Assembly: GCA_963666835.2 (NCBI GenBank)
Contig: CAXXGO010000001.1
Location: forward strand, 1,632,001 to 1,696,000
From: Phycisphaerae bacterium
Lineage (GTDB): Bacteria > Planctomycetota > Phycisphaerae > UBA1845
Length of the DNA: 64,000 nt
Reading direction: 5' to 3'
Each line of letters begins with the position of its first letter. Positions within the stretch are counted from its first letter, which is position 1. Positions 1-64,000 of the stretch are shown piece by piece. The notes under the pieces were generated by a model. That model searched no databases and was not told the DNA's origin. It worked only from the letters and a program-made list of their open reading frames with translations. The translations under genes and the position numbers were made by a program.

Positions 1-257
1 TTCTCCACTCCGATCTCCTGAAGTTCCTCGCGTTTCACCGGAACCTGGTAGTCCGCGACGAAGAGCCGCGGATCGCAGACCACGAAGGCCAGATCCGGCG
101 TACACACGGCCTGAAGCCAGTAGAAACCGCTGCCCTCGCCGGTCTGCACCAGGGCGAACCTCTTCTGCCGGGGGAACCCCAGTATCCCTTCGTCGAAGGT
201 GATTAGGCGCTCCTCATCCACTTCCAGTTGTCCGAAACGCGACGTTTCTATAATCAT
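1..257 (-). CDS. fliW: Flagellar assembly factor FliW (3' end runs off the window)
   Basis: Not in the ORF track. Manual translation from ATG at 257 gives MIIETSRFGQLEVDEERLITFDEGILGFPRQKRFALVQ...FYWLQAVCTPDLAFVVCDPRLFVADY, matching the FliW pattern (F..GL.GF, WLQS...P.LAF...DP). GGGAG RBS upstream; lies downstream of flgL. Confidence 0.9.
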   Translation of the reverse strand, partial: MIIETSRFGQLEVDEERLITFDEGILGFPRQKRFALVQTGEGSGFYWLQAVCTPDLAFVVCDPRLFVADYQVPVKREELQEIGVE

Positions 258-476
258 CGCGAGTCTCCCTTGGCCTACTCCTAAGGGTCGGCCTTGCTGA
301 ACGCCGCGATCGACCCGACGATCGCCGTCCGTAAGCGCTCTGTTGCCCGTGACGGGTCTTTCCGTCACGTCCCGATGTCTCCCATCGGGCGACCTCCAAC
401 CCACCGGTGCCCCGGCCGAGAGGCACCGTGCGAGTGTCCTGCGACTCCCTTCCCCTTCTCCAACGCTTCCTACTCC

Positions 477-2417
477 CTAAGTCAGAAAATCGAGCAGTGA
501 CAGATTCAGCATGGCGGAACTGGTCTGCATAGTTGCCTGAAACTGAGTCGTGGTCGCCTGCAGTTCTGTCACGGCGGCGGCATAATCCAAATCCTGTATT
601 TGCGAGAGGAAGATCTCAGTCGAATCCGCGGTGTCCATCGACTGCGCCAGCAAGTCCCGGGCACCCTGCGAGTGTGCCCCGATTATTCCCTGGACTCGCG
701 TAACCTCATTGACCAGCGGCTCAAGCCGCTGAGCGGCGCGGGTGATTTCGCGGGTGTCGTCGTCCCGCAAGGCGCTTTCCAGGTCCAACAGCGCGGTCAG
801 AACTCCTTCGGTCCGAATCGGATTGACATCCGCGCCGGTCAACTCGGTTTGCGTTCCGGACGCGGGCTCCTCCAGGCCGAGATCCTGAGCCACCGTGGAT
901 AAACCCAAAGACGCAACGCTGAGATCCCCGCCTCCGCCGGTGGTGTCGACCAGGCGGATGCCGTTGTCATAAACGCCCAGCGAAGCGCTTACCGACACGC
1001 CGGCGTCAGTAGCGGCAGTGTTGATCAGGTCGATCACATCGCCGATCGTCAAGGCCGTGTCGAGATTGACTTCGAAGGCCGAGCCGTCCTTGGCCGTGAT
1101 TCGAAGGTCGTTACCACCCTCGTCGCGGACGATTCCGGATCCATCATTGAGATCCGTCAAGAGAACGCTGGAGTTGAACGTGCGGATCCCCAGATCGGTG
1201 GCCGTCGTTCCGGTGCCCTCGCTGATGCTCAGTGACGTGCCCGATACCTGGTTGAAGATATCGATGCCGGTTCCGTCGTGGTTGATCGTTGCCAAGACGG
1301 ATAAGCCGCACCCGTTTATTCGATTAATGATGTCCTGGACGGTTTCTGCTCCACGGACGTCAACGGTTACGGTCTCCCCGCCGTTGGTTATGGTCAGACC
1401 GCCGACCAAGTCTATTCCCGTGCCGTCCGACAACAGGTCCACCGGAGTAAGACTCGTCACGCGCGCGCCGAGGTCGGCTCCATCAATCTGCGCCGTTGTC
1501 GGAGTTGTCGTCAAAATCCCCAGGCTTGCGGCGAGAGTGCCGGTGCCGGTATCGCTGATTACAACCTCGCCGCCGCCCGGAGTGATCGTAATCCCGGTGC
1601 TTCCCACGGCGGCCGTCAAAGTGGATCCGGCATCGGCCGCGGCCGCGTTGATCAGGTCGACGACGTCGCCGATCGTATCAGGATCCGTCAGATCTACGGT
1701 GAAGGCTCCGACTCCGCCCGCCTCATTGAAAACGAGCACTCCGCCGGGGATTCCCTGTCCGGAAGCGCCCCGCAGATCTTCGATACGGTTATCCGCGGTC
1801 AGCGTGGGGCTGAGATCCACGGTCGAGGCGAGTTTGGCGGACAGCGCCCCGAACAGGACGTTACCCGGCACATTGACGACGATATCGAGGTCATCGCTGG
1901 CGCGGGTGACGAACTCTCCCGTATCTCCGGTGTAGGCGATTCCGCCCAGGGTGTTGATAAACGGTTGCTCCGTCGTGTCGCGTCCGGCGAAGAGATACCG
2001 GCCATCGAATTGTCGATTGCCGACGACTTGGAGCTGCTGACGGATAGCCGCAATCAACTCGGCGTCGGCCTGACGCTCGGCCGTACTGGTGAGGTTGCCG
2101 ACGTCCTGGATGGCGATGTCGTTGGCTTCGATCAGCAGGGAAGTGATTTCGGTGATGGCGTCATCGGCGGCGGCAAGCGTGTTGTCACCGTGCTGCAAGT
2201 TGGCGACGTATTGTTGCTGTCTCTGCAAGGCCTGAGTCAGATCGGCGGCTCGGGCGGCCGAGGTGGGATCGTCGCTCGGGTTCACGAAGGTCCGCCCCGA
2301 GGCGATCTGGGCTTGCGTGTTGAGCAGTTCGATCTGGCTGGTCCGCAACGAATCGGTAAGCAGGCCGAACCGGAGGTTCTGACTGATGCGTGAGAGATTG
2401 ATGGGACTTATTGCCAT
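477..2417 (-). CDS. flgL: Flagellar hook-associated protein 3 FlgL, long form
   Basis: Flagellin-like N-terminus (QIASGR..NPSDDP, GRYLFAG) and C-terminus (D.DYAAAVTEL...LSLLDFL); follows flgK. Confidence 0.92.
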   Translation of the reverse strand: MAISPINLSRISQNLRFGLLTDSLRTSQIELLNTQAQIASGRTFVNPSDDPTSAARAADLTQALQRQQQYVANLQHGDNTLAAADDAITEITSLLIEANDIAIQDVGNLTSTAERQADAELIAAIRQQLQVVGNRQFDGRYLFAGRDTTEQPFINTLGGIAYTGDTGEFVTRASDDLDIVVNVPGNVLFGALSAKLASTVDLSPTLTADNRIEDLRGASGQGIPGGVLVFNEAGGVGAFTVDLTDPDTIGDVVDLINAAAADAGSTLTAAVGSTGITITPGGGEVVISDTGTGTLAASLGILTTTPTTAQIDGADLGARVTSLTPVDLLSDGTGIDLVGGLTITNGGETVTVDVRGAETVQDIINRINGCGLSVLATINHDGTGIDIFNQVSGTSLSISEGTGTTATDLGIRTFNSSVLLTDLNDGSGIVRDEGGNDLRITAKDGSAFEVNLDTALTIGDVIDLINTAATDAGVSVSASLGVYDNGIRLVDTTGGGGDLSVASLGLSTVAQDLGLEEPASGTQTELTGADVNPIRTEGVLTALLDLESALRDDDTREITRAAQRLEPLVNEVTRVQGIIGAHSQGARDLLAQSMDTADSTEIFLSQIQDLDYAAAVTELQATTTQFQATMQTSSAMLNLSLLDFLT

Positions 2418-2491
2418 CCGTCTGTCGCCTTACTCAAAGTTGCCAGAACGGCTCGACCTTCCGTCGGGCCGACCGCGGGCACCGAGCCCGC

Positions 2492-4222
2492 CTAGCTTGC
2501 CAATAACATCAACTCGTCCAGAAGCTCATCCACAACTTGTATGAAGCGGGCGGCTCCCTGGTACGCCCGTTCGTATTTCAGAAGCGAGATCGCTTCCTCA
2601 TCCAAATTCACGCCGCTGATGCTCTCCTTCTGCGTTTGCAGCGACGAAAGTACGGAGGAGGCGGACTCGCTGTTCTGATTGGCGGCGGCCGTCGAGACCG
2701 CTACCGAGTTTGTAAGCGAGTTATAGAACTCGGTGATCGTAACGTCGCCGAGCATCGTGCTGGCGGCCGTATCCAGCGAGGCTATGCGCCCGGCATTGCT
2801 GCCGTTGCCCGCGATGTTTACGGATGCCGCCGCCAGAAGCGACGGCTGTTCTATCAGGGCTTCGTTGACCGCGATGTCGCGGGCGTCGTGGCCCGTAAAC
2901 AGCGTGTTGACGCCCAGAGCGGCGAGCACCCCCGAAGTGTCCTCCCGAGCCTGCGCACCGTCGTACCCGAACACGAAGGTCCTGCCCGTGTCCGCCGTGA
3001 AAGCGATTCGATTGTCGCTGGTTATCGAAGCGGTGACGCCGTCGACCTGAGCGTTGAAGTCGGTGACCAGGGTCTCGAGCGTAGTGTCGGTGCTCTCCCC
3101 GGTGATATTCACGTCAATCTGGTAAGAGACCGGGGTGCCGCTCAGGTCGTCCAGGACGGTTACGAAGAAGCTCCCGTCTTCGGGTGGATTCGCGAGCCCG
3201 GTGGCGCTGTCGGCCAGGCCGGTCGTCCTGCTCAGAACGTCCACCGTTCCCGTCGTAGCAGTAAACCCGGTCAGCCCCTGCCCGTCGGCGTGGATGCGGT
3301 TCACTTCCGTAATGACCGCTACGGCCAGCCGGTCGAGGGTGCCGACCTGCCCCAGAGCGTGCTCGTCCCTTGCCGCGATCAATCCGGCCAGGCGACCGGA
3401 TCCGAGGCCGATCTGCTGGTTGGTATCGGCGAAACGCACCGATGTAAGGGGGATTTCGTCTTCGATCTGTTCTACGGCGATAAGTCCGCGATTGTAACTG
3501 CCCTGCACGAGCGCTTCGCTGCCGACGTAGACGTTAATACTCCCGTTGGGCTGTTCGCGGACGGTTACGTCGAATAGCACACTGAGGTCGCGCAGGAGTC
3601 CGTCGCGCTGATCTCGCAGGCTGGACGCCTGGGCATTCGTGCCGGCTTCTGCGGTGGTGATTTCGGCGTTTAACTCGGCGATCTGGCGAGCGAGGTCGTC
3701 GGCGTTGACGACCAGGCTGGCGATCTGCCCGTCCAGGTCTTCGGCGATTCCCGTGAGGTTGCTACGAAGGGTGGATATTGACGTGGCCAGTTGCGCGCCG
3801 CTGGTCAGGGCGAGGTCCCGGGTGGAGACGTCGTCCGGACGATTCTGCAACTCGTCGAAGTTGTTCAGGAAGTCGACCAGGGTCGTTCCAATGTCGCTTC
3901 CGTCGACGTTGCTGAACAGGGATTCGATTTGGGACAGCGCCTCCAATTGGGCGTCCGCGTAAGCGTCGGTCCCCGCGGCGAGTCGCAGGCGTCCTTCCAG
4001 AGCTTCATCGATGTTTCTTTGGATACCGGTGAGGGCGACTCCGGCTCCGGGCTGCAGGTTACCGCCGATCACGCCGCCCTGGAGCGGACTCATATCCGCG
4101 GACAACCGGGTGTAGTCTTCGCTGCCGGCGCTGCTGACGTTGTTGCCCACGACCTGCAGCGCGGTCTGATAGCCCATCAGAGCAGTCTGGCCGGTGTGTA
4201 GTGCGGAGTTTAACAGTCCCAT
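2492..4222 (-). CDS. flgK: Flagellar hook-associated protein 1 FlgK
   Basis: ALQVVGNNVSSA...YTR N-terminus, LRDQRD, and SGVNLDEEAISLLKYERAYQGAARF C-terminus. Confidence 0.95.
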   Translation of the reverse strand: MGLLNSALHTGQTALMGYQTALQVVGNNVSSAGSEDYTRLSADMSPLQGGVIGGNLQPGAGVALTGIQRNIDEALEGRLRLAAGTDAYADAQLEALSQIESLFSNVDGSDIGTTLVDFLNNFDELQNRPDDVSTRDLALTSGAQLATSISTLRSNLTGIAEDLDGQIASLVVNADDLARQIAELNAEITTAEAGTNAQASSLRDQRDGLLRDLSVLFDVTVREQPNGSINVYVGSEALVQGSYNRGLIAVEQIEDEIPLTSVRFADTNQQIGLGSGRLAGLIAARDEHALGQVGTLDRLAVAVITEVNRIHADGQGLTGFTATTGTVDVLSRTTGLADSATGLANPPEDGSFFVTVLDDLSGTPVSYQIDVNITGESTDTTLETLVTDFNAQVDGVTASITSDNRIAFTADTGRTFVFGYDGAQAREDTSGVLAALGVNTLFTGHDARDIAVNEALIEQPSLLAAASVNIAGNGSNAGRIASLDTAASTMLGDVTITEFYNSLTNSVAVSTAAANQNSESASSVLSSLQTQKESISGVNLDEEAISLLKYERAYQGAARFIQVVDELLDELMLLAS

Positions 4223-4228
4223 GGTTTA

Positions 4229-4750
4229 TTATCCGACTGTATCGACAATTGCGGTTCTCGATGACGCAACGACGGCGCCTTGTCCGGAATAGCCTTGGGT
4301 TTCGCTGCGCGGTTTCACGGCCGCAAACACCCAGTTCAGGTGATTGACGACGGTGTGGGCGATGACTCCGGCCGTCCGATTCGCTTCGCCGACTTGGGTG
4401 ATTTTCTCTCGGAGACTGTCGCGGGCGGCGAGCAGAGCTTCTTTCTGCGGTTCGGGCGTGTGCTTCGCCAGTTGTGATATCGAAACGGACCGCGCCTCCT
4501 TCGGCGAAAGGTTCAGTTGCTCACCGATCGTGTCCATGAGTCGACGGCGCAAACCTTCACGTTCGTTGATTCGCCCGACCACCTGTTCTTCCTGCATGCC
4601 CAGCGTGCGCATCCGGCCGACGTCGGACTTCTTCATGGCGTCGATCTTCTCCCGAGCGAGGCTGAGAAGCTCGTCGTGGAGCGTGCCCAGCCTGCCCAAC
4701 AGGCAGAGCAGATCGCTGATCCGGCTTGCTGAGATTGCTTCCGCCATCAT
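4229..4750 (-). CDS. flgN: Flagellar export chaperone FlgN
   Basis: 173-aa helical protein directly upstream of flgK with C-terminal GYS..G motif; standard position. Confidence 0.8.
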   Translation of the reverse strand: MMAEAISASRISDLLCLLGRLGTLHDELLSLAREKIDAMKKSDVGRMRTLGMQEEQVVGRINEREGLRRRLMDTIGEQLNLSPKEARSVSISQLAKHTPEPQKEALLAARDSLREKITQVGEANRTAGVIAHTVVNHLNWVFAAVKPRSETQGYSGQGAVVASSRTAIVDTVG

Positions 4751-5076
4751 GCGCTCCCTTCCTGCGCTAATGCTGAGGCTCGGCTCATGCCGATCTGTTG
4801 ACGCTCCAGCCGATCGTAAAGCACATTGGCCAGCCCGCTGTTTCCGGCAGTTCCCATCCGTTCCGCCAGGATGGCGTCCAGTTGGTTGGCGAAGACCTCT
4901 TCGCCCCGGCCGCCGTGTCCGTACTCGCCTTTGATGACACTCTGCCGCATGGTCTTGAGCAGAGTGCCGTAGAACACGGAGCCGACGATCTGCCCGGAGG
5001 TCTTACGCAGGGCGGCGAGATCGCGATCCACGTTGCTTGCGGTGTTTAGCGAGGTACTAGCGGTGTCTACGGTCAT
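4747..5076 (-). CDS. flgJ: Rod-binding protein (FlgJ N-terminal domain only, no muramidase)
   Basis: VFYGTLLKTMR...GGRGEEVFANQLD...LA...GLANVLYDRL resembles the rod-binding domain; between flgI and flgN. Confidence 0.8.
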   Translation of the reverse strand: MTVDTASTSLNTASNVDRDLAALRKTSGQIVGSVFYGTLLKTMRQSVIKGEYGHGGRGEEVFANQLDAILAERMGTAGNSGLANVLYDRLERQQIGMSRASALAQEGSA

Positions 5077-5078
5077 GC

Positions 5079-6218
5079 TTATCCCTCGTACAGAATCCGC
5101 GCGTGCAACTTGCCGGCCCGGTGGATTTCTTCCAGGATCGCTATGCGATCGGCGAACGGTACTTTCAGATGATTGAGGGCCTCGAGAAGATCCTGCACAT
5201 TCGGCAGACGTTTCTCGACGGAATCCAATGGCACGAAATCCAGTTGTTCGAAGGCCGGCTGCGGCGGCGCAGAGCCGTCGGGGAGCGGGTTGGCGACCGT
5301 GACCGTCATCCCCAACTGGGAGACGACTACCGGAGACAGACGCGTGTCACCTGTCACCACGATTGTGCCGCTCGTCCGGTTGATAGTCACCCGGGCTTCA
5401 TTCGACTCCATCAGCAGCGGTGTACGCTCCACATCGCGAATCCAGGATGCCGGATCGCCGCGCTGGTGTTTGGGTACGAGCACCGCGATGTTCTTGCTGT
5501 CCAGAGCCAAAGCCACCCGCTCGACGTTTGCGGAGATGCTCAGTTCCTTGTCGACTGCCTGGGCAATCGCCGCCGCCATAGACCACCCGGCGTGGGTGTC
5601 GTCCAGAACAAGAGTTATGTATGTCTCGCCCGCCTGCACCCAGGGGTTGCGGAACCCGGCACTTCTCAGGTCCGTTCCGGTGGCCAGGACGTTTATTACT
5701 ACGTCGGTTTCCATCCGCGCTCCGTCGCGGATGACCCCGGCGGTCGGGATGTCTTCCGTGACTGCGATCATCCCATGGGCGAAGGCGAAAAGGCCGTCCA
5801 CGTTGCGGTCGTTGTAGATCAAGGGCGTGGACATTAGCCGCCCGCCCATAAGGCTCTTGGCTGCGTGGGCCGTTACGGTGACGTCGAGCAACTCGCCCTC
5901 GCGCGCTCCGTGGTCGGGAATGATGGCCTCGATGGTGACGATCGCGACGTTCTTGGCGGATTGGACGTCATCGATGGAGTCGACCCTAACGCCGAACCGC
6001 GCCATCATTGCCGCTAGACCCTTCATGGTCGGCAGGTACTTACCGCCGTCGCCGGTTCCATTGAGTCCGGTTACCAGCCCGTAGCCCACCAGGATGTTCT
6101 GTCCCTGGCCTTGCAGGTGCGTGATGTCTCCCACACGTGCCGTGGGGATCTGCGCGAACGTCTCGGCAGCGAAGGCGACGATGCCGACAGCCAACAGGAA
6201 TGTGAGGTTCCTTCTCAT
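5079..6218 (-). CDS. flgI: Flagellar P-ring protein FlgI
   Basis: Signal peptide; NILVGYGLVTGLNGTGD, KNVAIV, AKSLMGG.L, INRTSGTIVV, AGKLHA. Confidence 0.96.
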   Translation of the reverse strand: MRRNLTFLLAVGIVAFAAETFAQIPTARVGDITHLQGQGQNILVGYGLVTGLNGTGDGGKYLPTMKGLAAMMARFGVRVDSIDDVQSAKNVAIVTIEAIIPDHGAREGELLDVTVTAHAAKSLMGGRLMSTPLIYNDRNVDGLFAFAHGMIAVTEDIPTAGVIRDGARMETDVVINVLATGTDLRSAGFRNPWVQAGETYITLVLDDTHAGWSMAAAIAQAVDKELSISANVERVALALDSKNIAVLVPKHQRGDPASWIRDVERTPLLMESNEARVTINRTSGTIVVTGDTRLSPVVVSQLGMTVTVANPLPDGSAPPQPAFEQLDFVPLDSVEKRLPNVQDLLEALNHLKVPFADRIAILEEIHRAGKLHARILYEG

Positions 6219-6222
6219 AGCT

Positions 6223-6936
6223 TCAGAATGGCCTCAGGGCGTCCAGAAGTTGGGGGATCCAGCCTCGCCGGGACGCGGCCCGCAAAGCGCCTTCGTTCTT
6301 GACCACCACGTTTTTCTCCGCGATCAGGGTGCTCAGGATGGTGTTGTCGGCCGTGACGTCTTCCTTGCGGCAGACGCCGGTCAAGGTGATTACGCTGATT
6401 TCGTCATCGTGTTCGACTCGCCCGCGGGCTTCGAGCACCAACTGCCCGTTGGGTTTAACGTCGATGATCCGGGCAGTCAGGCGGGTCGTCAGTTTGTCTT
6501 CCCGGTTGGTATCGCCTTCGTTCTTGGTTTTGTGGTCATACTTGTAGCTGACATTGGGTTTGCCTCGATGGAACGTGGCGGCCCCCAGCCCTCCGGTTGT
6601 CGGTTTGAAGAAGGCGTCGAGTTCACTGTTGATGTCGAATTGCTTCTTCGTTTCCAGATCGGCGTCCGCTTCGAACTTGCGTTGCTCGCGCACGATGATC
6701 GTAATCAAATCGTTGGGCCTGAACGTCTTGGGCAGCCGCGGACGTTCGCCGATCCAGGCGTATTCTTCATAGACCGGGTTACGCTCTACGTGGGGAGCCT
6801 CTCGCGGGGCTTTGGGGATGACCTTGCCGGCCTCGGCTTTTCGCTTTTGAGCGCCTAAGGAGGACGTCTGGGCAACCGTTGGGGCCGTCAGGCTGCCCCA
6901 AAGCACTGCAGTAGTAATGACGATGGTACGTGTCAC
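6223..6936 (-). CDS. flgH: Flagellar L-ring protein FlgH
   Basis: NDLITIIVRE, TARIIDVKPNGQLVLE, LTGVCRKEDVTADNTILST, C-terminal GW...RPF. No lipobox Cys visible. Confidence 0.92.
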   Translation of the reverse strand: MTRTIVITTAVLWGSLTAPTVAQTSSLGAQKRKAEAGKVIPKAPREAPHVERNPVYEEYAWIGERPRLPKTFRPNDLITIIVREQRKFEADADLETKKQFDINSELDAFFKPTTGGLGAATFHRGKPNVSYKYDHKTKNEGDTNREDKLTTRLTARIIDVKPNGQLVLEARGRVEHDDEISVITLTGVCRKEDVTADNTILSTLIAEKNVVVKNEGALRAASRRGWIPQLLDALRPF

Positions 6937-8111
6937 GACGATGGCCCCCTTATCGCAAGCTGTTCGGCGTTGCGGAAAGCGGCGGCCGCGGCTATCTCCA
7001 CCTGCCCGGGACCAACCACAGTTGCGTCATACTCGACACGCCGATCGTTGGCGGCGCGAACTTTGATCACATCTCCGAGCAGGCCGGTCTCCGCCGCTTT
7101 GCCTGTCGTGGTTATGCGGATTCCCCCGACCACCGAGGCTAAGCTGACCAGTTCGCCGCGCTGGACGAGCGGGACGGCCTCCAACATCTCCGGTTCGATC
7201 AGTGTGCCGACAGGGAGGTAGCGCTTGGCGCGTTGTCCGACAACCATAGCGAGGTTGTCGTGCCCCAGCTTGTCCAGACGCGTTACGGTCATGGGCACCA
7301 GATGCACGTCCGAGGTTCGGACGGTTGCGCCCTGGTTGACCGACCGGCGCGCCGCTACCACCTTACGCATCATGGATACCTGGACGACCATCGGCACGGT
7401 TTGCACCACCCGGTCGTCGGTGAGGATGTCCACCTCTATCGAAGTGAGCCCCAGCGGCGACCCGCGACGGTGTTGAATCCTGAACCTGTATTCCGGACCG
7501 GACAGACCCAGGACGTGTTCCGACACGCGGTCGAAAATAACCTGGCTCTTTCCGTGGTATCGTTCGAACTCGGTGTCGAAGTAGTCGATGATCGCTTGCC
7601 GCAGAGTGGCGGCATGGTTGGTCTCGGCCTCAGGCCGGACTCCGGTTGGTAGTAGGGCGGTGTTTTGCGCGGAGGTCGGCGGGGCGGTGTTCAACGCCGG
7701 AAGATTCGATCGGCGGTTCGAACCCCGTGGAGGGACCGACGGTCGCGATACTGTACATTGCGTTGCCCCGTGCAATGCCAGGGTCGCCATGTTGGCCCCG
7801 CTTGCCGCAATGGCCGCTCGGATCATGTCGATGTGGATGAGTCGCCGTCCGCCTGTCGGCGGGGCGTCGGCGATCGAGAGATCGGTCAACGCCTGCTCGA
7901 TCTCGAGATCAAAGCCTGTCAACTCGCACAGATCGCTCAACTTGACCGTGTCATCAACTACTGAGGCCGAGGGCCAAAGCCGGACCGTGCCGGCAAGCGC
8001 CGGCCCACTGACTGCTCCGACAAGCAGCGCGATCAGTACGAGCCGCCGCCGGTTGAGGCTCCGGCCGGCGTTGTTCGGACTATCGCAATCCTTGCGGGTC
8101 ATCACATGCAT
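6933..8111 (-). CDS. flgA: Flagellar P-ring formation chaperone FlgA
   Basis: C-terminal SAF/FlgA region (VVAARRSVNQG, PLVQRGELV, GKAAETGLLGDVIKVR); between flgG and flgH; extended N-terminus. Confidence 0.9.
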   Translation of the reverse strand: MHVMTRKDCDSPNNAGRSLNRRRLVLIALLVGAVSGPALAGTVRLWPSASVVDDTVKLSDLCELTGFDLEIEQALTDLSIADAPPTGGRRLIHIDMIRAAIAASGANMATLALHGATQCTVSRPSVPPRGSNRRSNLPALNTAPPTSAQNTALLPTGVRPEAETNHAATLRQAIIDYFDTEFERYHGKSQVIFDRVSEHVLGLSGPEYRFRIQHRRGSPLGLTSIEVDILTDDRVVQTVPMVVQVSMMRKVVAARRSVNQGATVRTSDVHLVPMTVTRLDKLGHDNLAMVVGQRAKRYLPVGTLIEPEMLEAVPLVQRGELVSLASVVGGIRITTTGKAAETGLLGDVIKVRAANDRRVEYDATVVGPGQVEIAAAAAFRNAEQLAIRGPSS

Positions 8112-8186
8112 CCTGCATCTCTCAGCTTCGGCCGCGGTTTCGCCCGCAGCTCCTACGGTTGACTCACGTCACGCTGCTTTCCCCGT

Positions 8187-8996
8187 TTAGAACCTTCTCA
8201 GGTTCGATACCACACTCAGCGATTCGTCGGCGCTCTTGATCGACTGACTATTCAATTCAAAGGCCCGTTGCGTGGTGATCAGGTCGATCAGTTCGCGCAC
8301 GGGATCCACATTGCTCTTCTCCAGGTGTCCCTGATTGATGGCCCCGAGACCGTCCGATTGGGGCGTGCCCGTGACCGGTGCCCCGGACGCGTCAGTTTCA
8401 ATGTAGAGGTTCCGTCCGATCTGCTTGAGCCCTTCAGGATTGACGAACCGGGCCAACTCGATCTGCCCGACGGTCGTCAGCGTATTCGATCCCTGCTGCC
8501 GCACTTGCACCTCTCCGTTGGCGCCCACGCTGATGTCGAGGGCGTCGTCCGGGATGGTAATGGGCGGCTCAATGAGCGGGCCGCGGCTGTTGCCCAATAC
8601 GACGTTCCCCACGGCGTTCTGCGCGAAGTTTCCGGCTCGCGTATACGCCGTGATCTCCGAGCCGTCCTGGACGGTCTGAACCTGATAGAAACCCTCTCCG
8701 TCTATCTGCCAGTCAAGCGGCCGGTCGGTCGGATCCACCGAGCCGGGCGCGAAGTTCAATTGAGTGCCCGATACCTTCACGCCGGTACCTACGAGAATTC
8801 CGTGAGGAACCGGCTCATCTTGAGCATTGGGGACGCCCGGCTCCCGCTTGACCTGATAGAGCAGGTCCTCGAAGTTCACCCGGGACCGCTTGAAACCTTC
8901 GGTGTTGATGTTCGCCAGGTTGTTGGCCACGACGTTGAGCTTCTCATCCAGAGCTCTCATCCCCGAGGCAGCGGCGTGTAATGCGGTTATTGCCAT
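8187..8996 (-). CDS. flgG: Flagellar basal-body distal rod protein FlgG
   Basis: ANNLANINTEGFKRSRVNFEDLLYQ, YTRAGNF, LEKSNVDPVRELIDLITTQRAFELNS. Confidence 0.96.
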   Translation of the reverse strand: MAITALHAAASGMRALDEKLNVVANNLANINTEGFKRSRVNFEDLLYQVKREPGVPNAQDEPVPHGILVGTGVKVSGTQLNFAPGSVDPTDRPLDWQIDGEGFYQVQTVQDGSEITAYTRAGNFAQNAVGNVVLGNSRGPLIEPPITIPDDALDISVGANGEVQVRQQGSNTLTTVGQIELARFVNPEGLKQIGRNLYIETDASGAPVTGTPQSDGLGAINQGHLEKSNVDPVRELIDLITTQRAFELNSQSIKSADESLSVVSNLRRF

Positions 8997-9009
8997 GGGT
9001 TATCGTCTT

Positions 9010-9777
9010 CTATTGCACTCGGCCCACTCGGGCGACGGCCTGGCCCGTAACCTGATCCTGCAACTGAACCATTGTGGCGTTCATCTGGTATGCGCGGGAC
9101 GCTTCGATCATCGAAGCCAGCCCCTGCATCACGTCAAAATTCGCTCCCTCGCGGGAGTTGGGCACAAGCTGAGTCGCTATTGGCTCCATCGTGGCATCGC
9201 CGGCAGTGAAGAGATTCTCGCCGACTTTGCGGAGGGCTCGTAAGTCGTCAGCGCCGACGACACCGAGCTTGGCCACTTCCACTTCGCCTTCCATGACGCT
9301 GCCATCCGCTCCGATGGAAGCCGGACCGCCGGTATTGCTCAACACGATCGGGGCACCATCTTCCGAAAGCACTTTCCAGGTGCCGTTGCCGGCGGCTAGG
9401 GCCAGTTCTCCGGCGGCGTTTCGGGTGAACTCCCCATCCCGCGTGTAACGTGTCTCGGCGCCGTCACTAACCGTGAAGAACCCCTCCCCCTGAATGGCTA
9501 CGTCCAGCGGCTTATCGGTGCGTTCAATCGGTCCTTGCTCAAAGCTGTGATAGGAAGGGCGGACGTTGATCCCGCCGGCCATTCCATCCAGCACCGGATG
9601 CTTGAAGGTAAACCCGTCGACGGATTCCTCGCTCTCGACCGGACGCTGCATCACCATGGCCAGATCGTGCTTGAAGCCGGTGGTGTTGGCGTTGGCCAGG
9701 TTGTTGGTCAGAATGGTCTGCCGGTGATCGTTCACCTTCATCCCCGTCGCGCCTAGCCATAGTCCGTAGCTGCTCAT
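9010..9777 (-). CDS. flgF: Flagellar basal-body rod protein FlgF
   Basis: NNLANANTTGFK, LDVAIQGEGFF, YTRDGEF, MIEASRAYQMN; upstream of flgG. Confidence 0.88.
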   Translation of the reverse strand: MSSYGLWLGATGMKVNDHRQTILTNNLANANTTGFKHDLAMVMQRPVESEESVDGFTFKHPVLDGMAGGINVRPSYHSFEQGPIERTDKPLDVAIQGEGFFTVSDGAETRYTRDGEFTRNAAGELALAAGNGTWKVLSEDGAPIVLSNTGGPASIGADGSVMEGEVEVAKLGVVGADDLRALRKVGENLFTAGDATMEPIATQLVPNSREGANFDVMQGLASMIEASRAYQMNATMVQLQDQVTGQAVARVGRVQ

Positions 9778-9992
9778 CGTTCGCTCCGCAGCTCCGCCCC
9801 GTTGTGATTGCAGCCCGACGAAACCGCAGCCGCCTCCAGGGTCGCCAGTGCCTCACGGTGCCGAGCCACGATCTTGGACGCGCGCCGTCGAACCAGTCGG
9901 CCGAGACCGCTCAAGTCGAGCGACATAAGGTCGTCACTATCCGGGTTAGGCTTAGATGGCACGGTCCAGCGCATTCCGCGTACTCCTTCCAC
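9774..9992 (-). CDS. Small hypothetical protein heading the flagellar operon
   Basis: 72-aa ORF whose TGA overlaps the flgF ATG (ATGA); no recognisable domain. Confidence 0.45.
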   Translation of the reverse strand: MEGVRGMRWTVPSKPNPDSDDLMSLDLSGLGRLVRRRASKIVARHREALATLEAAAVSSGCNHNGAELRSER

Positions 9993-10423
9993 CGTGACGG
10001 TGGTTCCACAGACATTCGTGCTGGCTTCTATGTCACGGGGTGTGCCAATCGCGCCTGAGCAAGCCTCGAAACTCGCTGTCGGAGGCGGGAGGGTGCCTGT
10101 AAATCTTTTCTTGTTAAGGACTTAGGTGCGGCGGCGGAGACTGCATCCTGGATGGTCGGCGGGTTTTGCCCGCCACGCCGACGCGCAAGACCTGCCGGTC
10201 GATCGGCAACACTCGCCGCATTCTGCGCCTCGGCGGGCGGAACGCACGTGGTGTTTGTACGCCGAATGCCGCTTCAATGCGGGCGTTTTATATTCGCAAA
10301 CGGATCTGCCGGCCTGGAGGAGAAGTTGTCAGGCAGGGGAACTCCGGCCGGCCGCGCCCCTTCCTTAACTGGGGCCGCGGGGAGGCCGTGGCGGCTGCCC
10401 GTCCGGCCAAGTACGATGCTCGA

Positions 10424-11821
10424 ATGGAACTGATGTTGATGATCGGATGGGGTGGCTTCGCAGGTCTGGCCTTGGGGATGGTAGCGTTCATCGCCACTTC
10501 GATCCACGAGCGCAAGTGGCGGGCGGTGCGGGTCGCGGGGTTGTTGTTCTTTCCACTGGCTGCGGCTGGCGTTGGGTTGCTGATTGCGGACTACCCCGGC
10601 AGAACGATTGTGATGACTGCGGGGCTGGGGTTGGGGGCGGTGCTTACGCTCCTGCTGATCATGCCGATCGGGGTGGCGCCTCGGATGGCGGTTCGAGGTC
10701 CGCAGGATCGCGTCGATGAGCGTGAAGTCGTCTTCCACCGGTTCAACCGACTGAAACCCGGCACGCCGGAATTCGAGGAGCACTATGGAGACCGGCCTGA
10801 GGTTCGGCTCGACGACGAGAAAACGCGGGCTCTCCCGAGGTTGGGGCAGCCTGGTTCCAGAGCGTACCATCCGCTGACCGCTCCCTTTCAGGTTGCCATG
10901 TTCGACGTGATCGAGCGGATGGCAAGTGACCTCGAGTGGTCACCGGATCCGATAGAGCGCGAGCCGGTGCAAGCCGCTCCGGACGAGTTCACACGGAGGA
11001 TCAAGGGGTTCGCCCGGTACCTCGGAGCCGATCTAGTCGGTACGACGAAGCTCAATCCGGCCTATGTGTACAGCCACATCGGCCGGTCTCCCGGCGTGAT
11101 GGGCGAGCCCATTGTCCTGGATCACCCGCGGGCCATCGTCGTGGCTGCCGAGATGGATCACGACATGGTCCGGCATGCCCCCGAGAGTCCCACCACGACG
11201 GAGACGGCGTTTAAATACTTCGAGGTTGCCAAAGTGGCAATGTTGACGGCCCGCTACATCAACATGCTCGGGTACGAAGCCCGGGCTCATGTGGACGGTA
11301 ATTACCGGGTAATGTGCGGTCCGATCGCGGTCGATGCCGGCTTGGGTGAACTGGGGCGGCTGGGGTTGATCATCACGCCCGAGTACGGTCCGCGGGTACG
11401 CTTGGCAGTGGTTACTACAAACCTCCCGCTGGTTGCCGATGAGCCGATCCATTTCGGGGTGCAGCATTTCTGCGATTTCTGCAAGAAGTGCGCCGAGAAC
11501 TGTCCGTCGCAATCGATCGAGGCGGGACACAAGTCCGTATACCGCGGGGTCGAGAAGTGGCAGAGCGACCAGGACGGATGTTATCGCTTTTGGAGGATGC
11601 AGGGCTCCGATTGCGCCGTATGCGTCAAAGTGTGCCCGTACTCGCACCCCAATAGTCCCCTGCACCGGATGGTTCGGTGGGCCATAAGCCGCAACGCCCT
11701 GGCGCGGCGCGTGGCTTTACTGGGAGACGACATCTTCTACGGTCGCCGGCCGCGCAATCGGTTTCCACGCCCTTACTGGCACGCAGAAAGCGCGCCTGGC
11801 GAAGGCTCGCGCGACTGCTGA
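10424..11821 (+). CDS. Reductive dehalogenase-family (cobalamin, 2x[4Fe-4S]) protein with N-terminal TM helices
   Basis: Start moved to ATG 10424 (in frame with the 10166 ORF). About three hydrophobic helices, then IKGFARYLGADLVG, LGYEARAH, AGLGELGRLGLIITPEYGPRVRL..VTTNLPL..D.PI.FG...FC..CKKCA..CP and C..C...CP. Confidence 0.85.
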   Translation: MELMLMIGWGGFAGLALGMVAFIATSIHERKWRAVRVAGLLFFPLAAAGVGLLIADYPGRTIVMTAGLGLGAVLTLLLIMPIGVAPRMAVRGPQDRVDEREVVFHRFNRLKPGTPEFEEHYGDRPEVRLDDEKTRALPRLGQPGSRAYHPLTAPFQVAMFDVIERMASDLEWSPDPIEREPVQAAPDEFTRRIKGFARYLGADLVGTTKLNPAYVYSHIGRSPGVMGEPIVLDHPRAIVVAAEMDHDMVRHAPESPTTTETAFKYFEVAKVAMLTARYINMLGYEARAHVDGNYRVMCGPIAVDAGLGELGRLGLIITPEYGPRVRLAVVTTNLPLVADEPIHFGVQHFCDFCKKCAENCPSQSIEAGHKSVYRGVEKWQSDQDGCYRFWRMQGSDCAVCVKVCPYSHPNSPLHRMVRWAISRNALARRVALLGDDIFYGRRPRNRFPRPYWHAESAPGEGSRDC

Positions 11822-11832
11822 GGCCGCCGGGC

Positions 11833-13320
11833 TCAGAGTCTCTCCACGATGCTACGAAAGTGCTCTCCGCGTTCGACGAAGTTGGCGTATCGATCGAAGC
11901 TGGGAGCCCCCGGCGAGAACAGAACGGCGTCACCGGGTCGCCCCAGGGCCTTTGCGGCTTGGACTGCCTCAGCCAGATCGGCGGCCTCGGTGACAGCGAC
12001 TGCTCCTTGTGAATTCGCGGTTTCTCGCAAGTTCTCAGCAAAACCGGGGCCGGATTCCCCCGTGCAGATCACCGCTTTGGCCGATTCGGCCACGTCAGCG
12101 GCCCAGCCTTTCGGTGGAGTGCCCTTATCCTGTCCCCCGACGATGGTGATCACCGGTCTGTCGAAACAGTTGAGCGCCGTGAGAGTAGCAGCCGGCGAGG
12201 TCGACTTGGAGTCGTTGTAATAATCCACGTCGTTAATCGAGCGGATTAGCTCCAAACGGTGCGGTAGGCCGGCGAATGAGCGCAGGTATATGCGCATGCG
12301 GCCCTCGTCGATCCCCAGATGCCGGCCGACTTCCAGAACGGCTGCGGCGTTCATTTGGTTGTGATCGCCCGGAACGACGAGGTCGATAGGAGGCTCCGGG
12401 GCGTGAATGCGAGTCAGGCGGTCCGGGCGGTCCTTCAACAGGCCGGCGAGCAGTGCCTCGGCAGCCGGGTGAAGCTGCCCGACGATCACGCGACTTTCCC
12501 CATCGGGGTCGCGCGCGACGTTCAACTTGGCCGCCGCATACTCAGCCAGTCCGTCATAGCGATCCAGATGGTGAGGGGCGAGGTTGAGCAGGACGGCGAG
12601 GTTGGGAGCCCAACGGATTCGCGGCAGATCCTCCAGTTGAGCATTCGAGAGTTCGAGAACGACCCAGTCCGTCTTGCGGATCCGGGGCAGGTCAGAGAGT
12701 AGTGACTTGCCGATATTGCCACCGAGATGTACCCCAGTATAACGGGCATGCCCACTCCGCAGATGGGCTTCGAGGGACACCGCCAGCATTGTACATGTGG
12801 TGCTCTTACCGTACGAACCGGTGATTCCGATGACCGGTGCGGGGCAGCGTTCACAGAACAGGTTGATTTCGGTGGTCCACGGGATCCCACGTCGCAGGAT
12901 CTCCTGAAACAGAGCCGATTCTCGCTTTCGAACGGCCGGGTTGACGATGACCAGGTCACTCTTGTCCAGGATGCGAGGGTCGTGGCCGCCCAACTGCAGT
13001 TGAATGTCGAGGTCCTCGACATCCTGGATCGATTTCTCGAGCTCATCCGGGTCGGCTTGGTCGGTGACGGTTACGGCCGCGCCCTGGGATGCCAGCCATC
13101 GCGTGACCCCGATCCCGCCCCCGAACCTACCGAGCCCGATAACCAGCACGCGAGCATCATTGAGGGTCTGCGAAGGACTCTCGGGCTGTCTGGGGCGGGT
13201 GTCGGGCACCGGATATCTCGCCTTCTCTTTGGATTCCTCTACTACCGTTGCGCGCTGGCCCTCAATGGGCGGATCTGCGGCGCGGTAACGCTCGGCATTG
13301 TAGACCGCCGGCCGGTTCAC
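11833..13320 (-). CDS. murD: UDP-N-acetylmuramoyl-L-alanine--D-glutamate ligase MurD
   Basis: GLGRFGGG, GITGSYGKSTT, GGNIG, ELSNAQLE, HLDRY, GLPHRLE, NDSKST, SPGAPSFDRYANF.ERG. True start may be downstream of 13320. Confidence 0.92.
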   Translation of the reverse strand: MNRPAVYNAERYRAADPPIEGQRATVVEESKEKARYPVPDTRPRQPESPSQTLNDARVLVIGLGRFGGGIGVTRWLASQGAAVTVTDQADPDELEKSIQDVEDLDIQLQLGGHDPRILDKSDLVIVNPAVRKRESALFQEILRRGIPWTTEINLFCERCPAPVIGITGSYGKSTTCTMLAVSLEAHLRSGHARYTGVHLGGNIGKSLLSDLPRIRKTDWVVLELSNAQLEDLPRIRWAPNLAVLLNLAPHHLDRYDGLAEYAAAKLNVARDPDGESRVIVGQLHPAAEALLAGLLKDRPDRLTRIHAPEPPIDLVVPGDHNQMNAAAVLEVGRHLGIDEGRMRIYLRSFAGLPHRLELIRSINDVDYYNDSKSTSPAATLTALNCFDRPVITIVGGQDKGTPPKGWAADVAESAKAVICTGESGPGFAENLRETANSQGAVAVTEAADLAEAVQAAKALGRPGDAVLFSPGAPSFDRYANFVERGEHFRSIVERL

Positions 13321-13430
13321 ACCAGAAGGAGCCGGTCGACCCTGTGATATCCAGTCCGCAGCGATTACCGGGAATGGGGTGGAGGGGGTGCTGAGCTGCT
13401 GTTTCGGAGAGGATGGCTGCGCCGCGTTTA

Positions 13431-13460
13431 TTGACAGGTCTCTTAGGCTACCCGTATAAC
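13431..13460 (+). promoter_or_regulatory. Sigma70-type promoter
   Basis: TTGACA-N18-TATAAC about 160 nt upstream of the FG-GAP gene. Confidence 0.65.
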
Positions 13461-13618
13461 TCCTCGACTGTGCGCTAGCGGGGGTGAGGGTGCCCAGAGG
13501 CGGCGTACCCCCGTGCGTCTAAGGTCTTAGCCGGCGGGTTGGGGGCGGTTCTTCGGAGCCGTGACCTTGGCTTGGCGACCATCCTTGACGCCTAACCAGG
13601 TTTTCTCGGAGTTTCGAG

Positions 13619-16312
13619 GTGATGACTTATATGTTGAGTGGTAGCGGCCGGTTCTCGCTTTTCCGGGTTGCGAGTTTCGGGCTCTGTGCGTTGTTGGCGG
13701 TGGTTCTGGTGGGTTGCCCGACGGCTGTGGATCCAAATGGCAACACCAACGGGAACACTAACACTGCAACGGGCTTGGATGGGGTCGAAGGCGAGATCAT
13801 CACGCTGCGGACGAATCGGTCTGTCTCGGCCCTCGAGCCGTTTATGTCGATCCTGTACAACCTGTCCGGGGTGCCGAGCGGCGCCGGAATCAGCGCTTTT
13901 CGGGTCCTGGTCGAGGATAGCTCTGCTGACGCAGAGGAGATCGGCGCGCGTATCGTGATCGCTACCGGCCTGTTGGAGGGGGAGTCTCAGGCCTTCAGCT
14001 TTGATCCCCAGACCTCAGGGGCGGGTTATCACCGTTTGGGCTTGTTGATTACGTCCGGTGAAGAGCAAGTGACGGTTCTCAGCGACGGTACCGTTCACGT
14101 GCAGAGCCCCCCGTCACCCTCGTTTGTTCTGCCCTCCGGGGCGATCACCGAGGTCACGGTGGACGAGCAGGTTTTGATCAAGTTTGATGCCGGAGACCTC
14201 GACGACAACGCTCAGTGGCGTCTTTTCTACTTCTCGGCGAGCGACTCACTGAGCGGTGCCATCAGCACGTACGGTACGCAGTTGGCGATCGGCTCGGGCA
14301 ATGTGGGCAGCTACACGTTGTCGACGGAGGGGTTCGCCCTTGGCGATTATCAATTAGGGTTGTCCGTAACCAACAATGGTGAAACGGTTGCCGACGCCGT
14401 CACGAACGGTAACGAAGAGTATATCGTCACGATTCCGAACGGCACCTCAACGCCGATCCTCCGGGTGGTTGAGGAAACTTCGGTAACTCGGCCGACCTTC
14501 GTGTTCATCGATCCGGGAACCAGCGGAGTAGAGCTGTTCGGCAGCGAGGCCTATACCATCCGGTTTGCCGCCACGGCCGATGACGAGGGTGGGGACGCCA
14601 CCATAGAGCTGTTCCTCGACAAGAACGAGGACGTAAGCGATGGCTTCACCCGCGTATTGGCTTCGGATCTATCTATCACGACGACGGCGGTGTCATTGCC
14701 GACGAATCTTGCGGAGGGCACGTACTACGTTGGGGCGACCGTTACGCAGGGGTCCGTTCTTCCCGTGACAACGTATGCGAACGGCTCCATAAAGATAGTC
14801 CGTAAGGTGAGTCTACTGGTTACGGCCCCGAACACCAGCCTGCCGGTCTATCCGGGTGCTCCCGTCGAGGTCAAATGGACGACGAATGTACCCGCCACGG
14901 TGGGTACGGTGGACGTCTTTGCTCGTGCGTTGGACGAGGACGACGAGCCGATGGGCTCGGAGATCGAGATTCTGGCGCCTTCGTCGACGTCGGTTACATC
15001 CGCGGATTTCAGTAGCGACATATCCGGCGTTTTTCGGATTACCGTTCGCCTGCAGTTGAACGACACCACCTACGACAGCGGAAGCTGCACGGACGGGGTC
15101 TGCCTGCAGAACGCCCCCAGGGCCGTGCGGATCTCTTCCACGCCGCCGGTGCTGTGGCTGGGATCGCTGGCCGAGAGCGAGCCCCCGTTCGAAGGGGCGA
15201 TTTTCGAGGGCGTCAACTACCAGGATAATGCGGGTACGGCGTTCTCGGCGGTGGGCGATTTGGACGGCGATGGGCTCGGAGAGTTTCTTGTCAACGCCCG
15301 ATACGGCAAGCCGTTCTTCCTCAATTCGACCGGAGTCGGTATGGGGGAGGCCTATCTCATCTACGGCGAAAGCGGCGGCAGCAAGCTCCTGGGTTCGTAT
15401 AACCTCAACTCGGTATCGACCGGAGGCATCAGAGGTGTAGCGTTCACGGGGATAAGGACCAAGCAGGGCTCAACCGCCACATCCGGGATGAGTTCGGTAT
15501 CACGGCTCCCGGACGTCGACGGGGATGATCGGGACGAATTGGTGTTCGGTTTCCCGTACATCGATTCGCGGGGGCACAACGTGTCCACTGTGCAGGATGG
15601 AGTAGTTGACCCGCGTTCACTTGCCACGCTCGAGCGCGAGGGGCAGTTCAAACGCGGCGGTATCGTGATCGTCAGCAGCCGCAACAGTATATTACAGGAT
15701 CCGCCTACTACCGGGGGCGGGGCGGTGATCAATCTGGACTTGGTTGGTCAGGACTTCGAAGTGACCTGCGTGCAGCCTGAGCCCGAGGAGAGGTTGCCGG
15801 ACGACACCGGAGAGTTTACGGTCGATGCCCACTCTGCTTTCACCGGTGATGATCCTTGTTCGGGGACGTGCGAGAACCGTTCGAGCGGTGGGAGGGCGGA
15901 TGCGACGGAGTACGTCGACTTCGGATTCGTGGCCGCATTGTCCCGGGATTTCTTCTCGACTTATGTCTACAGTTTCGACCTGTACGATGGGGTCAGGTTC
16001 TGCACGGCCATCGATCCGTTCGTCAACGACGATTGTACGGGCTTCCGTCCCCTCGAGTACTGCACGCCGTTTGTGGCGACCTGTGAGCCCTTCTCGCCGG
16101 GGCTACACGCGGATGCACTCGATCCCGACGAAGGGGATGCTGACGAGTACGGCAACCCGTTCTACACGCGACACTCGGGGTTCTACCCCTACTTCCTGGA
16201 AGACGAAGGTGATGGGCAAGATGTGGTGCTGAACGAACCGCTTGAGCCCCTCGGAGGCCCGGATTATCGGTGTTGGTTGTCGGGGACGGTTTTGGCACGT
16301 CGCTTACCCTGA
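13619..16312 (+). CDS. Large lipoprotein with Ig-like and FG-GAP/integrin-alpha-like repeats, N-terminal part (frameshifted near 16255)
   Basis: Lipobox LAVVLVGC; GDLDGDGLGEFLVNA...GEAYLIYG and DVDGDDRDELVFG repeats. Start may be ATG 13631 (GAGGTG RBS). Confidence 0.8.
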   Translation: MMTYMLSGSGRFSLFRVASFGLCALLAVVLVGCPTAVDPNGNTNGNTNTATGLDGVEGEIITLRTNRSVSALEPFMSILYNLSGVPSGAGISAFRVLVEDSSADAEEIGARIVIATGLLEGESQAFSFDPQTSGAGYHRLGLLITSGEEQVTVLSDGTVHVQSPPSPSFVLPSGAITEVTVDEQVLIKFDAGDLDDNAQWRLFYFSASDSLSGAISTYGTQLAIGSGNVGSYTLSTEGFALGDYQLGLSVTNNGETVADAVTNGNEEYIVTIPNGTSTPILRVVEETSVTRPTFVFIDPGTSGVELFGSEAYTIRFAATADDEGGDATIELFLDKNEDVSDGFTRVLASDLSITTTAVSLPTNLAEGTYYVGATVTQGSVLPVTTYANGSIKIVRKVSLLVTAPNTSLPVYPGAPVEVKWTTNVPATVGTVDVFARALDEDDEPMGSEIEILAPSSTSVTSADFSSDISGVFRITVRLQLNDTTYDSGSCTDGVCLQNAPRAVRISSTPPVLWLGSLAESEPPFEGAIFEGVNYQDNAGTAFSAVGDLDGDGLGEFLVNARYGKPFFLNSTGVGMGEAYLIYGESGGSKLLGSYNLNSVSTGGIRGVAFTGIRTKQGSTATSGMSSVSRLPDVDGDDRDELVFGFPYIDSRGHNVSTVQDGVVDPRSLATLEREGQFKRGGIVIVSSRNSILQDPPTTGGGAVINLDLVGQDFEVTCVQPEPEERLPDDTGEFTVDAHSAFTGDDPCSGTCENRSSGGRADATEYVDFGFVAALSRDFFSTYVYSFDLYDGVRFCTAIDPFVNDDCTGFRPLEYCTPFVATCEPFSPGLHADALDPDEGDADEYGNPFYTRHSGFYPYFLEDEGDGQDVVLNEPLEPLGGPDYRCWLSGTVLARRLP

Positions 16313-16518
16313 GCAACCGGGCCGGTTCGGGGGCAGGCGACATCATTGTCTCGTCGCCTGAGCGGACGGCCCGCGGAATACTCTTCGGACCGACGGGTGG
16401 TGGATGCACCGACCCGACCATCTGCGGTGGGGAGATTGACGGGCTGGAAGAGTCCCCCGGGGTTCCCGAAGGTGAGCACGAATTCGGGCGTGGCCTATAT
16501 GTTCGCTCTTAGAAGCCT

Positions 16519-17790
16519 GTGGACTCAAGACGGATTAGGTCAATATCCGCCGAGGCCGCACCAGTATATCGTGGGCGAGGCCAGCCACTGCGGGCGGGGC
16601 CGACTTTCCTGATCGACAACGTTGACGCTACCCGGATCTCCGGGTTCTCCAACGATCAGATTACGAACATTGTCGGTATCGACGACTTCAACGCGGACGG
16701 CCTCAACGATTTTGCGGTTGGAGCCCCCGAGGCCGACTCTGGAAATGGCCGGGTCTACGTAGCGTTCCGCCGGAGTGTAGGGCTGGAGGGCGATTTTGTA
16801 TTGGAGAAACTTGCGTATGCTCCGGATGATCCGGAGCGTCTAACCGGGGCCATGATAATCACAAACACGGCCGACGAATTGGGATCCAGCTTGGCTTCGG
16901 GAGTGGATTTCAACGGCGATGGGCTGTCTGATCTGGTGATTGGAAGCCCGGGCGCTTCCGGTGGGATAGGCGAGGTCACTATCGTTTTCGGCGATGCGAA
17001 TCTGCGCACTCCTGAAGACGGCGTGACTGTTTCGACTCTGCTGGCCACGCGCGACGCTTCAGGGCAGCCGCGGGCTGTGCGGATAACCGGCAACAGCCTC
17101 GACAGTCGGGGCAGATTCGGTTTCAACGTGGCCAACGGTGGCGATGTCGACGGCGACGGCTACAACGACCTGCTCATAGCCGCGCCGGGTGCGACGCCGC
17201 GGTTCGATCCGGATCCGACTGATGATGACGATTCCCTGACGGAGCCCGGCATCGACGCGGATTACGATGGTTACGCGGACGATGTAAGCGGCCCGCTAGG
17301 CTTGCCGAATGGCAATGATCCGATCACAGAGCCCGAGAGCTATGACCGTCTCGACAACGCGGGACTGGTCTACGTCATCTACGGATCCAACCGCCTCGAC
17401 CAGATTCAGACCTGCGAGGGCACTACGGATCTTTGCACTACCGATGCCGATTGCGGCGATGACATTGCGTGCCTTAGCTCAGACTTCACCGTGAGTATTG
17501 ACCAGCTCGGCGGTGACAAGCTCATGGGCTTCATTGTCGCGGGACGCCGCGAGGGTGACCGCCTGGGTGGTGGCGACGCGGGGGACACCGACATCGGAGG
17601 CAGCTCGGAAAAGACCGGACGTGGTCGTTCCTTCGGCTTGGCTTCGGCAGGTGACGTCGACGGTGATGGGCGAGATGACATCGTGATCGGGTCGGTGCTG
17701 GCCGATCCGCGGCCCGATCCCAACACCGGTTCTGCGGTGGAGAACGGCGGAGAGGCCTACTTGATTTATGGGTCAGTGACCAACCCGTAG
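16519..17790 (+). CDS. C-terminal part of the same FG-GAP repeat protein
   Basis: DFNADGLNDFAVGAP...GRVYV, DFNGDGLSDLVIGSP, GDVDGDGYNDLLIAAP, GDVDGDGRDDIVIGS...GEAYLIYG. No signal peptide; protein-like sequence in this frame starts near 16597. Confidence 0.8.
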   Translation: MDSRRIRSISAEAAPVYRGRGQPLRAGPTFLIDNVDATRISGFSNDQITNIVGIDDFNADGLNDFAVGAPEADSGNGRVYVAFRRSVGLEGDFVLEKLAYAPDDPERLTGAMIITNTADELGSSLASGVDFNGDGLSDLVIGSPGASGGIGEVTIVFGDANLRTPEDGVTVSTLLATRDASGQPRAVRITGNSLDSRGRFGFNVANGGDVDGDGYNDLLIAAPGATPRFDPDPTDDDDSLTEPGIDADYDGYADDVSGPLGLPNGNDPITEPESYDRLDNAGLVYVIYGSNRLDQIQTCEGTTDLCTTDADCGDDIACLSSDFTVSIDQLGGDKLMGFIVAGRREGDRLGGGDAGDTDIGGSSEKTGRGRSFGLASAGDVDGDGRDDIVIGSVLADPRPDPNTGSAVENGGEAYLIYGSVTNP

Positions 17791-17999
17791 GACCGAAAAA
17801 CCGAAGATTCTTAACGGGAGTCATCTCCGGCTTGGCCGCCCCGGGCGGCGGCGAGTCGGGGGTGGCTCCTGTTCGTTTGGGCGCCCTGGCGTCAAGCCTG
17901 CCCGAACCCGGTTTCCGGATCAAAACGCACTGCGCAACTCTCGTTATTCCCGATAATTACGGTGTCTGCGGCCGGTCAGCGGGTCTGAGGACGTTCAGG

Positions 18000-18029
18000 T
18001 TGACAGACAGTTGTCTGGAACGATACGAT
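18000..18029 (+). promoter_or_regulatory. Sigma70-type promoter with a palindrome in the spacer
   Basis: TTGACA-N18-TACGAT; inverted repeat CAGACAgtTGTCTG at 18004-18017 overlaps the -35 and spacer. Confidence 0.55.
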
Positions 18030-18317
18030 TGCCATCGGGATGTGGTCTCGATGTCCGTTTGCGTCCGCGCGGCGGAACAGCGGAAAAGGGCGATAGACGC
18101 CTTCCTGGGGGGTTCCTGGCAGGTGCGGTGACGCGCCGCCCGGCGGCTGGGGCTGCGGTGTGGGACCCTCGCAGTTTCCGTCTGCGGCGGAATGAGGCGG
18201 CACTGTCTCGCCGGTGGGATCATGGTAGAAGCGGCGGGATCTTCTTTAGTAGGGACTGGTGATCGAATCGATCTCGAAAAGTAGAGGTCGACGAGCGTCC
18301 AACGGGAGTGGCATTCG

Positions 18318-21300
18318 ATGAAATCGCGCAACGAAGGTACGCAGTGGGCACGTTTCCCGGCGGTGGTCTCCGTCATGGCGATCCTCGCGGTTCTGTTGTC
18401 AGGGAGTGTGTCCCAGGCGGTAGAGCGCAAGTTCGTGGTCACGCTGGCCTATTCGCCCAAGGCGTTCATGAACGACGGCACCGGTGGTCAACCCGAGGGA
18501 GGGCTGTACAACGCGGAGGAGATCTACAAGGACTACTTCGACCGCGTCAACCCCGGTATCGATTCGTTCGTCGAGTATTGGGAGGAGATCAGCTACGGGG
18601 ATGTGGTCATTACCGGTGACGTGGAGGGGTGGGTGGCTCTGCCCTGGGCGTTTGAGCCGGAAGCTCCGTATGGCGGTGAACGATCGTCCCCGGAGGACTT
18701 CATCAACCTCTACGACAACTTGTCAACCGTGTGCTCGCCGGGCACGCCGTTGATGCACATCGAGAACATGGTTCCCCTGCATTACAGCTACGGTGCGGGC
18801 GAGCCGTTTTGCGATTGTGTCAATGCGGAGGGCGAGGACGGTGTGTACGGTCCGGGAGACTGCGGGGCGCTGATCACCGTCAACTACAATGGCGAACTCG
18901 ACGGTTGGGTACCTTCGGAGCCGTTGGCCGACTTCGACGCCGTTGGGGTGAATGTGTGGACTCCCGGTGAGCGTTTCGTGGACGTCGACGAGGATGGCCG
19001 TTGGGACGGTCTCGACGAGAAGAACGACATGATGTGCCACAGCTCGTTGGGCTGTCAGAATGTCTGCAGTGGAATGATATGCAGCGACCACTCCGGCTAC
19101 TGCACCACCGACGCGGATTGTCTCGGGGACGCCTACTGCAAGCGCGGATCGCTGATCGGAGCTCCGGCCTGCGGCAGTTTTTGTTCAGGAACGGCGGTCC
19201 CATGCACCGGCGAGATAGCCGGGGAGTGCGCTGAATTCGGGACGGCATCGCAGTGCGTCGTGGTCGGCTGCGGTCTCATGGAGACTTGTGGGGACGACCG
19301 GGTCTGTTCTGACGGATCGGGGTCGTGTGATCCGGACGCCGACTGTCCACCGGGAGAGTTCTGTGACGCCGTTACTTTGCGATGCAGTGAGGCGGATACC
19401 GCATGCGATCCGAATGTCGATTGCCCGAGCGGGGCGAGTTGCGTTGGCGCGGGGCCTCGCGGATGCGACTATCCGGGCTGCGGCGACCTCGCCGCAGCCG
19501 CCGTGGACTGGAATGAAGACGGCGTATATCGGAATCCCGACGATTGTGTGATAGTCCCTCAGATCTCGTGCGTTGTTGATGACGATTGTGGGACGCATGG
19601 ACGCTGCAATACCGATCTGAACACCTGTGCGCCGGTCGTCTACTGTACACGGGATTCGGATTGTCCCGGTACGGGGAACCAGTGTCTGACCGAGGGTTAC
19701 GACCCGCCGGTGTGCGATCTCGGGCGGATCGGCTACCCAGTGCTTGAGGGTATGAACGCCGTGAGTCTGCCGGATTGCTGTGATGCGAACGCTGAGTCTA
19801 TGGAGGATTTCGCTCAGTGTAATACAGATGGCCACCCGATCATCTGTGACATTCACCCTACTTATCCGCAATGCGATCCGAGGCCGGAGGGCATTGTCTG
19901 CGGTGAGCCGAGGTACGCCTGTGAATTCCATGACGTTGACGCCGACGACGTGATGGACGTAACCGAGCCGTTTGAGGATTTCATCATCCGTTGGGAGCCT
20001 TCCGGGGGATGGTCCGGAGGTGTGTGGGTCCCGGTGGATCGCGAGTACATCAAGAATAACTATCCCGGTAATGTCCCGGCTCTGCTGGCGCGCGTAGGGA
20101 ACGGCTACTTCAATCCCGGGGACGTTTTCTACGATACTGCGGGGGATGTCAGCACGAAGATGATGCAGGAGACCGGGGGCGCCCGTTATCTGATGACGCG
20201 GGTTCCGAAGCCTGGCAGCGGGAGGTATGCCACCGTTGGTGAGCAGGCTTGGTTCGATAACTGGTGGACTGCGCGCTACGGGACGTCGGCTCCGCCATGG
20301 CCGGGCGGCACCGGACAATATCCGTCGCCCAATGCGCCGGTGATGGCTCCGTTTGATCCGGCTAATCCGTTGCCCCCATCACTGCAGGGGGACGACTTGC
20401 CGACGAGTCGGTGGTTTAGGGCGAACAAGGGAGGGTTTTCCGGAGATGGTGACGGCGGCACACCGGCTCCGCCGTTCCAGCACTACAACGCGGGCGGAGA
20501 TAATTGGGGTAACAGTATTCTCCCGGATGCCGCTTATGGATACTACGACGGCTGGGTCGAGCATGACGATCTTCCGTCCTCTAAATACCATCTTCAGGGT
20601 GACAAGCGTTTCGGCGAGATAACGTCGCCGCTCCGCGACACGTTCGAGTACCTGGGCCACGAGTACCCCGCGATTTCCGGGCATGATTTCGGCCCCCACG
20701 ACCCGAACCGTCTGGGTTCGAACGGCGACGGTTTCGGGGTAGCAGCCGGCCCCGAGGCGGTCAAGATCTTCGGCGACAAGGGATACGACGCCGGTAATCT
20801 GGCCATTGTAGAGTGGTTGACTTGGAGACGCGATGGGCAGAGCCGCACGTTGGGCACGCAGTGGTCTATCGATAATCACATCGGGGACGGCGTCAGCGGC
20901 TATCATCCGTACGCCAGCCCGAACTCGCAGCATCAGCCGTCCGGACGATGCAGCTCCTCGACCAAGGTGGCATGTTTGGTCGACGGAGCCTGCCCTGTTG
21001 GAGAGACCTGCGTGCGGCCGACGACGCCGATGGGTTTCGCGGACTACAACCTCGACGGGATGATCGATCAGGGTGAGGTTCGGCCGGCCGGCTCAGCGAA
21101 CTACTCGGTGGATAGTGTGCTTGGTACACCCAACGACGGAACTAATTCTGATTACCCATTCAACCGTCGGAGAATGATGGAAGACGTGGTGGAGGCTCTG
21201 GATCCCTCGGTTGACTGGGATGACTACGTAGACCTGAACATGTGGTCGACGGTCTCCGGTATCATTCTCGTGCCGCCGGATTCATACAACGATGCCAACC

Positions 21301-24300
21301 GGTTCCCCACGGCGCCGTCGTTCTATCCGATTCACACGGAGGATTCCCTCGCCGCCGCCTTCCACGACTTGGTGATCTGCCAGGACTGCAGGAGTTTTCC
21401 GTCGGCTATCGCATACGCCGCGCATGAGTACATGCACACGTGGGAGCAGTATCCGGACCTGTATGACTACGACCTTTTCACCGGCATGATCGTGAACTGT
21501 CCGATCGGTTTATGGGATATCATGGCGGGAACTCGCGGCGACGGAGCGATGGTCCATCCGACGCCGGTGCTTAAGGATTCGTCAGGGTGGATCAACCCGA
21601 TCGATCTACGGACCGTCCTCACGCCGGGGGTGGAGACGTCACTGACATTGCCACCGGCGGAGTTTGACCGTGATGGGTATTTCTTCCTGGAGAACGCCGA
21701 GCGTCCCGGGGAAGCCTACTGGTTCTGGTCCGCCGGAGAGGGCTTCGACGAGAACCACCCCGGTAACGGTGGGATGTTGATCATGGCGACCAACGACGTG
21801 TACAACCCGGCCAATCCGGATGCCGTTGCTGAGCAGCAGCGCGAAGCTCCATACGGTTACCGAATCGTCCAGGCTGACGGAGAGGGCGATCTGGAGGCTT
21901 GTAGCTCGACCGGTAACCGGGGGGACGGCGGGGACATTTGGCCGGGCACCAGCGGGAATACCGAGTTCAACTTCGATACGGTGCCGGCGGCGGTATGGGA
22001 TGCGCAGAACCGGTGGACCGGACTCAACATCAGTAATATCGAGCCGGACGGAGAAGGATCGGTGCGGCTGACCTTGTCCTGGACTCCGACCAATCTCCCG
22101 GGCGTCGAGTTCGTTGATCCGCCGGGCGGCGCCTCGGTGGGGTCCATTTACCAGGTGCGCTATGAGGCCACTGATGTGTTCGGTGGCACGACGATCCACC
22201 TGTACTATACGACGGACGAGAACGACATCACGGTAAAGAACCCGCCGGCGACGGACTCGAACTACATCGGCACGCGGGTCAAGGGGACGCCGGGTACGAT
22301 TCAGACGAGCATGGATTGGGACATCAGTCAGGTGCCGGACGGGCAGTATCATGTGTTCGCCAAGCTGGTTCCCGGTCAGGGGGTCGGCGGAACGGAGATC
22401 AAGCACACGGAGCCGTATCCTGGCCGCAACAACGCCGGGACCGGGGCGCTGACCATTAGGAAGGTCGACGTTTCATCAGCCATCGACGCCGCTGCGAGGG
22501 CGGAAACGTGGATCATTGAGTGCGTTGATCCGGCTGGCGAAGACTGGCAGGTGTACAGCTCTCTGACCCAGCCGGAGCCCGAGAATGATGAGGCGTACCC
22601 GTACGAACTGGCTGAGACGTGTCCCAAGAGCGATCCGGATGACCCAGATTGTGTGCAGTACGAGTACACCTCCGCCAACGGGGCGGTGACTTTTCTGATC
22701 ACTCTGGGCGATGAGCCCTTCTGTTTAGGGGACCGGTTCGTCTTCAACACGACGGGCGTATCTGAAGTGAGCAAATCGGTTACGGTTGAGGATCACCGGA
22801 TCTATGCAAACCCGGTGGCGGTCATCGATGCTTCGCCGCTGTCCGGACTTCCGCCCCTGAAGGTGGACTTCGACGGCCGCGATTCGTACGACCCGGACGG
22901 GCTCCCGCTGACTTACCGTTGGAATTTCGGTGATGGTGCTACGTCGACCGGATCTCCGGTCAGCCACACCTTCGATGATGCCGGCGTGTTCACCGTGGTC
23001 CTGAGGGTGGCGAACAGTCTCGGCCGGTTCGGCGAGACTGCGGTTGACATCAATGTGATCAACAATCGGCCAAGCGCCGTGATCGTTGCGAAGCCGGTCA
23101 GCGGCCCCGAGAACTTAACAGTGTACTTCGACGGGTCCGGATCGAACGATCTGGAGACCCCGGCGGACCAGTTGATCTACCAGTGGGATTTCGGGGACGG
23201 CAAAGCCGCAAACACGCAGGGCAACCCGGGGGTCTTCATAACTACCGAGCATTTCTATTCCAAGGACGAAGATGGCGTGAAGTGCACGCAGACGAATCCC
23301 TGCAAGTTCAATGCGGCGCTGACCGTCACGGATACTGGTGGGAAGAGCCACACCGCGACCACGGAGATCTGGGTGGGTAATACCAACCCGGTGCCGAGTG
23401 TGTCGGTGTCCCGGACGGAGGGCTCGGATCCGCTCGACATCGTGTTCAACGCGATTAACTCATACGATGCGGACGGTGACGACCTCAAGATCACGTGGTT
23501 CTGGGGCGATGGATCCCAGGATGGTCCGTATCCCGTCACCGGTGCACCCGGCGTGACGAGTGGCGACGTAGTCCATACGTATCGGCTGCCGACCGGGGAG
23601 ACCTCGTACTCCTTCACGCCGACGGCGTTACTTACCGACGGGTTTGCCTCGGTGACTTGGACCGGTTCGAAGATCACGGTTACGGAGCCGAAGGCGGGGT
23701 CGTCCGACCCCCGCGCGATCTTCACGATCACACCCGAGCCGCCGTTAGAGGTTGGGGCCGAGTTTACCGCCGATGCGTCACTGTCGTTCGATCGACCGAC
23801 GGGCGATCCTAATAGCAAGATCGCGTCGTACTCGTGGGACTTCGGAGACGGTACGGCGGTTGTCAGCGGGAAGACCGTTAAGCACACGTATGTAGAACCT
23901 GGCACCTATGTGATCGTGTTGGAAGTCAAGGACGCGGCGAGTCCGGTGAACAAGGGCCGGACGTCTCAGACGGTGCTGGTCGTGGGCGAGCTGCCCGATG
24001 ACTCGGATGATGCCGATGGGAACGAGCCGCCCGACGTGGTTCTGCTGGCGAATCCGAAGGAGGGTTATGAGGGCTTTACCGAGTTCTCGTTTGACGGGTC
24101 CGGATCGAGCGATCCCGATGACGATGACCTGACCTTCGAGTGGATGTTCGGTGACGGAGAGTCTGCGGACGGGGCTAAGGCAACGCACGTCTATGCGGAA
24201 GCGGGCAACTATACGGTCCGGCTGACCGTTACGGATGAGCACAACGCATCGGCTTACGATACGCAGACTATTGTCGTTAAATCCAATGTCGGCAACCGGG

Positions 24301-24743
24301 CTCCGCAAGCGATCATCGGAACGGGTGTGCGATCCATTCAGGCCGGGGAGAAGATCGAGTTCAACGGACAGAACTCGTACGATCCGGATAATGATGTCCT
24401 GGATTTCGTCTGGAAGTTCAGCCAGGACGATGTGGTGATTGATACTCTGACCGGAGGTGTGGTGGCCAGGACCTTCCAGAGTGAGGGAGCCTATCAGGTG
24501 GTCTTGACCGTGTCTGATGGCCGGGGCGGCACCGACACCACGCAGGCGGTCAATATTCAGGTCTCGGCTAAGGTCGAAGCACCGGATTCCGGCGATGATC
24601 CCGGAACAGGACAGACAACCCCGGATCCCAGCTACACTCAGCGTCCCACGAGCGTTTGCGGCTTGGGCATGGTGCTGAGCTTGTTCGGCTCTTTGGCCGG
24701 GCTGTCGGTGATGCGGGTGACACGCCGGCGGACCGGGTTCTAG
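18318..24743 (+). CDS. Giant secreted M6/immune-inhibitor-A-like zinc metalloprotease with Cys-rich repeats, six PKD domains and a C-terminal membrane anchor
   Basis: Signal peptide; SFVEYWEEISYG..GWV.LP; HEYMHTWEQYPDLYDY; GLWDIMAG Met-turn; PKD motifs such as WNFGDG and WDFGDG; C-terminal CGLG-hydrophobic-RRR. Confidence 0.85.
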   Translation: MKSRNEGTQWARFPAVVSVMAILAVLLSGSVSQAVERKFVVTLAYSPKAFMNDGTGGQPEGGLYNAEEIYKDYFDRVNPGIDSFVEYWEEISYGDVVITGDVEGWVALPWAFEPEAPYGGERSSPEDFINLYDNLSTVCSPGTPLMHIENMVPLHYSYGAGEPFCDCVNAEGEDGVYGPGDCGALITVNYNGELDGWVPSEPLADFDAVGVNVWTPGERFVDVDEDGRWDGLDEKNDMMCHSSLGCQNVCSGMICSDHSGYCTTDADCLGDAYCKRGSLIGAPACGSFCSGTAVPCTGEIAGECAEFGTASQCVVVGCGLMETCGDDRVCSDGSGSCDPDADCPPGEFCDAVTLRCSEADTACDPNVDCPSGASCVGAGPRGCDYPGCGDLAAAAVDWNEDGVYRNPDDCVIVPQISCVVDDDCGTHGRCNTDLNTCAPVVYCTRDSDCPGTGNQCLTEGYDPPVCDLGRIGYPVLEGMNAVSLPDCCDANAESMEDFAQCNTDGHPIICDIHPTYPQCDPRPEGIVCGEPRYACEFHDVDADDVMDVTEPFEDFIIRWEPSGGWSGGVWVPVDREYIKNNYPGNVPALLARVGNGYFNPGDVFYDTAGDVSTKMMQETGGARYLMTRVPKPGSGRYATVGEQAWFDNWWTARYGTSAPPWPGGTGQYPSPNAPVMAPFDPANPLPPSLQGDDLPTSRWFRANKGGFSGDGDGGTPAPPFQHYNAGGDNWGNSILPDAAYGYYDGWVEHDDLPSSKYHLQGDKRFGEITSPLRDTFEYLGHEYPAISGHDFGPHDPNRLGSNGDGFGVAAGPEAVKIFGDKGYDAGNLAIVEWLTWRRDGQSRTLGTQWSIDNHIGDGVSGYHPYASPNSQHQPSGRCSSSTKVACLVDGACPVGETCVRPTTPMGFADYNLDGMIDQGEVRPAGSANYSVDSVLGTPNDGTNSDYPFNRRRMMEDVVEALDPSVDWDDYVDLNMWSTVSGIILVPPDSYNDANRFPTAPSFYPIHTEDSLAAAFHDLVICQDCRSFPSAIAYAAHEYMHTWEQYPDLYDYDLFTGMIVNCPIGLWDIMAGTRGDGAMVHPTPVLKDSSGWINPIDLRTVLTPGVETSLTLPPAEFDRDGYFFLENAERPGEAYWFWSAGEGFDENHPGNGGMLIMATNDVYNPANPDAVAEQQREAPYGYRIVQADGEGDLEACSSTGNRGDGGDIWPGTSGNTEFNFDTVPAAVWDAQNRWTGLNISNIEPDGEGSVRLTLSWTPTNLPGVEFVDPPGGASVGSIYQVRYEATDVFGGTTIHLYYTTDENDITVKNPPATDSNYIGTRVKGTPGTIQTSMDWDISQVPDGQYHVFAKLVPGQGVGGTEIKHTEPYPGRNNAGTGALTIRKVDVSSAIDAAARAETWIIECVDPAGEDWQVYSSLTQPEPENDEAYPYELAETCPKSDPDDPDCVQYEYTSANGAVTFLITLGDEPFCLGDRFVFNTTGVSEVSKSVTVEDHRIYANPVAVIDASPLSGLPPLKVDFDGRDSYDPDGLPLTYRWNFGDGATSTGSPVSHTFDDAGVFTVVLRVANSLGRFGETAVDINVINNRPSAVIVAKPVSGPENLTVYFDGSGSNDLETPADQLIYQWDFGDGKAANTQGNPGVFITTEHFYSKDEDGVKCTQTNPCKFNAALTVTDTGGKSHTATTEIWVGNTNPVPSVSVSRTEGSDPLDIVFNAINSYDADGDDLKITWFWGDGSQDGPYPVTGAPGVTSGDVVHTYRLPTGETSYSFTPTALLTDGFASVTWTGSKITVTEPKAGSSDPRAIFTITPEPPLEVGAEFTADASLSFDRPTGDPNSKIASYSWDFGDGTAVVSGKTVKHTYVEPGTYVIVLEVKDAASPVNKGRTSQTVLVVGELPDDSDDADGNEPPDVVLLANPKEGYEGFTEFSFDGSGSSDPDDDDLTFEWMFGDGESADGAKATHVYAEAGNYTVRLTVTDEHNASAYDTQTIVVKSNVGNRAPQAIIGTGVRSIQAGEKIEFNGQNSYDPDNDVLDFVWKFSQDDVVIDTLTGGVVARTFQSEGAYQVVLTVSDGRGGTDTTQAVNIQVSAKVEAPDSGDDPGTGQTTPDPSYTQRPTSVCGLGMVLSLFGSLAGLSVMRVTRRRTGF

Positions 24744-24852
24744 CGGCCCCAGCGTAGTCTGCTCAAACGCGCTGCGAGCCCCGAGCGGTTCTTTGATGAA
24801 TCGCTTGGGGCTCGCTTCTTTCTTGCGCTGCCGCGGTTATAATCCGCGGGTC

Positions 24853-25191
24853 ATGGCATCCAGGAAGCAGACCAACCCGGCCACGTCGCGTGTGGCGATT
24901 CGTGCCGCCCGGCGGGCGAGCTTCGCCCTGGCGGCCTCGTTGGGAGTGATCCTGTGCGGGCAGCCGGAGTGGCGTGGGCGGCGAGGTGGGGCGGCCTCCT
25001 ACGCCCGGCAGGTTTCGGCGGCCGTTCCCACCGGAGCGGGGGACGCTGCAACTCCTCGGGTGGTTGCATCACCTCCGTTGGCGGCGGCGCGATGCCGTGC
25101 CCGCAGTCAACCCATTATCGCATCAGTGGCGAATCTAGAGCGCCTGCACACCGTGGGTGTCTCCCGGATCGGCGGGCTCTACGGCCCGTAA
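24853..25191 (+). CDS. Small ORF upstream of secA (possible secretion-monitor peptide)
   Basis: TATAAT at 24838-24843 just before the ATG; basic N-region plus hydrophobic stretch (RRASFALAASLGVILC); stop 80 nt before secA. Confidence 0.45.
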   Translation: MASRKQTNPATSRVAIRAARRASFALAASLGVILCGQPEWRGRRGGAASYARQVSAAVPTGAGDAATPRVVASPPLAAARCRARSQPIIASVANLERLHTVGVSRIGGLYGP

Positions 25192-25271
25192 GCCGGCCTT
25201 ACTCCGCTGCGCCGATTCGGTCCGTACGGTTCCGACTACCATCTGATTATCTGGCAACTTAGGGGTCTGCC

Positions 25272-28200
25272 ATGTCCATTACCGTGGTGAGTAAATCGAT
25301 TATTGACGGGGTCAAGGCGATTCCGCGGAAGCTCTTCGGCTCGCGGAACGACCGTCTGCTGAAGGTGCTCAACCGGCACGTTCCGCCGGTGAACTCGTGT
25401 GAAGACGCTCTGCGCGGGGAATACGACAAGCGTTTCGCCCGTCAGGTGGCGGATCAGCGGGTAGAGCAAGCTCCGGAAGAGCAGCGTGCCGTGTTGCGTC
25501 GGCAGATTCGGCTGGACCTCTGCGACGATCTGCGGGAGGCCACGGCGTCCCTTCAGCAGGGCATTCGCCGGCACACCGAGCCTTTGCGGTTCTGGTGGGA
25601 AGGGCTGGAGCCTGCTCAGCGGGTGGACGAATACTATCGCGCGGAGTTCCGCAAGCGTGACGCCCGGGCTATTGAGGAGATGGACGGCGAAGGGCTTATT
25701 GCCGAGGCTTTTGCCATTCTGCGCGAGGCCTCTCGACGGGCGCAGGAGCATCGTCATTTTGACTGCCAGCTAATCGGCGGACGGGTTCTGTTCGAGGGCA
25801 AGATCGCGGAGATGCGCACCGGGGAAGGCAAGACCATTGTGTGCCACTTAGCCGCGTTTGTGAAATACCTTTCGGGGTTGAAGGTTCACATCATCACGGT
25901 CAACGACTACCTGGTAAAACGTGACGCAGAGTTCGCTGCCCCGATCTTCGAGCTATTGGGGGTATCGGTCGGGTACATTCAATCGATGGTCGATCCCAGC
26001 GGGCAGGAGGGCCTGCGCCGCCGGGCGTATGCATGCGACATTACGTACGGAACGAACAGTGAGTTCGGATTCGACTACCTCCGCGACAACATGAAGACTA
26101 ACGTGGCGGATCAGGTGCAGGGCCCACTGGATTACGTAATCGTAGACGAGGTGGACTCGATTCTGATTGATGAGGCCCGTACGCCGCTGATTATCTCGGG
26201 TCCCGCTCACGATGACGTTACGCGTTATCCGCGGGCGGACAAGGTGGCCGAGGAATTGGTGCGGCGGCAGGCGGTTTGGGATCGCCGCGTCGCGTCGACG
26301 GTGCGCCGGTTCGACGGCGAGACGCACAACATTGCCAAGCTCGAAGATGCCATGGCCATCCTCGGCTACAAGGAGAAACGGACGGGATCCGACCAGGATG
26401 GCAGCGTCGAGCCGGACGATGGGGACGATGATTCGGCTGCCGGGCTGCCGACTTTGGGCCCGGACTTCCTGACGGACGATCAGGTCGAGGCGATTCAGGC
26501 CTATGAAAACAACATCCTTCAGATCCTGCCCAGCGAGCAGTACCGCCGATTGTTCATCGTGCAGTCCGAGCGCAAACAGGTCGGCTTGACCCACGAGGGC
26601 GTCAGTCTTGCCCAAGATTCGCTGGATATCGGCAGCCTCTACAGCGGGGCGAACATGGAGTGGCCGCATCTTATTGAGAACGCCCTGCGCGCTCACAAGG
26701 TCTATCTGCGTGATGTGGATTATGTGGTCCAGGAGGGGCAGGTTATTATCGTCGATCCGCATACCGGGCGGCTGATGTATGGGCGGCAGTGGTCCGACGG
26801 GCTGCATCAGGCGGTCGAAGCCAAAGAGCGCGTGAGGGTAAAGGAGGAGACTCAGACGCTGGCGACCATCACCATTCAGAACTTCATCAAGCTGTACCGG
26901 GTCAAAGCGGGAATGACCGGAACGGCGATGACCGAGGGAACCGAGTTCGACAAGATCTACCAGCTCGAGGTAGTAGAGATACCGACGAACCGTCCGGTGA
27001 ACCGCGTTGACCACAACGACAAGATGTATAGCAGCACGGAGCAAAAGTACGAGGCCATTGTCGAGGAGATCCACCAGGTCCACCGCCGAGGCCGTCCCGC
27101 TGATCCGTTTGTGATCGCTGACCTTCTAACGGCACTGCGGCCCGTGCTCGCCGCCCAGGGAGAAAACACGAGCCGGATCGACGAGGCCATTCGGCAGTTC
27201 AACGCTGCCGAGTTCGGCGACAAGCGCGTGATCAACTTCATGTTGGAAGTCTACGACGAGTCCATGGGCGATCTGGCGCATGGGCGGCCCGTGCTTGTGG
27301 GCACGACCAGCGTCGAAAACTCCGAGAGGTTGTCGCGGTTGCTCGAGCGGCGTTACGGCATCGACCACGAAGTGCTCAACGCCAAGAACCACTCGCGCGA
27401 GGCGGAGATTGTGATGAAGGCCGGCCACTGTTCAACGCCGGTTCAGGGCGCGGACAAGACGCCTTTGGGTAATGTGACGATTGCCACGAACATGGCCGGT
27501 CGCGGTACGGACATCAAGCTCGGCGAGGGGGTCGTCTATCCGAAATGCCGGGTCCCCGAGAGCGAGGCCTCCGAGTCGGGACAGAGTGCCTTGTATCCCC
27601 CCGGGACGACTAAGTGCTGTATCAACTGTGAAGAGTACGATCCGGCAACGAACTGCGCGCACTGTTTCAAGCCCAAGATTGATGCCCGTTTCCCTGCGTT
27701 GGGGCGTAAGGTGTGTGCCATCAACGTGCCGTGCGGATTGCACATTGTCGGGACGGAACGGCACGAGGCCCGGCGGATCGACAACCAGCTCCGTGGTCGC
27801 TCGGGACGCCAGGGCGATCCGGGGTCGTCGCGGTTCTCGTTATCGCTCCAGGACGATCTGCTCAAGCTGTTCATGCCGGATTGGATGCTCAAGATGATGG
27901 ACCGCCTCGGGTTCGCCGAGGGTGGCAGTCTGGAAGATAAGCGGCTCACCAAGGGGATCGAACGCGCCCAACGCAAAGTCGAGGAAAGAAACTTCTCGAC
28001 CCGCAAGCATCTGCTCGAGTGGGACGAGCCGATGGACTACCAACGTAAGGAGTTCTACGCCGCTCGTCAGCGCATTTTGGAAGAGCGGGGCCTGACGGAT
28101 CTGATCATTCGCGCGATTGATAATGCCATCACCACGACTCTGGAGGAGTATCTCAGCGGGAGCTTCGATCGGACGTGCATCGTGGAATGGTGCCGCAGCC

Positions 28201-29501
28201 AGTTGGATCTGAACATCGACGAAGACGGATTGGATCTTAGCGATATCGAAGCGGCTCAGCGGAGTATCCGGGAGAAGGCCAAGGACAGCGGGGACGAAGC
28301 GATTCGCACGTCGTTGGGTGAGTATGTCGACCCCGAGGAACCGTCCAAGAACTGGGACGTCGGTGGGTTGCTGCAATGGGCGCAGCGGCAATACAAGGTT
28401 TCGCTGACCCAGAACCAGATGCGCCGAATGGAGCCGAGTGACATCGAGGATGCGTTACTTGAGGCCGCCCACGCACACTTCGATACGGTGGATCTTGCCG
28501 GGATAGCACCCTATCTCGACCCGCACTATCCGCACCGGGCCTTGGCGGAATGGGCGCGGGCTAAGTTCGACATCCAGATCGAAGCCGAAGAAGTCATTGA
28601 TACTCCTCGCGATGAGGTCTCCGCGCTGTTACAGGATCGCGTGCGCGAGGCCTATCATCGAAGGGAAGTCAACTACCCGGTGGAGTCGTGCCTCGAACGC
28701 GCGTTCGGCGACGAGGGGACTGACAACGCGGCCGCCGCCGGCATTGTGGTTCAATGGGCTAACAGCAAGTTCGGCGTCGGATGGACGCTCGAGCAAGTGC
28801 AGGGGATGTCGATCGAGTCGATCCGGAAGGAACTCGTTGAGCTGAACACGACCTTCTTCGACGAGCGGATCGCGGCGGAGGTCGAAGCGAACATCGCCGG
28901 CAAAGACCGGGAGGAGGCCGTAGCGTGGGCGAAGGACCGGTTCGGACGCGCTTGGAACCAACGTTCATTCGACCTGTTTGACGGAGAGCTGAAAGACGCC
29001 CTGGTGGCCCAGGGTCGCGAGATGCTTCGCTGGGAGCTGTCGCGCTTGGAACAGTATGTTCTGCTGCGCATTCACGACCAGGCCTGGAAAGACCACCTGC
29101 TGGAAATGGACCACCTAAAAAGCGCGATCATGCAGCGCCCGCTTGGTGGGGACCAGACCCATCCGCAGAGCCAGTTTGCCATCGAAGGTCGCGATCTGTT
29201 CAACCAGATGTGGACGCGCATCGCCGGTCGGGTAACGGACATTATCTTCAAGGTCCGCACATCCGGGTCCGGGGAAGCGGCGGCTTCGCGACGTTCGCCC
29301 GCGGCGATGTCGGTGCGGCATGCCGACGCGACCGGGGCGGGATTCTCGGGGGCGACGCGCGATCAAGAAGCGGCGATGCGCGCGCAAGGAACCGACGGCA
29401 AGGCCGAGACGATTCGCCGGGAACAACCCCGGGTCGGCCGAAACGAACCATGCCCGTGCGGGAGCGGTAAGAAATACAAGCAATGCCACGGCCGGAAGTA
29501 G
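25272..29501 (+). CDS. secA: Preprotein translocase ATPase SecA, long form
   Basis: [93 protein letters not shown] motif [19 protein letters not shown]. Confidence 0.98.
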
Positions 29502-29607
29502 CGAAGGATCGGCGGTTCTCGCTGAAGTGCCGTGGAGTTGACATGCGTGGGTACGCGTGGCGATTGACCGTAAGCGCGGCAATCCTCCGCGATCGGCAAG
29601 GCACCCT

Positions 29608-32600
29608 ATGACGGCAGAGTCCGGTCAGTTCTTTATCGATGTCGGGGGTACTTTCACCGACGTTGTTGCCCGAGATCCTGCCGGCCGGTTGTCTACCTAT
29701 AAACTTCTCAGCTCCGGCGTCGTGCGCGGAGTGGTGGGCGGTACGTCGACTGACAATCTGATTCACGATGCCGCGCGCCGCGTGGATCCTCCGTGCTTCT
29801 GGGTGGGTTATCGTCTTTCGCTGCCGACGGACGTCGAGACCTTCACGACGCAGGTCGTGAGTTTCGACGCCAAGCGCGGTCTGCTCGACCTGGATCCGCC
29901 GTTGCCGGCTGCGCCGCGCCCGGGCGACGTTTACGAGCTGTACAGCGACGAGGAAGCCCCGATAGTGGCCATTCGTTACTTGATGGGATTGGGGCTCAGC
30001 GACTCGATCGGCCCGGTCGACGTCCGCCTGGGCACTACCCGAGCAACCAACGCACTGCTCGAGCGCAAAGGGGCGGCAGTGGCGCTCGTTTCCACGAGCG
30101 GGTTCGAGGACATTCTCCGGATTGGCAACCAAGATCGCCCGGACCTGTTCGCTCTGGATATCCGCAAACGTGACGAGCTGGTGACAGCGGTGATCGGGAT
30201 CGACGAGCGCCTGAGTGCGGCGGGGGATGTCGAGCAGTCTCCGAATGGCGATGAGGTCCGGGGCAGCCTTAGGGCCGCGCGGCAATCCGGAATCGATGCC
30301 CTGGCCATCTGTCTGCTGCATGCCCACGTGAATCCGATTCACGAAGACCTGGTGGCGGCGGTTGCGCAAGACGTGGGATTCTCGCAGATCTCGGTCTCTT
30401 CGCGGTTGGCGCGCCTGGAGAGGATCGTTCCACGGGCTGATACCACGGTCGTGGATGCGTACCTCAGCCCGGTGATTCGGCAGTACCTGGCCGCCCTGCG
30501 TGACTCGATACCGGATGCTCGATTGCATCTGATGACCAGCAGCGGCGGCTTAATCGAGGCCGCGGGAGCTTCCGGCAAGGACACAATTCTCAGCGGACCC
30601 GCGGGCGGGGTCGTGGGTTGCGCCCACGTCACCCGGGCGGCCGGGTTCTCCAGGACCATCGGCTTCGATATGGGCGGAACGAGCACGGATGTTTGCCGCA
30701 TAGAACCTCCGCCGGGCGGGTTCGAGTATCAGCATGAGACGGTCAAGGCGGGGGTGCGGATCATGGCCCCGACGCTGGCGGTTGAGACCGTAGCCGCCGG
30801 CGGGGGGAGTATCTGCTCCTTTGACGGTCAAAAGCTTACGGTCGGCCCGCAAAGTGCCGGAGCCGATCCCGGGCCGGCCTGCTATGGACGCGGCGGACCG
30901 CTGACACTCACGGATATGAACGTGTTCCTGGGCCGGATAGTGCCCGATCTGTTTCCGTTTCATCTCGATAAGCAGATTATAGCGAGGCTGCTGGAAGAGC
31001 TGTGCATTCAGGTTAATCGCGGTCGAGCGTCTGCCTTATGCTCAACGGATCTGGCGGAGGGCTTCGTGCGTATCGCGAACACGAACATGGCCGCGGCCAT
31101 CAAGCAGATCTCGATTGCCAAGGGTTACGACGCCCGCGAATACGTGCTGGGGTGCTTCGGCGGGGCGGGTGGACAGCATGCGTGCGGTATTGCCCGAATA
31201 TTGGGTATGCGACGTATCGTCTCGAGCCCCCATGCCGGGGTTCTTAGCGCCCTGGGGATCGGAGTAGCGCCGGTGAAACGGATCGGGCAGCGGAGTGTCG
31301 ACCGGTGTTTGGATGAACATGCCGGGGCGGCCCTGCAGCCAGTGATCGAGGAGCTGACTGATAAGCTGCGTTCGACCTTGTTGGCCGAGGGGAACCGGGA
31401 GCAGGACTTGGCCGAGCCGGTATGCACATGGGATTCGTGCTACGCTGGTCAGGCGACTTTGATTACGGTGCCTGCCGGTGACGCCAACCAGGCACGTATC
31501 GAATTCGAGAACCGGCATCGACAGTTGTATGGCTACACGCACGAGGGACGCCGAATCGAGATACGTATAGTTCGCGTTGAACTTGTCGCGCATAGCGACC
31601 AAGGAAGCGGCCGATGGATCCCGCCGATTTCCACCCGGCCGAGCGCGCGGCGCGTATCAGAGATGGTGCTGGGAGGGCAGCGCCGAACCGTGGACGTACA
31701 CTTACGCGGTGAGTTGTCCGTCGGACGCAGAATTTCCGGCCCTGCGATCATAGTAGAAGACACCAGTACGATTGTCGTTGACCCGGGATGGAACGCCGAG
31801 GTTGGTGACCGCGGCGACATCATCCTGACGGATACGCGGACTACGCCGGTCCGCGAGCATGTGGAGCTTGCCGCGGACCCCATCCAGCTCGAACTGTTCA
31901 GCAACCAGTTCACCGCGGTGGCGGAGCAGATGGGAGCTACCCTGCGCCGCACGGCGCTATCGACCAACGTCAAGGAGCGGCTGGATTTCTCGTGTGCGGT
32001 CTTCACGCCGGCCGGCGATCTGGTGGTGAACGCCCCGCACATTCCGGTGCATCTTGGCGGGATGAGTGACTGCATAAAGTCACTAATCGAAGACGTGCGG
32101 CGTTTCGATCCGGGTGATGTCTACGTGACCAACGATCCGTATCGCGGCGGATCCCATTTGAATGATGTTACGGTGATTACCCCGGTTTACGATGATGATG
32201 GGGCCGAGATTCTGTTCTTCGTCGCCAGCCGAGCCCATCACGCCGAAATCGGTGGCCGTCGGCCGGGGTCTATGCCGCCCGATTCGAAGTGTCTGGCGGA
32301 CGAGGGTGTAGTGATCCGGGTATTCCGCTGGATACGCGCGGGACGACCGCAGACCGAGGCGCTGCGCGCACTACTAAGCGCTTCGCCGTACCCCTCGCGC
32401 ATGGTTGAGGAGAACCTCGCGGACATCGCCGCTCAGGTTGCGGCCAATCATCGCGGGGCGCAGGATCTGCGCGCGCTCGTAGCTCGGTACGGGGTAGCGG
32501 TGGTTCACGCGTACATGCGCCATATACAAAACTCGGCCGAACGGAAGATGCGGGCTGCGCTGAATAGGTTGCCGGGCGGTGTCTCTCGGTTTGAAGATCA

Positions 32601-33438
32601 CCTGGATGATGGAACGCCGATTGTCCTGTCGCTTACGGTAGAAGGGGATCAAGCGGTTCTCGATTTCACCGGTACCGGTCCCGTGTCGCCGGGAAATCTC
32701 AATGCCAACCCGGCTATCGTGACCAGTGCGATACTGTATTGTCTGCGATGCCTATTGGCCGAGGATATTCCGCTTAACCAGGGAGTGCTTGCCCCGATCG
32801 AGATTGTCCTGCCGGAGGGGCTGCTGAATCCGCCGTCGGCGGCGGATCCTCGCAAGTGCCCGGCCATGGCGGCTGGCAACGTCGAGACCTCGCAGCGCGT
32901 CGTCGATGTCGTATTCGGAGCGTTGGGTGTGGTGGCCGCCTCCCAGGGCACGATGAACAACATCCTGATCGGGAATGATCGGTTCGGGTATTACGAGACA
33001 ATCTGTGGTGGGGCGGGGGCGGGGCCGACCTACCCTGGGGCCGATGCCGTGCATACCCACATGACGAATACGCGGCTCACCGATCCGGAAGTGCTGGAAT
33101 CTCGATATCCGCTTCGGCTCCGCCGATTCGCCGTTCGACCCGACTCCGGTGGAACCGGCAGATTCCGCGGGGGAAACGGGGTTATTCGCGAACTCGAGTT
33201 TCTAGAACCCTTGGAACTGTCGATAATCAGTCAACGACGCACCCGGGCGCCGTATGGCCTGTGCGGCGGAGAATCGGGAAGGGCGGGGCGGAACCACTTG
33301 ATACGTTCAGGAGCATCAGTTGGCGCGGATCTGCCCTCGGTAGTCCATGTGAACGTGGATCGCGGCGATAGGCTGATTGTGGAAACGCCCGGAGGAGGCG
33401 GTTACGGAAAGGAGCTTGAGTCGGCCGGAACGGATTGA
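29608..33438 (+). CDS. 5-oxoprolinase / hydantoinase A+B fusion (ATP-hydrolysing)
   Basis: [70 protein letters not shown], then [59 protein letters not shown]. Start set at ATG 29608. Confidence 0.95.
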
Positions 33439-33484
33439 ACATCTGCCAACGCGGTCTGTAGTTCAACGGTGGTCGTCAGACGAT

Positions 33485-35260
33485 ATGAACCCACGCATCG
33501 CCTCAATCGAGAATCTAATCGCTCGTGATCCGGGTCGTCGAAACGTGTTCGGGCTTGTCGTCGCCGACCAGCTCCGCCTAGCCGCCCAGTCGCTCAGATT
33601 GGCCAAGCGGGTCGGGATCGTCAGCGGCTTCTACGTTCCCGGGGCGAAAGCCGGCGAAACCGATGGGCCGCCCGGGGCTAAGGTGATCGGTGCCGCCCTG
33701 GAGAAACTCGGCGCTAAGGTAGATTACATCACGGACCATTGGAACGCGCCGGTGTTTCGCGGGTTGGGGTTGGATCCGATTGTTGACCCGGGAGATTATC
33801 TCGATACCGCTGCTCCGACTCACCTTCTGGCGGTCGAACGGGTTGGACGTGGGCCCGATGGACGGTACCGCAACATGCGCGGTATTGACATAACGTCCAC
33901 AACCGCGCCGTTGGACGGGCTCTTCCTTGAAGCTTCTCGGCGGGGACTGACCACTATCGGAGTGGGCGACGGCGGAAACGAGATCGGGATGGGGAAGGTG
34001 TTCGTAGCTATCCTCGATACGGCGGACCCCACCATGCCCATCGAACGCGGCGCTGAGATCGCTACGGCCGTGACCACCGATTTTTGCGTCGTGGCCGGTG
34101 TCTCCAATTGGGGGGCGTATGGGCTGACCGGGGCGTTGTCGGTTCTGGAGGGGCGGGATCTGCTGCCGTCGGCGGAAGAGGTGGCTCGTGACGTCGAGCT
34201 GGCAGTGAGTGAAGGAGGGGCGGTAGACGGTGTGACGTGCCGGCGAGAACCAACTGTTGATGGGTTGGGTTTGTCTCACAGTCTGCGGATGTTGGAAAAC
34301 ATCCGTCGTCAGATTGCTCCTTCTCCGCTCGCGCGGGGTGCGAAACTTCGCGCCGGCATCCTGGGGTACGGGGTAACCGGGCGGGCGGCGGCTGCTCTGC
34401 TTGCGCTCCGCGGACATGATGTGTGCGTGTCGGATGAGCAGCCGGTGACGTTGGAATCCGGGACCGTCGTGGCGGGGGTGGAGACCGGCGGGCACACGGC
34501 TGACTTTTTGGGGCAATGCGATCTGGTGGTGGCGAGCCCCGGGGTGCGAGCGGATGCGCCGATCCGCAATGCTCTCCACCGCCGGGGCGTTCCGGTCTTG
34601 AGCGAGTTGGAGCTGGCCTACCAGTTGTGCGATCGCCCGTTGATCGGGGTCACCGGCACGGTCGGTAAGCGGACGACCGTTGAGTTGCTGCAAAAGCTCT
34701 ACCGTTCGGCGGGGCGCTCCTTGACCATCGGGGGGAATCGGGGCCGACCACTGTCTGCTCTCCTGGCCGAGTCCGAAAGAGACTCCGCGGACAAGGCAGG
34801 GGACGATCCGATTGCGGTGGCCGTATCGAGTTTCCAGCTTGAAACCGTGGTGCATTTCAACCCGCACGTGGCCGTGTTCCTCAACATCGATGAGGCCCAC
34901 CAGGACCGGCACGAGTCCATGGCGGAATACGTGCGGATCAAAAGCCGCGTGTTCATGAATCACCAGCCCAATGACGTGCTGATCTTGAACTTCGATGATG
35001 AACGGATTCGCCCGCTGGCCCGCAAGCATCAGGGGAGGACGTTCTTCGTGTCGAGCAGGCAATCCGTCGACCGCGGGGCGTGGCTGGATGATGGCACTGT
35101 GTTGTTGAACATCGGTGGGGCAACGGAGGAAATCGGGTTTGCCCGCCCGCGCTTTGCGGAGGATCTGCTGTCTGCGGTTCTGGCCGCCCGGCTCAGCGGT
35201 ATGTCTCGCGACACTCTGGCCGAAGCGCTCCGGCGTCTTGCAGCGACGGAGGTGGAGTAG
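33485..35260 (+). CDS. DUF4392 (D-glutamate cyclase C-terminal-type domain) fused to a truncated MurD-like domain
   Basis: ETDGPPGA, ERVGR..DG.YRNMRG.DI, GVGDGGNEIGMG, GVSNWGAYGL (DUF4392); from about 34340 GYGVTG, VVASPGV, SELELA, GVTGTVGKRTT, GGNRG, SSFQLE, HQDRH (Mur ligase N and central domains). No C-terminal domain. Confidence 0.88.
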   Translation: MNPRIASIENLIARDPGRRNVFGLVVADQLRLAAQSLRLAKRVGIVSGFYVPGAKAGETDGPPGAKVIGAALEKLGAKVDYITDHWNAPVFRGLGLDPIVDPGDYLDTAAPTHLLAVERVGRGPDGRYRNMRGIDITSTTAPLDGLFLEASRRGLTTIGVGDGGNEIGMGKVFVAILDTADPTMPIERGAEIATAVTTDFCVVAGVSNWGAYGLTGALSVLEGRDLLPSAEEVARDVELAVSEGGAVDGVTCRREPTVDGLGLSHSLRMLENIRRQIAPSPLARGAKLRAGILGYGVTGRAAAALLALRGHDVCVSDEQPVTLESGTVVAGVETGGHTADFLGQCDLVVASPGVRADAPIRNALHRRGVPVLSELELAYQLCDRPLIGVTGTVGKRTTVELLQKLYRSAGRSLTIGGNRGRPLSALLAESERDSADKAGDDPIAVAVSSFQLETVVHFNPHVAVFLNIDEAHQDRHESMAEYVRIKSRVFMNHQPNDVLILNFDDERIRPLARKHQGRTFFVSSRQSVDRGAWLDDGTVLLNIGGATEEIGFARPRFAEDLLSAVLAARLSGMSRDTLAEALRRLAATEVE

Positions 35261-36045
35261 TGGATCCTGTTGATTACCGAAGCCTGACCGGTGCGGAGAT
35301 TCGCGCATTGTGCCGAGACGGCAAGTTCGATGGTCCCACCGCCGGCGTTGCCGCGGGTTTCGCCCAGGCCAACCTGATAATCCTCCCCGCCACGGATGCG
35401 CAGAGCTTCGCGGAGTTCTGTCGACTCAATCCCGCGCCGTGCCCGGTACTGGAGGTGACCGAGCCGGGCGACTTCGAGCCGCGGGTATTGGCGCCGGGGG
35501 CGGATCTGCGAACTGATTTGCCGCGCTATCGGGTGTACCGCGATGGCGTGTGCGTTGATGCCCCGACCTCGATTACGCCGCATTGGACTGACAATCTGGT
35601 GTCATTTTTGCTAGGCTGCTCGTTTGGTTTCGAGTCCGCGTTGATGGCATCCGGGGTGCCGGTTCGCCATGTGGAAGAGGGGCGAAACGTCCCAATGTAC
35701 CGGACGAGTATCGCCTGCCGACCGGCCGGGCTGTTCGAGGGTCCGCTTGTAGTGTCGATGCGTCCGATGACCGAGGAGCAGGCCGACCAGGCCGTTCGGG
35801 TGACCGCACCGTTGCCGCAGATGCACGGTGCTCCGGTGCGGATCGGGGCCGCGGAGGAACTGGGAATCGCCGATCTGGATCATCCGGACTACGGAGACGC
35901 GGTGACGATTCGCCCGGGCGAAGTCCCGGTCTTCTGGGCGTGCGGGGTTACTCCGATCGAAGCTCTGATCAGGGCCAAGCTGCACTTCGCGATCACGCAT
36001 GAGCCGGGTCACATGTTCGTCACTGACATACGCGCCGGCGCGTAA
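35260..36045 (+). CDS. DUF1445 / YcsI-family putative hydro-lyase (D-glutamate cyclase N-terminal-type domain)
   Basis: TAGVAAGFAQANL, FCRLNPAPCPVL, DLRTDLPRY, GCSFGFE, NVPMYRT, VVSMRP, HGAPV, PVFWACGVTP, ITHEPGHMFVTD. GTG overlaps the upstream TAG. Confidence 0.93.
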   Translation: MDPVDYRSLTGAEIRALCRDGKFDGPTAGVAAGFAQANLIILPATDAQSFAEFCRLNPAPCPVLEVTEPGDFEPRVLAPGADLRTDLPRYRVYRDGVCVDAPTSITPHWTDNLVSFLLGCSFGFESALMASGVPVRHVEEGRNVPMYRTSIACRPAGLFEGPLVVSMRPMTEEQADQAVRVTAPLPQMHGAPVRIGAAEELGIADLDHPDYGDAVTIRPGEVPVFWACGVTPIEALIRAKLHFAITHEPGHMFVTDIRAGA

Positions 36046-36296
36046 CGCAGGTCGGGTGCCCCATCCTTCGCCCTTCGCCATCTCGCGGTGGACAGAAGGC
36101 CCTGTATACAGATGCCGTCACGGCATACGCACTACGTCCCAGGCGAAGGGTGGGGAATCGATTGCACGAGTGCATCTCGAACTCCCATTCGTCCCCCACC
36201 CATTCCGGCGGTGAATCGGTACGACTATCCGAGCCCGACAAGCGCCGGAATGAATGGCGCACCCACGCAGACTGCAGGCTGGAAGCCTGCGTTACG
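36041..36296. repeat. Nested REP-like palindromic elements between convergent genes
   Basis: CGTAACGCAGG at 36041 and GCAGGCTGGAAGCCTGCGTTACG at 36274-36296 enclose an inverted pair GGGTGCCCCATCCTTCGCC..GGCGAAGGGTGGG and CCCACCCATTCCGGCG..CGCCGGAATGAATGGCGCACCC. Confidence 0.75.
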
Positions 36297-36780
36297 CGCT
36301 GTCACTGCTCCCCTGCTTGGAAGGCGGAACCGGATAGCTTTGCCAGATGACCTGGACGATCATCCACTTGCCGTCGTACTTGGCGAGGTGCAGATAATCT
36401 ATGCCCCATCCCGCGGTGAGCTTGGCCGCGGCCGTCTTGTCCAACACGTCGAACACTTCGACGGTCTTCGGAGCGTCCTTCCCGAATCTCCCGTCCTTGT
36501 TCCACCCTTCCGCCAGTTTCAGAAGCTGCGGGAATCCGCTGGGGATCTTGCGATACTCTTGGTCGGCTGACGTACGATGGAATCCGAACTTGGCCAACTC
36601 GGGATGCAGACTGCGCTTGAGTAGCTCCGGCTTCATCTCGTAGAAAGCCTCACAGTAGTCGAGTACCGCCCGCTCCACGGCTTCGCGGTCGTTTGTGGAC
36701 GACTTGTCGGTGCCGAGAGCGACGGTCACAGCCGTCGCGAGCACCACGCAGCCTGCCAGCACGCCCAGGAATCTTGCCAT
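36292..36780 (-). CDS. Secreted NTF2-like (putative lumazine-binding family) protein
   Basis: Signal peptide; AVERAVLDYCEAFYE...LHPELAK...KTAAAKL...GIDYLHLAKYDGKWMIVQVIW. Confidence 0.8.
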   Translation of the reverse strand: MARFLGVLAGCVVLATAVTVALGTDKSSTNDREAVERAVLDYCEAFYEMKPELLKRSLHPELAKFGFHRTSADQEYRKIPSGFPQLLKLAEGWNKDGRFGKDAPKTVEVFDVLDKTAAAKLTAGWGIDYLHLAKYDGKWMIVQVIWQSYPVPPSKQGSSDSA

Positions 36781-36820
36781 ATCAGGTTCCCCTCACTTTG
36801 AAGTCCTTCCCGAATCCGGC

Positions 36821-37447
36821 TCAACGGTCCGCCTGGCGCTCTGAATCCGACTGCGTCCGCCGGTCATTCACTTGCTGGATAAACCGCTCGAGATCCTCAT
36901 CTCGTGGAAACAGCTTGAACACGCTCCCGAGTTCAAGCGTCTTTGCCTTGCCCCGCAGCTTCAGCGCGACGATTCGGCACTTCCGATCCGGTTTGACGCA
37001 GGCGTCGGCAATATCGTGCCACGCGATAAGTTCATCGTTGCGCCCCGCCATTCTTATGAACAGCCCATCGCCGGTCACCGCGGCAAACTGCCCGCGCCGA
37101 TACAGCCGAACCACGAAGAAGACGCCTGCGACGACCATTACCACCCAGAAAATACCGGCAACGACGGCCAATACATCCCATCCCCCCAGTGGTCCCGTGC
37201 CACCGAGATTGCCGAGCCCCTTCAGGCTGACCCAGCCGCTGCCGTATAGGATTCCGAATACTCCGAAGATCACCTTCGGGTTGTGGACCCGATAAAGCTC
37301 GCACTCCTCGTCGAAGCGAAGACCGCACTCCGGACATGCGTGGTTCTCCGGTAGTCCCCGAAGCCGGTAGCTGCAACGCACGCACCGCTGGAAGGCCGGG
37401 TGTGTCTTGCTTCTTAGTGGTTCTCCGGTTGAAGGGGCGTCAGTCAT
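36821..37447 (-). CDS. Zinc-ribbon membrane protein (2 TM, possible bacterial PH-like C-terminus)
   Basis: CVRCSYRLRGLPENHACPECG followed by two hydrophobic helices; start set at ATG 37447. Confidence 0.7.
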   Translation of the reverse strand: MTDAPSTGEPLRSKTHPAFQRCVRCSYRLRGLPENHACPECGLRFDEECELYRVHNPKVIFGVFGILYGSGWVSLKGLGNLGGTGPLGGWDVLAVVAGIFWVVMVVAGVFFVVRLYRRGQFAAVTGDGLFIRMAGRNDELIAWHDIADACVKPDRKCRIVALKLRGKAKTLELGSVFKLFPRDEDLERFIQQVNDRRTQSDSERQADR

Positions 37448-37556
37448 ATCGATCCAATTGCCGGTAAAGGCCCTACGAGGCCGGTGGTTGCCTCGGCCGC
37501 AGCATAATCGAATCGAGGCCCGGGGTGGAAGTCTGCGAGTTTGAACTTGTGCGATT

Positions 37557-38576
37557 TTGTCGTTTTTGCCGATCCGGCTACCGGGTAGAGTATCATGCCA
37601 GTTTGACCTGTTGTTTCGGCTATGGGGTGATTGCTTGGGGGTCAGCACGGACAGCGTAAAGAGGGGGGGATCCGCCGCCGGCGCGCAAACCGCCGCGGAA
37701 GCGGTGGAGGGGGGCGTTGCCAGCTCGGGGTCCGGTTTTGCCGTTCCCGACGAGGTCTCCGGATTCCCGCCCGAGCACCTGCTTTGCCCGTCTTGCCGTT
37801 ACGGGGTCTACGGGCTCCCGCAGAATCGCTGCCCCGAATGTGGGGAGCGCTTCGCGTGGTCGCAGGTCCGGTCGATTGCCCTGACCATGCGAGGTCGCAC
37901 GTTCGAGAGCCGGTGGCGCCACGATCCGATTAAGGCCCTCTGGCAGACCTGGTGCTTGGCGGCCTTTCAACCGCGCAAGCTCTGGAGTGTCTATGACCGC
38001 GACGAGGCGACGTGCGTCTGGCCTTTGCTGCTATTCCTTCTGTTGCAGTGGCTCCTGTTCGCCCAAGCATGGCCTACCCTGGCCTTCGTGGTCGATCCGC
38101 TGATGAATCGCTTGGCGGAAGAGGTCGCCGGTCCGGGAGTTCGGGCCCAGCGATTCGTCTACGGATTTCGGCCCGGCTCCGGCTTTTTGACGCACCTGGG
38201 CGTCTGGTATGTAGCGACGTTCGCGGCTCTGCAGGTCTTCTTTCAGTCAAAAAAACGTTATGGAATACGTTGGACGCACATTCTGCGAGTTTTCGTTCAT
38301 GCCACGGCGTTAGCGTCGTTTGCCACCGCGGTTTGGTTCATGCTGGAATGGCTGGTTGACCTGAGCTTGTTGGTTCGGCCCACCCGGGTTTCGATCATGC
38401 TCTATAACCGGATCGGCCAGGCGGTTTTCTGGCTGGGGCTTATGATGACTTGGGCGTATCTCTGGCTGGGTTGGCGTCGGCATCTGAAGATCCCGCACGG
38501 CTGGGCGGTGGCAACCGTGGCCCTTCTCATTGGCTTTCTGGTTGTCTTGGTCGCTCGGGACTTGCGCCTACTCTAA
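37557..38576 (+). CDS. Zinc-ribbon multi-pass membrane protein
   Basis: CPSCRYGVYGLPQNRCPECG then about five TM helices; start codon uncertain (likely downstream of 37557). Confidence 0.7.
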   Translation: MSFLPIRLPGRVSCQFDLLFRLWGDCLGVSTDSVKRGGSAAGAQTAAEAVEGGVASSGSGFAVPDEVSGFPPEHLLCPSCRYGVYGLPQNRCPECGERFAWSQVRSIALTMRGRTFESRWRHDPIKALWQTWCLAAFQPRKLWSVYDRDEATCVWPLLLFLLLQWLLFAQAWPTLAFVVDPLMNRLAEEVAGPGVRAQRFVYGFRPGSGFLTHLGVWYVATFAALQVFFQSKKRYGIRWTHILRVFVHATALASFATAVWFMLEWLVDLSLLVRPTRVSIMLYNRIGQAVFWLGLMMTWAYLWLGWRRHLKIPHGWAVATVALLIGFLVVLVARDLRLL

Positions 38577-38709
38577 CCGGAGCCGCGGTGACCCGGATTC
38601 AAGTTGTCAATCATTATCTTTGCCCTTACCGTTAGCCCGGTGAGTCGGTCGCGGGCCGACGCTAGACGAATACCTCACACGCCCGCTTGGTGGACTGGAG
38701 AGAACGCCC

Positions 38710-40839
38710 ATGCCGCGAATCCCGCGGAACATGACGCCCACGCGATACTATGTACGGTGGGTGATGCTGGTTGCAGCTCTCGTCGGTTTGGGGCTCACGG
38801 CGCGGGCGGCGATTCAGCGCTCCTTCGGCGGCGTGAATGTCGCATCGCTTCTGACTTGCGCGGGGCTGGTCGTCGGCACCTTCCTGATCGACATCAACCT
38901 GACCGGGATAGGTCGGTTCCGCCGCATCGCCACAACCGCGCTGATTACCATTCTGGTCTCCCAAGCGTGTTATCTGCTATTGGTTTGGACGGGGTTCAAG
39001 ACCGAATCGCTGCTCTGGCGCATTTGGTGGGTATCCGCGATAGGTTCGGTCACCGCTACGTATATTCTGGTAATCCGCCGGGCTACTGCGGGGCAGCGCG
39101 GTCTTGTGGCTCGGGGAACCGTGCTCTGTGTGGCGTTGTCCGGTGTGTTGGCTGCCTCGCTGGGTTTACGCCGACATCTGGTGAGCGATATCGATTCGTT
39201 CTATCTGGGTGCGGCCAGCCTCCCACTGGTAGGCGTCGCGGTGGGGACGTTTCTCGCATGGCTCCGCTGGATGGGTAGCCAGGACAAGCCGCCGCGATCG
39301 CCTATGACTCGTGGGGCCAAGATAGCCTGGCTGTGCGGGTCATACGTGGGGGTCCTGATGGTTGGCTTGTACATTGGCCGAGCCGGTACGCCTTCGGGGG
39401 CGACGATTCACGCGGTTCCTTCGGCGTTGCGCACGATGCCCGCCGAGAAGCTCGAGCAGCAGGCGGCCGCCGACCTGGATCGCCTCAAGACGATATTCGC
39501 CGACCTGGACGCGTTGCACGCCGAGGCCGTTTCGTACCAGACGGAGCTTCGGGATCGAATGGCGGGAGACGACCGTGCGTACTACCTTCCCGAAGAGGAG
39601 TACCGGATCCGCTGGTATTTCGTCCAGTTTCTGACTCTGCGGGAAGCTTTGCTGCGTTTGGCTTCGGTCTATGGCGGGTACGAGGCGGTCAGTGACCCGG
39701 GGGCGCGGGCGCGGTGCTTCATCCTCGGCTACACGGCCACGCTGGGCGTATTCCACGCGGGGGCGAATTTCGTACACGCCTACGGCGACCGACCCGAGGA
39801 GCGGCGTAAACTCAACGAGCCGGAGGTGCAGTGGGGCCTGCGCGCCGGGCTCTTCGATGAGATCGAGGAGAGCGTGGTCAGCGAGCGGAACGCGCGGCTT
39901 TGTGCCGAGATGGGTGCATACTATCGGCTCAAGCGCGACGGTTGGCGCCAAGCCGGGGTGTTGCCGGTCGAGGAGTTCGATTGGCTGAGAGCCCGCATCG
40001 AGCACGCCCACGAGTTTGTAGAGACTCACCGGGTAAGCCGATCGAAGGCTTGGTTCGAGCGTATCGTGGAAACCGTCAGACGGGACACCTACGAGCCCGT
40101 TTACGCCGCGCAGTCTCTTTTGGCCGAGCTGATCGGGGATATTCGTATTGTCGAGCGTGCACCGTATGTGGCAATCGACTTCATTGAGGATAAGGTGGCT
40201 CCGCTGCTCGAGCCCGGTGATATTATCCTGGAACGACGCAACTGGTTCCTGTCCAACGCCTTCCTGCCCGGGTTCTGGCCACACGGGGCGTTGTACGTCG
40301 GCACGATGGACGATCTGCGGGAGTTGGGGATCGCCGACGCACCCGAGATCCGCCGGCACGCCGAAGACTACTTGCGACCGGCGGAGGACGGTCGTCCGCG
40401 GGTGGTAATCGAGGCCGTGAGCGAGGGCGTGGTCTTCAACTCCCTGACCCACTCGCTTCATGCCGACTACGTTGCCGTTCTGCGTCCTTGTGTGTCCAAA
40501 GAGCAGAAGGGCGAGGCCATCAAGCGCGCGTTCACGCACTACGGGAAGGACTACGATTTCGAGTTCGATTTCTTCACCTCGGACAAGTTGGTTTGTACGG
40601 AGCTGATCTATCGGGCTTATGAGGGAATCCTCCACTTCGATCTTGCCAGGATAATGGGGCGTGACACGTTCTCGGCGCTCCAGCTTGTCCAGAAATACGC
40701 GGATGAGCGCCGGCGGAACAACCCGGAGCTGGAATTCGTTCTATTCCTCGACGCCGATCCGGCAACCGGACAGGCCAAGTTCGCGGACGAGGACGAGTTC
40801 TGCGCTTCCGCCGATCGCCCCCGCGCGTTCACCGAGTGA
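38710..40839 (+). CDS. Membrane-anchored YiiX/YebB-like permuted papain (NlpC/P60-type) enzyme
   Basis: About seven N-terminal TM helices; LEPGDIIL..PGFWPHGALYVG, VIEAVSEGV, GKDYDFEFDF...LVCTEL (His before Cys, permuted order). Confidence 0.8.
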   Translation: MPRIPRNMTPTRYYVRWVMLVAALVGLGLTARAAIQRSFGGVNVASLLTCAGLVVGTFLIDINLTGIGRFRRIATTALITILVSQACYLLLVWTGFKTESLLWRIWWVSAIGSVTATYILVIRRATAGQRGLVARGTVLCVALSGVLAASLGLRRHLVSDIDSFYLGAASLPLVGVAVGTFLAWLRWMGSQDKPPRSPMTRGAKIAWLCGSYVGVLMVGLYIGRAGTPSGATIHAVPSALRTMPAEKLEQQAAADLDRLKTIFADLDALHAEAVSYQTELRDRMAGDDRAYYLPEEEYRIRWYFVQFLTLREALLRLASVYGGYEAVSDPGARARCFILGYTATLGVFHAGANFVHAYGDRPEERRKLNEPEVQWGLRAGLFDEIEESVVSERNARLCAEMGAYYRLKRDGWRQAGVLPVEEFDWLRARIEHAHEFVETHRVSRSKAWFERIVETVRRDTYEPVYAAQSLLAELIGDIRIVERAPYVAIDFIEDKVAPLLEPGDIILERRNWFLSNAFLPGFWPHGALYVGTMDDLRELGIADAPEIRRHAEDYLRPAEDGRPRVVIEAVSEGVVFNSLTHSLHADYVAVLRPCVSKEQKGEAIKRAFTHYGKDYDFEFDFFTSDKLVCTELIYRAYEGILHFDLARIMGRDTFSALQLVQKYADERRRNNPELEFVLFLDADPATGQAKFADEDEFCASADRPRAFTE

Positions 40840-40985
40840 TTACTGTCGACCCGGCCGCCGTGTCCGGCAGCCGCATTAAGACGGGGTCTGGTTTCGGGCG
40901 GGCTCGCCTATGCAGTATCGAGAGGTGCCTTCGGCGCGGTGCCGGGACCAGGTCTGACTCGGCCGGAGTATGTCGTTGCCCCCGT

Positions 40986-41014
40986 TTGACGGCATCTCCG
41001 CCGATTTCTAGAAT
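40986..41014 (+). promoter_or_regulatory. Sigma70-type promoter of tatC (near-leaderless)
   Basis: TTGACG-N17-TAGAAT ending 8 nt before the tatC ATG; no SD. Confidence 0.6.
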
Positions 41015-41022
41015 CTCAAACC

Positions 41023-42063
41023 ATGTCGGATGAGCCGGAACAACCTGCGGAGAAGGCCGATCCCACGCCGGATGACGGCGAGGTGGATTCGGCACGCATG
41101 TCGTTCGGCGATCACCTCGATGATCTGCGCGGTTGCCTGATTCGCTCGCTGCTGGGGGTGTTGGTGGGGGCCGTTCTCTGCCTGATCTACGGCAAGGAGA
41201 TCCTGGCGATCATCTATCAGCCGTTGTTGGTCGTTCAGCACGCCAACGGCTTGGTGCCGCGGGTGCAGGTGCTGGCTCCTACGGCCGGGTTCATTGCGTA
41301 TCTGAAGATCGGGTTTCTCTCCGGCCTGATTCTGACGATGCCTTGGGTCATATACCAGATCTGGCGGTTCGTTGCGTCCGGGATGTACCCCCGCGAACGA
41401 CGCTTCGTAATGCTGCTAATTCCCGCATCCACGGGCTTGTTCGTCGCCGGCGTGGCGTTTCTGTACATGATCGTTCTGCCGACGGTGCTCAATTTCTTCA
41501 TCAGTTTCAACAACCAGTTCGATACTCCTGATCTGACTCCCGGTGTGTTCCAGGGGTTCCTTCTTCCGGATCCGCCGTCGGTTTCTGACGCCGGAAACGA
41601 GGGACGGGGAATCGTACTACCTATCTTGGGGGGCGATCCAAAGGATGCGGTCGCGGGAGAGGCGTGGATCAACGGGTCTACCAGACGGCTTGTGGTGCAA
41701 ACCGACTCGGGGGTCCTGTCGGTCCCGCTTGACGAAGGCCCCGCCGCCCCGGCGATGCAGAGTCAGTTCGCCCTCGACTTCTACATATCCTTTGTGCTCA
41801 TGCTGGCACTGGCGTTTGGTATTGCCTTCGAGACGCCCATCGTTGTGTTCTTCCTGGCGTGGGCGGGACTCGTGTCGCCCGCAAAGATGGCGGCCGGGCG
41901 ACGCTATGTTCTTCTCGGTATGGTGATCATAGCCGCGGTTTTGACCCCTCCCGATGTCATCAGCCAAATCCTGCTGGCAGGTCCGATGTACATACTGTTC
42001 GAGGCGGGACTGCTCGTAGCCAGGGTCGTTAAGCGCAGGGCGACGACCACGGTCACGGAGTAG
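41023..42063 (+). CDS. tatC: Twin-arginine translocase subunit TatC
   Basis: MSFGDHLDDLR, YQIWRFVASGMYPRERR, FGIAFETP, AAVLTPPDVISQ...PMYILFE. Confidence 0.95.
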   Translation: MSDEPEQPAEKADPTPDDGEVDSARMSFGDHLDDLRGCLIRSLLGVLVGAVLCLIYGKEILAIIYQPLLVVQHANGLVPRVQVLAPTAGFIAYLKIGFLSGLILTMPWVIYQIWRFVASGMYPRERRFVMLLIPASTGLFVAGVAFLYMIVLPTVLNFFISFNNQFDTPDLTPGVFQGFLLPDPPSVSDAGNEGRGIVLPILGGDPKDAVAGEAWINGSTRRLVVQTDSGVLSVPLDEGPAAPAMQSQFALDFYISFVLMLALAFGIAFETPIVVFFLAWAGLVSPAKMAAGRRYVLLGMVIIAAVLTPPDVISQILLAGPMYILFEAGLLVARVVKRRATTTVTE

Positions 42064-42072
42064 ACCGCCCGG

Positions 42073-43020
42073 TCAGGCGAGCTGACCGATCAGCTCTCTG
42101 ACGGAAGCCAGGCCGCGTCGGTCCAAGTAGGCGGTGAGACCGTCGCAGATTCGGCGCGGGGTGTTCGGGTCTACGAAAAGAGCGGTGCCCACAGCTACGG
42201 CCGTAGCTCCTGCCAGCATGAACTCCACCGCGTCGCGCCAGTTGCAGATGCCCCCCATGCCGATCAACGGGACGTTCGCCTTGGCGGCGACCTTGGTATA
42301 AACCTGATGCACCATTTGGATGGCCACGGGTTTCACGGCCGGTCCGGAAAGTCCGCCCGTGCGATTGGCGAGCATCGGTTTCCAGGTCTCGACGTTGACG
42401 GCCATGCCGCGCAAGGTGTTGATTAGCGAAAGGGCGTCCGCGCCACCTTCGATAGCCGCCGCGGCCGTCTCGGTTATGTCTGTCACATTCGGCGAGAGCT
42501 TCACGATCAACCGTGCCCGACTCACTTCGGAGCGAACGGCGGCGACGAGCCGGCGGAGACGCTCGGCGTCGGTTCCGAATTCCAAGCCGTCCGCCACGTT
42601 GGGGCAGGATACATTCAACTCCAGCCCGGAGATGCACGGGATAGGATCCAGCCGCCTGCACACTGCCTGATAGTCTTCGACGCTGTGTCCGACCACATTG
42701 ACGATGACCGGCACCCCTCGCGATTCGTAATACGGGATTCTCTCCTCCACGAATCGATCGAGACCATGGTTGGCCAACCCGATGGCGTTCAGCATGCCGC
42801 CGGGAGTCTCTACGGTCCGCGGGGGTGGGTTTCCGGGACGCGGTTCCACCGATACGGCTTTGGTGACGAACGCGCCGAGCTGGGCAAAGTCGGCATTCTC
42901 GGCGAACTCGGGCCCGTATCCGCTGGTTCCGGAGGCGGTCATGACGGGGTTGGCCAAGGTAAGACCGGCAACGTCGACGGAGAGGCGCCCGACATCGTGT
43001 TTTGCGTTACTTGGGATCAT
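42073..43020 (-). CDS. pyrD: Dihydroorotate dehydrogenase family 1B catalytic subunit
   Basis: NPVMTASGT, GMLNAIGLANHG, ELNVSCPNV, KLSPNVTDI, INTL.GM, GGLSGPAVKP. Start set at ATG 43020. Confidence 0.95.
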   Translation of the reverse strand: MIPSNAKHDVGRLSVDVAGLTLANPVMTASGTSGYGPEFAENADFAQLGAFVTKAVSVEPRPGNPPPRTVETPGGMLNAIGLANHGLDRFVEERIPYYESRGVPVIVNVVGHSVEDYQAVCRRLDPIPCISGLELNVSCPNVADGLEFGTDAERLRRLVAAVRSEVSRARLIVKLSPNVTDITETAAAAIEGGADALSLINTLRGMAVNVETWKPMLANRTGGLSGPAVKPVAIQMVHQVYTKVAAKANVPLIGMGGICNWRDAVEFMLAGATAVAVGTALFVDPNTPRRICDGLTAYLDRRGLASVRELIGQLA

Positions 43021-43133
43021 GGGTGAAACATCGTATTGTGTGAGCTTCCTGTCAACCTCGGGCGCTGTCGTCGTGGCGATGGACTTTAGGAGGGCGTATC
43101 TTACAATGGACCGGTCTCGATCTGGAGCTAACA

Positions 43134-43655
43134 ATGTCAGACGAAAGAGCCCGCATCGCCGTGTTTCCCGGGACCTTCGATCCGCTGACGCACGGCCACC
43201 TTGATATTGTGGCCCGAGCCGCCCGTCTCTACGACAAGTTGATCATCGGGGTCGGCGACAACCCGGTCAAGGAACAGGTTTTCACGCCCGAGGAACGCGT
43301 GGAGATGCTCGTCCAGTACACGTCCGATTACGCCGGCGTGGACGTGCAGATGTACTCGGGGTTGACCGTTGAGTTTGCCCGCAATGCCAACGCCGGCGTC
43401 ATCCTGCGCGGGATTCGCGATACGGTTGACCTGCATGCAGAGCTGGAGTTGGCGATAGGGAACATGATCATGGGCGGGATAGAGACCGTGTTCCTGATGA
43501 CCAGCGGCCAGCACGTGCTCACCTCCAGCACGCTAATCAAGCAGATCGTGGAGATCGGGCACTACGACGTAGATCATCTGACCCGAATCGTCCCTCTGGA
43601 CGTTGCTCGACGCCTTGAAGAACGGCTTCGTTTGCGCAAGAACAAGTCAGTTTGA
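43134..43655 (+). CDS. coaD: Phosphopantetheine adenylyltransferase
   Basis: AVFPGTFDPLTHGHLDI, ILRGIR, ETVFL, SSTLIKQI. Confidence 0.95.
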   Translation: MSDERARIAVFPGTFDPLTHGHLDIVARAARLYDKLIIGVGDNPVKEQVFTPEERVEMLVQYTSDYAGVDVQMYSGLTVEFARNANAGVILRGIRDTVDLHAELELAIGNMIMGGIETVFLMTSGQHVLTSSTLIKQIVEIGHYDVDHLTRIVPLDVARRLEERLRLRKNKSV

Positions 43656-46600
43656 TCCCGTGAAAGCGATCTGGAACGCGGCGAAATCCGGCAGATCCAC
43701 GTCACCGTCCTTGTTGAAGTCGAACGTCGCGGATTTGCTGGAACCGCCGATTCCGGGCCCGTTCCAATGCTCGGTTAACTGGTGGAAGTCTGTCTGATCG
43801 ACGTCCCCGTCAAGATCGCCGTCGCCGGTGGCCGGCTCCAAGGTGCGCAGTATCCGGAAGCCGATCTGGACGTCGGTCAAAGTGGCGGCCGTGTGCGTGC
43901 GAGAGTCGGTTCGCAGGCCGATATGGTCGATGGCGACGTTCCAGCCACCGCCGCGCAGGACTCGGTTGGCCAGATGCCCGCTGTTGCTGACGCGGTCCTG
44001 GATCCACTCGTAAACATTGCCGGTGATGTCGTACAAACCGAAGGCGTTGGCGTCGGCGGTGGTTGTCGTGCCGTCGGACAGCGTATTGGTCCCATCGTAG
44101 AAACCTACCGGCGTTGTGCCTCCGATCGTACAGTCGATCGCGTCCTCGAAGGGGTCGTCGCTGCAGCGGAAGTTCGCGTCCGCGCCGCCGACGATTGCGT
44201 CACGGCCGAAACCGTAGACATGATTTGCGCCCCAGCCGTCGTTGGCACCGACGTCCCACGCCGCGGCTTTGTACCACTCGTTGTACGGACTTGCCGTCAG
44301 GGCGTGGTCATCCATCGGCAGGCGGTATCCGCGGCAGGTCTCCACGAGGTCGGCTCGCTCGGTGCTGTCGAGATCCCGAACCGCCCAGTCGGCGGAGGTG
44401 ATGGCGGTGGAATGCCATCCACCCAGGTCCGTTGCATCGGACTCCGTATAACAGCGGTCGTCCGGCGACATGCCCTGATCCAGCGTCAGCCAATTGCAGT
44501 ACTTGGTCGCCCCGTACCAGCTTACTCCGACCACCGGGTGGTCTGCAAAGCCGCCCTCCGGAGCGAAGGAGCCCCCGGCGTATTGGATGCGGCTCTTCGA
44601 GGCGTCGAACATCAGAGCGTTGGTTGAGGGAGACGTGCCCTCGGCACCGGTGATTTCATCGTGGACGTACACGTCCCCCGCGTTCAGGTCGAAGTACATG
44701 TACTGCCCGCGCTCCGACGTGAGGTTGCTTTTGGCATCGTTGAGGAACTCGGCGAACTCGGCGTTGGTGGTGGGGAATGTGCCCATCACGTACGAGTGAG
44801 TCGGTCCGTTCGGTTGTTCGACGCTACCTAAGATCGACACTTCGCGGGTGACGACGAGCGGTTCCACGATTGTCAGGGTGATCTTGCGTTCCACAGCGAT
44901 GTCCCCGCCGTAATCGAACTTGAGCAGGGCGACGTACGAACCGTCATCCATCACCGCGGCTACGTCGGTCCGAATGGAAACGAGAACCTGAACAGACTCG
45001 CTCTCGGTCAAAGTGCCCCCGGCTTGATCCTGCCCTTCGATAGCCAGCCAGTCGACGGGCGGGTCAGTGGATGCGGTCCAATCCAGAGTCTCTCCCTGGC
45101 CGATGTTCGTAAGGGTGTACTCGGTTGCTGCCGGGGTAAACGGTCCGCCTTCGCGGCCTGTCACCCGCACATTGTCCGTCGGCAGCACGGAGAGGTCACC
45201 ACCGACGGTGAGCCGGACCGTGCGGTATTCAGTGTGTCCGCTGGTAAGATCCGCGAAGGCAACCTCCGTCGAGTGAACGCCGGTGTCCAGGAGGTTCGCA
45301 TCCTCATTGACCGACAGCGTGATCTGCCCGGTGAATCCCGGCAGCAGCGTGTCAGCGTAGGATGACGCGCCGTTGACATCCAACCAGTCCGCATCGGTAA
45401 CGCTGATTTCATAGTAGATGGACGGCGTGCCGATGTTCTCGATTTCGTAGACCGGATCGTCTCCCGAAGCAGCAAACGGCCCCCCGCTGTTTCCGGTCCA
45501 TTCGAAGTCCGGGCTGTCCTCCTGCTCGGCGGGCGAGATGCTCAGCGGGTCTTTGACCGTCAGATTGACCTCCCGCGAGATGCTACTTCCGGCCGTAGTG
45601 TTACGAAAGACGATGGTCTCGGAGTATTCGCCGACCGGGAGTGTCTCAATACTGTCATTAGTTTCGGGAATAACCGTTACCGTATCGTCGGGGTCCCCGT
45701 AGGGCTCCAGGACGCCGGCGATGGACGATCCCCCGTTAAGGTCGAGCCATGCCGCCGTACTCGTCACCGTGTACGCCAGATCGGTACTCGAGAGGTTCAC
45801 GGCCTCGATCGACGTTTGCAGCGGCGGATCGACCGGAACGCTCCAGATTGTCGTGATCTCCCACCCGTCGGGCGAGTCGACGTCGAGCGGCTCGGCCACC
45901 GAAAGGGTGAACGACCTGGTTTCCACGAAGCCGGTGGTCACGTTCTCGAACCGGACCGTGGCAGTGTAGTCGCCCGGGGGGCGAGTGGTGGCGACGGCGT
46001 TAGTCTCGACGTCGACAATGGCTTCGGCTTCGGCCGTCAGTTGTCCGGTGTCCGACGCCGCATCGTTGATGTTCAACCAGCGAGCCCCGGTCTGGGTGAC
46101 CGTCGCGCTCCAGTCCATAGCCGTAGCGGATGTGCTGGTCAGGATGTAACGTGCGAACGCGTTGGTGAACGGTCCCCCGTACATCCCATCGGCGTCGAAC
46201 CCTTCGGCCGGAGCGACCGAAAGAGGCTCGGACAACAGCAGGCGAATCTCACATTCAGTGGTTTCTTCGGTGGTTACGTCGGCAAACTCAATTGTGGCGA
46301 TGTGGTCCAACTTGGCCTGGACAACGCGGAATCCGAGATCTGGTGAGGTCGTGTCCGCGGGGAGGGTCTCCGCGTGATCGGCGCGAAGGGCGGCGTCGGC
46401 GGGGGGGTGACTCCAGTGTCCGCCGCGTACCCCGCGTTCAGTGGGGTGGTCATCAAGGTCCGGGCGAACGTCCTGGACCCATTCCGCGACGTTGCCGGTC
46501 ATGTCATACAGGCCGTAAGCATTATCGTCGGCGTTGGTTTCAAAGTCCGTCCCGTCTCCAATGACGTCTCCGCTGCCGTCGTTGTAGTGTGTGCCGTCAT

Positions 46601-49600
46601 AGAACCCGACCGGAGTCGAGCCGGGTTCGAAGGGGTCGCCGCTGGAATCGAAGTTGGCGTCCTGGTCGGTGATCGGCCCGTTGCGTCCGAAACCGTAAGT
46701 GTGGTTCACCGGATCTGCGGGGGGCCGGTCGTCCCACGTCGCCGCTTTGTACCACTCATTGAAGGCGGCGGAGGTTTCCGTTCCTTGGTCCATGGGTAGC
46801 CGGTACCCGGCGTAATTGCAGACCAGATCCCAGCGTTCGTCGTCATTCAAGTCTCGAGCCGCGGCACGGGGGGTGAGGTAGGTCGTCGTATCGTCCGTTC
46901 CCCACCAATCGCACGTGCTGATGGTAACGGGATGCCAATCGCCCACGTTCGGTCCTTCCGTGTACGCCCGCTGGGTGACGTCCAATCCGGCCTCGAGTGA
47001 CAGCCAATTGCAGTACTTCACCGCGCCGAACCAGCTTACTCCGGTAACGGGGTGTCGGTTGAAGTCTTCCTCCGCCGCGAACGCGGCCGTTTCTTCGTCA
47101 TAGACGAGGTGTTGGCTGTCGGCGGTGGCGAATAGCACAGCGGTAAGTGATCCCGGCCCCGACCCGCGCTCGCCCGTCTCGGTATCGTTGAGATAGACGT
47201 CACCGGTATCGGTGTCGACGTATACGTAATGCCCCCGAGCGTTGGCCGGGTTTGCCATAGCATCATTCAGGAAATCCACAAACTCCGCATTGGTGGTTTC
47301 GAACCGGGCTACTCGGAACGAATAGCCGGGACCGCCCGGTTGTTCGTCGCCGCCGGGAACGGTCGACATATCCACGATCGGGGCGGCGGGCGCCCGCAAT
47401 GCATCGGCTGCATCGTTGATAGACGCGACAACCTCGACGGAGGCATCGGGCGGAACCAGTCCTTCCACGGTCTGCCCGTCGGCGTTCAAGGTCAGCCAGT
47501 CCACATCGACTTCTGCCGTGAACTCGTTGGCCAGCTCTGTGCCCGTGGTGCTCAGAGTGTACACCGGCTCCGCCGAATCGAAGGTGTAGGGGCCTCCGAC
47601 CGGACCGCGGACCGTCAGCGTCTTTTCCGGTGCCACATCGATCGACGTCGAGGACTGGGCTTGCACGATCCGGAATCCCGTGAACGCTCTGGTGGAGCCG
47701 GGATAGTCGGAGTGCCGGGCGGAGTTTGTGAGCAGAAGATCCTGCGCAAGGCTCTGCCAGTTACCGCCGCGCGTTGCTCGGACGGCAGAGCTGGTGCCGT
47801 GATCCTGCATCCACTCGCTTACATTGCCGCACATGTCGTACAAGCCGTACTGGTTGGCCGTGTTCCTTGTCCGCGTTGTGCCGTCGGCAAGCAGGTTCGC
47901 GCCGTCAAACCACCCTACGGGAGAGACGTCATTGTCGAACTCGTCGCCGCTATCCCAGTAATTGGCGTCTGCACCCTCCATCACGTCACGGCCGAAGCCG
48001 TAGACGACGTTTCTACCGATCTCGCCGGGGCAGACCGGCTGGGCGTCGCCGCAGGCGTCTTGCGCGGCGGCCACCCCGTCAGCGCAACCCGGTCCGTCAA
48101 TCGACAACGTGAACGGTCCCGACGTCGTCGTTCGAGTCGCCACGCGAATCCAGTAGGTGACACCTGCCGTCACTTCCACTTCCGCGGAGCCGGTTACGCT
48201 GCAGACTATGTCATTACACGCGGAGCCGGGACAGCCGTCATGCACTGATATCAAATGCCGACTCAGCGGGTCGAACGTCAAGGTCAGCGATAGGGTGCCG
48301 GCCATGTCCGGAGTGTACGTCCACCATAGATCCGCAGCGCTTTCTTGCGGGTCGCAGGAGGCCTCGCCGTCCGAAGTGGCGTCCTCGCTGTCGCCGACTA
48401 AGTCCACGGGCGGAGTCTGATGGACCCAGGCCGCCGCCTTGTACCATTCACTGTATACGGACTCGGACTCTACTCCTCCGTCCATCGGTAGGCGAAAGCC
48501 GGCGAGGGCTCTCAGGTCTTCCCGCTCGGTGTCGTTCAAGTCGCGCACGGCCCAGTCGGCTGCCGAAATGGTAGTCGGATGCCAGTCTTCCGGCACGGCG
48601 CCCTCCGTGTAGACTCGTTGGGACGGGAGCATTCCCTGGCGGACCGTAAGCCAATTGCAGAACTTGGCCGCGCCGTACCAGCTCACGCCGGTAACCGCGT
48701 CATCCTCCGTGTCCGCGAGTACCCAGTACTGTCCTGCGTCGAAGTAGATCTGTCCGCCGTCTGCCGCATCGAACAGCAGCGTCCCGTTTCCCTCCGTGCC
48801 CTCCGCCCCGGTTTCCGCAGAGTGCAGATACACATTGCCGGAATCGGTGTCGTGGTACATCCAGTGGCCGCGCCAATCGCCGGGGTTGAGGTAGGCGTCG
48901 TTAAGAAACGCCAGGAACTCCGTGTTGCGGATCTCGTGGACCCCGATGCGAAAGGAATGCTCCGGCCCGCCGGGTTGCGGGTCGTCCGCGCGGACAATCG
49001 CCATGTCAATCGTCAAAGGAGCAAGTCCGACGGTGACCAGCACCGGTCGGTTGGTGGATGCCCCGGTAGCCAGGTCGCGAAACTCCACGTATGCAGAGTG
49101 AATCTCGCCGATCGGCAGGGCGTTGATCCCCGGCGTGCTGAGGGTAACGGCAATATCGGTGCTCAAGGTCGGGGCGATTGTTCCTTCGGCCATGACCCCG
49201 CCGTTAATCAGAACCCAGTCTTCCGTGGCAGTGGCGCGCCAATCCAACAGGCTGTCGGAGTTGTTTGTTATCGTGTAGACCTTGGCATCGGGGAAGAAGG
49301 GGCCCCCGGCCGGTCCCGACGACGCCAGACCATCCGTAGGCTCCACCCACAATACCCCCGTGACTTCGGCGGCAACCTGGCGAGTTGTGATCGTCGCCGA
49401 GTTCCGTTTCACATAGAGCGTTGCGGTATGGTCGCCAAGGGCCAGAGTGGTGGCATTGTCGTTGAGGGTCACGGTTACGACCACGCTTTCGAACGGCGCC
49501 AGGGTGCCGCCGGCGGTCAAGTCGCCGTCGCAGTCCACCCAGCCTACGTTGGAGGACACCTCCCACTCGAAGGCGTCGGGAGACCGGCTGGTGATTGTGA

Positions 49601-50822
49601 GCTCGCTCGGGCCGCCCGGGGCGAACGGGCCACCGAACGAACCTGAGAACGTAAACGTCACGTCCTCATCCGGTTCCACCAAAGGCGCCAAGCCGGGATC
49701 GGATTGGACTATTCTCAGTCCCGCCCATTTCGGAGTCGATTGCGGAAGATCCGGCGTAACTGACGTGTTCTGAAGAAACACGTTGTTCCAGCCGCCGCCG
49801 CGATACCAGCGATCCGCCTGGCTGCCGAGGTGTCCCTGCATCCACTCCCAGGCGTTGCCGGCCAGATCATAAACGCCGTAGTAGTTCTCGTTGGCATTAG
49901 TGGCGAACGCGATGGAACCGGGGAAGAAGTAGTCGGCCGGATAGCTCGTCCCATCGAACAGCCCGACCGGTGTGGTCTGCCCGTTGGCGGCGCAGTTGTC
50001 CGGATCGTCGAACGGATCGTTGCTGCAACGGTAGTTCGCGTCGAAGTTGGTCAGGACCTCGCGACCGAACCCATACTCGTGATGTCCGCCGGCGCCTCCG
50101 TTCGCGTCCGGGTCCCACGCGGCGACTTTGTACCACTCGTTGTACGGTCCTTCGTAGATATCCGCCGTGTGCATCGGCAGACGGTATCCGAGATAGTCCC
50201 CGTTGAGCTCGTCGCGTTCGCCGGCGGAAAGATCGCGCAAACTCCACGCCGAATCGGTAATGGTAGCCGGATGCCAGCCGCCCAGGTTTGTGCTGACGTC
50301 CTCCTTGTAGCAGCGATGTTCCGCGGGGATCCCGTGCTGGATCGTCAACCAGTTACAGAATTTCAAAGCCCCGTACCAGCTCATGCCGGTCACCGGATGA
50401 CTGCCGTAGTCGATCCCGTCCCGTATCGCCACCTGATAGGTACCGTCGACGAACTCGATCTGGTCGGCGGAGGTCGGGGAGAACATCTTGGTGGTCAAAG
50501 CTCCCGGCCCGGCCCCAGATCCGCCGGTCTTGTTGGTGTTGATGTAGACATTCCCCGTCTGCGTATCGAAGTACATGTACTGCCCGCGCTCGTTGCCCGG
50601 GTTATCGAGGGCGTCGTTCAGGAAGATCACGAATTGGTCGTTGCGGACCTCGAACCGGCTGATCCGGAAGTCATACGTCGGGCCGCCCGACAACGTGTCG
50701 CCGTCAATTGCGACGAAGTCGAGCAACAGCGGGTCAGCGCCGAAGGCGGGGCCGGCCAACGACGCCAAGGTCAATATCGCCAAGCACGCTGTTGCGGTTA
50801 GCTTGCCGAGAAACCTGTCCAT
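43647..50822 (-). CDS. Giant secreted protein with four FGE-sulfatase (SUMF1/CLec-fold)-like domains, Ig/BACON-like repeats and a C-terminal dockerin-like motif
   Basis: GGAGG RBS, ATG 50822 and signal peptide. Four copies of (E/P)..N..F..FLN / (P/A)V.G.SW.GA.K.CNWL / G.RLPM..EWYK.A.W / YG.YD..GN..EW / RGG.W / G(F/L)R. C-terminal GDLDGDVDQTDF..DFNKDGDVDLPDF. Confidence 0.88.
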   Translation of the reverse strand: MDRFLGKLTATACLAILTLASLAGPAFGADPLLLDFVAIDGDTLSGGPTYDFRISRFEVRNDQFVIFLNDALDNPGNERGQYMYFDTQTGNVYINTNKTGGSGAGPGALTTKMFSPTSADQIEFVDGTYQVAIRDGIDYGSHPVTGMSWYGALKFCNWLTIQHGIPAEHRCYKEDVSTNLGGWHPATITDSAWSLRDLSAGERDELNGDYLGYRLPMHTADIYEGPYNEWYKVAAWDPDANGGAGGHHEYGFGREVLTNFDANYRCSNDPFDDPDNCAANGQTTPVGLFDGTSYPADYFFPGSIAFATNANENYYGVYDLAGNAWEWMQGHLGSQADRWYRGGGWNNVFLQNTSVTPDLPQSTPKWAGLRIVQSDPGLAPLVEPDEDVTFTFSGSFGGPFAPGGPSELTITSRSPDAFEWEVSSNVGWVDCDGDLTAGGTLAPFESVVVTVTLNDNATTLALGDHTATLYVKRNSATITTRQVAAEVTGVLWVEPTDGLASSGPAGGPFFPDAKVYTITNNSDSLLDWRATATEDWVLINGGVMAEGTIAPTLSTDIAVTLSTPGINALPIGEIHSAYVEFRDLATGASTNRPVLVTVGLAPLTIDMAIVRADDPQPGGPEHSFRIGVHEIRNTEFLAFLNDAYLNPGDWRGHWMYHDTDSGNVYLHSAETGAEGTEGNGTLLFDAADGGQIYFDAGQYWVLADTEDDAVTGVSWYGAAKFCNWLTVRQGMLPSQRVYTEGAVPEDWHPTTISAADWAVRDLNDTEREDLRALAGFRLPMDGGVESESVYSEWYKAAAWVHQTPPVDLVGDSEDATSDGEASCDPQESAADLWWTYTPDMAGTLSLTLTFDPLSRHLISVHDGCPGSACNDIVCSVTGSAEVEVTAGVTYWIRVATRTTTSGPFTLSIDGPGCADGVAAAQDACGDAQPVCPGEIGRNVVYGFGRDVMEGADANYWDSGDEFDNDVSPVGWFDGANLLADGTTRTRNTANQYGLYDMCGNVSEWMQDHGTSSAVRATRGGNWQSLAQDLLLTNSARHSDYPGSTRAFTGFRIVQAQSSTSIDVAPEKTLTVRGPVGGPYTFDSAEPVYTLSTTGTELANEFTAEVDVDWLTLNADGQTVEGLVPPDASVEVVASINDAADALRAPAAPIVDMSTVPGGDEQPGGPGYSFRVARFETTNAEFVDFLNDAMANPANARGHYVYVDTDTGDVYLNDTETGERGSGPGSLTAVLFATADSQHLVYDEETAAFAAEEDFNRHPVTGVSWFGAVKYCNWLSLEAGLDVTQRAYTEGPNVGDWHPVTISTCDWWGTDDTTTYLTPRAAARDLNDDERWDLVCNYAGYRLPMDQGTETSAAFNEWYKAATWDDRPPADPVNHTYGFGRNGPITDQDANFDSSGDPFEPGSTPVGFYDGTHYNDGSGDVIGDGTDFETNADDNAYGLYDMTGNVAEWVQDVRPDLDDHPTERGVRGGHWSHPPADAALRADHAETLPADTTSPDLGFRVVQAKLDHIATIEFADVTTEETTECEIRLLLSEPLSVAPAEGFDADGMYGGPFTNAFARYILTSTSATAMDWSATVTQTGARWLNINDAASDTGQLTAEAEAIVDVETNAVATTRPPGDYTATVRFENVTTGFVETRSFTLSVAEPLDVDSPDGWEITTIWSVPVDPPLQTSIEAVNLSSTDLAYTVTSTAAWLDLNGGSSIAGVLEPYGDPDDTVTVIPETNDSIETLPVGEYSETIVFRNTTAGSSISREVNLTVKDPLSISPAEQEDSPDFEWTGNSGGPFAASGDDPVYEIENIGTPSIYYEISVTDADWLDVNGASSYADTLLPGFTGQITLSVNEDANLLDTGVHSTEVAFADLTSGHTEYRTVRLTVGGDLSVLPTDNVRVTGREGGPFTPAATEYTLTNIGQGETLDWTASTDPPVDWLAIEGQDQAGGTLTESESVQVLVSIRTDVAAVMDDGSYVALLKFDYGGDIAVERKITLTIVEPLVVTREVSILGSVEQPNGPTHSYVMGTFPTTNAEFAEFLNDAKSNLTSERGQYMYFDLNAGDVYVHDEITGAEGTSPSTNALMFDASKSRIQYAGGSFAPEGGFADHPVVGVSWYGATKYCNWLTLDQGMSPDDRCYTESDATDLGGWHSTAITSADWAVRDLDSTERADLVETCRGYRLPMDDHALTASPYNEWYKAAAWDVGANDGWGANHVYGFGRDAIVGGADANFRCSDDPFEDAIDCTIGGTTPVGFYDGTNTLSDGTTTTADANAFGLYDITGNVYEWIQDRVSNSGHLANRVLRGGGWNVAIDHIGLRTDSRTHTAATLTDVQIGFRILRTLEPATGDGDLDGDVDQTDFHQLTEHWNGPGIGGSSKSATFDFNKDGDVDLPDFAAFQIAFTGSN

Positions 50823-50958
50823 GAATCGAGCCTCCATGCCCGTTGCGGGGTGGCAAGTTCCGGTTGCCTCGGCCGCCGTTGCGCGGTTCCGTTCCCTGTA
50901 GACTTCTGCTTTGTCACGCGTAGAGGTTCTGGTCCAATCCGCATTGTGTCCCGTCCCT

Positions 50959-50985
50959 GCACTGCTCAAGAACAGTGGCACACCC
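50959..50985 (-). repeat. Short REP-like palindrome (second copy at 56413-56435, + strand)
   Basis: GTGCCACTGTTCTTGAGCAGTGC versus GTGCCACTGCTCTTGAGCAGTGC. Confidence 0.6.
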
Positions 50986-51147
50986 GAACACCCAGGCGTG
51001 ACGCCCCGCTGGCCGGCAGCGCATACCACCCCCGTACCACCATGTAGGCCATTATCGGCTGTTTCCCCCAAAACCGCCCACGGGATTTACCAACGTAGCG
51101 GTAGAGGAAGCGGTACCGGAAAGCACCGAGGGTTTCCAGCCAGCCCC

Positions 51148-51290
51148 CGTAGCGCAGGCTTCCAGCCTGCTGGGCGGACGATGGACTAACGACGTGAGAA
51201 TGAAGACAAGATGTCTGCGCTACGACCGACGATGCAGCCGACCATGTAGACAAGATGTCTGCGTTACGTAACGCAGGCTTCCAGCTTGCC
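51148..51290. repeat. REP/REPIN cluster (GTAG/GTAA-CGCAGGCTTCCAGCCTGC family)
   Basis: CGTAGCGCAGGCTTCCAGCCTGC...AGACAAGATGTCTGCGCTACG doublet plus two further arms; related copies at 36274-36296 and 56297-56399. Confidence 0.85.
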
Positions 51291-51350
51291 TCCTTTGGAA
51301 CAACCTCTTCGTCAGGGCGAACATCCTGAGCGACCCTCCCGCAATCGACC

Positions 51351-52220
51351 CTAGAAGCCGTATCCTATGTTGCCTCGAAGGAACACCACTCCGTTAAACA
51401 CCGCATGGATGCCGGCCGCGGTGACAATGGCTGCGGACGCTCGGGACAACCGCGGCGGACGGTTCTCTTCGATTGCCGCTGCCCACACCGCCACCAGCCC
51501 CCGCGTCGCAATACACGTGCAGATGCCGCTAAGGGCGATCGCCCCGGTCCACCGCCACGCAAACACCTCCAGTGGTGATGTTCTGAAGTAGATGAAGAGA
51601 TGGACGAGGTTCTGGCACACCGCGAAAAGCACCGCGGTGGCCAGGGTCATGATGTAGATCTGCGCGGAATTCCTAATAAGGTGGACCCGCCGCTCGATTA
51701 ATATCAACGCTCCGACGACCTTGCCCAACTCCGCCAGAAGCGGTCCAAGCAAAACGAAATTGTGGATCCCCAGCAACTCCACCATGAAGAACGCGGATGC
51801 GACGGCCAGGGGGAGGCTTATCAGGGGGATCGCGGCCGTGAGCAGCCAACCGCGGTTGGTCGGCCGCCTCGAATCACGTTGGGCGAGCCATTCGGCATAG
51901 GTCACCTCGCCTTCCCGAGGCGGCTCATAGCGCTCGACCTTCCCGCATTCCGGACAGGGGTGTTCGGTCATCAAACCGCGCAGATTGTAACCGCAGTTTC
52001 GGCAGCTCCAGTCGCGTTCGATCAGCGCCGGAGGCCGGTTGGGTAGGCTGATCGGCTCGTCAAAAACCGAATGCCGTGCCCGCTCCTCGTCGGCATCGGT
52101 GGACATTCTCTCGTTCCGAAGTCCAGGTTCGACTTTCTGCTCGGCCTCGTCCGGTATGAACGGCTCTCCCCGGTGATGCGGCTCTCCGCGGATTGACGGA
52201 TCGTGGTCGGGATCGGTCAC
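51351..52220 (-). CDS. Zinc-ribbon protein with a degenerate PrsW-like intramembrane domain
   Basis: CRNCGYNLRGLMTEHPCPECG; TM region GPLLAELGK, FAVCQNL, IHAVFN resembles the PrsW motifs EExxK, FxxxEN, HxxxN. Confidence 0.7.
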   Translation of the reverse strand: MTDPDHDPSIRGEPHHRGEPFIPDEAEQKVEPGLRNERMSTDADEERARHSVFDEPISLPNRPPALIERDWSCRNCGYNLRGLMTEHPCPECGKVERYEPPREGEVTYAEWLAQRDSRRPTNRGWLLTAAIPLISLPLAVASAFFMVELLGIHNFVLLGPLLAELGKVVGALILIERRVHLIRNSAQIYIMTLATAVLFAVCQNLVHLFIYFRTSPLEVFAWRWTGAIALSGICTCIATRGLVAVWAAAIEENRPPRLSRASAAIVTAAGIHAVFNGVVFLRGNIGYGF

Positions 52221-52717
52221 GAGGATGCTCGGTTCGTACTCGGCACGAACACGGCTGTACCGTACGCGTACACTTCCACCATAGCCGCGCGGTGACTACG
52301 CCGTCCCCCGGCTCCGCCGCTGCCGATGTTGCTACTGGCCAGCCGTACGTTGGCGACGTGGTTCGCCCCCATCGCCTTCGCCGATTCCATCATTCGGACC
52401 AATGCTTCCCGGCGAGCGCGTTCCATAAGCGTCTCATAGGTGCGCAGATCTCCGCCGATCATCTTCCGCAGACCAGCCGCGAACGTCTTGAAGTAGTCAG
52501 ACGCGATGACGACCTCTCCGGTAACGAGGCCGATGGAGGCGGTCTCGCATCCGACAGGAAAAGTCCGCAGGTCGGTGACCATGACGTCGCGCACGGCCTC
52601 TTCGCGGACCTTGAGCTGTCGAGAGTGAGCCCGCTCCACGAAGCCGCCGATTGAGAATCCGAGGATGATCAGCACCACGAACGGGAGGATCTGGATCCAG
52701 AATTGGAGTCCCATCAC
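52217..52717 (-). CDS. YbjQ/UPF0145 family protein with N-terminal TM helix
   Basis: LVTGEVVIASDYFKTFAAGLRKMIGG...YETLMERARREALVRM...GANHVANVR...YAYGTAV. Confidence 0.88.
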   Translation of the reverse strand: MMGLQFWIQILPFVVLIILGFSIGGFVERAHSRQLKVREEAVRDVMVTDLRTFPVGCETASIGLVTGEVVIASDYFKTFAAGLRKMIGGDLRTYETLMERARREALVRMMESAKAMGANHVANVRLASSNIGSGGAGGRRSHRAAMVEVYAYGTAVFVPSTNRASS

Positions 52718-52719
52718 CG

Positions 52720-53043
52720 TTATCCTTCCGGCTCGGCGACCACGGCGGTGCCGTAGGCATACAGCTCGGCCGCGCCCTGGGTGATTGTGCTGGTAGTGAA
52801 CCGCACGTTGACCACGGCATTGCCCCCAAGCTGCTCGGCCTGGGCCAGCATGCGTTCCAGCGCCTGCCGCCGGGCTTCGATGAGCAGCTCCGTGTAGCCC
52901 TTGAGTTCCCCGCCGACGAGGTTCTTGAGATTCGCCACGAAATCGCGACCGAGGTGCTTCGCCCGAATGGTGTTCCCCTGTACCAGCCCCTTCACTTCCC
53001 GTATGGCGTATCCGGGGATGGTCTCCGTATTGACCACAATCAT
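52720..53043 (-). CDS. YbjQ/UPF0145 family protein
   Basis: MIVVNTETIPGY.I..VKGLVQGNTIRAKHLGRDF.A.LKNLVGGELKGYTELL..AR..A...YAYGTAV; start set at ATG 53043. Confidence 0.92.
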   Translation of the reverse strand: MIVVNTETIPGYAIREVKGLVQGNTIRAKHLGRDFVANLKNLVGGELKGYTELLIEARRQALERMLAQAEQLGGNAVVNVRFTTSTITQGAAELYAYGTAVVAEPEG

Positions 53044-53206
53044 CTGATTCTCCTGGCTATGCGCATTTGTGCGAACGTCGCGAATAATACAGACTTGCCC
53101 GAATGGCTGAAAGACCGTAGTCGTGGGCAAACGCAACGCCTTCCACGGTTTCGGGCTCTATTAAACGGACCTTCCGGGAAATTCTCCGTTTTTCTGCCCC
53201 ATCAAC

Positions 53207-53247
53207 TTGACTCGGGGGGCTATTCATGGTAATATTGCCATATAGCC
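53207..53247 (+). promoter_or_regulatory. ars operon promoter with overlapping inverted repeat (likely ArsR operator)
   Basis: TTGACT-N17-TAATAT (TG-extended -10); imperfect palindrome GGCTATtcATGGtAATATTgCCATATAGCC over the -10, ending at the arsR ATG. Confidence 0.7.
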
Positions 53248-53571
53248 ATGAATGCGAGACCTCGAAAACTCTACGAAGCCCGGGCCAAGGTGGCTAAGGC
53301 GCTCGCTCACCCCAGCCGCTTGCTCATGCTCGATGCGCTCGCCGAAAGGGACATGTGCGTCTGCGAGCTGACCGAACTGGTCGGGGCGGATCAGTCGACG
53401 GTGTCCAAGCACCTGGCGGTTCTGAAAAACGTCGGAATTGTCGACGACCGCAAAGAGGGCGTGATGACCTTCTACCGGCTGAAGATGTGCTGCGTGCAGG
53501 GGATCTGGTCGTGCATCGAGGCGGCCCTCAAGGAGCACGTCAAGGAACAGGGGGCGGCGATCGGCAGTTGA
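53248..53571 (+). CDS. arsR: ArsR/SmtB family metalloregulator
   Basis: KALAHPSRL..LDAL...MCVCEL...QSTVSKHLAVLK..GIV; additional CC..C at the C-terminus. Confidence 0.9.
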   Translation: MNARPRKLYEARAKVAKALAHPSRLLMLDALAERDMCVCELTELVGADQSTVSKHLAVLKNVGIVDDRKEGVMTFYRLKMCCVQGIWSCIEAALKEHVKEQGAAIGS

Positions 53572-53594
53572 TTGCCGGTGCTTGGGGTACCACG

Positions 53595-54800
53595 ATGGGC
53601 GAAACGACCTCTACGACAAACCACCGCCTCCGGCAAGCCGGCATCCTGGCGATTATGGTCGTCGTGTTCGCCGCGGCCTATTTCCTCCCGTTCGCAAAGG
53701 TGGAGGCGAGTTCGCGATTCGGCCTTGCCGGACGCGAGGCACTGCTCATGTTGCAGGACTATGCCCGTGAGCATGTCCTGCTCTGCCTGGTGCCGGCGCT
53801 GTTCATCGCCGGAGCGATATCCGTCTTCATCTCGCAAGCCGCGGTGATGAAGTACTTCGGGGCCCAAGCCCGCCGGGTGGTTGCTTACGGGGTGGCGTCC
53901 GTCTCGGGAACCGTCCTGGCCGCGTGCTCGTGTACGGTTCTTCCGCTATTCGCCGGTATCTACACGCGCGGAGCGGGAATCGGGCCGGCCACGGCGTTTC
54001 TGTATGCCGGTCCGGCAATCAACGTCCTGGCGATCATCCTGACAGCGAGGGTGCTGGGTTGGCAGCTTGGCCTCGCCCGGGCTGTCGGGGCGATAGTGTT
54101 CAGCGTCGTAATCGGGCTGACCATGCAACTGATCTACCGGCGAGAGGAACGCGCCCGAGAGACCGGCGGGATGGTCCTGCCCCAGGACCACAATAGTCGG
54201 GCATTGTGGCAGAACGCCCTGTACTTCGCGGCCATGATCGGCGTTCTCGTGTTTGCCAACTGGGGCAAACTGGGGGAGAGCGGCTTCGCTTATGCGATCT
54301 GGTCGGCCAAGTGGATCATCACAGGCGTCTTCGTCTTGGCACTGGCGATCATGCTCATGCTCTGGTTTCGCGGGCCTGAGCTTGGCGAGTGGGTTGGCAG
54401 CACCTGGCTGTTTGCCAAGCAGATTCTCCCGCTTCTGTTCGTTGGTGTTCTCGTGGCGGGGGTGTTGCTGGGGCGTCCCGGACATCCCGCTTTGATTCCC
54501 GAAGAGTGGATTGCGCGCTCAGTGGGGGGCAACGGTTTTGGGGCGAATCTGTTCGCGTCGGCCGCGGGGGCGTTGATGTACTTTGCCACGCTGACCGAGG
54601 TGCCGATTCTGGAGGGTCTGATCGGAGCGGGGATGGGGGACGGTCCGGCGCTGTCGCTATTGCTGGCCGGTCCGGCGCTGTCGCTGCCGAATATGCTGGT
54701 GATTCGCTCGGTGATGGGCACGCGGAAGACCCTTGTCTACGTGATGCTGGTGGTCGTTCTGTCCACGTTTGCAGGTATGATCTACGGGACGTTGGTTTGA
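53595..54800 (+). CDS. ArsP/DUF318-family permease
   Basis: EHVLLCLVPALFIAGAI, LAACSCTVLPLFAGIY.RGAG.GPA.AFLY.GPAINVLA, MYFATLTEVPIL, LLAGPALSLPNM; start set at ATG 53595. Confidence 0.88.
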   Translation: MGETTSTTNHRLRQAGILAIMVVVFAAAYFLPFAKVEASSRFGLAGREALLMLQDYAREHVLLCLVPALFIAGAISVFISQAAVMKYFGAQARRVVAYGVASVSGTVLAACSCTVLPLFAGIYTRGAGIGPATAFLYAGPAINVLAIILTARVLGWQLGLARAVGAIVFSVVIGLTMQLIYRREERARETGGMVLPQDHNSRALWQNALYFAAMIGVLVFANWGKLGESGFAYAIWSAKWIITGVFVLALAIMLMLWFRGPELGEWVGSTWLFAKQILPLLFVGVLVAGVLLGRPGHPALIPEEWIARSVGGNGFGANLFASAAGALMYFATLTEVPILEGLIGAGMGDGPALSLLLAGPALSLPNMLVIRSVMGTRKTLVYVMLVVVLSTFAGMIYGTLV

Positions 54801-54812
54801 AGGAGGAGTGCG

Positions 54813-55043
54813 GTGGAGATTAAGGTGCTGGGAACCGGCTGTGCCAAATGCGAGTCGCTTGCGGCGAACGCCGCGGCCGCAGTGGGCCGGTTGGGTTTGG
54901 ACTGTCAAGTACAGAAGGTAAACGACATTACGGAGATCATGGCGATGGGTGTCATGATGACCCCGGCTCTGGTCGTTGACAACGAGGTGAAAGCGAGCGG
55001 AAAGGTGCCGTCGGTAGACGAGATCGTGACGATGATTTCGTGA
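54813..55043 (+). CDS. Small thioredoxin-like redox-active disulfide protein (MTH895/ArsE-like)
   Basis: IKVLGTGCAKC...GVMMTPALVVD.EVK.SGKVPS..EI. Confidence 0.9.
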   Translation: MEIKVLGTGCAKCESLAANAAAAVGRLGLDCQVQKVNDITEIMAMGVMMTPALVVDNEVKASGKVPSVDEIVTMIS

Positions 55044-55074
55044 CGGATTAGTGGCACCAAGGAGCGTTGATGTT

Positions 55075-55599
55075 ATGAAAGCCAAGCAGATTGTCTCGGT
55101 CGTTCTGTTGCTGTTTGTAGTGGCGAGTGTGGTGTTGCTCGTCGTCGGCGAGACCCGCGCCCCGTCAAAGCCGCCGGAGGGAGCTTCCGCCTTGCCGACA
55201 AACGCTTCGGAGGAGGTTGACCAAGCCACGACTTCCAAGACGGAATCGGCCGAGCCCGCTCGCAAGACGATTGCCTACTACTTCCACAGCACCGCCAGGT
55301 GCAAGACGTGTTTGACCATCGAGGCCTATGCGCAAGAGGCTCTGGCCGTGGCGTTCCCCGAGGAGCTGGAGTCGGGGCGGCTCGAGTGGCGCGCGGTTGA
55401 CACCGATGAGCCGGAGAACGAGCACTTTATCAGTGACTACGAGCTAACCGCGAGTTCGCTCGTGCTGGTCGATTTTATCGACGGGAAGCAGGTCGCTTTC
55501 AGAATCCTGGACGACGTGTGGACTTTGGTTGATGACGAACTGAAGTTCAAAGCCTACGTCGAAGGCGAGGCTCTTGCCTATCTGGGGAGCGGCGACTGA
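55075..55599 (+). CDS. ArsF-like membrane-anchored thioredoxin-fold protein
   Basis: N-terminal TM, YYFHSTARCKTCLTIE, VDTDEPENEHF...YEL...SLVLV. Confidence 0.75.
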   Translation: MKAKQIVSVVLLLFVVASVVLLVVGETRAPSKPPEGASALPTNASEEVDQATTSKTESAEPARKTIAYYFHSTARCKTCLTIEAYAQEALAVAFPEELESGRLEWRAVDTDEPENEHFISDYELTASSLVLVDFIDGKQVAFRILDDVWTLVDDELKFKAYVEGEALAYLGSGD

Positions 55600-56288
55600 T
55601 GGGTCAGATGCTCGCTGGAATGCTCGGAGCCGTCTGGCTCGGAGTGCTTACTTCCATCGCGCCGTGCCCGCTGGCGACGAATATCGCCGCGATCTCGTTC
55701 ATCGGTCGGCGGGTGGGTAGCCCCCGCGCCGCCGTGATGACGGGGTTGCTCTACACGATCGGCCGAACGGTCGTGTATGTGGCACTTGGGGCGATTCTGG
55801 TGTACAGCATCCTGGCCGCGTCGGATGTGTCCTTCTTCCTCCGGAAGTACATGAACAAGGTTCTGGGCCCGGTGCTTATCCTGGTGGGGATGCTGCTGCT
55901 GGACCTGATCCGGATCCGCACCTCCGGAACCGGAGTCAGCGAGAAGATGAGCAAGCGCGTCGAGGCGTGGGGCGTGTGGGGCGGGTTCCCCTTGGGCGTT
56001 GTGTTCGCTCTTGCCTTCTGTCCGGGGTCCGCCGCGCTGTTCTTCGGCAGCTTTCTGCCGCTTGCCCTGAAGTACGAATCCGGCTTCGTTCTGCCGGCAC
56101 TATACGGACTGGGCACGGCCCTGCCCGTGGTGATGTTCGCGGTGTTGATCGTGTTCTCCACGCAGGCGGTTGGCCGGGCGTACAACCGCATCACTCAGTT
56201 CGAACGGTGGGCCCGCCGCATCACCGGCGTAGTCTTCATCGGCCTCGGCGTCTACTTCTGTCTGGTCTACATCTTCCGCGTACTCTGA
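55599..56288 (+). CDS. ArsG-like / CcdA-DsbD-family membrane protein
   Basis: LGVLTSIAPCPLATNIAAISFI, LLYTIGR, FALAFCPGSAALFFG, YGLGTALPV. Confidence 0.8.
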   Translation: MGQMLAGMLGAVWLGVLTSIAPCPLATNIAAISFIGRRVGSPRAAVMTGLLYTIGRTVVYVALGAILVYSILAASDVSFFLRKYMNKVLGPVLILVGMLLLDLIRIRTSGTGVSEKMSKRVEAWGVWGGFPLGVVFALAFCPGSAALFFGSFLPLALKYESGFVLPALYGLGTALPVVMFAVLIVFSTQAVGRAYNRITQFERWARRITGVVFIGLGVYFCLVYIFRVL

Positions 56289-56296
56289 TCTCGCCC

Positions 56297-56399
56297 CGTA
56301 ACGCAGACTTCCAGCCTGCCGCCGTAGCGCAGGCTTCGAGCCTGCTGGGCGGACGATGAACTAACGATGTGAGAATGCAGACAAGATGTCTGCGTTACG
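56297..56399. repeat. REP/REPIN cluster, near-identical to 51148-51224
   Basis: 56323-56399 aligns to 51148-51224 with 5 mismatches in 77 nt by eye; extra arm at 56297-56319. Confidence 0.85.
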
Positions 56400-56544
56400 T
56401 CGCGCAGCCCGCGTGCCACTGCTCTTGAGCAGTGCTGAATTCGCCGGCCCCCGGGGCACCGATCCACGTGGAACTCCCGCCTTCATCGAACCGACGACAG
56501 CAAGTGTCGACCAAGATGCGGGCGCATTCTCCCGAGCTGCGAAT

Positions 56545-56913
56545 CTACCGCTTAGTCTTCTTCGTCTTCTTCGCGGTCTTCTTGCAGCCGGCTCGTTTCG
56601 CGGGGACGGCCTCCTGAACCCAGCAACGCCCGCGGACCATGGTCGGAAACCCGATGGTCGGCGCCGCGAGCAAAGCCACCTGAAGCACTTCCTCCTTCGA
56701 GCACCCGGCTTCGATTGCGCGAGCGGTCTGAGAGTGTGTGGCGCCCTCCAACCCGGCGGCAATCCCGTAAGCGAGCTTAACCAACGCAACCGTGCGGGCG
56801 TCGAGCGGCCCCGCGTTGCGGGCGGCCTCACCCATCGCTTCGAGCGCGGCCATGAACTCCGGGTGAGCCTTCTGCAGATCCTGATAAGCCTTCGGTCGTG
56901 GTGCTTTCTTCAT
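56545..56913 (-). CDS. Carboxymuconolactone decarboxylase (CMD/AhpD-like) family protein
   Basis: AGPLDARTVALVKLA..IAAG.EGA.HSQ..RA..AG.S.EE..QVALLA.PTIGFP. Confidence 0.88.
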   Translation of the reverse strand: MKKAPRPKAYQDLQKAHPEFMAALEAMGEAARNAGPLDARTVALVKLAYGIAAGLEGATHSQTARAIEAGCSKEEVLQVALLAAPTIGFPTMVRGRCWVQEAVPAKRAGCKKTAKKTKKTKR

Positions 56914-57067
56914 ACTGCGAGTCCTTTCTCAAACATGTGTCCCGTTCCTTGTATCGCCGAATTATAGCGACCCGCGTCCACGTCGATAGGTGGCCCGTTC
57001 TCCAGACGGACGAACGCCGGGCGATCCTACGCCCGACCTGAAGACTGCGGGGACGTGTTCCTTACCT

Positions 57068-57532
57068 CAACCTGAAAGGCCGCCAGCCAGCTCATTCTTC
57101 AGGCTGAAAGCCTGCCAGATAGTAGCCGGGGGCCAGGCCCCAAAAACCCCGAGGCGGCCAAAGCTCGGTAGCAAGACTCCATGGCGATCCCACGCCCGGC
57201 CGGAAGACCGCGGGGGGGGCCTTCCTCAGCCTGAAAGGCTGCCAGATAGTAGACGGGGGCAAGGCCGCGGAGCGGCCGCCGCCCCCGGGAGCGGATTCCA
57301 ATAGTCCACACTGCCCTGAAAGGGCTGAAGAGCGGGCATCGTGAGACTGTGTTTCGGCCTCGGCTGCCCCGCCCTTCGCAGCACTTGCTGCAAGGTATGG
57401 CGGCGTTGTGACGCCCGATTGCCGGGGCTATTCGACCCATTCAGGGTCGTGACGGATGTCTGACCGTGTCCCGGGGGCGGCGTCCGCTTCGCGGACTAGC
57501 CCCCGGCTACTGTCTGTCAGCCCTGCGGGCTG
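57068..57532. repeat. Array of CCTGAAAGG-type palindromic elements forming a large nested inverted repeat
   Basis: 57227-57288 is an imperfect inverted copy of 57471-57532; inner CCCTGAAAGGGCTGAA (57314) pairs with TTCGACCCATTCAGGG (57431); partial units at 57068 and 57099. Confidence 0.8.
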
Positions 57533-57698
57533 GGAAGACCAGCTCGGGAACCGAACGATCGCAGTTCGTGGATGGACAGACGGATGTGCATGGCGACGTG
57601 GGTACCGCCCACGGGGTGACGGGGCAACGCGCTATTCGACCTTGAAGGGGGCCCATGAGCACCTGTCCACCCCATGGATTCGATTGTAGAATCAACCT

Positions 57699-58151
57699 AT
57701 GGCGCAGACGCTGACACGGTTGCTGGTACACGTTGTGTTCTCCACGAAGGAGCGTCGAAATCTGATCACCTCCATCGTCGAGCCGGGCTTGCATGCCTAC
57801 CTTGGCGGGATCTGCCGAAATTCGCAGTCGCCGGCGTTGGCCATCGGCGGAACGGAGAATCATGTTCATTTGCTGGTAAGCCTGTCGAAGACCGAAGCTC
57901 TTAGTGCCTTCATGATGACGCTGAAGAAGGACTCATCGAGGTGGATCAAGACCAACGGGGTCGCGTTCCGGGACTTCCATTGGCAGGACGGCTATGGAGC
58001 GTTTTCGCTGGGGCAATCGCAAGTAGGTGCGGTCACCGACTACATTCGGGTGCAGACGAAGACGCACACGACTATGGCCTTCGAGGACGAGCTTGTCGCG
58101 CTGGCACAACGGTACGGAGTATCTTACGATCCCAAGTATCTTTGGACTTGA
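57699..58151 (+). mobile_element. tnpA: IS200/IS605-family Y1 (HUH) transposase TnpA, possibly REP-associated
   Basis: HVVFSTKER, NHVHLL (HUH), WQDGYGAFS, DYIRVQ (catalytic Tyr); 150 aa; no tnpB. Confidence 0.9.
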
Positions 58152-58250
58152 TCGCTGGCATCCTGGGCGGGTCGAGAGAACGTATGGCTGCCAGTCACTT
58201 GGCGTCCTGGCACACTGCTACTGGCTGCCAGCCCTGCGGGGCGGTCCGTG

Positions 58251-58504
58251 GCCCGGCCGGAAGACCGCGGGGGGGGGCCTTCCTCAGCCTGAAAGGCTGC
58301 CAGATAGTAGACGGGGGCAAGGCCGCGAAGCGGCCGCCGCCCCCGGGAGCGGATTCCAATAGTCCACACTGCCCTGAAAGGGCTGAAGAGCGGGCATCGT
58401 GAGACTGTGTTCCGGTCACCGCTACCCCGCCCTTCACCGCACCTGCTGCAAGATACGGCGGCGTTGTGACGCCCGATTGCCGGGGCTATTCGACCCATTC
58501 AGGG
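58251..58504 (+). repeat. About 253-bp direct repeat of 57194-57446
   Basis: Both copies run from GCCCGGCCGGAAGACCGCG to CTATTCGACCCATTCAGGG; differences cluster in the middle. Confidence 0.9.
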
Positions 58505-58715
58505 GAGTGACGACAGCGTATTACTGGGATCGTCGCGTATGTTGGGGACCCTGATGCCGCTGTTCCCCAATTGCGATAGGTGTCAGCCCGCGGACGCGTA
58601 GCGAGGATTGCGCGCCCACGTGGCGTGCCGCGCTTCGACGCCGGCATGCAACATCGGGGCGTCCGATGTATGATAAACTGCCGAGGGCAGTCCGGCCCAC
58701 GACGCGAGGCATTGA

Positions 58716-60236
58716 GTGAACGACGGGAAGGGCGATACCGGTAACGCGGCCAAGGCTAACGCCTGTGGGGATAACGTGCCGGTGGAGCCCGTTACCAAGG
58801 GGTACTGGTGGGTCAAGCGGATTGCCCTGTCGGTTGCGGTCTTGCTTGTGACGCTCGTTGCCTCGCGTTTGTGGTGGGGCGACTACGCCGAGAGCCAACT
58901 CGTTGCAGAGATCGACAAGTACCGCCAGACCGGGCAGATGGTGTTTCCCGAGGAGTTCGACCGAGAGCTGGACGCCGTCCCCGACGAGCAGAACGCCGCG
59001 ATCTTGCTGGTGGAGGCGATGCGGTTTGCATCGCACTTCAGGTTGGCGGGAGTCGACTTTGACGCGTTCTGCAGGAATCCGGCGTTGTTTGAGCAGGATT
59101 CGGCTGCCGCGACGGAGATTATGGACCTGAACGTAGCAGCGTTGGATTCTGCTCGCCGTGCCCGGTTAAGGCCCGACGTGGTCTGGAATTCGCGGGTGCG
59201 GGGGCTGTTCGCACTGTATAACGATCCGTTTTGGCGGCCGCTTCGGTTAGCCGAGTTGCTGAGGTTCACCACGTCATACCACCATCGCTTAGGGAACGAT
59301 GCCGAGGCGGTCGAGACTCTCCGCGATCTCATTATGTTTGGCAATGCCCTGGACTCGCACTCGAGAGCATTCCTCGGATGTGCAGCCGTTCCGATCCGCC
59401 GTATTGCCTGGTTGTTGATTGAGGATATCTCGCCGACCCTGCATGTTCGGGTGTTTCCCACATCGCAGGGGGAACGGTCGTCCGCAGTAGAACGCGAGGT
59501 TGTCAAGGGTCTGGTGGCCGAGCTTCTGGATGAGGAGGGACAGAGACAATCCGCAGTCAGAGATGCTCTGGATGCATGCGCCTACATACTGGTTGCTCTC
59601 GTGCGGTCCGTCGAGAGCGGAGCGCCTCCCCGGGGCGCATCTTGGTACGAGGTGGACTCGCTTATCTGGGAGCCTTATTCGGAGCTTTGCGATGTGTGGA
59701 TGTTCCGGCTCTGCACGGTGATGGCGAAGGCGGCTACCGCGCCCACCTGGCCGGCGGCACAGCATGTCATCGCGGGAATGCCGGTCAGATCCAGGGCCAG
59801 TGAGTTGTTGGGCTCATTCTGGGCGGGGTCCGCGAAGGCGCAGGCCGACTCCCTTGAACGGTTCTTCGAAGGGCTCGCCCTGCGACGGATGGCGGCCACG
59901 GCCTTGGCGATCCGCCTTTTCGTTGTCGACCACGGTCACCGTCCCGCGAAGCTGTCCGAGCTTGTCCCGGAGTATCTTCCCGCCGTACCGATGGACCCTC
60001 TCTCCAGGTCCGGCACTCCAATCCGCTATGAGCCTGACGCGGTCCCTCCGGTCCTCTACAGCACTGGCCTCGACGGTGAAGACAACGGCGGAGTGATTGC
60101 CCAGCGGCCCGACGGGAGTCTCAATGCCGAGGCGAGTGATCTTGTATTCCATCTGGACGGCCGTGCTGCCGACGACGAGGGGAAGTGTAGCCTTCTGGAA
60201 TTGCTGGGACTCGAAAGTGCAGAACCGCCGCCATAG
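58716..60236 (+). CDS. Hypothetical membrane-anchored protein with a pseudopilin/GspG-like C-terminal segment
   Basis: Single N-terminal TM; C-terminal ALAIRLF..DHG..P..L.ELVPEYL..VP.DP...LYSTG.DG.DNGG. Confidence 0.7.
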   Translation: MNDGKGDTGNAAKANACGDNVPVEPVTKGYWWVKRIALSVAVLLVTLVASRLWWGDYAESQLVAEIDKYRQTGQMVFPEEFDRELDAVPDEQNAAILLVEAMRFASHFRLAGVDFDAFCRNPALFEQDSAAATEIMDLNVAALDSARRARLRPDVVWNSRVRGLFALYNDPFWRPLRLAELLRFTTSYHHRLGNDAEAVETLRDLIMFGNALDSHSRAFLGCAAVPIRRIAWLLIEDISPTLHVRVFPTSQGERSSAVEREVVKGLVAELLDEEGQRQSAVRDALDACAYILVALVRSVESGAPPRGASWYEVDSLIWEPYSELCDVWMFRLCTVMAKAATAPTWPAAQHVIAGMPVRSRASELLGSFWAGSAKAQADSLERFFEGLALRRMAATALAIRLFVVDHGHRPAKLSELVPEYLPAVPMDPLSRSGTPIRYEPDAVPPVLYSTGLDGEDNGGVIAQRPDGSLNAEASDLVFHLDGRAADDEGKCSLLELLGLESAEPPP

Positions 60237-60442
60237 GGCCGCGGGTGCCAGCGGTGCTACTGCCGCGGGAGGGAGAGGGCGTCAACATGATCCTCCAGCC
60301 ATCCGCAAGATCATCCTGACACCGCTTCCCTCGACGCTTTCGTAATGTCCACCGAGGTCTCTCGTTTTGTATTACGGGATTCCCATCTTTCTCAGGAACT
60401 CAGCGTCCAACCCTAACTTCTCGCAGTGCCGTCTAAGGCAGT

Positions 60443-60495
60443 TAGGTAGGGCACGGTCGAGGTACGAGACCTGCCACGAAGACGTATGTCGCGCA
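60443..60495 (+). repeat. Truncated copy of the GTAGGGCA REP element at 61408-61498
   Basis: TAGGTAGGGCACGGTCGAGGTACGAGACCTGCCACGAAGACGTATGTCGCGCA; 2 mismatches to 61408-61460. Confidence 0.85.
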
Positions 60496-60526
60496 GAGGT
60501 CTGGAAAACCGTTGTTCTCCCTCCAG

Positions 60527-60868
60527 TTATCGAGGATCCATGTCGCAATCGTTCTTTCCCAGGTCTTCCGTGGCGCCCCCGCATTCGGGACACCGCGGTT
60601 CGAGTAAGCCCGTAAGACAGTAGCCGCATTCCTCGCAGAACCCGGTAGGTCGTTGAAACCACCTACGCCACAGCCGTACGCCCAGGACGATTTCGGCAAG
60701 AAGCACGGCAATGAATGCAACGGAGAAGAGGACGAACCACCGATATGCTTCCGCGTCATCGTACAGCGGATGACTCGTCAGCCATGCAAGGAGCATTACC
60801 TGCGAGAGCATCGCGAACAAGAGTACACTGCCGAAGATGAGCAGCCCCGCAAATGCTAATACTCGCAT
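60527..60868 (-). CDS. Small 2-TM protein with C-terminal zinc ribbon
   Basis: Two hydrophobic helices then CEECGYCLTGLLEPRCPECG; start set at ATG 60868. Confidence 0.7.
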   Translation of the reverse strand: MRVLAFAGLLIFGSVLLFAMLSQVMLLAWLTSHPLYDDAEAYRWFVLFSVAFIAVLLAEIVLGVRLWRRWFQRPTGFCEECGYCLTGLLEPRCPECGGATEDLGKNDCDMDPR

Positions 60869-60893
60869 CTTTTCTTCCCCGAACCTACATGGT

Positions 60894-61130
60894 TCAGCCG
60901 ACCAGCACGATTGCCATAAGTGCCAAGGCCGCGGCTGCACAAGCCAAACCCGCGACCCGAGAAGCCTGCGTGTTGCCTGAGCCGGCCCTGATACCCGTAA
61001 TTGCCGCTAACACACCGAATAGACACGCAAAGACCCACGCATCAGAACACAGTATAATGGAAGCGCCTAACTCCATGATTAGGAAGATGACAGCCACTGG
61101 CAATTCCCATCTGTTTTGCGTTTCCGGCAT
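60894..61130 (-). CDS. Small hydrophobic membrane protein
   Basis: 78 aa, about three hydrophobic segments; AAAG upstream of ATG; co-oriented with the next small gene. Confidence 0.5.
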   Translation of the reverse strand: MPETQNRWELPVAVIFLIMELGASIILCSDAWVFACLFGVLAAITGIRAGSGNTQASRVAGLACAAAALALMAIVLVG

Positions 61131-61410
61131 CTTTCACCGTTTCACGATCTAAGCCCGACGTCATTCCCTTGCCACACAGCGCCTGCGGTATACGCGTTGC
61201 TCAAAGTGACTCGATCCCACCCGAGCATCGTGGCAAAAGCACCCACCATCGCCAGTCGTTCGAGTAGGTCGGGTGGCCCGGGTCTTCTTAAGTATGGCGC
61301 GTGTTTCGATCCACTGACGGTTCTCGGAGTAGAAACCGTCGGCCCCGGGGGAGCCGATGATCCGCGTGAATTTTCGAGAGTGCCGCGTGGGGGGGCATCG
61401 CCCGAGCTAG

Positions 61411-61498
61411 GTAGGGCACGGTCGAGGCACGAGACCTGCCACGAAGGCGTATGTCGCGCACACGTCACGGCAGGTCTCGTGCCTCGAAGCTGCCCTAC
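61411..61498. repeat. GTAG-type REP doublet (REPIN)
   Basis: GTAGGGCACGGTCGAGGCACGAGACCTGCC-N28-GGCAGGTCTCGTGCCTCGAAGCTGCCCTAC inverted pair. Confidence 0.85.
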
Positions 61499-61599
61499 GA
61501 TCATTGTGACTCCCTTGTCGCGGATTGTACGGGCCAAGCTGTGCCGTAAGAAAGGTCTGATACCTTCTCCGACCATAAGGCCGCTTGTGCCACCGGTGC

Positions 61600-62637
61600 T
61601 TACAGCCCCGGCGAGCTTCGCTCTTCCAGTACCTGCTTCGCCTTCTCGACGATCGCCTGGCGCACTTCCGCAAGAGTACCCGCCAGCCGCGCACCGGACG
61701 CTCGGCGATGACCGCCGCCGCCGAAGTTCTGCGCCAAAGCCGCGACGTTTATGTCCGGAGTGCTCTCGTTGTGCGGGTCCTTGCTGCGGAAGCCGATGCG
61801 GATATACCCGTCGCCTTTATCCACAATTAGAATGGAGACGACCACCGAACCGATCCGCATCGGTTCGTTGACGATGTCCTCGGTATCAGACAGCGTGGCC
61901 CCCGCCTTGGCGAAGGACTCGGTCGGCAGGCTAATAACCGCGATCCGGTCGTCGGCCAACAACTCCAAGTTGTTGAGCGCTGCCCCCAGCAGGCGGATTC
62001 TTCCGGCGGTCTCGGTCAGGAAGAGATCTTGAAACACGTCATGGGCCGGGACGCCGCGCCCGGCCATATCGGCGCTGGCCGCAAACACCCGCGTGTCCGT
62101 GTTCGAGTGGCGGAACCAGCCGGTGTCCATCGCGATCCCCGTGAACAACGCCTCGCTGGTCTCGCGATCCAGCGGCCAGCCCGATGCGGCCGCCCAGTCG
62201 TACAGGATCAGGCAATTCGCCGCCGCGGACTCGTCGATCAAGTAAATGTCCGCAAGGTCATCGCGCGTTACATGATGGTCGATAGCCATCTTCGGCAACG
62301 ACGAATCGCGCAGCCAGTCGGCCATTGGACGAAGCTGCTTATACGTGCATACATCCAGTAGGACGATGGCATCGACGTCGCGCAAGTCGGCATCCGCCCG
62401 CTCTGCGTTCCATTGCAGCAGCGGGCCGAACCGGGTGAAGCTCTCGTAGCGCGCCGGAAGAGGGTCGAGCAGCATGGCCGTCGACTCGATCCCCTGCGCG
62501 CGCAAGAGAAGCCGCATCGCCGCCAGCGAACCGAGGGCGTCGCCGTCGGGAGTAACGTGCGAAACGAGAAGAGGGTGTCGCCGCTGGGAAATCCACCGCG
62601 CAGCTTCGGAGAACGTTTCCGGGGTCGGTCTAATCAC
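61600..62637 (-). CDS. nrnA: DHH-family phosphoesterase (oligoribonuclease/PAP phosphatase NrnA)
   Basis: SHVTPDGDALGS, IDHH, GIAMDTGWF, FGGGGHRRASGA. Confidence 0.9.
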   Translation of the reverse strand: MIRPTPETFSEAARWISQRRHPLLVSHVTPDGDALGSLAAMRLLLRAQGIESTAMLLDPLPARYESFTRFGPLLQWNAERADADLRDVDAIVLLDVCTYKQLRPMADWLRDSSLPKMAIDHHVTRDDLADIYLIDESAAANCLILYDWAAASGWPLDRETSEALFTGIAMDTGWFRHSNTDTRVFAASADMAGRGVPAHDVFQDLFLTETAGRIRLLGAALNNLELLADDRIAVISLPTESFAKAGATLSDTEDIVNEPMRIGSVVVSILIVDKGDGYIRIGFRSKDPHNESTPDINVAALAQNFGGGGHRRASGARLAGTLAEVRQAIVEKAKQVLEERSSPGL

Positions 62638-63611
62638 GTGGTCGGTTCCTTCCCGTTCGGGGAATCCAAGTTAACACGGTTCGCGCCGCGCCGAACGAGT
62701 TCGACGTCGGCCCGAATCCGGGCGGTCAGAGCCTCGGCGGAATCGAAGGTCTGCTGAGGACGCAACGGCCGATCGAACTCCAGCCGCATCGACTGCCCGT
62801 AGAGGTCTCCGTCGAAGTCCAGCAAGTGCGCCTCGACGCACCGCCGGGCTCCGGCGAAAGTCGGGGCGGAACCGATGCTGATGGCGCTCATGAGACGGCT
62901 CTCGCCGACTTTGGCGCATCCGGCGTACACTCCGTCGGCCGGAAGGAGCTGCTCCGGGGAATAGAGGTTTGCAGTCGGGTAGCCAATAGTCCGCCCGCGA
63001 CCCTCCCCCTCGACTACCTCGCCGATCAGGGCGTACGGCCGTCCCAGGCACAGCGCGGCGCGGTGTACTTTGCCTTCGATGATCAGTTGTCGGATCAGCG
63101 AGCTCGACACCAGGAGCGTCTCGCCGGAGTCGATTTGGAGCGTCACCGGGTCCACGATTCGCACCTCGCAGTCGAACCGGGAGGCAATCTGCCTGAGCAT
63201 CTCGGGAGTTCCCCGCCGACCGTGACCGAACCCGAAAGAGGGCCCCTCGACCACGTGGGTCGGGTTGAACCGCTTGCAGATGACGTCCTCGACGAAGGCC
63301 TCCGGTTCCAGATCCAGCAGCGCCGGCTCGCTCTTGGCGACCACCGCCACGTCGGCCCCCGCCTCGGCCAGGCACCGGAGCTTCTCCTCAACAGGCTGAA
63401 GGCGGGCGGGGGCCTTGTCGGGAGCGACAACGCTCATCGGGTGGGGCTCGAACGTCAGGGCGACCACCGGGCCTGAGGTGTTGGCGGCGAACAGGCCCGC
63501 CTGGGCCAGAAGTTGCTGGTGCGCACGATGTACGCCGTCGAAGTTCCCGATCGTCAGAACCGATCGGGTCAGCGGTGGTTCGACTGTCTCCAGTCCGGTA
63601 AAAACCTTCAC
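62634..63611 (-). CDS. ribF: Bifunctional riboflavin kinase/FAD synthetase
   Basis: TIGNFDGVHRAHQ, TFEPHP, SSSLIR, GRGRTIGYPTANL, GVYA, VEAHLLDFDGDLYG. Confidence 0.96.
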   Translation of the reverse strand: MKVFTGLETVEPPLTRSVLTIGNFDGVHRAHQQLLAQAGLFAANTSGPVVALTFEPHPMSVVAPDKAPARLQPVEEKLRCLAEAGADVAVVAKSEPALLDLEPEAFVEDVICKRFNPTHVVEGPSFGFGHGRRGTPEMLRQIASRFDCEVRIVDPVTLQIDSGETLLVSSSLIRQLIIEGKVHRAALCLGRPYALIGEVVEGEGRGRTIGYPTANLYSPEQLLPADGVYAGCAKVGESRLMSAISIGSAPTFAGARRCVEAHLLDFDGDLYGQSMRLEFDRPLRPQQTFDSAEALTARIRADVELVRRGANRVNLDSPNGKEPTT

Positions 63612-63900
63612 GATTACCTATCGCCTGCCCGTAATCCCCCTGGAGAGTACGTTTGTACGATGCAGGATAATGTTCCCATTGGAGATGGGCAATCAACGGC
63701 GTCACCGCGTGTGACGACACCGCGAGGCCGATTTGGTCGGTCACGCGGTTGGCGATAGGCAAGACGATAGGCCTATCGGCCCGGCCCCCGGTTCTCCCCA
63801 AGGTGCGCTTGCGAGTGTGGGTCATTCCCGGTACATAAGGACCAGTGTCGAAGGATGTTAGCTGCGGTCTATCAGTCGAGCGAAATCGAGGCGATTCTCG

Positions 63901-64000
63901 GTGAGTGATACGCCCGAACCAGGTCAATCCGAAGAGCTGAACGACGCGCCGGATACGCAGGTGGATGTGCCCGCCGGCGACTTCGCTCCGGATTTGCCGA
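63901..64000 (+). CDS. Probable 5' end of a gene running off the window
   Basis: GTG start with GAGG upstream; open acidic frame MSDTPEPGQSEELNDAPDTQVDVPAGDFAPDLP; product not identifiable. Confidence 0.35.
   Translation, partial: MSDTPEPGQSEELNDAPDTQVDVPAGDFAPDLP

Follow-up and report, generated by a model that had tools for sequence, protein, structure and literature searches.

A conserved Phycisphaerae operon joins a 5-oxoprolinase, a DUF4392-pseudo-MurD fusion and DUF1445, and probably turns D-glutamate into L-glutamate

Gene arrangement at the locus

The stretch of DNA analysed here (the window, 64,000 nt) is from a Phycisphaerae bacterium (Planctomycetota; UBA1845) and corresponds to positions 1,632,001-1,696,000 of the forward strand of contig CAXXGO010000001.1 in assembly GCA_963666835.2, a genome of 6.0 Mb that is 92% complete. 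Its features of interest, in window coordinates, are as follows.

11833..13320, - strand: intact housekeeping murD (TIGR01087 312.7 bits, above cut-off; PF02875 present), outside the dcw cluster
25272..29501, + strand: secA, conserved neighbour 5' of the operon, with a gap of 106 nt to oplA
29608..33438, + strand: fused oxoprolinase gene of the OplA type (oplA), 1276 aa; PF05378, PF01968 and PF02538
33485..35260, + strand: DUF4392::MurD-like fusion gene, 591 aa; PF14336, PF21799/PF21377 and PF08245, without PF02875
33485..34324, + strand: DUF4392 part of the fusion, residues 1-280; binuclear-metal domain, similar to the C-terminal part of D-glutamate cyclase
34325..35260, + strand: pseudo-MurD part (head) of the fusion; MurD domains 1 and 2, without the D-Glu-binding domain 3
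35260..36045, + strand: DUF1445 / YcsI / UPF0317 gene, 261 aa; PF07286, NF003969 387.7 bits (cut-off 324)

The coordinates agree with the original prediction of three co-oriented genes: oplA and the fusion gene are separated by 46 nt, and the fusion gene overlaps the DUF1445 gene by 1 nt (TAG/GTG). The five domains proposed at the same time (PF14336, PF07286, PF08245, PF01968 and PF02538) were all found in a Pfam scan. No terminator-like site was seen in the gap between secA and oplA, and a promoter and terminator scan gave a result at chance level; secA and the operon are possibly on one transcript. Each of the three genes is single-copy in the host genome, and their named homologs are from Phycisphaerae/Planctomycetota. 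One contig from a public run, which may be the source sample itself, covers the whole stretch with zero differences, and a second public study contains a close strain with the stretch in pieces.

A survey of 92 genomes of the family, each at least 75% complete, found the DUF4392 gene in 39, while a 40th copy (in G184) is cut by a contig end. The operon order is identical in 21 of the 39 carriers and oplA lies directly 5' of the DUF4392 gene in 30, as counted from coordinates; therefore the arrangement is not due to chance. DUF1445 is present in 34/39 carriers versus 1/53 non-carriers, and OplA in 35/39 versus 13/53. The co-conservation that had been expected is thus borne out, and the operon of fused 5-oxoprolinase, DUF4392::MurD-like fusion and DUF1445 is confirmed as real and conserved.

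The oxoprolinase and the two DUF domains

The OplA protein has the fused hydantoinase A and B domains of ATP-dependent 5-oxoprolinases of the OplA type and belongs with them; its best solved relative is the N-methylhydantoinase 7HK5 (1288 aa, E 6e-129). In a tree it is orthologous, with no long basal branch, to OplA proteins from relatives that have murI but not the cyclase. Oxoprolinase acts on 5-oxo-L-proline, and this ordinary L stereospecificity is assumed for the operon enzyme.

The DUF4392 domain matches PF14336 with 245 bits, above the cut-off, and is 38% identical to fish DGLUCY. It aligns with TON_0340 (PDB 4FC5/5GL2-4) at E 8e-41, and its predicted model covers that structure with a TM score of 0.87 of the target. 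The metal ligands E58, D60, E118, D162, E166 and D248, which are all six of those in TON_0340, are retained in 118-120 of 120 homologs. The homology to DGLUCY and the intact metal site suggest that the domain cyclises D-Glu to 5-oxo-D-proline.

The DUF1445 protein scores above the cut-offs of both PF07286 and NF003969 and is 53% identical to fish DGLUCY, with which it shares Cys120 and Cys228, invariant in 20/20 sequences. In the predicted model each cysteine stands before the N-terminus of a helix, as in two-cysteine racemases of the MurI and DapF/proline racemase types. A fold search with this model returned 2PIF, of its own family (Z 32.2, rmsd 2.4, 248 aligned), and above background otherwise the NrpR-like 3NEK alone (Z 9.5, rmsd 4.6, 169 aligned); no racemase was among the matches listed. 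Since the fold matches are of this kind, we infer racemase activity from the two invariant cysteines and the oxoprolinase fusions, and regard DUF1445 as a candidate 5-oxoproline racemase. Its fusions with OplA, PxpB/C domains and DUF4392 place it between the cyclase and the oxoprolinase. An epimerisation step had been tentatively assigned to one of the two DUF domains, and DUF1445 appears to be the likely one.

A MurD head without its catalytic residues

The head was surveyed in the fusion and its 119 best homologs (n=120), with MurD numbering mapped by motif, against 140 ordinary MurD-like representatives from a profile search. It scores 193.8 with TIGR01087, below the cut-off of 211.95, and covers 3-300 of the 441 profile positions; its predicted model superimposes on MurD 3LK7 with an rmsd of 2.9 A over 314 columns. 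Walker A reads GKR, with Ser116 replaced by Arg (R396) in 119/120 fusions versus Ser/Thr in 139/140 controls. Glu157, which we take to be a Mg ligand, is replaced by Ala (A446) in 119/120 fusions, compared with Glu in 140/140 controls. The Ile139 position is Arg or Lys, so that two new basic residues, R396 and R/K419, occupy the former Mg-ATP site. Domain 3 and the equivalents of R302 and D317 are missing in 120/120 and PF02875 is not matched; beyond position 559 there are 16-63 residues in 115/120, and DUF1445 in the other five. The other residue roles, including D-Glu binding by T321, K348, S415 and F422, follow the accessible text of a review (PMC9780078).

Several other features are kept. 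The equivalents of K115, H183 and K198 are retained, the counterpart of Asn271 and the Gly-Lys of Walker A largely so. Contacts to UDP-MurNAc-L-Ala (UMA) are mostly preserved, with the equivalents of D35, G73, N138, Q162, H183, R186 and K198 found in 111-120 of 120; those of T36 and R37 are not conserved, and therefore the ligand may differ from UMA. The same changes occur in three distant fusions, two from Desulfarculaceae and one from Planctomycetota. About 10 of 1.84 billion representatives score as members of this dead-head subfamily, all of them DUF4392 fusions or fragments, and in the searches made here the dead head was seen solely in these two forms.

Because domain 3 is missing, the Walker A Arg and Glu157 to Ala changes are fixed and an intact murD lies elsewhere, the head is, as judged from sequence, a conserved pseudo-ligase that has lost its catalytic residues. 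The proposal that the MurD-like module is tied to precursor synthesis by catalysis is therefore not upheld, the housekeeping murD being separate. We infer that the head is a sensor that binds UDP-MurNAc-L-Ala or a later UDP-MurNAc-peptide. Two of the 39 carriers (G203 and G204) delete the head and fuse DUF4392 straight to DUF1445 after oplA, and the other 37 have it; thus the head appears to be an add-on rather than a catalytic step.

D-glutamate genes, distribution and phylogeny

The host genome contains murC/E/F, murD and a dcw cluster; no murI, which had been a suggested check, and no PF01177, alr or MurL was found. Comparison of murI neighbourhoods found no replacement gene in it. MurL as a hidden D-Glu source in the host was rejected, none being found there; it was also not found in 43 of the 92 family genomes, by a single-protein query without a positive control. 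The D-amino-acid aminotransferase that had been asked after is represented by a gene whose best match is the D-amino-acid transaminase family, below the curated cut-off (Dat-like; 89/92 family genomes). This gene and DapF (present in 5/5 genomes tested) are other possible D-Glu routes in the host. According to the accessible text of PMC5885031, DapF moonlights as a glutamate racemase in Chlamydia, and by analogy it is a candidate D-Glu source in carriers.

Among DUF4392 carriers murI occurs in 0/39 (19/53 non-carriers) and alr in 1/39 (12/53); neither is present in 38/39, and murD is found in 35/39 carriers and 76/92 genomes overall. The fusion, murI and alr are all missing in 22/92. PF01168 matches in 5 genomes were rejected as Alr, since the proteins are short and TIGR00492-negative, and were read as YggS. 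The carriers with alr are G053 and G236-G238. Four genomes of three lineages (G158, G168, G187 and G189) have the fusion without OplA and DUF1445; in G168 and G187 secA lies directly 5' of it. G168 also bears a RacX-like racemase.

Three carriers outside the family lack murI, have alr and encode DUF1445 elsewhere in the genome, in one case as an OplA::DUF1445 fusion. The DUF4392::MurD fusion also occurs in Desulfarculaceae, and in 2/151 genomes of a class-wide sample. A second fusion group, 43-46% identical, consists of the fusion alone in 13 metagenome loci, some of them near-duplicates, and the fusion also stands alone in L032-L034. An Omnitrophota locus has DUF4392, murL and murD in tandem. 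DUF1445 lies beside an ATP-dependent 5-oxoprolinase in L057, L064 and L072 as well, and is joined to it in OplA::DUF1445 fusions.

A FastTree phylogeny of RpoB alone (90 of the 92 genomes) splits the family, with support 99, into a group of 36 genomes, which includes every murI and every alr except one, and a group of 54 genomes with all fusions; all but one of the 54 lack murI and alr. Fisher tests over genomes gave p 8e-6 for murI and 5e-9 for murI or alr, ignoring kinship, and were set aside since kin genomes are not independent; an independent-pairs test of fusion against murI on the RpoB tree was null. The exclusion of murI by the fusion therefore amounts to one deep event. Within the 54-genome clade six lineages, whose genomes are 93-98% complete and have neither murI nor alr, lack the DUF4392 gene (genus g5, genus g138, G197 with G222, G152, G123 and G206), so the module is dispensable in its clade. 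In G123 secA-oplA is still present, and different genes come after it. G206 has an Asp/Glu-racemase-like gene. Substitution of murI and alr for one another is seen in the sister clade. Given that a single split accounts for the exclusion and that six lineages do without the module and have no known replacement, an essential D-Glu supply by the module is not supported.

Proposed function and alternatives

The operon enzymes probably turn D-glutamate into L-glutamate via pyroglutamate, and the racemase-independent link between the two enantiomers that had been proposed is the best reading of the sequences. In this scheme, the DUF4392 domain would cyclise free D-Glu to 5-oxo-D-proline, DUF1445 would racemise this to 5-oxo-L-proline with its two cysteines, and OplA would open the latter to L-Glu at the expense of ATP, which would make the route one-way. 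Given the ordinary stereochemistry of DGLUCY and oxoprolinase, the set would be an ATP-driven D-to-L pump, into which the Dat-like transaminase may funnel other D-amino acids as D-Glu. The dead MurD is most likely a gauge that stops the destruction of D-glutamate when wall building needs it: the head would close the cyclase at low D-Glu, or open it at high precursor levels. It would be needed because, where glutamate racemase is missing, the route would otherwise deprive MurD of its substrate. A salvage or disposal route gated by cell-wall precursors is given a probability of about 0.5.

Such a pump would fit the dispensability of the module, the head-less genomes, in which the regulator would be optional, and the avoidance of murI: MurI together with the route would form a futile ATP cycle, so its absence from 39 family and 3 outside carriers would be expected. 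It would also fit the cyclase-only genomes, since cyclisation alone disposes of D-Glu and cannot supply it. Against it, a D-amino-acid source is needed in genomes without murI and alr, a futile cycle via the transaminase is also possible in the four alr carriers, G168 has its RacX-like gene, TON_0340 is reported as a phosphatase and no racemase is among the fold matches listed for DUF1445.

The original prediction left salvage and supply side by side; salvage has gained, and supply has been weakened by the single phylogenetic event, the losses without replacement and the DapF and Dat-like alternatives. The lineages that keep the cyclase alone or drop the head likewise favour salvage or disposal over the distinctly less likely supply of D-Glu without a racemase. 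There, the starting point would be L-Glu or spontaneous 5-oxo-L-proline, which DUF1445 would racemise as the lactam; ring opening to D-Glu would then fall to a D-specific OplA, or to DUF4392 with MurD pulling it; the head would switch the route on upon UDP-MurNAc-L-Ala build-up, and a transaminase would then make D-Ala, so that the set replaces MurI and Alr. This reading stays alive because 38/39 carriers lack a recognised MurI- or Alr-type racemase, most of them with murD, and it can also point to the wall-precursor genes of the host, the near-universal Dat-like gene, the mutual substitution of murI and alr in the sister clade, the lack of murI in 3/3 outside carriers and the precedent of E. 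coli MurI. However, the murI exclusion is the one split with its null pairs test, six lineages lost the module and four genomes keep the fusion only, an OplA that looks ordinary would need reversed stereospecificity, and lactam formation from glutamate is thermodynamically favoured. It is doubtful, and a shade less likely again, that DUF1445 is the first 5-oxoproline racemase in a pathway that inverts L-Glu at pyroglutamate, is driven by ATP and oxoprolinase and switched by the dead MurD, and supplies all D-Glu and, via the transaminase, D-Ala in Phycisphaerae without MurI and Alr.

The remaining explanations turn on what the head binds. The two basic residues at the former Mg-ATP site could hold extra carboxylates, as if the head docked a substrate and the fusion acted on the UDP-MurNAc-peptide itself in editing or breakdown (e.g. 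Glu release, or a phosphatase/pyrophosphatase step), with OplA and DUF1445 mopping up glutamate and pyroglutamate. The stand-alone fusions, TON_0340's activity as a phosphatase and the Omnitrophota tandem would suit this; the TON_0340 cavity, small in the accessible description, and the three-enzyme set left intact in G203/G204 make it improbable. Less probable still is a head that binds no wall precursor and is an ATP/ADP sensor or structural appendage to the known oxoprolinase, DUF1445 and DUF4392 set: the retained Walker A Gly-Lys and Asn271, the drift at T36/R37 and the loss of the head in two genomes speak for it, and the seven preserved UMA contacts and the absence of murI from every carrier against it. 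The idea that the module is a second, active ligase of the MurD type, which receives D-Glu from DUF4392, could appeal to the intact fold of domains 1-2 in the model and to the retained K115, H183 and K198, but is highly improbable given the fixed substitutions, the missing R302/D317 and domain 3, and the intact murD.

Comparison with known systems

Niehaus 2017 reportedly mentions clustering of DUF1445/DUF4392 with oxoprolinase genes. Each part of the operon was already known singly, as was oxoprolinase-DUF1445 clustering; in the literature searched (mostly open-access, main texts) no DUF4392::pseudo-MurD fusion and no 5-oxoproline racemase was found. In B. subtilis, ycsI (DUF1445) lies in a pxpABC/oplA-type oxoprolinase cluster according to the accessible text of PMC10448178; such clusters place DUF1445 beside an ATP-dependent 5-oxoprolinase, as here, but the portion available describes them without a cell-wall-derived domain, and the papers found assign no function to YcsI.

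TON_0340, the sole lone DUF4392 protein known to have been assayed, is a weak Mn phosphatase according to the accessible text of Sohn 2016 (PMC5132392); it shares the fold and six acidic ligands with the host domain but is a stand-alone archaeal protein, whereas the host domain bears a MurD head. That head has domains 1-2 in common with MurD ligase and lacks domain 3 and the Mg ligands. The MurD2/MurL pathway and the moonlighting DapF, in the part of PMC5885031 available, likewise concern D-Glu in genomes without murI; no MurL was found in the host, and its DapF is a rival D-Glu source.

E. coli MurI is activated by UDP-MurNAc-L-Ala, according to the accessible text of PMC12844806, and thus follows the same logic of tying the D-Glu level to the MurD substrate. 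Its fold is unrelated; here a Mur ligase was recruited as a pseudo-enzyme and putative sensor, probably acting in the opposite direction, and the proposed gating would be the mirror image of MurI activation. The 54-genome clade, all but one member without murI and alr, is marked out as raising the question of the D-amino-acid source.

The closest counterpart is mammalian DGLUCY (C14orf159), which consists of DUF1445 and DUF4392 as in the operon; the cysteines and metal motifs are common with fish DGLUCY. Mouse DGLUCY converts D-Glu to 5-oxo-D-proline and, in the accessible text of Ariyoshi 2017 (PMC5339696), showed no glutamate racemase activity. In contrast to DGLUCY, the operon splits the two domains in reverse order, couples them to OplA and adds a dead MurD head to DUF4392. 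If true, inversion at the lactam stage would give the second domain of human DGLUCY a function as well. The operon is a testable bacterial model for both domains of the human protein, the cyclase and the candidate 5-oxoproline racemase.

Genomic surroundings of the operon

The position of secA upstream of the operon is conserved; the SecA encoded at 25272-29501 in the window has 1409 aa with long insertions. On the 3' side of the DUF1445 gene, short imperfect inverted repeats lie at 36053-36295. These repeats are REP-like: further contigs from the same runs contain matches to them, and they differ from strain to strain. Three further genes in the window are:

10166-11821, - strand: membrane-anchored protein with two Fe-S motifs, adjoining murD
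18318-24743, + strand: very large secreted-looking, Cys-rich, metalloprotease-like protein with PKD-like repeats (by eye)
43647-51071, - strand: very large secreted-looking protein in which formylglycine-enzyme-like domains recur (judged by eye)

The two Fe-S motifs of the first are presumably like those of reductive dehalogenase/QueG domains.

D-amino-acid genes and other contexts of DUF4392

The genome of the window (G000) and its RpoB clade (54 genomes) have the dcw cluster, murD, and a D-amino-acid-transaminase-like (Dat-like) gene, and with one exception murI and alr are both absent from them. In seven sister-clade genomes without murI, listed first below, alr adjoins the Dat-like gene. 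Loci in other genomes are:

G233:C240, G161:C10, G074:C4, G162:C1, G234:C45, G235:C250, G144:C71 (genome:contig): alr beside the Dat-like gene, sister clade
L057:7054-12726 and L072:5795-11685: DUF1445-DUF4392-pxp genes, then a class IV aminotransferase
L069:7986-11724 (Omnitrophota record): DUF4392, murL-like gene, and full murD in tandem
G203:C51 (L349) and G204:C316 (L350): bacterial DUF4392::DUF1445 fusion

Locus L072 additionally carries alr and a DUF4392::PxpB fusion. The murL-like gene of L069 scores 200 bits with NF041275, below the cut-off, and DUF1445 was not found in the genome of this locus. The tandem is a second, independent tie between DUF4392 and glutamate handling in wall synthesis. 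The G203/G204 fusion, which lacks the pseudo-MurD (the dead MurD head on DUF4392), arose through deletion of that part; it has the same two domains as mammalian D-glutamate cyclase (DGLUCY), but in reversed order.
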